A stretch of 25,240 bases of DNA from an uncultured Candidatus Peribacteria bacterium (GTDB taxonomy: Bacteria; Patescibacteriota; Gracilibacteria; UBA1369; 2-02-FULL-48-14), in assembly GCA_964356405.1 (NCBI GenBank), contig CAYHHJ010000001.1, positions 1 to 25,240 of the forward strand. Direction: 5' to 3'. The position numbers and the translations under genes were made by a program. Below, one piece after another: positions 1-25,240 of the stretch (its first letter is position 1; the number at the start of each line of letters is the position of its first letter). The notes under the pieces were generated by a model. That model was not told the origin of the DNA, searched no databases, and saw only the letters and a program-made list of their open reading frames with translations.

Positions 1-268
1 GGTCAAGGCTTTGCTTCACGGCCTCATTTTTGGACGTCTCACCGGCGGGGATTACAAAGATTTCAGCGAGTAAGCCCTCCTCACGCAGGCGGCCTAGCAG
101 GGCCGTTCCGTGGTGAGATTCCACAGTTGAATCGGTTATCAACGCATAGCGATAGGCAGGTGCTTTTTCTTTCAAAAGCTCAGGAAGTTTTGCGAGCAAA
201 CCTTGCCCCACATAGACTTCAGTAATCTGAGATTTTTCAGCGACGGTGTAGCTTAGATTTGGGTTCAT
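1..268 (-). CDS. aroB: 3-dehydroquinate synthase, N-terminal part (runs off the left edge)
   Basis: Not in the ORF track. Manual translation from ATG at 268 gives MNPNLSYTVAEKSQITEVYVGQGLLAKLPELLKEKAPAYRYALITDSTVESHHG...EIFVIPAGETSKNEAVKQSLD, which contains the AroB ITDxTV and IPAGExSK motifs. The start overlaps the aroF stop (ATGA). Confidence 0.93.
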   Translation of the reverse strand, partial: MNPNLSYTVAEKSQITEVYVGQGLLAKLPELLKEKAPAYRYALITDSTVESHHGTALLGRLREEGLLAEIFVIPAGETSKNEAVKQSLD

Positions 269-1308
269 TTGTTGAGGAAGTTTTTCATTTCAAGAAGTAA
301 GGCTTCGGTGTCCTCCCAACTGATGCATGGATCGGTCACGGAAAGGCCCGCGCGATTCACCGATTCCGGCGTGTGATCTTCGAGCTTTTGATTGCCAGAG
401 AGGAGGAAGCTTTCGAGCATGAATCCTTTTACAAATTGATTCAATTCGGGGTACAGCGCAAGGGTGGAAAGCACCTCACGCACCACATGAATTTGTTGAA
501 GCGGATTTTTTACACCATTGAGTTTGCAGTTGTCGTGACTCGCATCGATCACAATGGCTGGGTTTTTGACGCGAGCTTTTTCGAGGCACTCCTTGGCTTT
601 GTACAAATCTTCCAGGTGATAGTTGGGCTCGGTGAGACCACCGCGAAGCACCAAATGTGCGTAGGGATTTCCTTGCGTTTTCACCTGCATTCCATCGAAT
701 ACGGCGGTGTGGCCGTGTTGAGCGGCGAGCACGCTGTTCACCCCTAGTTCGACGTTTCCGCTGGTGGGATTTTTCATTCCCACGGGACACTCCACGGCAG
801 ATGCAAAAATGCGATGTTCCTGATCCTCGGTACTGCGTGCGCCGATGGCAAGCCAAGAAATGAGTTCGATGAATCCTTTGGCGTTGTTAGTGAAGACCGC
901 TTCGTCTGCAATGGGAAGGCCAAGCTCGATCACTTCAACCATGAGGCGGCGGGCATAGTAGACCCCTGCTTCAATGTCCGGTTCCTCGAAAGGATTGGGT
1001 TGATTCACGGGCCCCAACCAGCCTTTTGTGGTGCGTGGTTTTTGGATGTAAAGACGCATCACCAGTTTGAGACTGTCTTTCACTTTTTCATTCAGTTCCA
1101 CGAGGCGTTTTGCATACTCGATTACGGCTTCATGAGGCCAGGCCGAGCAGGGGCCAACCACCACCAATTTGCGAGAATCTTCCCCCGCGAGTATGGCTTG
1201 AATTTCTTTTCGATCTTGAGCGATTCGTTCGAATGCTTTTTCGGAAAGGGGAGTGGCTTGAATGATGTCTTCAGCCCGGGGTAGATTTTTTTGAATGGAA
1301 TAGCGCAT
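265..1308 (-). CDS. aroF: DAHP synthase, type I-alpha (3-deoxy-7-phosphoheptulonate synthase)
   Basis: Motifs GPCS, KPRT, IGARS, GMKNPTSG, LRGG, DASH, MLES and TDPC; the four metal ligands (C, H, E, D) are present. Confidence 0.95.
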   Translation of the reverse strand: MRYSIQKNLPRAEDIIQATPLSEKAFERIAQDRKEIQAILAGEDSRKLVVVGPCSAWPHEAVIEYAKRLVELNEKVKDSLKLVMRLYIQKPRTTKGWLGPVNQPNPFEEPDIEAGVYYARRLMVEVIELGLPIADEAVFTNNAKGFIELISWLAIGARSTEDQEHRIFASAVECPVGMKNPTSGNVELGVNSVLAAQHGHTAVFDGMQVKTQGNPYAHLVLRGGLTEPNYHLEDLYKAKECLEKARVKNPAIVIDASHDNCKLNGVKNPLQQIHVVREVLSTLALYPELNQFVKGFMLESFLLSGNQKLEDHTPESVNRAGLSVTDPCISWEDTEALLLEMKNFLNK

Positions 1309-1317
1309 AGATGAAAG

Positions 1318-2085
1318 TTAAGAGTTGAGAAGGGTTTCCCACAGGCGAATTTGTTCCAAAGCCTGTGCTTTAAACATAGTGAGTCCGGATCGGGTTTCGG
1401 CGCCCGCAGCTTTGGCTTCGCGAAGCAGGCGCGTTTCCTCAGGATTATAAATAATATCAAAGACTACTTGGCCAGGGTGCAGGAAGCTTGCGTCGATAGG
1501 AGTTTGATCTACTTCGGGAGCGAGCCCCAGTGGGGTGGCATTGATTAGTACGTCAAAAGTTTGGGTGGCCAAATCAGCATCCTCAATGGCGGTACCGCCA
1601 AAGTGATTAACCAAATCTTCTGCACGTTCACGATTGCGATTTAAACAGAATAGTTCCCCACCTTCATCGTTCACAAATGCGGCGACAGGTTTTGCAACAC
1701 CTCCAGCGCCCAGGAGTAAAACCCGTTTTCCTTTGAGTGGTAGGCCTTCTAGGGCGACTGAAATGCCAAGGTAGTCGGTGTTATATCCAAGGAGTTTCCC
1801 GTCTTTTTGGAGTACCGTGTTGACACTTTGGAGCCTCTCTGCCAGTGGGTCTATTTCATCCAAAAAAGGAAGGATGCTTTCTTTGAAAGGAAGGGTTACG
1901 GCAGTGAGACCAATCTTTAAAGTGCGCAGAGTTTGGACCAATGCGAACAGGTCTTCGTTTTCGAAAGCGAGTAGCACGGCATCGAGGCTGCGCCGTGCAT
2001 ACTCAGCATTGTGAAAAGAGGGGCTGAGGCTGTGGCTCAAAGGAAATCCAATGACCGCATTGAGTTTGGTTTTACCGGTGATCAT
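1318..2085 (-). CDS. aroE: Shikimate dehydrogenase
   Basis: Motifs IGFPLSHSLSP, VTLPFK, SVNT, NTD, GAGG, NRNRERA, NATPLG and DIIYNP; lies within the aro operon. Confidence 0.95.
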   Translation of the reverse strand: MITGKTKLNAVIGFPLSHSLSPSFHNAEYARRSLDAVLLAFENEDLFALVQTLRTLKIGLTAVTLPFKESILPFLDEIDPLAERLQSVNTVLQKDGKLLGYNTDYLGISVALEGLPLKGKRVLLLGAGGVAKPVAAFVNDEGGELFCLNRNRERAEDLVNHFGGTAIEDADLATQTFDVLINATPLGLAPEVDQTPIDASFLHPGQVVFDIIYNPEETRLLREAKAAGAETRSGLTMFKAQALEQIRLWETLLNS

Positions 2086-2513
2086 AGTTGTGAGACTAAA
2101 AAGGTGAGCGCTTCTTCATAAGACTGAATTTGTTTGCCGTAGAATTGTTTTAAACAGGCAGGTTCCGTGACCGAAATGGCTCGCCAAGGTTCTCTGTTTT
2201 TGACGTCTGAGAGATGCACTTCAACGCAGGGTACGCCGCTGTCTATGAGTGAATCGTGGAGTGCATAGCTGGAGTGAGTGAGAGCGCCGGGATTGATCAA
2301 AATACCCACTGCATTTCCGGATTTTTCTTGGATCCAATCAATGAGGCTACCCTCGTGGTTTGACTGAAAACATTCAAGTTCATAGCCTAGTTCTTCGGCT
2401 CGTTTGTGCAACTGCGCTTCGAGTTCTGGAAGCGTTAAGCTTCCATAGTGAGCAGGGTCGCGCTTCCCTAGCTGGTTTAAGTTTGGCCCGTGAATGAGAA
2501 GTATTTTTGTCAT
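2082..2513 (-). CDS. aroQ: Type II 3-dehydroquinate dehydratase
   Basis: Motifs HGPNLNQLGKRDPAHYG, FQSNHEG, INPGALTH and EVHLS...RE; ATGA overlaps with both neighbours. Confidence 0.96.
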   Translation of the reverse strand: MTKILLIHGPNLNQLGKRDPAHYGSLTLPELEAQLHKRAEELGYELECFQSNHEGSLIDWIQEKSGNAVGILINPGALTHSSYALHDSLIDSGVPCVEVHLSDVKNREPWRAISVTEPACLKQFYGKQIQSYEEALTFLVSQL

Positions 2514-3043
2514 TGGGTGAGGTTCAAGTGAGTAAGGACTTCTTCGGTCAGAGAGTCTATGGAGCCCTCGTTTTTTACTGTGATTTTGGCTAAGCGGTCA
2601 AACACAGGTATCCGTTCCGCCCACAGTTCCTGGAATTGGTCAAAAGCATCTTCTTCTTGTGAGAAAAAGGCTGGCTTTCCGTTGATCATGATGCGTTCAA
2701 AAACGATGCTTCGAGGTGCCGCCACGTGGACAAGTTCATGTCCTTGCAAGAGTATTTGATTCTGCTCCATGAGTGGAGTTCCACCACCCAAGGCTAGGAC
2801 GAGTGGAACTTCACCGGCGAGAATTTCCGTCAACGCTTCGCTTTCCAATCCTCTGAAAAACGCTTCTCCATGCTTGTGAAGAATCTCACGGCAGCTTTCT
2901 TCTTGCCCGCATTGTTTAGAGTGCAGGCGTACGATTTCAGCGTCCAAATCTACGAAGGGTCGCTTGAGTCGAATGGAGAGGTTTTCACCAAGGAGAGATT
3001 TCCCCGCGTGTTTGAACCCGATAAGAACTAGATGAGAAGACAT
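2510..3043 (-). CDS. aroK: Shikimate kinase
   Basis: Walker A GFKHAGKS, plus DLD, GEAFFRGLE and ALGGG motifs; operon context. Confidence 0.92.
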   Translation of the reverse strand: MSSHLVLIGFKHAGKSLLGENLSIRLKRPFVDLDAEIVRLHSKQCGQEESCREILHKHGEAFFRGLESEALTEILAGEVPLVLALGGGTPLMEQNQILLQGHELVHVAAPRSIVFERIMINGKPAFFSQEEDAFDQFQELWAERIPVFDRLAKITVKNEGSIDSLTEEVLTHLNLTQ

Positions 3044-3053
3044 GGGGCGTAAG

Positions 3054-4337
3054 TTAATCGAAGTAAAGTGTCGCGGTGAGTGCTTTTAAATGATCTCCAA
3101 AGAGGGGGTAAGTCTTACGGAGTCCTTCGGCGGTGTCAATAACGGTTTCGCCGTCGGCTAAAAGTCCGGCCAAAGCCAGGGCCATGATGGTACGGTGGTC
3201 GTTAAAGCCCTGTACCTTTGCTCCATGCAAGGGGGAGGGGTGAATGACGAGGCCGTCTGCAAGTTCTTCGATGTGTGCCCCCATGGCCTGTAAGCCCGCC
3301 GTTATCGAGTGGAGCCGATCCGTTTCTTTGAATCGAGCCTGGGGAACGTTTAAAATTCGAGTCACTCCTTCCGCCTGAGTTCCTAGCACGGCAAGGGTGG
3401 GGACTAAGTCTGGGATATCGTTGGCGTCGATGTCGAGCCCTTTTAATGAGGCTTTGTGAACACGAATGTTGTGTGAAGAAATAGATAGTTTTGCGCCCAT
3501 TTTTTCCAAAATGCTCAGAAGGCGTCGGTCTCCTTGCAGATCTTTTGAGTCCAATCCTTCAAGGTTTATTTCGCCGTCGAACAGGGCACCTGCTGCCAAG
3601 AATGTGGAGGCGGAGGAGTAGTCGCCCGGAACATAGTAATCGATGGGTGAATAGACCCGTCCAGCTCTTAAATGAAAGTGATCAACGCTCCCCTCGCGAA
3701 TGTGCTCAAATCGGATGTTTTGTGAGCTCAGCCACTCCAAGGTGAGGTCTAGGTAAGGGCGTTCGTTGAGATTCTCGACGTGAAGTTCTACGTCACTTTC
3801 GGCGTAGAGGCCGGAAAGCAAAAGGGCGGAAATGAATTGAGAAGTGAGACCGTTCACTAGGGTTGAACCACCTTTGAGCGGGCCACGTATCGCGATAGGC
3901 CACGTCGAAGAATCAATGTGACAGCCCAAATCAGAAAGGTTCTTTAGCAAATCTTGAAGGGGGCGCTTTCGCATTTGTTCATCGGCGTTTATTTGCATGA
4001 GCAGCGCGCCTTCGGTCAAAGCCAAAATGGGAAGTACGAAGCGGGTAGTGATGCCGGAGTTGGCCGTCCACACGGTATTTTTTAGCGGTCGCAAAGGAAA
4101 ACCCCGGCTCTCCACACGGATGCAGTTTTCGTGACAAGTGGCCGTTTCAATCTTGGCTCCCAAATCTTTACAAACAGTGAGTGCCGCTGAAACATCTTCA
4201 GATTCAGGAAGAAAATGAAGGGTGGATACGCCCTTTGCCAGGGTAGCCACAAGCAGAGCCCTCACGCTTTGGGATTTTGAGCCCGGAATGCGTAAGGTTC
4301 CGTTGAGTGCGGTGCTGGGAAGAACGTGTAGGTTCAT
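3054..4337 (-). CDS. aroA: EPSP synthase (3-phosphoshikimate 1-carboxyvinyltransferase)
   Basis: Motifs PGSKS, SQFISALL, DxSSA, QGD, DIPD, RFKETDR, DHR and KTYP. I chose the ATG at 4337 over the track's TTG at 4343, which lies in the attenuator U-tract. Confidence 0.96.
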   Translation of the reverse strand: MNLHVLPSTALNGTLRIPGSKSQSVRALLVATLAKGVSTLHFLPESEDVSAALTVCKDLGAKIETATCHENCIRVESRGFPLRPLKNTVWTANSGITTRFVLPILALTEGALLMQINADEQMRKRPLQDLLKNLSDLGCHIDSSTWPIAIRGPLKGGSTLVNGLTSQFISALLLSGLYAESDVELHVENLNERPYLDLTLEWLSSQNIRFEHIREGSVDHFHLRAGRVYSPIDYYVPGDYSSASTFLAAGALFDGEINLEGLDSKDLQGDRRLLSILEKMGAKLSISSHNIRVHKASLKGLDIDANDIPDLVPTLAVLGTQAEGVTRILNVPQARFKETDRLHSITAGLQAMGAHIEELADGLVIHPSPLHGAKVQGFNDHRTIMALALAGLLADGETVIDTAEGLRKTYPLFGDHLKALTATLYFD

Positions 4338-4366
4338 AAACAAAAAGTCCCCGCGAGTGCGAGGCC
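4338..4366 (-). terminator. Attenuator terminator (3:4 hairpin plus U-tract) directly upstream of the aroA start
   Basis: The minus strand reads GGCCTCGC-ACTC-GCGGGGAC-TTTTTGTTT-ATG: a GC-rich stem (one GU pair, one mismatch), a 4-nt loop and a U-rich tail. Confidence 0.8.
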
Positions 4367-4415
4367 AAGAGGGTAAATATTACACACTTCTTAGAGGCCT
4401 CGCTGGTGGGCGAAG
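4359..4415 (-). promoter_or_regulatory. Alternative attenuator helices: 1:2 protector and 2:3 antiterminator
   Basis: Segment 2 GCGAGGCC (4403-4396) is the exact reverse complement of segment 3 GGCCTCGC (4366-4359), which is the terminator 5' arm. Segment 1 CTTCGC (4415-4410) pairs with GCGAGG (4403-4398) across a 6-nt loop. Confidence 0.78.
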
Positions 4416-4450
4416 AATTTAAAGCTGCTAAAGAAGTAAGTGTGTGTCAT
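4391..4450 (-). CDS. Phe-rich attenuator leader peptide MTHTYFFSSFKFFAHQRGL (PheL-like, 19 aa)
   Basis: Manual translation from ATG 4450 to TAA 4391: five Phe and one Tyr in residues 5-13. The 3' end of the ORF overlaps segments 1 and 2 of the attenuator. Confidence 0.85.
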   Translation of the reverse strand: MTHTYFFSSFKFFAHQRGL

Positions 4451-4462
4451 GTAAGTGAAGAA

Positions 4463-4492
4463 AGCCTACTCCCATCTTGAAAAGGCTGTCAA
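4463..4492 (-). promoter_or_regulatory. Sigma70-type promoter for the leader and aro operon
   Basis: TTGACA (4492-4487), an 18-nt spacer, then TAGGCT (4468-4463), ending 12 nt before the leader ATG. Confidence 0.6.
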
Positions 4493-4542
4493 CGCTTTAC
4501 AGTAGGGCGATTTTTGATTAAAAGGGAACCGTACAGTTTAAA

Positions 4543-5799
4543 ATGTCTTTTATGCAAAACATTGAAATCATGGCTCCGGTGGGGTCTTTTGAAGCCCTTG
4601 CGGCGGCAATTCATGCTGGATGCGACAGCATTTACTTTGGGATGGAGCAGCTTAATATGCGAGCCAGAGCTTCCCATAATTTTACTCTGGAGGAGCTGAA
4701 AGAAGTGACTCAAACGTGTAGGGAGCACGGGGTTCGCTCGTACCTCACGATGAATACGTTGCTGTACCAGCACGATCTGATTTTGATGCGCAAAATTCTG
4801 GATGCGGCTAAGGAGGCGGAAGTGTCTGCGGTCATCATCCAAGACATTGCGGCCATTCAGTATGCTAAGTCGATTGGACTGTCCATTCATGCGTCTACAC
4901 AGCTTTCCATTTCTAACTACGAAGCCGTGAAGTTTTATGCACAGTTTGCAGATACCATTGTGCTTGCCCGCGAAGTGGACATGGACATGATGCGTGAGAT
5001 TTGTGCGAACATAGAAAAAGATCAACTCAAGGGTCCGGCCGGCGAGCTCATTCGCATCGAAGTGTTTGTGCATGGGGCGCTTTGCATAGCGCAAAGTGGA
5101 CGTTGCCAAATGAGCCTTATCACCAACAATACTTCAGCACAGCGTGGAGCCTGCCTTCAAGAATGCCGTAAAAAATATCGAGTGATTGATGAGGAAACCG
5201 GGACTGAGATGGTGATCGACAACGAGTATGTGCTCAGTCCCACGGATTTATGCTGTTTGCCTTTTTTGGATAAGCTTGCCGCTACGGGTGTTTCCGTTTT
5301 TAAGATTGAAGGCCGTGGGAAAAGTGCTGACTATGTGAGCAAGGTGGTTCAGGTTTATCGTGAGGCACGTGACGCCATTTTGGAAGGGAGCTTTGGCCAA
5401 GAGAAGGTGGAGAAGTGGATGGAAACTTTGAAAAGTGTGTATAATCGCGGGTTTTCGGAAGGCTACTATTTGGGCCGCAAGCTCCCGGAGTGGAGCGGAT
5501 TTCCCAGGAACAAATCAACGGATGAAAAGATCTATGTTGGCGACGTTAGTCACTATTTTCCTAAGGTTAAAGTTGCGGAAATTAATACTTTGGCGCACGA
5601 AATAAAGAAGGGTGATCGTTTTGTGATCATGGGAAAAACAACCGGTGCCGTGTTTGGAGAAGTTCAGTGTTTGGTGAAGGATGACGTTGAAGTGGAGGAG
5701 TCTGGCAAAAAATGTCTGGTGACCCTACCTTTGGATGAAACAGTTCGTAAAAATGACAAGGTTTATCTCCTCAAATCTCGTGCCATCAATGTCCTTTAA
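4543..5799 (+). CDS. Peptidase U32 family Fe-S hydroxylase (TrhP/PrtC-like), with C-terminal U32_C domain
   Basis: N-terminal APVGSFEAL...AGCDSIYFG; E173-x3-H177, then C181-x6-C188-x15-C204-x3-C208; also HASTQ, VLARE, KIEGR and YNRGF motifs. Confidence 0.93.
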   Translation: MSFMQNIEIMAPVGSFEALAAAIHAGCDSIYFGMEQLNMRARASHNFTLEELKEVTQTCREHGVRSYLTMNTLLYQHDLILMRKILDAAKEAEVSAVIIQDIAAIQYAKSIGLSIHASTQLSISNYEAVKFYAQFADTIVLAREVDMDMMREICANIEKDQLKGPAGELIRIEVFVHGALCIAQSGRCQMSLITNNTSAQRGACLQECRKKYRVIDEETGTEMVIDNEYVLSPTDLCCLPFLDKLAATGVSVFKIEGRGKSADYVSKVVQVYREARDAILEGSFGQEKVEKWMETLKSVYNRGFSEGYYLGRKLPEWSGFPRNKSTDEKIYVGDVSHYFPKVKVAEINTLAHEIKKGDRFVIMGKTTGAVFGEVQCLVKDDVEVEESGKKCLVTLPLDETVRKNDKVYLLKSRAINVL

Positions 5800-6022
5800 G
5801 ATCGTTCATTTTCGTAAAGACTGTATTGGCTGCAACTCCTGCGTGAACATTGCTCCTCAGTCTTGGACGATGGATGAAAAAGAAGGGAAAGCCTCGCTCG
5901 TGGGAGGAAAACAAAAACGAGACGTGTTTGTTGGGGAAGCTTTTGACTGTGACTTAGAGGACAATAGGCGTGCCGCTGAGGCTTGCCCAATGCGGATCAT
6001 TCAGATCAATTCTAAACCATGA
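5789..6022 (+). CDS. Single-cluster [4Fe-4S]-type ferredoxin (77 aa)
   Basis: C12-x2-C15-x2-C18 plus a distal C66-P. The start is placed at ATG 5789, overlapping the U32 stop by 11 nt; the track start at 5735 lies deep in the U32 gene. Confidence 0.9.
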   Translation: MSFKIVHFRKDCIGCNSCVNIAPQSWTMDEKEGKASLVGGKQKRDVFVGEAFDCDLEDNRRAAEACPMRIIQINSKP

Positions 6023-6915
6023 AGAAGCACAAACAGGAAAAACTAGGTGAGTGGTTTGGATTCGGCACGGTTCTTATGTATGCCTTTTGGCCGATTGGCG
6101 CAAATTTTTTCGCCAAGCAAATGCCGCCCATGCAATTTTTGGCGTACATCACTCTACTGGGCGCGGTGCCGATGCTGATTTCCACTTTGTATCTTGGACA
6201 ATTCAAGCAGCTTTTTCATGCGAAGACGCTTGCCACTTTACTGCTCTACACCATTTTGCTGGCGGTGATTCCGTACATGATTATTACCTACGCCACGCAA
6301 TTCACCAGCGCTATAGACACCGGATTTTTAACCCAGACAGAGGGAATTTATGGAGCTGTTTTGGGCTGGCTGATTTTTAAAGAAAGTATTGGTAGAAATA
6401 AAGTTCTTGGGTTTGGATTCATTTTTCTGGCGAATTTTCTGCTCATTTATAATGGAGGGGTGGAGTTCAGTTGGGCAAATGTGGCGATTGCTATTGCTCC
6501 GGTGAGCTTTGTGCTGGGGAATATTTTGGCAAAGAACTTGCAGAAGGAAAACCTAGGTTGGGCGCCGCTTTTGCTGTTTAGAAATGGGGTAGGAGGGCTG
6601 ATTATTCTGTTCATGGCCGTGCTGATGGAGGACGTGGCCGTTCCTCCTTCGCATTTGATTTGGCCGATTCTTTTACTGGGGCTAATCGTGTTTGGTATTG
6701 AGAAGATTTTTTGGCAGCTTGCCTTGCACCGGCTCGATCTTTCTAAGGCGACGGCCATTGTGATTACCTCACCGGTTTTCACCTTTGTGCTGGCCTATTT
6801 TTTCCTGAGTGAAGTGCCGGACGTGTATCAGTGGATGGCCTTTGTTTTCACGCTGATTGGAATTGGATTTATTTTGAAAACCCACTCCAAACAATGGATA
6901 CAAGTGGAGCAGTAG
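6019..6915 (+). CDS. DMT/EamA family transporter (about 10 TM helices)
   Basis: Two EamA-like halves (LGWLIFKE... and LAYFFLSEVP...Q, with DLSKATAI...SPVFT); ATGA overlap with the ferredoxin. Confidence 0.88.
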   Translation: MKKHKQEKLGEWFGFGTVLMYAFWPIGANFFAKQMPPMQFLAYITLLGAVPMLISTLYLGQFKQLFHAKTLATLLLYTILLAVIPYMIITYATQFTSAIDTGFLTQTEGIYGAVLGWLIFKESIGRNKVLGFGFIFLANFLLIYNGGVEFSWANVAIAIAPVSFVLGNILAKNLQKENLGWAPLLLFRNGVGGLIILFMAVLMEDVAVPPSHLIWPILLLGLIVFGIEKIFWQLALHRLDLSKATAIVITSPVFTFVLAYFFLSEVPDVYQWMAFVFTLIGIGFILKTHSKQWIQVEQ

Positions 6916-7166
6916 TTTGGTCCGTTTACGTGCTGAGGTGTAAGGACGGCAGCCTTTACACGGGTTCGACGAATAACCTGGGAAAGCGCGTGCACGCGCA
7001 CAATCATTTGAAGAGCGCGGCTAAATATACCCGGGCACGGAGGCCTGTGGAGTTGGTGTATAAAGAAAACTGCGCGACTCTGGCGGAGGCACGCAGTCGG
7101 GAGGCCGCTATTAAGCGCCTCACACGTGAAGAGAAACTGGCTTTAATTACTTCGTGTGCCTTTTAA
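6894..7166 (+). CDS. GIY-YIG nuclease family protein (YhbQ/YazA, UPF0213-like)
   Basis: Motifs VYVLRCKDGSLYTG, R..AHN, AKYTRARRPVELVY.E and A..RE..IK. The start is placed at ATG 6894. Confidence 0.9.
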   Translation: MDTSGAVVWSVYVLRCKDGSLYTGSTNNLGKRVHAHNHLKSAAKYTRARRPVELVYKENCATLAEARSREAAIKRLTREEKLALITSCAF

Positions 7167-7509
7167 CTACGAAGTAGTAAATGGCCGCACCAATGAATCC
7201 GGTGAAGACCATGAGGATGATCCACATTGCCTTGTCTTTGATGTCGTGAGTAGCTGCATGGACGAGCATCATGATCCAGAAAACCATAGTAACGATTCCA
7301 AGAATTCCAAAGACGATGAAGATGCCGAGGCCAGCTGCTAGGAAAGGGCCGGCCATCTCTTGTAACTGTGCACAATCAACGGTTTCACCGTTGAGGGTAC
7401 AGTCTGTAGATAGGTCTGGGCCACCTGGGGCTATATCAGCAAGCGCCATTTGCGCACCAACGGCTAAAGAAGCGAGCGAAGCGGACGCAGTACGGAGGAG
7501 AGCTTTCAT
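7147..7509 (-). CDS. PLDc N-terminal-domain membrane protein with a signal-like N-terminus
   Basis: C-terminal FWIMMLVHAA...DKAMWIILMVFTGFIGAAIYYFVVKR is the PLDc_N pattern. The start is placed at ATG 7509, downstream of an extended -10 box. Confidence 0.78.
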   Translation of the reverse strand: MKALLRTASASLASLAVGAQMALADIAPGGPDLSTDCTLNGETVDCAQLQEMAGPFLAAGLGIFIVFGILGIVTMVFWIMMLVHAATHDIKDKAMWIILMVFTGFIGAAIYYFVVKRHTK

Positions 7510-7530
7510 GGGGAGGAGGTTAATGCAAAC

Positions 7531-7539
7531 ATTATACCA
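7531..7539 (-). promoter_or_regulatory. Extended -10 promoter (TGGTATAAT) for the PLDc_N gene
   Basis: A perfect TGnTATAAT, 21 nt upstream of ATG 7509, in the gap after the ABC-F stop. Confidence 0.7.
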
Positions 7540-7555
7540 TCTTCTCGAGATCATC

Positions 7556-8986
7556 TCAATTGGAACGGAGCTTCAGCGTTTTGGTGATGCCCACTTTATT
7601 CACAAAATACCGGTCGTGGGAAATGAGGATCATGGCGATTTCTTGGTCGAGAAGGAAGCGCTCAAGGTCTTCACGAAGGAAAATGTCGAGGTGGTTTGTT
7701 GGCTCGTCCAGTAGGAGCACGTCGGGCCTGTTGGTGAGTAGGATGGCGAATTCGAGACGGCGTTGTTGCCCGTAGCTGAGGGTTTTAATTTTGCTATCCA
7801 CGAGCTCGGCGGGGAACAAAAAGTTCGCCAGTACGCTGCGGCCCGAGGTGTATTCGATTTGCGTCTGATTCCCGAATTCGTCGAGCACGGTTTTATTTTG
7901 ATCGAGCTTGGAAAACTGGCCAAGGTAACCGATTTTAAGGTTGGCTCGCAGGTTTACGGAGCCGTCATAATCTTTATCACCCCCACTGAGGATGCCGAGC
8001 AAGGTGCTTTTGCCGGAGCCGTTGGAGCCTTCCACCAGCACGCGGTCGCCGTGTTCTACTTTGAGCACCGTGTCTTTCAAAAGTTCCTTGTCACCAAAGT
8101 GTTTAGAGTTAATGCGCACGTTCATCACCATGCCTTCTTGGCCGGTTTTGAGCGGCTTCATTTTCACGCGGGGATCGGGCACAGGGGCGGGTGGGGCCTT
8201 TTTTTCCATGCGTTCCAGGGCCTTCTTTTTTTGTGCCACGGTGGCGGTGAATTTGAACTTGGGGTGGTTGGCGTTTTCGGCGAGCCAAGATTCAAGTTCA
8301 TTCACTTCGCGCATGCTAAAATCATAGAGTTGCATGCGTTTTTCATAGCGTTCATAGCGCTCCACAAGGAAGCGGTCGTAGGAGCCGCTGTAGACTTCAA
8401 TGCCGTGCTCAGCCGTGATTTCCCAGATTTGGTTGGCCACCGCGTTGATGAAAAATCGGTCGTGTGACACAAAGGCCACTGAGCCTTTAAACTCATTCAC
8501 AAAGCCCTTCAACCATTCGATGCTGGCGTGGTCCAAGTGGTTGGTTGGTTCGTCTAAAAGTAGGATGGTCGGCTCGAGCAGCAGGAGTTCGGCAATGGCG
8601 ATTCGCACGCGTTGTCCACCACTCAGGCTCTTAAGCGGCTGCTCTAAAATTTCCTGTGGCAGATTCACGTCTTGCAGCACCATGTCGATTTGGTAGCTCA
8701 TCCAGTCTTCTTCGAGTTTGGTGGTCAAGTAAGCTCCTACGGTTTGTTCTTCGTCAGGGAAAAGAATGTCCTGTTTGAGGTAGGCAATGACTTCTTGAGA
8801 GCAGTTCACGCTGCCGTTGGCCGGTTCGAGTTCGCCCGTGATCAGCTTGAGAAGTGTCGATTTTCCACATCCATTTTTCCCCACAATCGCCACGCGTTTT
8901 TTGGATGCGCCATCGAGAGATACGCTGATGCCTTCAAAGAGTGGGCCGGAGGCGGTTTCGTAGGAAAGGTCTTTTGTGAGGAGCAT
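7556..8986 (-). CDS. ABC-F family ATP-binding protein (ribosome-associated, no TM domain)
   Basis: Two NBDs: GKNGCGKST / LSGGQ / LLLDEPTNHLD / SHDR and GSNGSGKST / LSYGQ / LLLDEPTNHLD / SHDR, joined by a helical linker. The start is placed at ATG 8986; the track start overlaps the divergent gene. Confidence 0.93.
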   Translation of the reverse strand: MLLTKDLSYETASGPLFEGISVSLDGASKKRVAIVGKNGCGKSTLLKLITGELEPANGSVNCSQEVIAYLKQDILFPDEEQTVGAYLTTKLEEDWMSYQIDMVLQDVNLPQEILEQPLKSLSGGQRVRIAIAELLLLEPTILLLDEPTNHLDHASIEWLKGFVNEFKGSVAFVSHDRFFINAVANQIWEITAEHGIEVYSGSYDRFLVERYERYEKRMQLYDFSMREVNELESWLAENANHPKFKFTATVAQKKKALERMEKKAPPAPVPDPRVKMKPLKTGQEGMVMNVRINSKHFGDKELLKDTVLKVEHGDRVLVEGSNGSGKSTLLGILSGGDKDYDGSVNLRANLKIGYLGQFSKLDQNKTVLDEFGNQTQIEYTSGRSVLANFLFPAELVDSKIKTLSYGQQRRLEFAILLTNRPDVLLLDEPTNHLDIFLREDLERFLLDQEIAMILISHDRYFVNKVGITKTLKLRSN

Positions 8987-9006
8987 TTTTTGCTTTAAGC
9001 AGGCGG

Positions 9007-9013
9007 TACTATA
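9007..9013. promoter_or_regulatory. Putative bidirectional promoter (coincident -10 boxes)
   Basis: TACTAT on + (9007-9012) and TATAGT on - (9013-9008) lie in the 42-bp gap between divergent starts. Confidence 0.5.
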
Positions 9014-9028
9014 GGGTAAGATTCGTCT

Positions 9029-9604
9029 ATGCTCAAGTTCACGCATCTTCATTACGAACAAAACTGGTTCACGGCGTTCTTTTCTATGATGAAGAAAGTG
9101 GTGATGGATGCGAAGACAAAACAGCCGGTTATGTCCTTTAAACAGACCTGGGGGAACAGCTTTTTGGTTTATGGTGACGCACAGTTTGGCAATTTGATTG
9201 TGGAGGCCAGGTTTTTACTAAAAAGAGCTGCTTTTGAGTGGGACGTGTATGAGAACGGGAAGCCCGAACCCTTTGCACACATGAAGTCCTATGTTTTTAG
9301 GGGAATCATGGCGCTCGGGTGCGAAGTTTTGTCGGTTACTACCCCTGATGGCCGAGCTTTTCTGAATCTGGAGCGCGAAGAGAAGGCTATCTTGAAACAT
9401 GTGGTAGACAGTATGGTGGATCTGTACAATCCTACGCATGTCTACACTCTAAAAAATGCCGAAGGGAAGTCTCTGGGCACGATTTCTGTGAAGCACGGAA
9501 TTTTCAAAGGAGTTTACGATTTTGTGATGGAGGATGGAACCGAAAAAGAGCGGGCAGCGGGGCTGGCGGTGTTTGCGTACATTCTGCTTTCCATGAAGAA
9601 GTAA
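9029..9604 (+). CDS. Hypothetical protein, possibly LURP-one/scramblase (Tubby C-like) fold
   Basis: A 191-aa ORF fills the gap, with repeated beta-rich segments (V/I-x-D/N-x-x-G-x-x-x-G-x-I) and a hydrophobic C-terminal helix. The family resemblance is by eye only. Confidence 0.55.
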   Translation: MLKFTHLHYEQNWFTAFFSMMKKVVMDAKTKQPVMSFKQTWGNSFLVYGDAQFGNLIVEARFLLKRAAFEWDVYENGKPEPFAHMKSYVFRGIMALGCEVLSVTTPDGRAFLNLEREEKAILKHVVDSMVDLYNPTHVYTLKNAEGKSLGTISVKHGIFKGVYDFVMEDGTEKERAAGLAVFAYILLSMKK

Positions 9605-9613
9605 TCTTTTCTC

Positions 9614-10657
9614 ATGAGTCGTTCGAAAGACCTTTTGACAGAGCCGGTACAGTCTGCAAAAAAGGCAGGACTTTTGTATGTGCATGACAGCGCGCCGGGC
9701 ATTGAGCGGACAAAAGCAGGGAAGGGTTTTACGTATGAACTGCCGAGCGGAGCGCGAGTGAAAGACGCCACAGTTTTGGAGCGGATTCGAGGGTTGGGAA
9801 TACCTCCCGCCTGGAAACAGGTGTGGATTTGTACGCACGAAAATGGACATTTGCAGGCTACGGGGCGCGATGCACGCGGACGACTACAGTATTTGTACCA
9901 TCCGCTGTGGCGAGTGGTTCGCAGCCAAAATAAGTTTCATCGCATGCTCACTTTTGCAGAGGTGCTGCCTAAAATTCGGCGAAAAACTATGCGTGGTTTG
10001 GAACAAAAAGGACTGACGCGAGCGCGTGTGCTAGCGGCCATTGTGCGCATCATGGAAAAGACTTTGATCCGTATTGGGAATGAGGAATACGTTAAAGACA
10101 ACGATTCTTTTGGACTCACCACCATGCGTAACAAGCATGTGAAGGTGGAGGGAGGGGTGGCGCTGTTTCACTTTAGGGGCAAGAGCGGCGTGGTGCATGA
10201 TGTGGAATTGGACAGTCCTAAATTGGCCAAGATTATTCACCAGTGTCAGGATTTGCCCGGGGAGGAGCTCTTTGGATTTTTGGACGAAGCGGGCCGAGCG
10301 CACGACCTTGGTTCCCACGATGTGAATTTGTATTTGCAGGAACTGAGTGGCGAGGAGATCACGGCCAGGTATTTTAGCACGTGGTTTGGAAGCGTGCATG
10401 CGATGCAGGAAATTGAGGCTCTTGGGTCGTGTGAGATGGTAGCCCACCGAAAGAAAAATATTGTGGCGGTGGTGGATTCTGTTTCTAAGCAACTCGGCAA
10501 CACCAAAGCGGTGTGCAAAAAATCCTATATCCACCCCGGCATTTTTGAATGGTACTTGGCGGAAAAGCCGTTTAAATTTTCGTGCACATGTCCTGAGAAT
10601 TCGGTACTGCGGGAGGCGGAGCATGAACTGGTCCATTTCCTAAAAGCCAATGCCTAG
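9614..10657 (+). CDS. DNA topoisomerase IB (bacterial/poxvirus type); one catalytic Arg is substituted
   Basis: GRDARGRLQYLY, RIGNEEY (R153), GLTT, FRGKSG (K190) and LGNT..VCKKSYIHP (N296, Y305). The AKDFRTW motif reads ARYFSTW. Confidence 0.93.
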   Translation: MSRSKDLLTEPVQSAKKAGLLYVHDSAPGIERTKAGKGFTYELPSGARVKDATVLERIRGLGIPPAWKQVWICTHENGHLQATGRDARGRLQYLYHPLWRVVRSQNKFHRMLTFAEVLPKIRRKTMRGLEQKGLTRARVLAAIVRIMEKTLIRIGNEEYVKDNDSFGLTTMRNKHVKVEGGVALFHFRGKSGVVHDVELDSPKLAKIIHQCQDLPGEELFGFLDEAGRAHDLGSHDVNLYLQELSGEEITARYFSTWFGSVHAMQEIEALGSCEMVAHRKKNIVAVVDSVSKQLGNTKAVCKKSYIHPGIFEWYLAEKPFKFSCTCPENSVLREAEHELVHFLKANA

Positions 10658-10750
10658 AAACTTTGCATAAATATTTGCGAGTGGGGCGGCTTTTGCTTGT
10701 GCTTTTGGAGAAATAAGGTTATTTTGGCGGTAATTTTTTCTGCAAAAAAT

Positions 10751-13132
10751 ATGAAAATTGCACTCATATGTGGAGGGCCATCCATGGAACGAGGGATCTC
10801 GCTCAACTCGGCGCGCAGCGTGCTCAACCACTTGGAAGGGGACGGAATTGAAATCGTGCCGGTCTATTTTGATTACAAAAAACGGCCGTACCATTTGGAA
10901 ACCTCACAGCTCTATTCCAATACGCCATCGGACTTTGATTTTAAACTTCGCGAGACGGCCAAGTTTTTGAGCCAGACCGCGCTGAAGAACTTACTTAAAA
11001 GTTGTGACATCGCTTTCCCCGTGATGCACGGACAGTTTGGGGAAGATGGCGGCATCCAAAGGCTGCTCGAACGATTCAAAGTGCCCTACGTGGGCGCGGA
11101 CATTGAGGCCTGCAAGCGTTGGGACAAACATGTGGCCAACGAGTTTATTCGGGCCAACGGATTTTATGCGCCGCCTTGTGCGCTCCTCAAAATCAACCAA
11201 GATGACCATAAGAAAATCATCGACGCGTTTTTTAAGGAACATGGAATTAAGCGAGCCGTGGTGAAGCCGGCGAGCGGGGGGTCCAGTATTGGAGTGTACT
11301 CCGTGGAAACGCCCGCAGAAGCATTGGAAAAAGTGAAACTGCTCTTTAGCCGACGCATGGATACGCGCGTGGTGATTGAGCCCTTTTGTACGGGCACTGA
11401 ATTCACGGTGATCATTTTGCAGAACCGCTTCAATATGCCGGTCGCTATTTTGCCCACGGAGATAGAAACGGATTACCAGAAAAACCAAATCTTTGATTTT
11501 CGCAAAAAGTATTTGCCCACACGGCAGGTGCGTTACCACTGCCCACCGCGATTTAGTAATGAAGACATCGAGCGCATTCAAGTGCAGGCCGAGCAGCTTT
11601 TTAAAATCATGGGCATGCGCGACTTTGCGCGTTTTGACGGGTGGCTGATGCCGGACGGAAAAATTTGGTTTTCGGATTTCAACCCTATTAGCGGAATGGA
11701 ACAGAATAGCTTTTTGTTTCAACAAACGGCGCGCATTGGATTCAGTCACCGGGATCTTTTGTACTACGTGGTGAAGCACGCAGCCGATCGCTACGGAATT
11801 GTGATGCCGGCCAAACGTGAGCCGAGCGTGGCGAAGCGAAAACCCGTGAGCGTTTTATTTGGAGGTGCTACGTCCGAGCGGCAGGTGTCTGTGATGAGTG
11901 GAACCAATGCCTGGCTTAAATTGAGGCGCAGTGAAAAATATGATCCACGGCCTTACTTTTTGGATTTGAATGGCGAGGTGTGGGAGGTGCCGTATGCGCT
12001 CACACTCAATCACACGGCTGAGGAAATTTTGGAGAATTGTGAGGGCGCTGAAGAGGGCGAAAAACGGTTGCGATTTTTGGAAGAAAAAGTGAGGTTAAGG
12101 TTGGCTTTGGAAAATGGCGACACCAGTGAACCCTTTTTCATTCCACACAAAATGAGTCTGCAGGAATTTATAAAGCAGAGTCGATTTGTGCTGCTGGGAC
12201 TCCATGGTGGGATTGGGGAGGATGGAACGCTTCAGCGTATGCTCACGAAGGCGGGCGTGAAGTTCAATGGGCCGAGCGCGGAAACGTCTGCAGTTTGTAT
12301 GGATAAGGCAGAGACTGGTAAGCGCCTTGCTGGCCTGGAGAAATTTGGGATTTTTGTGGCACCCAAGCAGACGGCACGTGCAGTGGATTTTAAGGGTTTT
12401 AAAGTCAAGGGCTACGAGAGTTATTTTGCTGAATTGCAAAAGAAGCTTATGGCAAAAACGGTCATTGTGAAGCCACAAGATGAGGGCTGTTCGTCCGGGA
12501 TTGTGCGAATTTTTAACGCCAAGGATTTGCAAAACTATATGCAGCTCGTGCTTGCCAATGCTACGCAGATTCCACCGGGAACCTTTAAAAATCAGACCAC
12601 TCCGATTGAAATGCCCCTCGAAACCATGAATCGACTTTTGTTTGAGCAATTTATTGAAGTCGATACCGTGCGAGTGAAGGGGAACCGATTGAAGTGGCGT
12701 CGCAAAAAAGGCTGGGTGGAGGTGACGGTGGGTGTGATTCAGGATGGAAACAAGATCCACCACGAGGGCGCTTTGCACGCACTCAGCCCCAGCTTGACCG
12801 TTGCGGAAGGCGAGGTGCTTTCGGTGGAAGAAAAATTTCAAGGAGGCACGGGTGTGAATATGACTCCGCCGCCGGAGAGCCATGTGAAACCAGCCGTGCT
12901 CGCGCGCGTCAAAAAATCCATTGAAAAAGTGAGTGAGGTATTGGGCATTGAAGGCTACAGCCGTCTGGATGCGTTCATTCAAATAGACACGGGAGACATT
13001 ATTTTGATTGAAGTGAATACGCTGCCCGCGCTCACGCCGTCCACCGTTTTGTTTCACCAGGGTCTCGCGGAGAAGAAGCCGGTGTATCCGCTGGAACTTT
13101 TGGAGAAAATCGTGGAGAATAAGGGGTACTAG
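10751..13132 (+). CDS. ddl: Tandem two-module D-alanine--D-alanine ligase family protein
   Basis: Two complete Ddl/ATP-grasp modules: GGPSMERGIS / HGQFGEDG / VKP..GGSSIGV / ARFDG / DFN and GGATSERQVS / HGGIGEDG / VKP..EGCS.G / SRLDA / EVN. The start is placed at ATG 10751. Confidence 0.9.
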   Translation: MKIALICGGPSMERGISLNSARSVLNHLEGDGIEIVPVYFDYKKRPYHLETSQLYSNTPSDFDFKLRETAKFLSQTALKNLLKSCDIAFPVMHGQFGEDGGIQRLLERFKVPYVGADIEACKRWDKHVANEFIRANGFYAPPCALLKINQDDHKKIIDAFFKEHGIKRAVVKPASGGSSIGVYSVETPAEALEKVKLLFSRRMDTRVVIEPFCTGTEFTVIILQNRFNMPVAILPTEIETDYQKNQIFDFRKKYLPTRQVRYHCPPRFSNEDIERIQVQAEQLFKIMGMRDFARFDGWLMPDGKIWFSDFNPISGMEQNSFLFQQTARIGFSHRDLLYYVVKHAADRYGIVMPAKREPSVAKRKPVSVLFGGATSERQVSVMSGTNAWLKLRRSEKYDPRPYFLDLNGEVWEVPYALTLNHTAEEILENCEGAEEGEKRLRFLEEKVRLRLALENGDTSEPFFIPHKMSLQEFIKQSRFVLLGLHGGIGEDGTLQRMLTKAGVKFNGPSAETSAVCMDKAETGKRLAGLEKFGIFVAPKQTARAVDFKGFKVKGYESYFAELQKKLMAKTVIVKPQDEGCSSGIVRIFNAKDLQNYMQLVLANATQIPPGTFKNQTTPIEMPLETMNRLLFEQFIEVDTVRVKGNRLKWRRKKGWVEVTVGVIQDGNKIHHEGALHALSPSLTVAEGEVLSVEEKFQGGTGVNMTPPPESHVKPAVLARVKKSIEKVSEVLGIEGYSRLDAFIQIDTGDIILIEVNTLPALTPSTVLFHQGLAEKKPVYPLELLEKIVENKGY

Positions 13133-13135
13133 CTT

Positions 13136-13537
13136 ATGGATTTCCCCGTTCCCCTCAAACAGAAATTTTTAGATAAAGCTGCGAAGCTCCGTGTTTTTCC
13201 GCAAGACATCGATGAGCAGTTCGTGCGCGGTAGTGGGAGTGGTGGGCAAAAAATGAACAAGACGGCGAGCACCGTGTGGCTCAAACACATTCCAACGGGG
13301 ATTGAGGTGAAGTGTCAGGATCAGCGTGAACGTGAGGCCAATCGCGTGGAAGCGTACCGTATGCTACTCATGAAAATTGAGGAGAAAATTCTGGGCAAAA
13401 AATCCGAGATGGCGCAGAAAATGTTCAAACTGAGGAAGCAAAAAAAACGCCGCAGCCGTAAGGCCAAGGATAAAATGATGGACGCCAAAACTCAGCGTGG
13501 GGAATTGAAAGAAAATCGTCAAAAGTTGAAATTCTAA
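13136..13537 (+). CDS. Stand-alone GGQ peptidyl-tRNA hydrolase (release-factor homolog, ArfB/C12orf65-like)
   Basis: RF-1 domain SGSGGQKMNK...LKHIPTGIEVKCQ, followed by a long basic C-terminal helix; no codon-recognition domain. Confidence 0.9.
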   Translation: MDFPVPLKQKFLDKAAKLRVFPQDIDEQFVRGSGSGGQKMNKTASTVWLKHIPTGIEVKCQDQREREANRVEAYRMLLMKIEEKILGKKSEMAQKMFKLRKQKKRRSRKAKDKMMDAKTQRGELKENRQKLKF

Positions 13538-14241
13538 TGTATAAAAAACCTTTTTATTTAACGGGTAGATGTGGCAACAACGCCTTTTCCTATGAGGAGC
13601 GTGGGTCGGAGCCTAAGCTTTATGTGCCGTCGGTTATTGAGGGAACCTTTGGCGATGTGGCTGAGGGTGACGAGGTGGTTTTTGCAGATAAGGATGATGA
13701 CGGTGTGCTCCAAAACTGCAAGGGACTGAAGCACTTTGTGAAGACACACTTTAACGGAGTGCCGGTGGTCATTGTGGACAATCATAATCAGGTCTTTTAT
13801 TTTTGGTACGAAGCTTTGAAGCAGGGCATTTTGCAGAGGGGTGCGAGCTTGGTGCACATCGATGCGCACAAAGACGCGCGGGTGCCGGAAGTGCTATTTG
13901 AAGGTGGCGATTTAGAGGCGGCCTTTCGTTACACCAATGAAGTGCTCAATGTTGGAAATTATATTATTCCTGCCCAGAAAGAAGGGCTCGTGGGCGAGAT
14001 TCAATTTGTCACGGGTGAGGCTGCTTTGGAGGACGCTTCGTTTACAGCGCTGGGCAATAAAATCCTCAACCTCGATTTAGATTTCTTTGCAACCGACCTC
14101 GATTACATCCCTTTCGAAAAAACCAAGGCTTTTATTCTGGAGCAGGCAAAGACAGCTTCGCTCATAACGGTGTGTACGAGTCCCTTTTTTATAGATCAGG
14201 ATTTGGCCATACGTAGGCTAGTTGACATTTTTGGGAAATAG
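13537..14241 (+). CDS. UPF0489 family protein (arginase/deacetylase-like fold)
   Basis: Motifs VDNHN, VHIDAHKD, NVGNYI.PA and LDLDFF; TAATG overlap with the upstream gene. Confidence 0.8.
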   Translation: MYKKPFYLTGRCGNNAFSYEERGSEPKLYVPSVIEGTFGDVAEGDEVVFADKDDDGVLQNCKGLKHFVKTHFNGVPVVIVDNHNQVFYFWYEALKQGILQRGASLVHIDAHKDARVPEVLFEGGDLEAAFRYTNEVLNVGNYIIPAQKEGLVGEIQFVTGEAALEDASFTALGNKILNLDLDFFATDLDYIPFEKTKAFILEQAKTASLITVCTSPFFIDQDLAIRRLVDIFGK

Positions 14242-14268
14242 ATCATAATTCAGGCTACCAATTTAAGT

Positions 14269-15270
14269 ATGGATGGTCTTGAGGCTGTAGCTGCGGGGGG
14301 TCAAAATGAAGAAAGAGAGTCTTTCTCTCTAGCGAGACTGGATGACGTGCAAAGTGAGGAGCAAATAGCCCTAAGGAGAATCCATAATGCTCAGGAAGTG
14401 GCCCGTGCCGCCCTTGAGGAGTGTAAACTGCTTACCGTTAGGGCTGAGCGTTACTCAGCTATTCTACTCGTGCTTGCAGAGGACATTGGTCGGTATGAGG
14501 ACAGTACAAATAGTCTTTTTTCTAGGATTGAGCAGACTATTACTCCAGTGATTGCTTTGATCCGCGTCGCGCTTACTACGAAAGTAGCTTTGGAAGAGCA
14601 TCTAGCCACAAAAAAAACTAGGCATACAGCTGAATTGACTCTTAAACTGACGGCTTTATATAAGCTCTTTAAAGTAGCTCATGACATTAATAATATGCTA
14701 GCGGTTGTGAAGGGCTACCTTGAACTTGCTTCACTTGGCGTAAAGGCGTCCAGGGGCATCGCTTCTGCCAATACCGCATTAACACAAATAGAAGCACTCT
14801 TACTTGAAGCGACTGCCGAGCCAGAGTGTAAGCGCCAAAATCTGGTTGAGGCACTGCACATTCTTGAGAGTGAGAAAGCTGGGCTGGAGGTGGACTTCAA
14901 CTCCAGTATCCCAGAAGCTGAGTATGGTGCTGAGGTAGACATGTCACCAAACGATCTTGGCCGCCTCATCTTCGATCTGTTGGATAATGCTAAAAAAGCG
15001 GGAGCTACTGAGGCGAGGGTTAGAGCCCTTCTTTTAGACGGGAAGCTTGCGATTTGCGTCAAAGACAACGGCCCGGGATTTAAAGGACTTGATCGGTTGG
15101 AGGCTTCCAGATTGAGTCGGGCAGCAGGTGCCGAGCACGGGAATGGTATAGGAATTTGTGAAGAGATCTGTTTTAAGGCTGGGGGAATGCTCATCCTTAT
15201 GGACAAAGATGATACGACGGGAGCCGAGTTCCTTATTTCTTTGCCGATTCGTGCAGCAGCCCGGCACTGA
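14269..15270 (+). CDS. Soluble orphan sensor histidine kinase-like protein (HisKA + HATPase_c)
   Basis: H-box AHDINNMLAVVKGYLEL, N-box DLLDNAKKA, G1 VKDNGPGF and G2-like HGNGIG; no TM segments. Confidence 0.78.
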   Translation: MDGLEAVAAGGQNEERESFSLARLDDVQSEEQIALRRIHNAQEVARAALEECKLLTVRAERYSAILLVLAEDIGRYEDSTNSLFSRIEQTITPVIALIRVALTTKVALEEHLATKKTRHTAELTLKLTALYKLFKVAHDINNMLAVVKGYLELASLGVKASRGIASANTALTQIEALLLEATAEPECKRQNLVEALHILESEKAGLEVDFNSSIPEAEYGAEVDMSPNDLGRLIFDLLDNAKKAGATEARVRALLLDGKLAICVKDNGPGFKGLDRLEASRLSRAAGAEHGNGIGICEEICFKAGGMLILMDKDDTTGAEFLISLPIRAAARH

Positions 15271-16450
15271 TCCAAAAAGGCGCCATGAAGAGGGGGAAGA
15301 GTAGGCTGTTGACGAAGATACAGTGCACAAAGAGGCCGCAGAGCGCAGAGAGGAAACCGAGGCCGTAGCCGGTTTTTTGCAGGTCCCAGGCTTTTTTTGC
15401 GAGCAAGCCGTAGAGCGCCAGGAAAGGTAGCGTGCCCAGGAGGCCGGTCATGGCGAGAATGTTGAGGAGGCTGGAATCGCCGCCGCTGGCGGAATGAATG
15501 TTGAGATCCTTGAGCGTGCCGAGTTCGAGCGCCGCATATTTGTAGCGGTTGTAGCCTTGTCCGATTAAGGGCTCTTCGAGGAAGAGCTGCCAGGCCTCAT
15601 CCCAGGAAGCAAAACGTAGACGGGCGGAGGCATCGGGAAGGGTGTAGTCGTCCACAAAGAAGGATTCCACGTTGTCTACCAGGCTCAGGAAACGGGCTTG
15701 TACGGGGGGCAGCACGGCGATCATAAGCATGAATCCTATGCCGAGAGCTGCAAGGACTTTGATGGAGCGCAGCAGGCCAAAAACAAAGAGTCCGGCCATG
15801 AGGGCCAAGTAGGCGCTGCGTGAAAGGGTGAGCGCCAGTGCCATGAGTACCACGGCGGCGAGAGGCAGGAGGATTTTGCGATTTTTCTTTTCATCCCAGG
15901 CGACGCCCAAAATAAGCGGCAGCATAAACGCCAGGAAGCCACCCACAAAATTGGGATCGAACCAGGTGGAGAGCAGACGGCTCACGTGTGGGTCCCAACC
16001 CAAATTTTCCATGCTGGTGAAATCGGGCATCACGTCGAGCTGCACAAAACCGGCGATGCAAAGGACTAGTGTGAATCCAAAAAGCATCCAGAGCGTGAGG
16101 CGTTTTTCGTCACGGTTTTGGTTCCAGACAATTACGGAGAGGAAGTAAAAACTCGCCCAGCGGATTCCGTAAAAAGCGGCGGGGAGGACTTCACCCAGGG
16201 TCATGTCGGTGGAATGGATGAGCAAAGAAGAAAGTCCAAAAAAGAAAAAGAGCACGGCGGGGAGGAGCGTGGGCGGCATTTTTATTGGCTCGCGTTTGAA
16301 GAGTTTAAGCCCCACCCAGGCCACCGCAAAAAAGGGAATGAAAAGATCGATGAATAAAAAACCGTGGAAGCGTTGCAATTCACCAATAAATCCGAAGAGG
16401 AAGGTGAGGGCCAGGCCGAGGCTGGTGAAATTGAGGGCTTTTTTGAACAT
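15233..16450 (-). CDS. O-antigen ligase / Wzy_C family membrane protein
   Basis: About 12 TM helices; motifs DPNFVGG, TLSRSAY, SARLR...W..AWQLF...PLIGQGY and DSSLLNIL..TGLLG. Confidence 0.85.
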   Translation of the reverse strand: MFKKALNFTSLGLALTFLFGFIGELQRFHGFLFIDLFIPFFAVAWVGLKLFKREPIKMPPTLLPAVLFFFFGLSSLLIHSTDMTLGEVLPAAFYGIRWASFYFLSVIVWNQNRDEKRLTLWMLFGFTLVLCIAGFVQLDVMPDFTSMENLGWDPHVSRLLSTWFDPNFVGGFLAFMLPLILGVAWDEKKNRKILLPLAAVVLMALALTLSRSAYLALMAGLFVFGLLRSIKVLAALGIGFMLMIAVLPPVQARFLSLVDNVESFFVDDYTLPDASARLRFASWDEAWQLFLEEPLIGQGYNRYKYAALELGTLKDLNIHSASGGDSSLLNILAMTGLLGTLPFLALYGLLAKKAWDLQKTGYGLGFLSALCGLFVHCIFVNSLLFPLFMAPFWISAGLLHESAKK

Positions 16451-16473
16451 CGGGCGTATTGTACACTAAGGCT
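16451..16473. promoter_or_regulatory. 23-bp bidirectional promoter predicted to give two leaderless mRNAs
   Basis: TACAAT on - (16463-16458) lies 7 nt before ATG 16450, and TACACT on + (16462-16467) lies 6 nt before GTG 16474. Confidence 0.6.
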
Positions 16474-17061
16474 GTGAAAATCCTTATTGCGACCAAAAAT
16501 CCCGGAAAGTTCAAAGGCATTCAGGAGACGTTGCAGGCTTTTGATGCCGAGTTCGTTTCGCTTGAGGAGCTGGGGATTACGGAAGACTTTGAGGAAGCGG
16601 GCGAAAGCTTTGCCGAGATTGCGCTGAGGAAGGCACGGTTTTACCACGGGCTTTCGGGTCTGCCCACTGTGGCGGATGACAGTGGCATTATTGTGGAAGC
16701 GATTGCGGGTGAACTGGGCCTTAAGACCAGGCGCTGGGGCGCGGGAGCACAGGCGACGGATGAAGAATGGCTGCGGGTTTTTATGGATCGTATGGAGAGG
16801 GAGGCGAATCGCAGCGCGGAGTTTGTGTGCGCGGCGGCGTATGTTACCGGCGATGTGGAACGGGTTTTTGAAGGACGCACATGTGGCGTGATTACGGCGG
16901 AAGTGGAAGCGCCGCTGCATCCGGGTATTCCGCTTTCCAGCGCGTTTAGGCCGGACGGGTATGACAAAGTGTACATGGCCCTGTCGCTGGAAGAAAAACA
17001 AGAGGCTAGTCACCGAGCAAAGGCTTTTTCTAAACTCTTAAACTTTTTACAAAATGCTTAA
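16474..17061 (+). CDS. rdgB: Non-canonical purine NTP pyrophosphatase (RdgB/HAM1 family), divergent
   Basis: Motifs ATKNPGK, E..ESF.E.A..KA, ADDSG and EK...SHR. The start is placed at GTG 16474. Confidence 0.88.
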   Translation: MKILIATKNPGKFKGIQETLQAFDAEFVSLEELGITEDFEEAGESFAEIALRKARFYHGLSGLPTVADDSGIIVEAIAGELGLKTRRWGAGAQATDEEWLRVFMDRMEREANRSAEFVCAAAYVTGDVERVFEGRTCGVITAEVEAPLHPGIPLSSAFRPDGYDKVYMALSLEEKQEASHRAKAFSKLLNFLQNA

Positions 17062-17296
17062 ACTCTATACCTACGAGTACTGTCCTTACTGCGAAAAAGT
17101 GCGCCGAGCCTTTGCGGACATGGGGACTGATTATGAGGAAATCGATGCCGAGCGCGGGACGCCGGGTTCGCTGAAGCTGGTGGAATTGGGCGGTAAACAG
17201 CAAGTCCCCTTCCTAGTGGACGAAGAGCAGGGTATTTTTATGTACGAATCTGACGATATAATCTCCTATGTACGAGCGCGTTCTCAAAAGGATTGA
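17054..17296 (+). CDS. Glutaredoxin-like / GST N-terminal domain protein (CPYC)
   Basis: Motifs LY...YCPYC, QVPFLVD and MYESDDII. Confidence 0.88.
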   Translation: MLKLYTYEYCPYCEKVRRAFADMGTDYEEIDAERGTPGSLKLVELGGKQQVPFLVDEEQGIFMYESDDIISYVRARSQKD

Positions 17297-17828
17297 GGAA
17301 GAAAATTCCGAACAAGACGTGTGGATAGTGGGGCCTGCCACGGGTCACATGCTGCATTGGCTGGTGCGCGTGCTGGCGCCGGACGTGGCACTCGAAATCG
17401 GTACCAGCGTGGGTTACAGCGCCGTGTGGATGGCCTCTGCAATGGATAAAAACCAGCGTGGGCAACTATGGACCATAGAATCACACGACGAACGTTACGC
17501 CCGCGCACAAAAGAACATTGAAGAAGCTGGGCTCACGCACCGCATTTTTCAGCTTAAAGGCCACGCGCCGGAAATTTTCACTCAAAATCCAGCGCTTCCC
17601 GAGCAGATCGACTTTGCTTTTTTTGACGCCACCAAACAAGAACATCAATCCTACTTCGACGCGATTTTCCCGCGTATGAAAAGTGGGGGCATGATTGTGG
17701 TGGACAATGTGCTTTCCCACCGCTTTGGAAAGATGGAAAAGTTCATCGAAGGTGTGCACGCAAACACCGGCCTCAAGGTAGTAGAAATATCCGTGGGGGA
17801 CGGGCTGCTTATTGCTCGAGTCGTTTAG
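17268..17828 (+). CDS. Class I SAM-dependent O-methyltransferase (Methyltransf_3; TrmR/YrrM-like)
   Basis: Motifs LEIGTSVGYSAVWMA, TIE, FFDA.K, IVVDNVL and VGDGL. Confidence 0.9.
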   Translation: MYERVLKRIEEENSEQDVWIVGPATGHMLHWLVRVLAPDVALEIGTSVGYSAVWMASAMDKNQRGQLWTIESHDERYARAQKNIEEAGLTHRIFQLKGHAPEIFTQNPALPEQIDFAFFDATKQEHQSYFDAIFPRMKSGGMIVVDNVLSHRFGKMEKFIEGVHANTGLKVVEISVGDGLLIARVV

Positions 17829-20589
17829 GAGCTGGAGCGCTAGTCTTTAGCGCATCCAAAATGCTAGAGCTATCTGAGCTGCTAGAAGAATCTTCTGCTG
17901 GCTTTTCTTCATCGTCCGTTACGCGGAGTTGGATGGTGCTTTTGGAGGAATAGCCGTATTGATCAACAACTTTGGCGGTCACTTCAATTACGCTGCCTAC
18001 ACTAGTGTTATTGGCGACATAAATACGTCCACTATAAGGAGACTCAGCAGAAGTGTACCTGAGGTCACCGTCCACATAGTACTCAACGCGGTCTACACCA
18101 TTTCCTTGGTCTAAAATTTCTACCTCAACATCGTGTAGACGGATCTGTTTACTGATAGAAGAAAGACTGCTGGGGTTGGTGATGGCGATTTCAGGAATAT
18201 TGGATGCTGTTTCGGCATTGTGAATATCGGTCGCGGATTCCGTCGGAGGTTGTGAATCACCTTCTTGAGTGGACGCCCAAGCGTCTATGTCGTCTTGCCA
18301 GTTGGTCCAATCTTCTTTGTAAATACGGTAGCTGCGTTCTTCCACCACGTCTTCGGGTGAGTACTCAGTGGCAAGGCGCTTGGTCACGGTTTCTACTTTC
18401 ACTTTAACGTAGGAATCGTCGAGTTCGGTGGGCACTGCGAAGTCAGCAAAAATTTCGGTGGTCACCATATCGGGTGGAGTGTTTTCGCTGGCGAGTTTAC
18501 CGCTGGCTTTGCTCACGGCCACTTCTTGAATACCGGCGGGGCGTTGCCATTCGGTTGGCTCCAAACGGTCGAGCACTTTGCCCATATAGTTTTTCCAAAT
18601 AGGGGCAATGGTGCTGTAGGATTCGCCGTTGGCGTTGAGGGCAGTTCCATCCGCGTTTCCGGCCCATCCAATGGTCACGAGTGTGGGCGTGTACGCAGCT
18701 ATCCAGTTGTTGTTTGGTAGATTCGTGTCTTGTACATTGGACGTTCCCGTTTTAGCGGCATTGTCGATGGCAGGCAGGTACATATTGGTTCCCAGGCCGG
18801 CATTTGGATCGGAGAGAATGTCGTTGATGATGTAAGCGACTTGAGGGTCGAGGACCTTGGTTTTTTCGACTTCCGTTTCGTCCCATTGTTCTAAGGTGTC
18901 TCCGTCTGTGGTCACGATTTTGAGGATGGAACTGGGTTCTACGTGGATCCCATTGGTGGCAAAAACACTGTATGCCTCAGCCATTTCAAGTGGCGTTACC
19001 ACGGCCGTCCCCAAAGCGATGCTTGCTCCGTATGGGCTGCTAGGGTCGTAGCTTAGACTTTCGAGGCCAAATTTTCTTCCGAAGTCCACGATCGCCTCTT
19101 CCTCTCCAGCTAAAAAGTATGCTTTGACTGCAGGTATATTACGAGACTTTCCTAGCGCGTAACGCAGGGTCATTGGTCCATAAAAACTTCCATCGTAATT
19201 CTTAGGAACATAGGAGCCAAAGTGGGTCTGTATGTCGTAGAAAACGGTAGCGGCTGTGTATTGGTTGAGTAGGGCGAGCGAGTACACAAATGGTTTGAAG
19301 GAAGACCCTGGTTGGCGTGAGCTGGTGATCATGTTTACCTGTCCATCGATTTCTACATCGTTGAAATCTGCAGAACCCACCATGGCAAGGATTTGTCCGG
19401 TTTGTGGTTGCACGGAAACGAGCGCAGCGTTGGTGGCCCCGTAGGTGTCTAGCAAAGTTTCTTTACGTTCTTCGATGGCTTCTTCTGCGGCTTTTTGGAA
19501 ATCAGGATCGAGGGTGGTGTAAACCTTTAAACCTCCTTGTTCCACTATGTCTGCGCCGTACTTGTCTTCGAGTTCTTGTTTCACCCAGAGAACGAAATGT
19601 TCAGCGGTGTCGAGTTCGTTGTAATTGGTGAAGGCTAAGGTTTGCATTTCGGCGAGGGCGGCCGTTTCTTCTTCCTCAGAAATCATGCCGAGTTCAAGCA
19701 TACGGTCCAGCACTAGGTCGCTGCGGCCTTTAATATAGAAGGTGCTGGCATCAGGCATGGTGAAGGTAGTGCCTAGGAGTCCGCGGGTGTATTCATCCCA
19801 CTCCAAATCTTCCTCACCCGTGATGGTGCGGCCATTTAAACTTTCTTCCGTGAGCTCAAAGGTGAGCACGGTGTATTTGTAGTTTCCGTAAGGGGAGTAA
19901 CGGGTCGGTTTATTGGGGATTCCAGCCAAAATAGCGGACTCAGCTAGGGTTAAATCTTTTGCATCTTTATCAAAATAACGTTTGGCCGCGAGCTCGATTC
20001 CGTAGGCATTGTTACCGTAAGGAATTTCATTTAGGTACATCAGCAAAATCTCGTCTTTGCTGAATTTAAGTTCCATCACCAGTGCGATCACGATTTCACG
20101 GTATTTACGAATGTAACTGTGCTCCAAATCCAGCATCGCGTTACGTGCTAATTGTTGCGTGATGGTGGATCCACCACGGGGTGTTCCAATCCCAAACTCC
20201 GAAAGCACGGCTTTGACCAACGCAGGAATATCGATTCCCATGTGTTCGTAAAATGCATCGTCCTCAATCGCTAAAGTGGCGTCCACCAGTGAGGGTGAAA
20301 TTTCGTCGAGCGATTTTAGGGATTCACGGTTTTCTTCTCCATGAATGGTGTAGAGCAGGTTTCCCTCGCGGTCCAAAATTTGTGTGGAATCTTTGGCTTG
20401 AGCCTCTTCTGGGTTGAAGGTGAACAGAATCCAGAGTGCGTAGAGAAAGGTGATGATGAAACTCGCGGCGGCTCCGCCGAGAATGGCCATAATAATGTAA
20501 CGCAAAGCACGGTGTTTCTTGCTCATCTCAGGACGAGGTTTGAGCTTTTCCCATCCGCGCTTAATATGGTGCTTTGTCCAAGTTTTCAT
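17809..20589 (-). CDS. Class A penicillin-binding protein (transglycosylase + transpeptidase) with a C-terminal Ig-like domain
   Basis: One N-terminal TM helix; glycosyltransferase motifs EDDAFYEH, GGSTITQQ, RKYRE and YLNEIPYG; transpeptidase motifs SSFK, SRN and KTG; an Ig-like tail VDRVEYYVDG...TAKVVD. Confidence 0.95.
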   Translation of the reverse strand: MKTWTKHHIKRGWEKLKPRPEMSKKHRALRYIIMAILGGAAASFIITFLYALWILFTFNPEEAQAKDSTQILDREGNLLYTIHGEENRESLKSLDEISPSLVDATLAIEDDAFYEHMGIDIPALVKAVLSEFGIGTPRGGSTITQQLARNAMLDLEHSYIRKYREIVIALVMELKFSKDEILLMYLNEIPYGNNAYGIELAAKRYFDKDAKDLTLAESAILAGIPNKPTRYSPYGNYKYTVLTFELTEESLNGRTITGEEDLEWDEYTRGLLGTTFTMPDASTFYIKGRSDLVLDRMLELGMISEEEETAALAEMQTLAFTNYNELDTAEHFVLWVKQELEDKYGADIVEQGGLKVYTTLDPDFQKAAEEAIEERKETLLDTYGATNAALVSVQPQTGQILAMVGSADFNDVEIDGQVNMITSSRQPGSSFKPFVYSLALLNQYTAATVFYDIQTHFGSYVPKNYDGSFYGPMTLRYALGKSRNIPAVKAYFLAGEEEAIVDFGRKFGLESLSYDPSSPYGASIALGTAVVTPLEMAEAYSVFATNGIHVEPSSILKIVTTDGDTLEQWDETEVEKTKVLDPQVAYIINDILSDPNAGLGTNMYLPAIDNAAKTGTSNVQDTNLPNNNWIAAYTPTLVTIGWAGNADGTALNANGESYSTIAPIWKNYMGKVLDRLEPTEWQRPAGIQEVAVSKASGKLASENTPPDMVTTEIFADFAVPTELDDSYVKVKVETVTKRLATEYSPEDVVEERSYRIYKEDWTNWQDDIDAWASTQEGDSQPPTESATDIHNAETASNIPEIAITNPSSLSSISKQIRLHDVEVEILDQGNGVDRVEYYVDGDLRYTSAESPYSGRIYVANNTSVGSVIEVTAKVVDQYGYSSKSTIQLRVTDDEEKPAEDSSSSSDSSSILDALKTSAPAPKRLEQ

Positions 20590-20604
20590 AAACCGATGGT
20601 TTTA

Positions 20605-23025
20605 TTAACGCCCGCGTATTGTACCACCGAACTTTTCTATGGCAAGGAAGGTGGCCTCTTGCAAAGTTTGGAGTTCTTGTTCTAGCAAGGTCCTTTCAGG
20701 GTGACGAATTTCGATGGAGAAGGACAGGGACTTTTTATCCTCGGGGATATTTTTGCCTTCGTAGATGTCGAAGAGTGTCACACTTTCGATGATACGTTCG
20801 GCGTCGGCAGAGCGGATGATTTTTTCGAGGTCAGCTACTTTGGTTTTTTTGTTCACCAGCACGGAGACGTCGAAGCTCATGGAGGGGAACTTGGCTAGTG
20901 CTTTGAATCTCTTTTCGGCGCGGCCATTTTGCACGAGTGGGCTGAAGCGAAGTTCAAAAGCGGCGACATTTTTGCGAATGTCATAGCCCTTGAGGGTTCC
21001 GGGGTGAAGCGTGAAAAGTTGGCCAATGGTTTTTCCGCGCACCACGATGTCCACGCATTTTTTAGGATGCGCGCAAGGGGCGGGGTATTTGGACTCGATG
21101 AGTTGATACGCACTTACGCCGAAGTTGTTGAGGTAATCCTCTAGCGCACCTTTGGCTGCATAAAAAGGTTCGCTATCCATGGCCACCATCGCGGCGAGGT
21201 GTTTTTCTTCACGAGGCATGTAGTCCTCGGTTTTGTCGTAGGTGTGGCCGAGTTCAAAGATTTGGATTTTTTCAAAAGTTCGTTCGTTGGCGGCGATGTT
21301 TGCCAGCATGTTCGGCACGAGCGTGCGGCGCATGTGAGTCTGGTCTTCGGAAAGGTAGTTGAGAATTTTAATGTGACCTTCTTCGCTGAGGCCGCATTTT
21401 TCAAAACGATCTTTACTATAGAAAGAGTAGTTCACCACTTCGGTGAAACCGAGGCCGAGTGCAAAGATAGTGCGTGTGAGGTGTTTGAAACTGCGTTCCT
21501 CGTTTTCAATGGGCAGTTTGATGGGCAGGGCAGGCAGCACGGGATCGATTTGATCGTAGCCGTGGATGCGCGCCACCTCTTCTACAATGTCTTCTTCAAT
21601 GTTCACATCGCGGGTGGCGCGGTGCGAAGGCACGATGATTTTTAGACTCTTTCCCACGATTTTTACGTCGAATTCCAGGGCTTTTAAAATGCTCACCATT
21701 TCTTTAGTCGCAATCTTTTTTCCAATTTTGCTGCAAATGGATTCCGGGCTCGCGGTGATCTCGATTTCCTTAGCTTTCCAGGTGCCGACGGTGGTGATGG
21801 GGCTGACCACTTTAGCAGTGGGGCAGAGTTCCTGGAGCAGGTTGATGGCTCGTTTGATGGCGGTTTCGGTCATGGATGGATCGAGGCTTTTTTCAAAACG
21901 CTGTGACGCATCGGTGCGCAGAGCGTGACGAACACTGCTTTTGCGAACCACAACGGGATCGAAGGTGGCGGACTCCAAAATGATTTCCGTGGTGTCGTTG
22001 CTGATTCCGGATTTGAGACCCCCTTTAATGCCGGCGAGGCCGAGCGGTTCACCCGCGAGGCTGCAGACCAGCGGATCTTCTTCGTGCAGTTTTTGTTCGG
22101 TTTCATCCAGAGTCACGAGCTTTTCACCCTTCTTTGCGGCGCGCACTACGAAGCCGTCTTTGCCCACCACCGCGCGGTCGTACGCATGCATGGGTTGGCC
22201 GAGTTCGAGCATCACGTAATTGGTCACGTCCACCACATTGTTGTGTGGATTCATGCCGGCGGCGAGCAGTCGGGCTTTGAGCCACTGAGGCGATTCTTCA
22301 ATTTTAATTCCCGTCATAATGGCTGCGGAAAAGCGTGGACACATTTTGTTATCCTCAATTTTGATGGTGAGTTTTTCTTTGCCACTCGCAGGTTTCATCT
22401 TGAGCAGTGGCTCGAGTTTCTTTAGCGGTTTTCCGAAAATTGCAGACATCTCACGGGCGAAACCATAATGGCTCCAGAGATCGGGGCGGTGAGTGAGGGA
22501 TTTATTGTCTATTTCCAAAAGGGTGTCATTGAGGCCCAGGGCTTCTGCAAGAGGCGTGCCTGGTTTTGCCTTGAGTGCGGACAAATCTAAAATCGCGTGG
22601 TCGTCGCTGCTTTGTGTTTTTTGCATTTCAGTCATCCCAATTTCTTCACCCGCGCAGATCATTCCATAACTTTCTTCCCCGCGAATTTTTGCGAGTTCCA
22701 AGGTAACGGTTTCACCACCGTGCCATTGAACCACGGCGCCTGGAGTGGCCACGGCTACGCTCATTCCTACCGCCAAGTTGCTTCCACCGCAGACCAGTTT
22801 GTGAATTTTGCTGCCGAGGTCAACGTTCACCAGTCGAAGTTTATCTGCATTGGGATGAGCGGTGATGCTCAGAATTTTCCCCACGAACATATTTTCGAAT
22901 TTCTTGGCTTCATCAATCACACCTTCCACTTCGGCTGTGTGCACAGTCACTTTCCAGCCAATTTCTGCGCCAGAAAGTTTAGGCAAGTCTACAAAGTCCC
23001 GAATCCAGTTGAGTGAAATGTTCAT
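20605..23025 (-). CDS. pheT: Phenylalanine--tRNA ligase beta subunit
   Basis: N-terminal SLNWI, OB domain HPNADKL, DNKSLTHRPDL (B domain), B3/4, B5 EEDIVEEVARIHGY, and C-terminal FDX-ACB (FDIYEG...KKSL). Confidence 0.97.
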   Translation of the reverse strand: MNISLNWIRDFVDLPKLSGAEIGWKVTVHTAEVEGVIDEAKKFENMFVGKILSITAHPNADKLRLVNVDLGSKIHKLVCGGSNLAVGMSVAVATPGAVVQWHGGETVTLELAKIRGEESYGMICAGEEIGMTEMQKTQSSDDHAILDLSALKAKPGTPLAEALGLNDTLLEIDNKSLTHRPDLWSHYGFAREMSAIFGKPLKKLEPLLKMKPASGKEKLTIKIEDNKMCPRFSAAIMTGIKIEESPQWLKARLLAAGMNPHNNVVDVTNYVMLELGQPMHAYDRAVVGKDGFVVRAAKKGEKLVTLDETEQKLHEEDPLVCSLAGEPLGLAGIKGGLKSGISNDTTEIILESATFDPVVVRKSSVRHALRTDASQRFEKSLDPSMTETAIKRAINLLQELCPTAKVVSPITTVGTWKAKEIEITASPESICSKIGKKIATKEMVSILKALEFDVKIVGKSLKIIVPSHRATRDVNIEEDIVEEVARIHGYDQIDPVLPALPIKLPIENEERSFKHLTRTIFALGLGFTEVVNYSFYSKDRFEKCGLSEEGHIKILNYLSEDQTHMRRTLVPNMLANIAANERTFEKIQIFELGHTYDKTEDYMPREEKHLAAMVAMDSEPFYAAKGALEDYLNNFGVSAYQLIESKYPAPCAHPKKCVDIVVRGKTIGQLFTLHPGTLKGYDIRKNVAAFELRFSPLVQNGRAEKRFKALAKFPSMSFDVSVLVNKKTKVADLEKIIRSADAERIIESVTLFDIYEGKNIPEDKKSLSFSIEIRHPERTLLEQELQTLQEATFLAIEKFGGTIRGR
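20618..20626 (-). promoter_or_regulatory. Putative extended -10 (TGGTACAAT) inside the 3' end of pheT, for the PBP gene
   Basis: Matches TGnTAnnnT and lies 28 nt before ATG 20589. It shares GTACAATACGC with the promoter at 16454-16464. Confidence 0.45.
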
Positions 23026-23294
23026 TTTTTAGATTTTCCGTAAAGGGCAATGAGGGTCAGAATGATGACGTTTCCGAGTGAAAAGCATCCAAAAAGAATA
23101 CTGCTGTACACGTCTTTTTCGATGAGTGAATAGGCCAAAAAGCAGGCGTCTCCAAAGAACCAGAGCACCCACATCCCCAAACTCACGTCCTCGGCTTTTT
23201 TGCTGCGCAGCATTTTTACGATTTGAGGAATGTACGCCGCAATGAGCAGCGCATTTCCAAGAGTTCCAAGGATGGGAAGCAGATTTTCTTTCAT
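23022..23294 (-). CDS. PQ-loop / SemiSWEET-type 3-TM transporter
   Basis: YIPQIVKMLRSKKAEDVS PQ-loop motif, three hydrophobic helices, 90 aa. Confidence 0.88.
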   Translation of the reverse strand: MKENLLPILGTLGNALLIAAYIPQIVKMLRSKKAEDVSLGMWVLWFFGDACFLAYSLIEKDVYSSILFGCFSLGNVIILTLIALYGKSKK

Positions 23295-24335
23295 TTAAAA
23301 TTGCTGGTTAAAGCGCAGGTCGCCGCTTTGCAAATGGCGGATGTCGTCGATTCCGTATTTCATCATCACTAGGCGAGTGAGGCCAAAACCAAAGGCCCAG
23401 CCTTGATACTTTTTACTGTCCACTCCGCCGGCTTTAAGCACATTTGGGTGAACCATTCCACAGCCCATAAACTCGATCCAACCTGTTTTTTTGCACACAC
23501 GGCAGCCTTTTCCGTCACAAAACACACAAGACATATCCAGCTCAATTCCGGGTTCCACAAAAGGAAAATACCCTGGGCGGAAGCGCACTTTCATTTCTTT
23601 TTTAAAGAGGCGAATAAGGAAATCCTGCATCACGGCTTTGAGGCTGGAGATAGAAATATCGGTATCAATGAGGAGGCCTTCCACTTGATCAAACGTGTGC
23701 TCGTGAGAGGCGTCGGTGGCCTCGTTTCGGAACACGCGGCCCGGCACAATAATACGAAGGGGCGCTCCGTATTTACGCATCGCGCGGAGTTGGTTTGGGG
23801 AGGTTTGGGTTCGCAGCACGAGTTTGCCTTCCACAGGGTCTGCTGGTGCATCTATAAAGAAAGTATCCTGCATGTCGCGGGCGGGGTGGTGTGCGGGAAT
23901 GTTGAGTCCTTCAAAATTATAAAATTCACTTTCAATCTCCGGTCCGTCCACAATGCTGAAACCCATTTGTTGGAAAATTTGTTCCACGTCCATTTGCGTT
24001 TGTGCAATAGGGTGGATGTGTCCAACGGGATAGGCGGTGCCGGGAGCGGTTAGGTCCAGCCATTCATCTTGAAGGGCCTTGTCGATTTCGGCGCGTTCGA
24101 GGGTGCGGGTTCCTTGTTTGAACGCTTCTTCGAGTTCTCCTTTCAGTTCATTGATGGCTTTCCCGGTTTTTTGTTTATCTTCAATAGAGAGGTCTTTCAC
24201 GCCTTTAAGGAGTTCGGTCACGAGTCCACTTTTCCCTAAATATTTTCGCTCAATTTCCTTGAGCTGATCCGTGCTTTTTGCTGACGCGAGGTCTTCTAAA
24301 GCTTCGGTACGAAGAGATTTAAGCTTTTCTAGCAT
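23295..24335 (-). CDS. pheS: Phenylalanine--tRNA ligase alpha subunit
   Basis: Motifs HHPARDMQDTF, LRTQTS, PGRVFR, FDQVEG, YFPFVEP, GCGMVHP and GFGLTRL. Confidence 0.98.
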   Translation of the reverse strand: MLEKLKSLRTEALEDLASAKSTDQLKEIERKYLGKSGLVTELLKGVKDLSIEDKQKTGKAINELKGELEEAFKQGTRTLERAEIDKALQDEWLDLTAPGTAYPVGHIHPIAQTQMDVEQIFQQMGFSIVDGPEIESEFYNFEGLNIPAHHPARDMQDTFFIDAPADPVEGKLVLRTQTSPNQLRAMRKYGAPLRIIVPGRVFRNEATDASHEHTFDQVEGLLIDTDISISSLKAVMQDFLIRLFKKEMKVRFRPGYFPFVEPGIELDMSCVFCDGKGCRVCKKTGWIEFMGCGMVHPNVLKAGGVDSKKYQGWAFGFGLTRLVMMKYGIDDIRHLQSGDLRFNQQF

Positions 24336-24341
24336 GCGCGT

Positions 24342-24350
24342 AGTTTAGCA
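24342..24350 (-). promoter_or_regulatory. Extended -10 (TGCTAAACT) predicting a leaderless pheS mRNA
   Basis: TGnTAnnnT ends 6 nt before ATG 24335, and there is no SD site. Confidence 0.6.
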
Positions 24351-24367
24351 AGGAGAGGCTGAGATGG

Positions 24368-24526
24368 CTAGAGGTGAAGAAGGTGTAGTTTCTTACGCTG
24401 ACGCTTTTCGAGTTGCTTAATGGGGGTCACATAATCTCCTGTTACTGCCCTCAATATACTTTCATAGCGCTCCTCTCTAGCATTATGAATAAATTCGACT
24501 ATAGGGTCATCGCTATACTTTTTCAT
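24368..24526 (-). CDS. Small unannotated protein MKKYSDDPIVEFIHNAREERYESILRAVTGDYVTPIKQLEKRQRKKLHLLHL (52 aa)
   Basis: Manual translation. The ATG overlaps the VapC TGA (ATGA), the ORF fills the otherwise empty 187-bp gap, and it has a DPIVExxxxxR-type N-terminal helix. Confidence 0.68.
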   Translation of the reverse strand: MKKYSDDPIVEFIHNAREERYESILRAVTGDYVTPIKQLEKRQRKKLHLLHL

Positions 24527-24960
24527 TTGTAATCTTTTAGAAGTTGTATATTGCCGAGGGATTTGGTTTTATCGTAATACTTTTTATCTGCGGTGAGAAA
24601 AACACCTTTCATATGCAAAGCCATTGCGTGATAGGAAGCATCGTAAAAAGAAACGCTAGGACATTTTTTCATTATTTTAAAGGCGAGGCCAGTCATCTCA
24701 AGGGTGAGAAGGGCCATTGTTGCTTGTAAAATTTTGAAGTACGAATATTTACGAGTTGCTTCTTCCTCAGACAATTTCCTTCCAAGGTAGTTATTCAACT
24801 CCCACTCCAAAATGGCAGGGAATGCGATTTGAATCTCGTTGTGCACGAAATCATCCTGCATTTTTACTATTTGCTCCCGGTCTTCCGCCTCCCATACACA
24901 CCATTTGAGCATTACACAGGAGTCTGGAATTACAAGTTGTATTTTATTGGCGATCTTCAT
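24523..24960 (-). CDS. vapC: PIN-domain (VapC) toxin
   Basis: Acidic tetrad motifs PDSCV, WELNN, SFYDA and LTADK; 145 aa. Confidence 0.88.
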   Translation of the reverse strand: MKIANKIQLVIPDSCVMLKWCVWEAEDREQIVKMQDDFVHNEIQIAFPAILEWELNNYLGRKLSEEEATRKYSYFKILQATMALLTLEMTGLAFKIMKKCPSVSFYDASYHAMALHMKGVFLTADKKYYDKTKSLGNIQLLKDYK

Positions 24961-25189
24961 GTAATATTTTTAGAATTTCTTTGGTGGTATGGATATGCGT
25001 TTCGTTTTTAATAGATTCGTTCAGCATTTCAATGGCCTTTTTCCGCCCCCAGGTCAGAATTTTTTCGTTTATAGCTTCATCCACAAAACTGCTTCTCTCG
25101 CCAGAGGGGATGAGGTCCCCTAAATTCCTTAGGGTCTCCATCTTTAATATGAAATTTACGCGTTTTCGTTGAGCTGTAGCAGTGTTCAT
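24944..25189 (-). CDS. Putative antitoxin (ribbon-helix-helix-like, VapB role)
   Basis: 81 aa; beta-strand RKRVNFIL followed by helices (ERSSFVDEAI); upstream of the PIN toxin and overlapping it by 17 nt. Confidence 0.75.
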   Translation of the reverse strand: MNTATAQRKRVNFILKMETLRNLGDLIPSGERSSFVDEAINEKILTWGRKKAIEMLNESIKNETHIHTTKEILKILHEDRQ

Positions 25190-25208
25190 AAATAGTAAGT
25201 AACTTTAT

Positions 25209-25228
25209 TACACACTAATTATACACAC
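25209..25228 (-). promoter_or_regulatory. TA operon -10 box (TATAAT) embedded in a GTGTGTA direct repeat (putative operator)
   Basis: TATAAT on - at 25223-25218; TACACAC on + at 25209-25215 and 25222-25228. Confidence 0.55.
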
Positions 25229-25240
25229 GCTCCTCTGTTC

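What the first reader, a model, noticed from the sequence alone, without database searches (positions are those of the whole stretch)
1..6022. Shikimate operon head-to-head with a U32 hydroxylase and ferredoxin: possible self-contained prephenate-dependent hydroxylation locus
Seen: aroA-K-Q-E-F-B and a U32-ferredoxin operon share one 205-bp divergent region. The U32 protein has an intact E-x3-H-x3-C-x6-C-x15-C-x3-C motif, and the ferredoxin start overlaps its stop. Established: U32 proteins (E. coli TrhP/YegQ for tRNA ho5U34, RlhA for 23S ho5C2501, UbiU/UbiV for quinone) are O2-independent Fe-S hydroxylases that depend on prephenate, and the ferredoxin YfhL has been linked to these reactions. 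Inference: substrate-supply genes and the consuming enzyme are co-located and may be co-regulated. In a reduced genome, the shikimate pathway may be kept partly to supply RNA modification.
Basis: partly seen in the sequence, partly recalled or inferred. Interest (0 to 1): 0.78.

Follow-up and report, generated by a model that had tools for sequence, protein, structure and literature searches.

The report
U32 hydroxylase-ferredoxin pair beside prephenate genes
A tiny-genome (Peribacteria, CPR) bacterium carries an iron-sulfur "U32" enzyme gene, coupled to its own small ferredoxin, head-to-head with a complete phenylalanine/prephenate operon; relatives keep the same pair next to, or fused with, chorismate mutase, which ties an uncharacterised branch of these oxygen-free hydroxylases to prephenate and to an electron carrier.

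Summary
aroA-K-Q-E-F-B on the minus strand is divergent from U32 and an overlapping ferredoxin. The Fe-S motif is intact.

The aro operon continues on two other contigs of this genome into prephenate dehydratase and a chorismate mutase-aminotransferase fusion, with aroC convergent. It is a full phenylalanine pathway. A conserved Phe-rich leader-peptide attenuator controls it. U32 has its own promoter, so simple co-regulation is not supported.

The U32 has TrhP's full-length architecture but falls in a separate clade with CPR and Bacteroidota proteins that databases call collagenase-like.

Exact adjacency to aroA is limited to this genus. The theme is wider:
- Of 49 genomes of the order with this U32 type, 12 place it within 10 kb of chorismate mutase.
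- Eight have chorismate mutase directly beside U32-ferredoxin, and two of those carry a ferredoxin-chorismate mutase fusion.
- Four of these genomes lack aroA and aroC.
- In 45 further genomes a TrhP-type U32 lies beside aroA.
- No genome has both U32 types.

Best reading: a prephenate-dependent hydroxylase with a dedicated ferredoxin. The substrate is probably an RNA pyrimidine (tRNA U34), which is not shown.

This scan noted the same module earlier on other DNA. I rate it a new variant of a known kind.

The parts
2..268 (-). aroB (3-dehydroquinate synthase), N-terminal 89 aa; runs off the contig. Its C-terminal part is on contig C203 of the same genome.
   Evidence: TIGR01357 2.3e-05 on the fragment. 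C203:3-554 matches DHQS_C at 1.5e-31. The order is colinear in G005.
265..1308 (-). AroF/G/H-type DAHP synthase
   Evidence: PF00793 5e-50. NF009395 362 bits, over its cut-off.
1318..2085 (-). aroE, shikimate dehydrogenase
   Evidence: TIGR00507 211 bits, over its cut-off.
2082..2513 (-). aroQ, type II 3-dehydroquinate dehydratase
   Evidence: PF01220 2.5e-50.
2510..3043 (-). aroK, shikimate kinase
   Evidence: PF01202 5.9e-27.
3054..4337 (-). aroA, EPSP synthase; first gene of the operon
   Evidence: TIGR01356 371 bits, over its cut-off.
4338..4366 (-). Terminator of the aro leader. On the RNA it reads CCUCGC-ACUC-GCGGGG followed by a U-run that ends at the aroA ATG. Region 3 (GGCCUCGC, 4366-4359) is shared with the antiterminator.
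   Evidence: Terminator-like site. 95.5% of cells paired in 11 leaders, against 39-52% for slid controls.
4391..4450 (-). Leader peptide ORF MTHTYFFSSFKFFAHQRGL* (5 Phe, 1 Tyr). Region 1 (CUUCGC, 4415-4410) and region 2 (GCGAGGCC, 4403-4396) lie inside it.
   Evidence: Translation. Conserved peptides in G005, G003, G018, G019 and six other leaders. Antiterminator helix 93% paired, against 23-45% for slid controls.
4463..4492 (-). Putative aro promoter: -35 TTGACA (4492-4487) and -10 TAGGCT (4468-4463)
   Evidence: Read from the sequence. The same elements stand in G003 and G005. Inferred, not tested.
4496..4524 (+). Putative U32 promoter: -35 TTTACA (4496-4501), 17 nt, -10 TAAAAG (4519-4524). 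Its -35 box is 3 bp from the aro -35 box.
   Evidence: Conserved between G000 and G005. Inferred, not tested.
4552..5799 (+). U32-family Fe-S protein, 415 aa (alternative start at 4543). Catalytic domain plus a C-terminal barrel, as in TrhP.
   Evidence: PF01136 3e-68. Cys motif. hhalign to E. coli TrhP over 4-405 against 1-435. Separate clade in the tree.
5789..6022 (+). Single-cluster [4Fe-4S]-type ferredoxin, 77 aa. Its start overlaps the U32 stop by 11 nt.
   Evidence: Fer4_15 and Fer4_13. C12, C15, C18 and C66-P67 are invariant in 20 orthologues. It follows U32 in CPR, Bacteroidota and Verrucomicrobiales loci.
6019..6915 (+). EamA/DMT-family transporter. Its start overlaps the ferredoxin stop (ATGA). 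It is the last gene of the 12-gene block that G002 lacks.
   Evidence: PF00892 1e-29. Block boundary. Not found next to the pair in the relatives fetched.

Best explanation
The window holds the right-hand part of a 12-gene block with two back-to-back transcription units.

Unit 1 (minus strand) is a complete chorismate-to-prephenate-to-phenylalanine operon: aroA-K-Q-E-F-B, then prephenate dehydratase and a chorismate mutase-aminotransferase fusion on the neighbouring contigs, with aroC convergent. A ribosome-stalling leader peptide rich in Phe codons switches it on when charged tRNA-Phe is scarce.

Unit 2 (plus strand) is U32-ferredoxin-EamA, with overlapping start and stop codons. The U32 protein is a [4Fe-4S] enzyme with the architecture of TrhP, but from a distinct clade.

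Proposed mechanism (inferred):
- It hydroxylates C5 of an RNA pyrimidine without O2. tRNA U34 is the most likely target.
- Prephenate from the neighbouring pathway is the oxygen donor.
- The two electrons taken from the substrate pass through the U32 cluster to the co-translated ferredoxin.

Shown: the gene content, the motifs, the conserved U32-ferredoxin pair and its recurrent linkage or fusion to chorismate mutase.
Inferred: prephenate use, the direction of electron flow and the substrate.
For: Anatomy.

Pathway. aroC and PDT plus CM-aminotransferase are present. The contiguous order is seen in G005. No chorismate-binding enzyme and no prephenate dehydrogenase were found in G000.

U32-ferredoxin pair. 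It is conserved across three phyla.

Link to chorismate mutase (positions, collated by hand):
- 12 of 49 genomes with this U32 type have CM within 10 kb.
- U32-Fdx-CM operons with overlapping codons occur in G009, G010, G011 and G023.
- A ferredoxin-CM fusion occurs in G124 and G125.
- CM is divergent from the pair in G004 and convergent in G163.
- G004, G010, G011 and G163 lack aroA and aroC.
- In G009, G023, G124 and G125 the only detected CM sits with U32-Fdx, not with the aro genes.

Other links to aro genes:
- A U32 of this clade is embedded in an aro operon in an unrelated MAG, L009.
- A TrhP-type U32 lies within 10 kb of aroA in 45 other genomes of the order, and is the last gene of the aro operon in G185.

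Substrate hints:
- The two U32 types never co-occur in the 129 U32-bearing genomes.
- The protein aligns over its full length with TrhP.
- TrhO is found in 62% of genomes without U32, 31% of those with this type and 10% of those with the TrhP type.

Published background: prephenate dependence of RlhA, TrhP and UbiU/V, and a proposed Fe-S electron relay to an unidentified acceptor (PMC5727448, PMC6599085, PMC10990095).
Against: - There is no biochemical evidence for any member of this clade.
- NCBIfam scores are far below the TrhP and UbiU cut-offs, and the clade is separate in the tree.
- 9 of the 49 genomes with this U32 type show no aroA, aroC or CM_2. They include the one-contig genomes G097 and G187. 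Endogenous prephenate is therefore not always available.
- Adjacency to aroA itself is limited to genus g1, plus G022 in a different arrangement.
- Related genomes are not independent, so the counts overstate the support.
- No CmoA, and no CmoB above its cut-off, was found. The O-methyltransferase in the window does not co-vary with U32. No downstream xo5U enzyme therefore supports the tRNA reading.
- TrhO co-occurs with this U32 type in 15 genomes.
- In G023 the module is coupled to a VKOR-family gene, which hints at a non-RNA substrate.
Confidence: 0.6

Rival explanations
1. Same chemistry, different RNA target. The pair makes 5-hydroxycytidine in 23S rRNA (as RlhA does) or modifies another RNA position, not tRNA U34.
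For: The catalytic domain is as similar to RlhA (31% identity) as to TrhP (28%). In G011 the U32-Fdx-CM operon runs straight into a PUA/SAM rRNA-methyltransferase-like gene. TrhO, a second route to ho5U34, co-occurs with this U32 type in 15 of 49 genomes.
Against: The DUF3656 domain that marks RlhA is absent. The C-terminal barrel aligns with TrhP. This U32 type and the TrhP type never co-occur.
Confidence: 0.15
2. The pair hydroxylates a small aromatic molecule, as UbiU/UbiV do with quinone precursors. The EamA transporter moves the substrate or the product.
For: EamA is translationally coupled to the ferredoxin here. A VKOR-family (quinone-dependent) gene is coupled to U32-Fdx-CM in G023. 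UbiU scores nearly as high as TrhP in NCBIfam.
Against: EamA and VKOR are each seen in a single lineage. UbiU and UbiV are short two-subunit proteins without the C-terminal barrel. The UbiU and UbiV cut-offs are not met. Only one U32 gene is present.
Confidence: 0.15
3. The adjacency has no functional meaning. U32-Fdx sits next to the aro genes by inheritance and genome compaction, and the protein may be a protease, as the old 'collagenase' name says.
For: Adjacency to aroA is limited to one genus. The divergent units have separate promoters, and only the aro unit is attenuated. 9 genomes with the pair have no prephenate source.
Against: CM is attached in at least four different arrangements across three families, including a ferredoxin-CM fusion, and is retained in genomes that lack aroA and aroC. 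There is an independent in-operon case in L009. The Fe-S motif and the residues essential in TrhP and RlhA are invariant (PMC6599085).
Confidence: 0.07

Closest known systems
TrhP (YegQ) of E. coli, prephenate-dependent tRNA U34 C5-hydroxylation factor (Sakai et al. 2019, PMC6599085). It is said to need the ferredoxin YfhL (Lauhon 2019, J Bacteriol 201:e00433-19; paper not held, cited from my own knowledge).
   Same: U32 catalytic domain plus C-terminal barrel, alignable end to end. The E/H/4-Cys motif is present, including the residues essential in TrhP. It is linked to prephenate supply. TrhP-type genes in sister families sit at the aro operon, and the two types replace each other among genomes.
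   Different: 28% identity. It scores 180 bits against a cut-off of 534 and falls in a separate clade. It lacks TrhP's insertion of about 45 residues after the Cys motif. Its ferredoxin is encoded in the same operon and is a single-cluster type. The substrate is unproven.
RlhA (YdcP), 23S rRNA C2501 hydroxylation (Kimura et al. 2017, PMC5727448)
   Same: U32 catalytic domain, 31% identity over residues 5-310. The family shares prephenate and Fe-S dependence.
   Different: No DUF3656 domain and a different C-terminal half.
UbiU-UbiV, O2-independent ubiquinone hydroxylases that use prephenate as oxygen donor (PMC6747719, PMC10990095)
   Same: The same family and a Cys-motif type that binds [4Fe-4S]. 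The published mechanism calls for an unidentified electron acceptor, a role the ferredoxin here could fill.
   Different: UbiU/UbiV is a heterodimer of two short U32 proteins with UbiT and acts on a lipid substrate. Here there is a single 415-aa protein and the cut-offs are not met.
PrtC-type 'collagenase' U32 proteins of Bacteroidota (PepU32#4 in Kimura et al. 2017), function unknown
   Same: The nearest relatives outside CPR are Bacteroidota proteins of 406-418 aa at 45-51% identity. Close relatives are named collagenase or collagenase-like by their sources.
   Different: Assignment to PepU32#4 is inferred, because no PrtC reference sequence was available. Bacteroidales copies have no adjacent ferredoxin.
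pheA and pheST leader-peptide attenuators of Proteobacteria (own knowledge)
   Same: A short ORF with clustered Phe codons, with alternative 1:2, 2:3 and 3:4 helices and an intrinsic terminator in front of the first biosynthetic gene.
   Different: Found in a CPR lineage, and it controls the whole aro-to-Phe operon. The same leader also precedes unrelated small ORFs in relatives that lack aroA and aroC.

Membership tests
Peptidase U32 family (PF01136) | Match to the family profile above the curated cut-off | tested here: met
   230 bits against a cut-off of 22.4.
Fe-S U32 hydroxylases (Pelosi et al. 2019, PMC6747719) | Conserved CX6CX15CX3/4C four-cysteine motif, with the upstream E and H | tested here: met
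   E170, H174, C178, C185, C201, C205. All are invariant in 20 orthologues.
TrhP (NCBIfam NF011996 equivalog) | Score above the curated equivalog cut-off | tested here: not met
   180.2 bits against 534.
TrhP | U32 domain plus C-terminal U32_C barrel | tested here: met
   hhalign covers 4-405 of the profile against 1-435 of E. coli TrhP. A few close relatives carry a precomputed PF16325 hit. Pfam gave no PF16325 hit for the window protein at E<=0.001.
TrhP | Groups with E. coli TrhP in a tree | tested here: not met
   The window protein lies in a separate clade (SH-aLRT 96). The aro-linked paralogues of sister families group with TrhP (SH-aLRT 99).
TrhP / RlhA / UbiUV | Activity depends on prephenate | not testable with these tools
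   Genomic linkage only: CM adjacency and fusion.
RlhA | DUF3656 (PF12392) after the U32 domain | tested here: not met
   No such hit. The alignment with RlhA stops at residue 310.
UbiU / UbiV | Score above the NF047963 or NF047965 cut-off | tested here: not met
   157.7 against 440 and 49.8 against 275. Only one U32 gene in the genome.
PepU32#4 (PrtC type) | Clusters with P. gingivalis PrtC | not tested
   No PrtC sequence could be fetched. The assignment is inferred from source names and from Bacteroidota relatives.
YfhL-type ferredoxin | Two CxxCxxCxxxCP motifs (2 x [4Fe-4S]) | tested here: not met
   Only C12, C15, C18 and C66-P67 are conserved; it matches Pfam single-cluster families.
Leader-peptide transcription attenuator | Short ORF rich in the regulatory codon, mutually exclusive antiterminator and terminator helices, and a U-run before the first gene | tested here: met
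   The helices are conserved, but only one pair shows a change on both sides.

The most novel reading that the evidence does not exclude
The PrtC-like U32 clade, its ferredoxin and chorismate mutase form a self-sufficient three-part O2-independent hydroxylase. The ferredoxin is the missing electron acceptor of U32 chemistry. In CPR genomes that have lost the shikimate pathway, chorismate mutase is kept only to turn scavenged chorismate into the oxygen donor for this enzyme.
Probability: 0.35. Interest if true: 0.75.

Novelty: new variant of a known kind. Interest (0 to 1): 0.6.

Why it matters
No direct hydroxylase activity had been demonstrated for RlhA or TrhP as of 2024, and the electron acceptor of the proposed prephenate-dependent mechanism is unidentified (PMC10990095). 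Most of the twelve U32 subfamilies have no assigned function.

A subfamily that carries its own ferredoxin, and in several lineages its own chorismate mutase (sometimes fused to the ferredoxin), offers a compact two- or three-gene system. It could be used to reconstitute the chemistry, identify the redox partner and assign a function to proteins long named collagenases.

It also shows that prephenate supply is selected for reasons other than amino-acid synthesis in some minimal genomes. Searches of the held literature found no paper that describes U32-aro or U32-chorismate mutase gene linkage.

Tried and rejected
- **Complex prediction.** U32 + ferredoxin + two 4Fe-4S clusters scored 0.01: 'no answer', neither for nor against binding.
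- **TrmR idea.** The Methyltransf_3 O-methyltransferase at 17268-17828 resembles YrrM/TrmR among other PDB hits. It is present in genomes without U32 (G002, G007, G016-G021) and absent from families f14 and f16, which have this U32 type. I rejected it as a partner.
- **CmoA/CmoB.** None above the cut-off in five genomes.
- **Rfam.** No family matched in the window.
- **Neighbours of the Bacteroidota homologues.** GH32, Dxs, YceD and others; uninformative.
- **Small ORFs divergent from U32 in L004, L007, L008 and L078.** They are not homologous to the G004 chorismate mutase protein.
- **Search for fused forms above 733 aa.** It found only RlhA-type proteins. Fusions of about 500 aa would not be listed.
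- **The hairpin at 4493-4509.** I first read it as a U32 leader terminator. It overlaps the -35 boxes and is poorly conserved in G005, so I dropped that reading.
- **'No aroA' calls from TIGR01356 at 1e-40 are not fully reliable.** G022 has a 36%-identical aroA found by tblastn. I therefore also used aroC.
- **Lauhon 2019 (YfhL)** could not be read.
- **PDB by sequence.** No hit for the U32.
- **tRNA set of G000.** It includes Leu-UAG, Pro-UGG, Ser-UGA and Thr-UGU, but also GNN and CNN isoacceptors, so it is not decisive.

Full report
**What is there.** The window is one whole contig (C1) of a 1.14-Mb MAG in 227 contigs, 80.6% complete. Its nearest named relatives are Candidatus Peribacteria/Peregrinibacteria, also filed as Gracilibacteria, of the CPR.

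On the minus strand lie aroA (3054-4337), aroK, aroQ, aroE, an AroF/G/H-type DAHP synthase and the first 89 residues of aroB, which run off the contig. On the plus strand, after a gap of 205 bp, lie a U32-family gene, a 77-aa ferredoxin and an EamA transporter. The gap is 214 bp if U32 starts at ATG 4552, as its 415-aa relatives suggest. The ferredoxin ATG overlaps the U32 stop by 11 nt. The EamA ATG overlaps the ferredoxin stop.

The E-x3-H-x3-C-x6-C-x15-C-x3-C motif is intact (E170...C205) and invariant in 20 orthologues. The ferredoxin has one CxxCxxC...CP set, also invariant.

**The aro operon is a phenylalanine operon.**
- Contig C203 of the same genome carries the aroB C-terminus, a prephenate dehydratase and a chorismate mutase fused to the N-terminus of a class I/II aminotransferase.
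- Contig C120 carries the aminotransferase C-terminus, convergent with aroC.
- In the congeneric genome G005 the whole order is contiguous: aroC-> <-AT/CM<-PDT<-aroB<-aroF<-aroE<-aroQ<-aroK<-aroA | U32->Fdx. G003 agrees. The three G000 contigs are therefore neighbours.
- G000 has no chorismate-binding enzyme (Trp, folate or menaquinone branches) and no prephenate dehydrogenase (the genome is incomplete). Chorismate appears to flow only through prephenate to Phe.

**Regulation.** The 100 nt next to aroA are about 92% identical between G000 and G005, while the AroA proteins are 74% identical. On the aroA strand this stretch encodes the following:
- a TTGACA/TAGGCT promoter;
- a 19-codon leader, MTHTYFFSSFKFFAHQRGL;
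- a 1:2 helix (CUUCGC/GCGAGG);
- an 8-bp antiterminator (GCGAGGCC/GGCCUCGC);
- a terminator (CCUCGC-ACUC-GCGGGG plus a U-run) that ends at the aroA ATG.

The peptide and the helices recur upstream of aroA in G005, G003, G018 and G019. G003 carries a compensatory GCGAGGCU/AGCCUCGC change. In 11 leaders, 93% (antiterminator) and 95.5% (terminator) of cells pair, against 23-52% for slid controls. Only one pair has changes on both sides, so the support comes from conservation rather than covariation.

U32 has its own putative promoter (TTTACA-17-TAAAAG, conserved in G005). Its -35 box is 3 bp from the aro -35 box, and U32 lies outside the attenuator. The two units are therefore not co-regulated through Phe. 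Any coupling through the abutting promoters is speculation.

**Which U32 is it?**
- NCBIfam gives TrhP 180 bits (cut-off 534) and UbiU 158 bits (cut-off 440), so no equivalog fits.
- I built a tree with E. coli TrhP, RlhA, UbiU and UbiV. The window protein and its CPR orthologues form a clade (SH-aLRT 96) with proteins from Bacteroidota, Verrucomicrobiales and two MAGs labelled Methanosarcinales. This clade lies outside all four reference groups.
- A profile of this clade aligns with TrhP over its whole length, including the C-terminal barrel (28% identity). It aligns with RlhA over the catalytic domain only.
- Relatives are named collagenase-like by their sources. Together with the 45-51% identity to Bacteroidota proteins, this suggests the PrtC-type subfamily PepU32#4 of Kimura et al. 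(PMC5727448). I could not test that assignment.
- G000 has only this one U32 gene.

**How far the linkage goes.** I searched all 205 genomes of the order for the U32 protein, aroA, aroC, CM_2 and TrhO. I collated the positions by hand.

| Genomes of the order | Number | With aroC | Without aroC | With TrhO |
|---|---|---|---|---|
| Window-type U32 (at least 54% identity) | 49 | 34 | 15 | 15 |
| Paralogous U32 (27-39% identity) | 80 | 75 | 5 | 8 |
| No U32 | 76 | 43 | 33 | 47 |

- No genome has both U32 types.
- All twelve sampled paralogues group with E. coli TrhP (SH-aLRT 99).
- A TrhP-type gene lies within 10 kb of aroA on the same contig in 45 of the 80 genomes that have one. Usually it is convergent with aroB-aroA-aroK. 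In G185 it is the last gene of an aroA...AT operon.
- For the window type, adjacency to aroA is limited to genus g1 (G000, G005, and G003 with three genes inserted). In G022 the pair abuts the CM end of the aro operon.

The window type is linked to chorismate mutase much more widely. Twelve of the 49 genomes have CM within 10 kb, and in eight it is directly beside the pair:

| Genomes | Arrangement |
|---|---|
| G009, G010, G011, G023 | U32-Fdx-CM operon with overlapping codons |
| G124, G125 | 177-aa ferredoxin-CM fusion (Fer4_15 at 5-72, CM_2 at 95-174) |
| G004 | Divergent 180-aa CM protein |
| G163 | Convergent CM |

- G004, G010, G011 and G163 have neither aroA nor aroC.
- In G009, G023, G124 and G125 the aro genes are on other contigs, and the only detected CM sits with U32-Fdx.
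- Outside the order, a U32 of this clade lies between aroC and the aminotransferase/tyrA/pheA genes of an aro operon in L009.
- Against a strict dependence: nine genomes with the pair have no aroA, aroC or CM_2. They include the one-contig genomes G097 and G187.

**The block as a unit.** G002 is a one-contig congener whose flanks are 86-88% identical to G000 at the DNA level. It lacks exactly the stretch from the aroC start to the EamA stop, which is 12 genes. The block is lost or gained as one piece. That fits a functional unit, but contiguity alone would give the same result.

**Substrate.**
- The full-length TrhP architecture and the strict alternation with TrhP-type genes within families f12 and f17 favour tRNA U34.
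- So does the graded depletion of the O2-dependent hydroxylase TrhO: it is found in 62% of genomes without U32, 31% with the window type and 10% with the TrhP type.
- None of this is proof.
- I found no CmoA or CmoB.
- The Methyltransf_3 gene in the window does not track U32.
- One operon continues into an rRNA-methyltransferase-like gene (G011) and another into a VKOR gene (G023).

**Comparison with what is known.** U32 proteins RlhA, TrhP and UbiU/V act in O2-independent, prephenate-dependent hydroxylations. For ubiquinone, prephenate is the oxygen donor. The proposed mechanism needs an electron acceptor that has not been identified (PMC5727448, PMC6599085, PMC6747719, PMC10990095).

What is new here is a separate clade whose ferredoxin is co-translated with it, and whose link to chorismate mutase is written into gene order and a gene fusion. 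The held literature shows no report of this.

This scan has noted the same module on other genomes (e1-3113324, e1-2709439, e1-785332, e1-2951838) and the attenuator on this window (e1-5371179). I found the attenuator independently, and I checked the claims of CM attachment and fusion myself.

**Verdict.** The locus is a Phe-attenuated aro-to-Phe operon back to back with a U32-ferredoxin(-EamA) operon. The enzyme is most likely a prephenate-dependent hydroxylase with a dedicated ferredoxin (confidence 0.6). RNA U34 is the leading but unproven substrate (about 0.4). I rate it a new variant of a known kind, interest 0.6.

Noticed in passing
L092 (G002), L095 (G004), L096 (G007), L093 (G016), L098 (G027), L091 (G006); homologous to window 4338-4470: The same Phe-rich leader peptide plus terminator also occurs in relatives where aroA and aroC were not found, and at a second locus in G006 (which has both). 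There it stands upstream of small ORFs with no Pfam match. In G002 and G006 these ORFs lie upstream of rplJ (L10). What a Phe-sensing attenuator controls there is unknown.
   Followed up: partly
L106:2686-3126 (G023) and L099:3723-4940 (G011): The U32-Fdx-CM operon continues with overlapping codons into a VKOR-family gene in G023. In G011 it continues into a PUA/SAM RlmI-like RNA methyltransferase. These are conflicting hints about the substrate.
   Followed up: partly
L073:8591-9133 (G004): The 180-aa chorismate mutase protein divergent from U32-Fdx has a CM_2 match only in its C-terminal half. Its N-terminal half resembles the first CM helix, so it may be a single-chain tandem form. The genome lacks aroA and aroC.
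   Followed up: partly
window 10697-13132 (+): An 811-aa protein with two complete D-Ala-D-Ala ligase modules in tandem (Dala_Dala_lig_N and _C, each matched twice).
   Followed up: no
window 9614-10657 (+): A bacterial type IB topoisomerase (Topoisom_I plus Top1B_N_bact) in a CPR genome. It is conserved in G002.
   Followed up: no
window 17268-17828 (+): A Methyltransf_3 O-methyltransferase related to YrrM/TrmR among others. It is present in 136 of 205 genomes of the order, but its presence does not track U32.
   Followed up: yes
L009:3451-16909: A MAG labelled Methanosarcinales (label unverified) has an aro supercluster: DAHPS-aroB-aroA-aroK/D/E fusion-aroC-U32-AT-tyrA-pheA-aroFGH-DUF554-Trp/TyrRS. 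An aromatic-rich leader ORF (MSNALKQSWSFSLAFAFFYYFFE) stands upstream of it.
   Followed up: partly
window 20605-24335 (-): pheT and pheS lie on the same contig, 16 kb from the Phe-attenuated operon. I did not look for a leader there.
   Followed up: no

Follow-up and report, generated by a model that had tools for sequence, protein, structure and literature searches.

Comparative sequence and folding data indicate that the aromatic amino acid operon of an uncultured Candidatus Peribacteria bacterium is very probably headed by a transcription attenuator that works, like trpL and pheL, through ribosomes on a leader peptide, one that would sense charged tRNA-Phe in this genome and tRNA-Tyr and tRNA-Trp as well in its relatives. 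The element occupies the minus strand between a promoter and aroA in the window, by which we mean the whole stretch of 25,240 nucleotides that was analyzed. To our knowledge, the CPR/Patescibacteria are usually described as lacking amino acid biosynthesis, and almost nothing is known of how they regulate their genes. The locus points instead to a Peregrinibacteria-like lineage that has kept a complete single-operon pathway for Phe (Phe/Tyr), and to a classical ribosome-stalling attenuator that would control this pathway along with trp operons. The mechanism is a classical one, apparently newly described in this branch of the Bacteria, and its presence here would extend the known range of leader-peptide attenuation.

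A Phe-rich leader between the promoter and aroA

An earlier sequence-only reading of this DNA had placed a promoter with an 18-nt spacer, a 19-codon open reading frame (ORF), three competing helices, and a U-tract before the aroA start codon, and our minus-strand reading of positions 4100-4700 recovered every one of them. The -35 hexamer TTGACA (4492-4487), in whose place most orthologous leaders carry TTGACA or TTGACT, lies 18 nt from the -10 hexamer TAGGCT (4468-4463), and the leader ATG follows 12 nt downstream at 4450. The leader ORF, MTHTYFFSSFKFFAHQRGL (4450-4391), consists of 19 codons and a TAA stop codon (4393-4391). Its five Phe codons and one Tyr codon all fall inside nine codons: Tyr5 (4438-4436), Phe6 (4435-4433), Phe7 (4432-4430), Phe10 (4423-4421), Phe12 (4417-4415), and Phe13 (4414-4412).

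Four segments of the leader RNA are predicted to pair in mutually exclusive ways. Segment 1, CTTCGC (4415-4410), overlaps the codons for Phe12, Phe13, and Ala14. Segment 2, GCGAGGCC (4403-4396), could pair with segment 1 as an anti-antiterminator or with segment 3, GGCCTCGC (4366-4359), as an antiterminator, and segment 3 serves both as the 3' arm of this antiterminator and as the 5' arm of the terminator hairpin, whose 3' arm is segment 4, GCGGGG (4354-4349). The terminator tail is a T-run, ACTTTTTGTTT (4348-4338), that abuts the aroA start codon. A further helix, P0, appears in the minimum free energy (MFE) folds of orthologs and joins codons 2-5 (ACACACTT, 4445-4438) to a stretch directly 3' of the leader stop codon (AAGTGTGT, 4389-4382). 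The stop codon had been assigned to segment 2 itself; it does lie inside the extended 2:3 helix, but segment 2 ends 3 nt before it, which leaves the stop codon outside the 8-bp core.

The terminator hairpin, CCTCGC-ACTC-GCGGGG, is short (6 bp with one G-U pair; -8.6 kcal/mol), and a terminator scan recovered it together with its T-run independently. The 2:3 duplex of GCGAGGCC with GGCCUCGC is perfect over eight of eight pairs, as had been claimed, and its computed energy is -19.9 kcal/mol, compared with -8.6 for the terminator and with -9.7 +/- 2.4 kcal/mol for shuffled sequence (p = 0.002). The fold of this single leader is marginal (z = -1.85; 9/200 shuffles), and the MFE structure of the free RNA in this window is a long 1:4 plus 2:3 hairpin, while orthologs give 1:2 plus 3:4. 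One sequence by itself would not decide the matter, and the weight of our evidence rests on relatives.

A leader this rich in Phe stands out from its own genome. Our survey took in the small ORFs of 8-40 codons that precede crude gene calls in this genome, 1948 in all, each scored over 8-residue spans, and at least five identical residues per span were found in 19 of them. The sole Phe case among the 1948 (at least five Phe in eight residues) is the aroA leader, which is also the only upstream ORF in this survey to be enriched in an amino acid that fits the pathway encoded behind it. The occurrence of a Phe-rich leader before aroA exceeds chance. Leu-, Ile-, Val-, and Thr-rich upstream ORFs were considered as further attenuators and were set aside as chance occurrences, as they precede RimK, RmuC, SLH, and PKD genes.

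The operon downstream of the leader

The first structural gene is aroA, encoding EPSP synthase (3054-4337, minus strand; Pfam PF00275, E = 2e-91), and the remaining operon genes in the window, aroK, aroQ (type II dehydroquinase), aroE, the DAHP synthase gene, and the N-terminal part of aroB, follow on the same strand at 2-3043. On another contig of the assembly, C203, lie the C terminus of aroB, prephenate dehydratase (PDT), and a fusion of chorismate mutase (CM) and aminotransferase, and we take C203 by synteny to continue the operon: the unbroken gene orders of relatives G001, G025, and G020 match that of the window plus C203. In G001 the order is leader-aroA-aroK-aroQ-aroE-DAHPS-aroB-PDT-PDH::CM-aminotransferase, where PDH is prephenate dehydrogenase. 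G020 has the same order but a PDH::CM::aminotransferase triple fusion, and the operon of G025 also includes aroC, which in our genome (G000) lies elsewhere, on contig C120. Neither Trp synthase nor prephenate dehydrogenase was found in the assembly of this genome, which is 80.6% complete. The genomes of the group span 0.7-1.9 Mb and use code 11, in keeping with the impression of a CPR-like genome gained earlier from the window.

The attenuator had been described as controlling the whole shikimate operon. The shikimate genes are indeed present, but the operon reaches further, to prephenate dehydratase, chorismate mutase, and the aminotransferase, and the putative unit of control is a Phe supra-operon (Phe/Tyr in relatives) and not the common shikimate pathway alone. 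It is because the operon carries these three functions besides the shikimate genes that a Phe-rich leader fits its product.

Two side observations concern Tyr. The CM-aminotransferase fusion of G000 (locus L039, contig C203, 1249-1863) is without the prephenate dehydrogenase domain that G001 and G020 have at the same position, and at 4420-4418 in the window its leader has a Lys codon (AAA) where close relatives have Tyr (FKFF vs FYFF/FYYF). The pair of differences may reflect a co-loss of Tyr synthesis and Tyr sensing, an anecdotal suggestion drawn from sequence. In 11 related genomes, leaders hold a mean of 1.0 Tyr codons versus 1.9 in relation to the presence of prephenate dehydrogenase, but these genomes are too few and too closely linked by descent to support a correlation. 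In the divergent intergenic region, a terminator-like hairpin and T-run on the plus strand (4493-4509) lie ~25 nt before the start of a U32-family gene (4543 onward, plus strand); they may be due to chance.

Distribution of the leader among relatives

We surveyed 25 loci in the order that carry an aroA of this clade (42-77% identity). An aromatic-rich leader ORF, followed by a hairpin and T-run, precedes aroA in 18 of them, across families f1, f2, and f15; examples of the leader peptides are MTHNFFFNGFYYFAPQRGF, MVHTWFFSGFYFFAQQRGL, MQTTAFYGFFFFFVPRG, MNNPSKTYGYFFYNFSHLKA, and MQHSVNTFGYYFWNFNNVKA. At the remaining seven loci a different gene precedes aroA or the leader has given way to something else, the operon head in G005 being a Trp leader. 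No aromatic-rich leader ORF was found at any of 19 loci of the distant aroA clade (at most 36% identity). A covariance model built from the 18 leaders and run against 151 sampled genomes of the class recovered four more, two of which belong to another order (f41) and stand immediately before a CM-PDT (pheA-like) gene: MNASNNNWFYFYFFSA and MNTCNNTFSFYFYHFSA. In total, 22 genomes from four families and two orders of one class have homologous leaders that are rich in Phe, Tyr, or Trp and share the four-segment layout.

Some loci depart from this pattern. Intact Phe-rich leaders with terminators but no aro genes behind them occur in G013 (L098:1501-1634, minus strand) and G017 (L097:1501-1624, plus strand); downstream of both come small ORFs that have no Pfam matches and then, ~650-700 nt on, rplJ-rplL. 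An origin of these orphan leaders by deletion of an aro operon upstream of rplJ was considered and rejected, for no rplJ follows the operon in G001 or G020; the two units may be remnants of a lost operon or may serve a second function. In G176 (L044), the region upstream of aroA has a hairpin and T-run whose homolog in the congener G177 is the attenuator terminator. In place of the leader ORF stands the 3' end of a gyrB-like gene, and the hairpin seems for this reason to act as the terminator of that gene. In genus g1, to which G000 belongs, four of the seven other genomes (G002, G003, G004, and G006) gave only MurA-like matches and have no aroA of this clade, and the aromatic operon is thus patchy even among close relatives.

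Covariation in the alternative helices

The covariation analysis used a sequence-only MAFFT alignment of the 18 leaders (A2). Helix 1:2 is 90.7% paired across them, with compensatory change at two of its six pairs (AU:7/GC:7 and CG:8/GC:4), and helix 3:4 is 97.6% paired, with compensatory change at four of six. The covariation score, 0.261, compares with 0.07-0.10 when the pairing partners are slid by 1-3 columns, and it is reached by none of 500 shuffles. The T-run is invariant throughout the alignment. Helix P0, only 50% paired over the 18 leaders, is conserved in the close subfamily alone, where it closes the 1:2 hairpin. The sequence-only reading had proposed a search of orthologous leaders for retained Phe codons and covarying helices, and both were found.

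The 2:3 helix calls for a different treatment. When the 18 leaders are forced into one common register, 76% of its positions pair, a value not above the shuffle control; such a count is uninformative, in the MAFFT alignment as in a covariance-model realignment, because the pairing of subfamily B is shifted by one column relative to that of subfamily A. In separate subfamily alignments the helix is 96-97% paired and near-invariant, and so shows little covariation. We therefore examined each leader singly, taking the best duplex between the terminator 5' arm and the region that begins at the last aromatic codon and extends 15 nt beyond the stop codon, with 500 shuffles of the segment 2 region as control. 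The resulting duplexes, at -7.4 to -21.2 kcal/mol, exceed the strength of the terminator hairpin in 22/22 leaders and beat the shuffled regions at p <= 0.05 in 19/22. In all 22 cases the competing helix overlaps the leader stop codon.

Segments 1 to 4 read CUUCGC/GCGAGGCC/GGCCUCGC/GCGGGG in one subfamily, CUUCAG/CUGAAGGC/GCCUUCAG/GAAGGC in a second, and CUUCUC/CUGAGAAG/CUUCUCAG/GAGAGG in a third. Since the three subfamilies build the same design from different sequences, the four segments evidently change together between them. The 22 leaders would offer three independent sequence solutions to one RNA-switch design, a useful resource for the study of attenuator evolution. G042 and G013, in which the leader ORF extends ~7 codons beyond segment 2, fit the simple model less well.

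We considered whether the leader ORF and its hairpins might instead act on translation, by governing access to the aroA start codon or re-initiation, without any real termination. The short terminator stem lends itself to such a reading, as do the end of the hairpin only 11 nt before the aroA ATG, the U-tract that abuts that ATG, and a genome without Shine-Dalgarno (SD) motifs, in which the accessibility of the start site should matter. Among orthologs, however, the hairpin and T-run are kept even though the spacing between hairpin and ATG ranges over 8-50 nt, a pattern predicted by a terminator and not by a mask over the start site, and the T-run is invariant in all 18 leaders. Translational control in place of termination is in our judgment unlikely, although both effects could coexist.

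Conservation of the small ORF over two orders might equally reflect selection on its product: the leader could encode a functional hydrophobic micropeptide, or its RNA could act in trans as a small RNA, with the hairpins as its own terminator and a merely positional link to aroA. The orphan units of G013 and G017, leader plus terminator, persist without aro genes, and trans roles have been reported for a trpL peptide and its attenuator RNA in Sinorhizobium (PMC7298713 and PMC7968998). What is conserved, however, is aromatic composition and RNA pairing and not the peptide sequence, the C-terminal residues of which follow the sequence of the 1:2 helix by subfamily (FAPQRGL vs NFSHLKA). A simple terminator, moreover, needs no competing 2:3 helix over the stop codon, found here in every one of the 22 leaders, and the leader is rich in the amino acids that the pathway behind it makes. 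We regard this explanation as very improbable.

An RNA switch that binds a ligand or protein (riboswitch, T-box-like, or TRAP-like) beside an incidental Phe-rich ORF would share the alternative terminator/antiterminator output that riboswitches and T-boxes also use, but it is scarcely credible, given that no Rfam family matches even at E <= 10, that the span from promoter to terminator is only ~110 nt and nearly all ORF, leaving no conserved aptamer-like noncoding core, and that no feature of these otherwise diverged leaders is better conserved than their clustered aromatic codons. The Rfam search (cmscan, E <= 10) compared positions 4000-4900 with all 4227 families and found no match in the region, the only hit being a sub-threshold CRISPR-repeat match elsewhere in the stretch; a known riboswitch, T-box, or Rfam leader family such as Phe_leader was rejected for the element on this ground. 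Ribosome-mediated attenuation is thus the reading that we develop below.

A model of ribosome-mediated attenuation

From the leader elements, their conservation and covariation, the match between leader amino acid and operon product, and the energetic preference among helices, we infer the transcription start, the stalling of ribosomes, and termination and read-through in vivo as follows. The transcript would start only a few nucleotides upstream of the leader ATG, and ribosome loading would take place on the near-leaderless 19-codon ORF. When Phe-tRNA is sufficient, the ribosome should reach the TAA and cover segment 2, which would let the 3:4 terminator form and stop RNA polymerase at the U-tract before aroA. 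Without translation, P0 and 1:2 would sequester segment 2, with termination again the predicted outcome. When Phe-tRNA is scarce, a ribosome stalled in the Phe cluster, mainly at codons 10-12, would mask segment 1 and leave segment 2 free to pair with segment 3, a pairing preferred at -19.9 vs -8.6 kcal/mol; no terminator would form, and polymerase would read through into aroA-aroK-aroQ-aroE-DAHPS-aroB-pheA(PDT)-CM/aminotransferase.

Thermodynamic modeling with a 27-nt ribosome mask in nine orthologs is consistent with this scheme and with the outcome foreseen in the sequence-only reading, namely a terminator after full translation and a 2:3 helix after a stall within the Phe cluster. A masked ribosome at the stop codon gave the terminator in 9/9 orthologs, and a masked stall at the middle aromatic codons gave the 2:3 antiterminator in 7/9. 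When the masked ribosome held the last Phe codon in its A site, segment 2 was partly covered and the terminator formed. On this footprint model, therefore, it is probably Phe10 to Phe12 that act as effective sensors, and not the whole set of five Phe codons.

The model also depends on how the leader is translated. SD-like motifs are depleted before the genes of G000 (5% at -18 to -4 vs 11% further upstream), which bears out the earlier description of the genome as SD-less. A T/A signal at -12/-11 precedes start codons genome-wide, as is usual where -10 boxes are positioned to give leaderless mRNAs; it suggests that many mRNAs of G000 are leaderless. The 16S rRNA of this genome, with its anti-SD sequence, was not found in the 80.6%-complete assembly. 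In orthologous leaders the -10 box (TAnnnT) ends mostly 7-12 nt before the leader ATG and in some cases 21 nt before it. The SD depletion, the -12/-11 signal, and the closeness of the -10 box to the ATG together argue that the leader ORF is probably leaderless or near-leaderless, with no SD site and a predicted 5' untranslated region (UTR) of 0-6 nt, which for the leader in the window would come to ~5-6 nt.

Relation to known attenuators

The geometry of E. coli pheL, trpL, and pheM had been invoked for this element, and the likeness holds in each respect: regulatory codons are clustered, a terminator is present, the antiterminator reaches the stop codon, and segment 1 lies over the regulatory codons. 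As in pheL-pheA and pheM-pheST (and also trpL and hisL), clustered Phe codons accompany mutually exclusive 1:2, 2:3, and 3:4 helices, a U-tract, and a stop codon beside segment 2. Termination is predicted before the first biosynthetic gene, as in pheL-pheA, and the f41 leaders before the CM-PDT gene, from a sister order of the same class, reproduce the pheL-pheA arrangement itself. The differences from the E. coli leaders are nonetheless considerable. The region has no Rfam match and hence no sequence relationship to them; the element heads a supra-operon of eight or more genes beginning with aroA, not pheA alone; Phe is mixed with Tyr and Trp in the leaders of relatives; the leader ORF has no SD site and a very short predicted 5' UTR; and the element belongs to a CPR bacterium whose genome measures ~1.1-1.4 Mb.

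The suggestion that no such attenuator was known on the common shikimate pathway in a CPR-like, SD-less genome stands only in part. In Corynebacterium glutamicum, the aroR leader peptide, with a Phe-Tyr-Phe motif, subjects the aroF (DAHP synthase) operon to attenuation and reacts when Phe is limiting (Neshat et al. 2014, in the summary given in PMC11802643), and with aroR-aroF attenuation of the common aromatic pathway already has a precedent. The likeness between the two is functional only: our element, like aroR, would attenuate common aromatic pathway genes through a leader peptide, but C. glutamicum belongs to another phylum (Actinobacteria), the first gene and the operon content differ, and the aroR motif is much shorter. 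The aroR case also has transcriptome evidence; ours is a prediction from sequence and folding.

Attenuators have likewise been predicted by comparative genomics in Actinobacteria (PMC1262725) and, for hisS leaders, in Firmicutes (PMC2965389). Our prediction resembles these in resting on a conserved leader ORF, regulatory codons, and alternative hairpins, and it differs from them in concerning CPR/Patescibacteria, which neither covers. According to the survey of 2010 (PMC2965389), the only groups with known leader peptides had until then been the Proteobacteria and Actinobacteria, to which the survey itself added the Firmicutes. Our literature search turned up no relevant paper on leader peptides or transcription attenuation in CPR/Patescibacteria, an absence within the literature searched that is no proof that such reports do not exist; this second part of the novelty claim stands to that extent.

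Trp leaders and a possible aromatic regulon

Attenuation by ribosome stalling requires tight coupling of transcription and translation and a means of sensing charged tRNA. In G005, a member of the same genus, a promoter, the ORF MTKSINSQSVRKWWRLLQKMRDLC, and a strong terminator (L059:4495-4690, minus strand) head the operon trpDCF-trpB-trpA-aroA. Leaders with WW and terminators also stand before trp genes in G001, G019, G017, and G021. The Trp leaders, at L059 and also at L090, L091, L093, and L094, have the tandem-Trp motifs KWWR, SWWR, and IWWT/IWWA and come from five genomes of the same family. Because such leaders and terminators precede trp operons, attenuation appears to be in general use in this lineage.

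A broader reading can be offered tentatively, as a possibility that we consider somewhat doubtful. Attenuation in this CPR lineage might operate as a rule on leaderless or near-leaderless leader ORFs without SD sites, with ribosome loading tied to the 5' end of the nascent RNA; the Phe/Tyr and Trp leaders together might form a lineage-wide aromatic regulon; and the orphan leaders of G013 and G017 might have a second role as trans-acting small RNAs or peptides. The leader described here also provides a small regulatory element that lends itself to experiment, taken from a lineage that is uncultured and would initiate translation without SD sites. Two further WW matches, in L063 and L065, were rejected as leaders, since they lie out of frame inside trpG.
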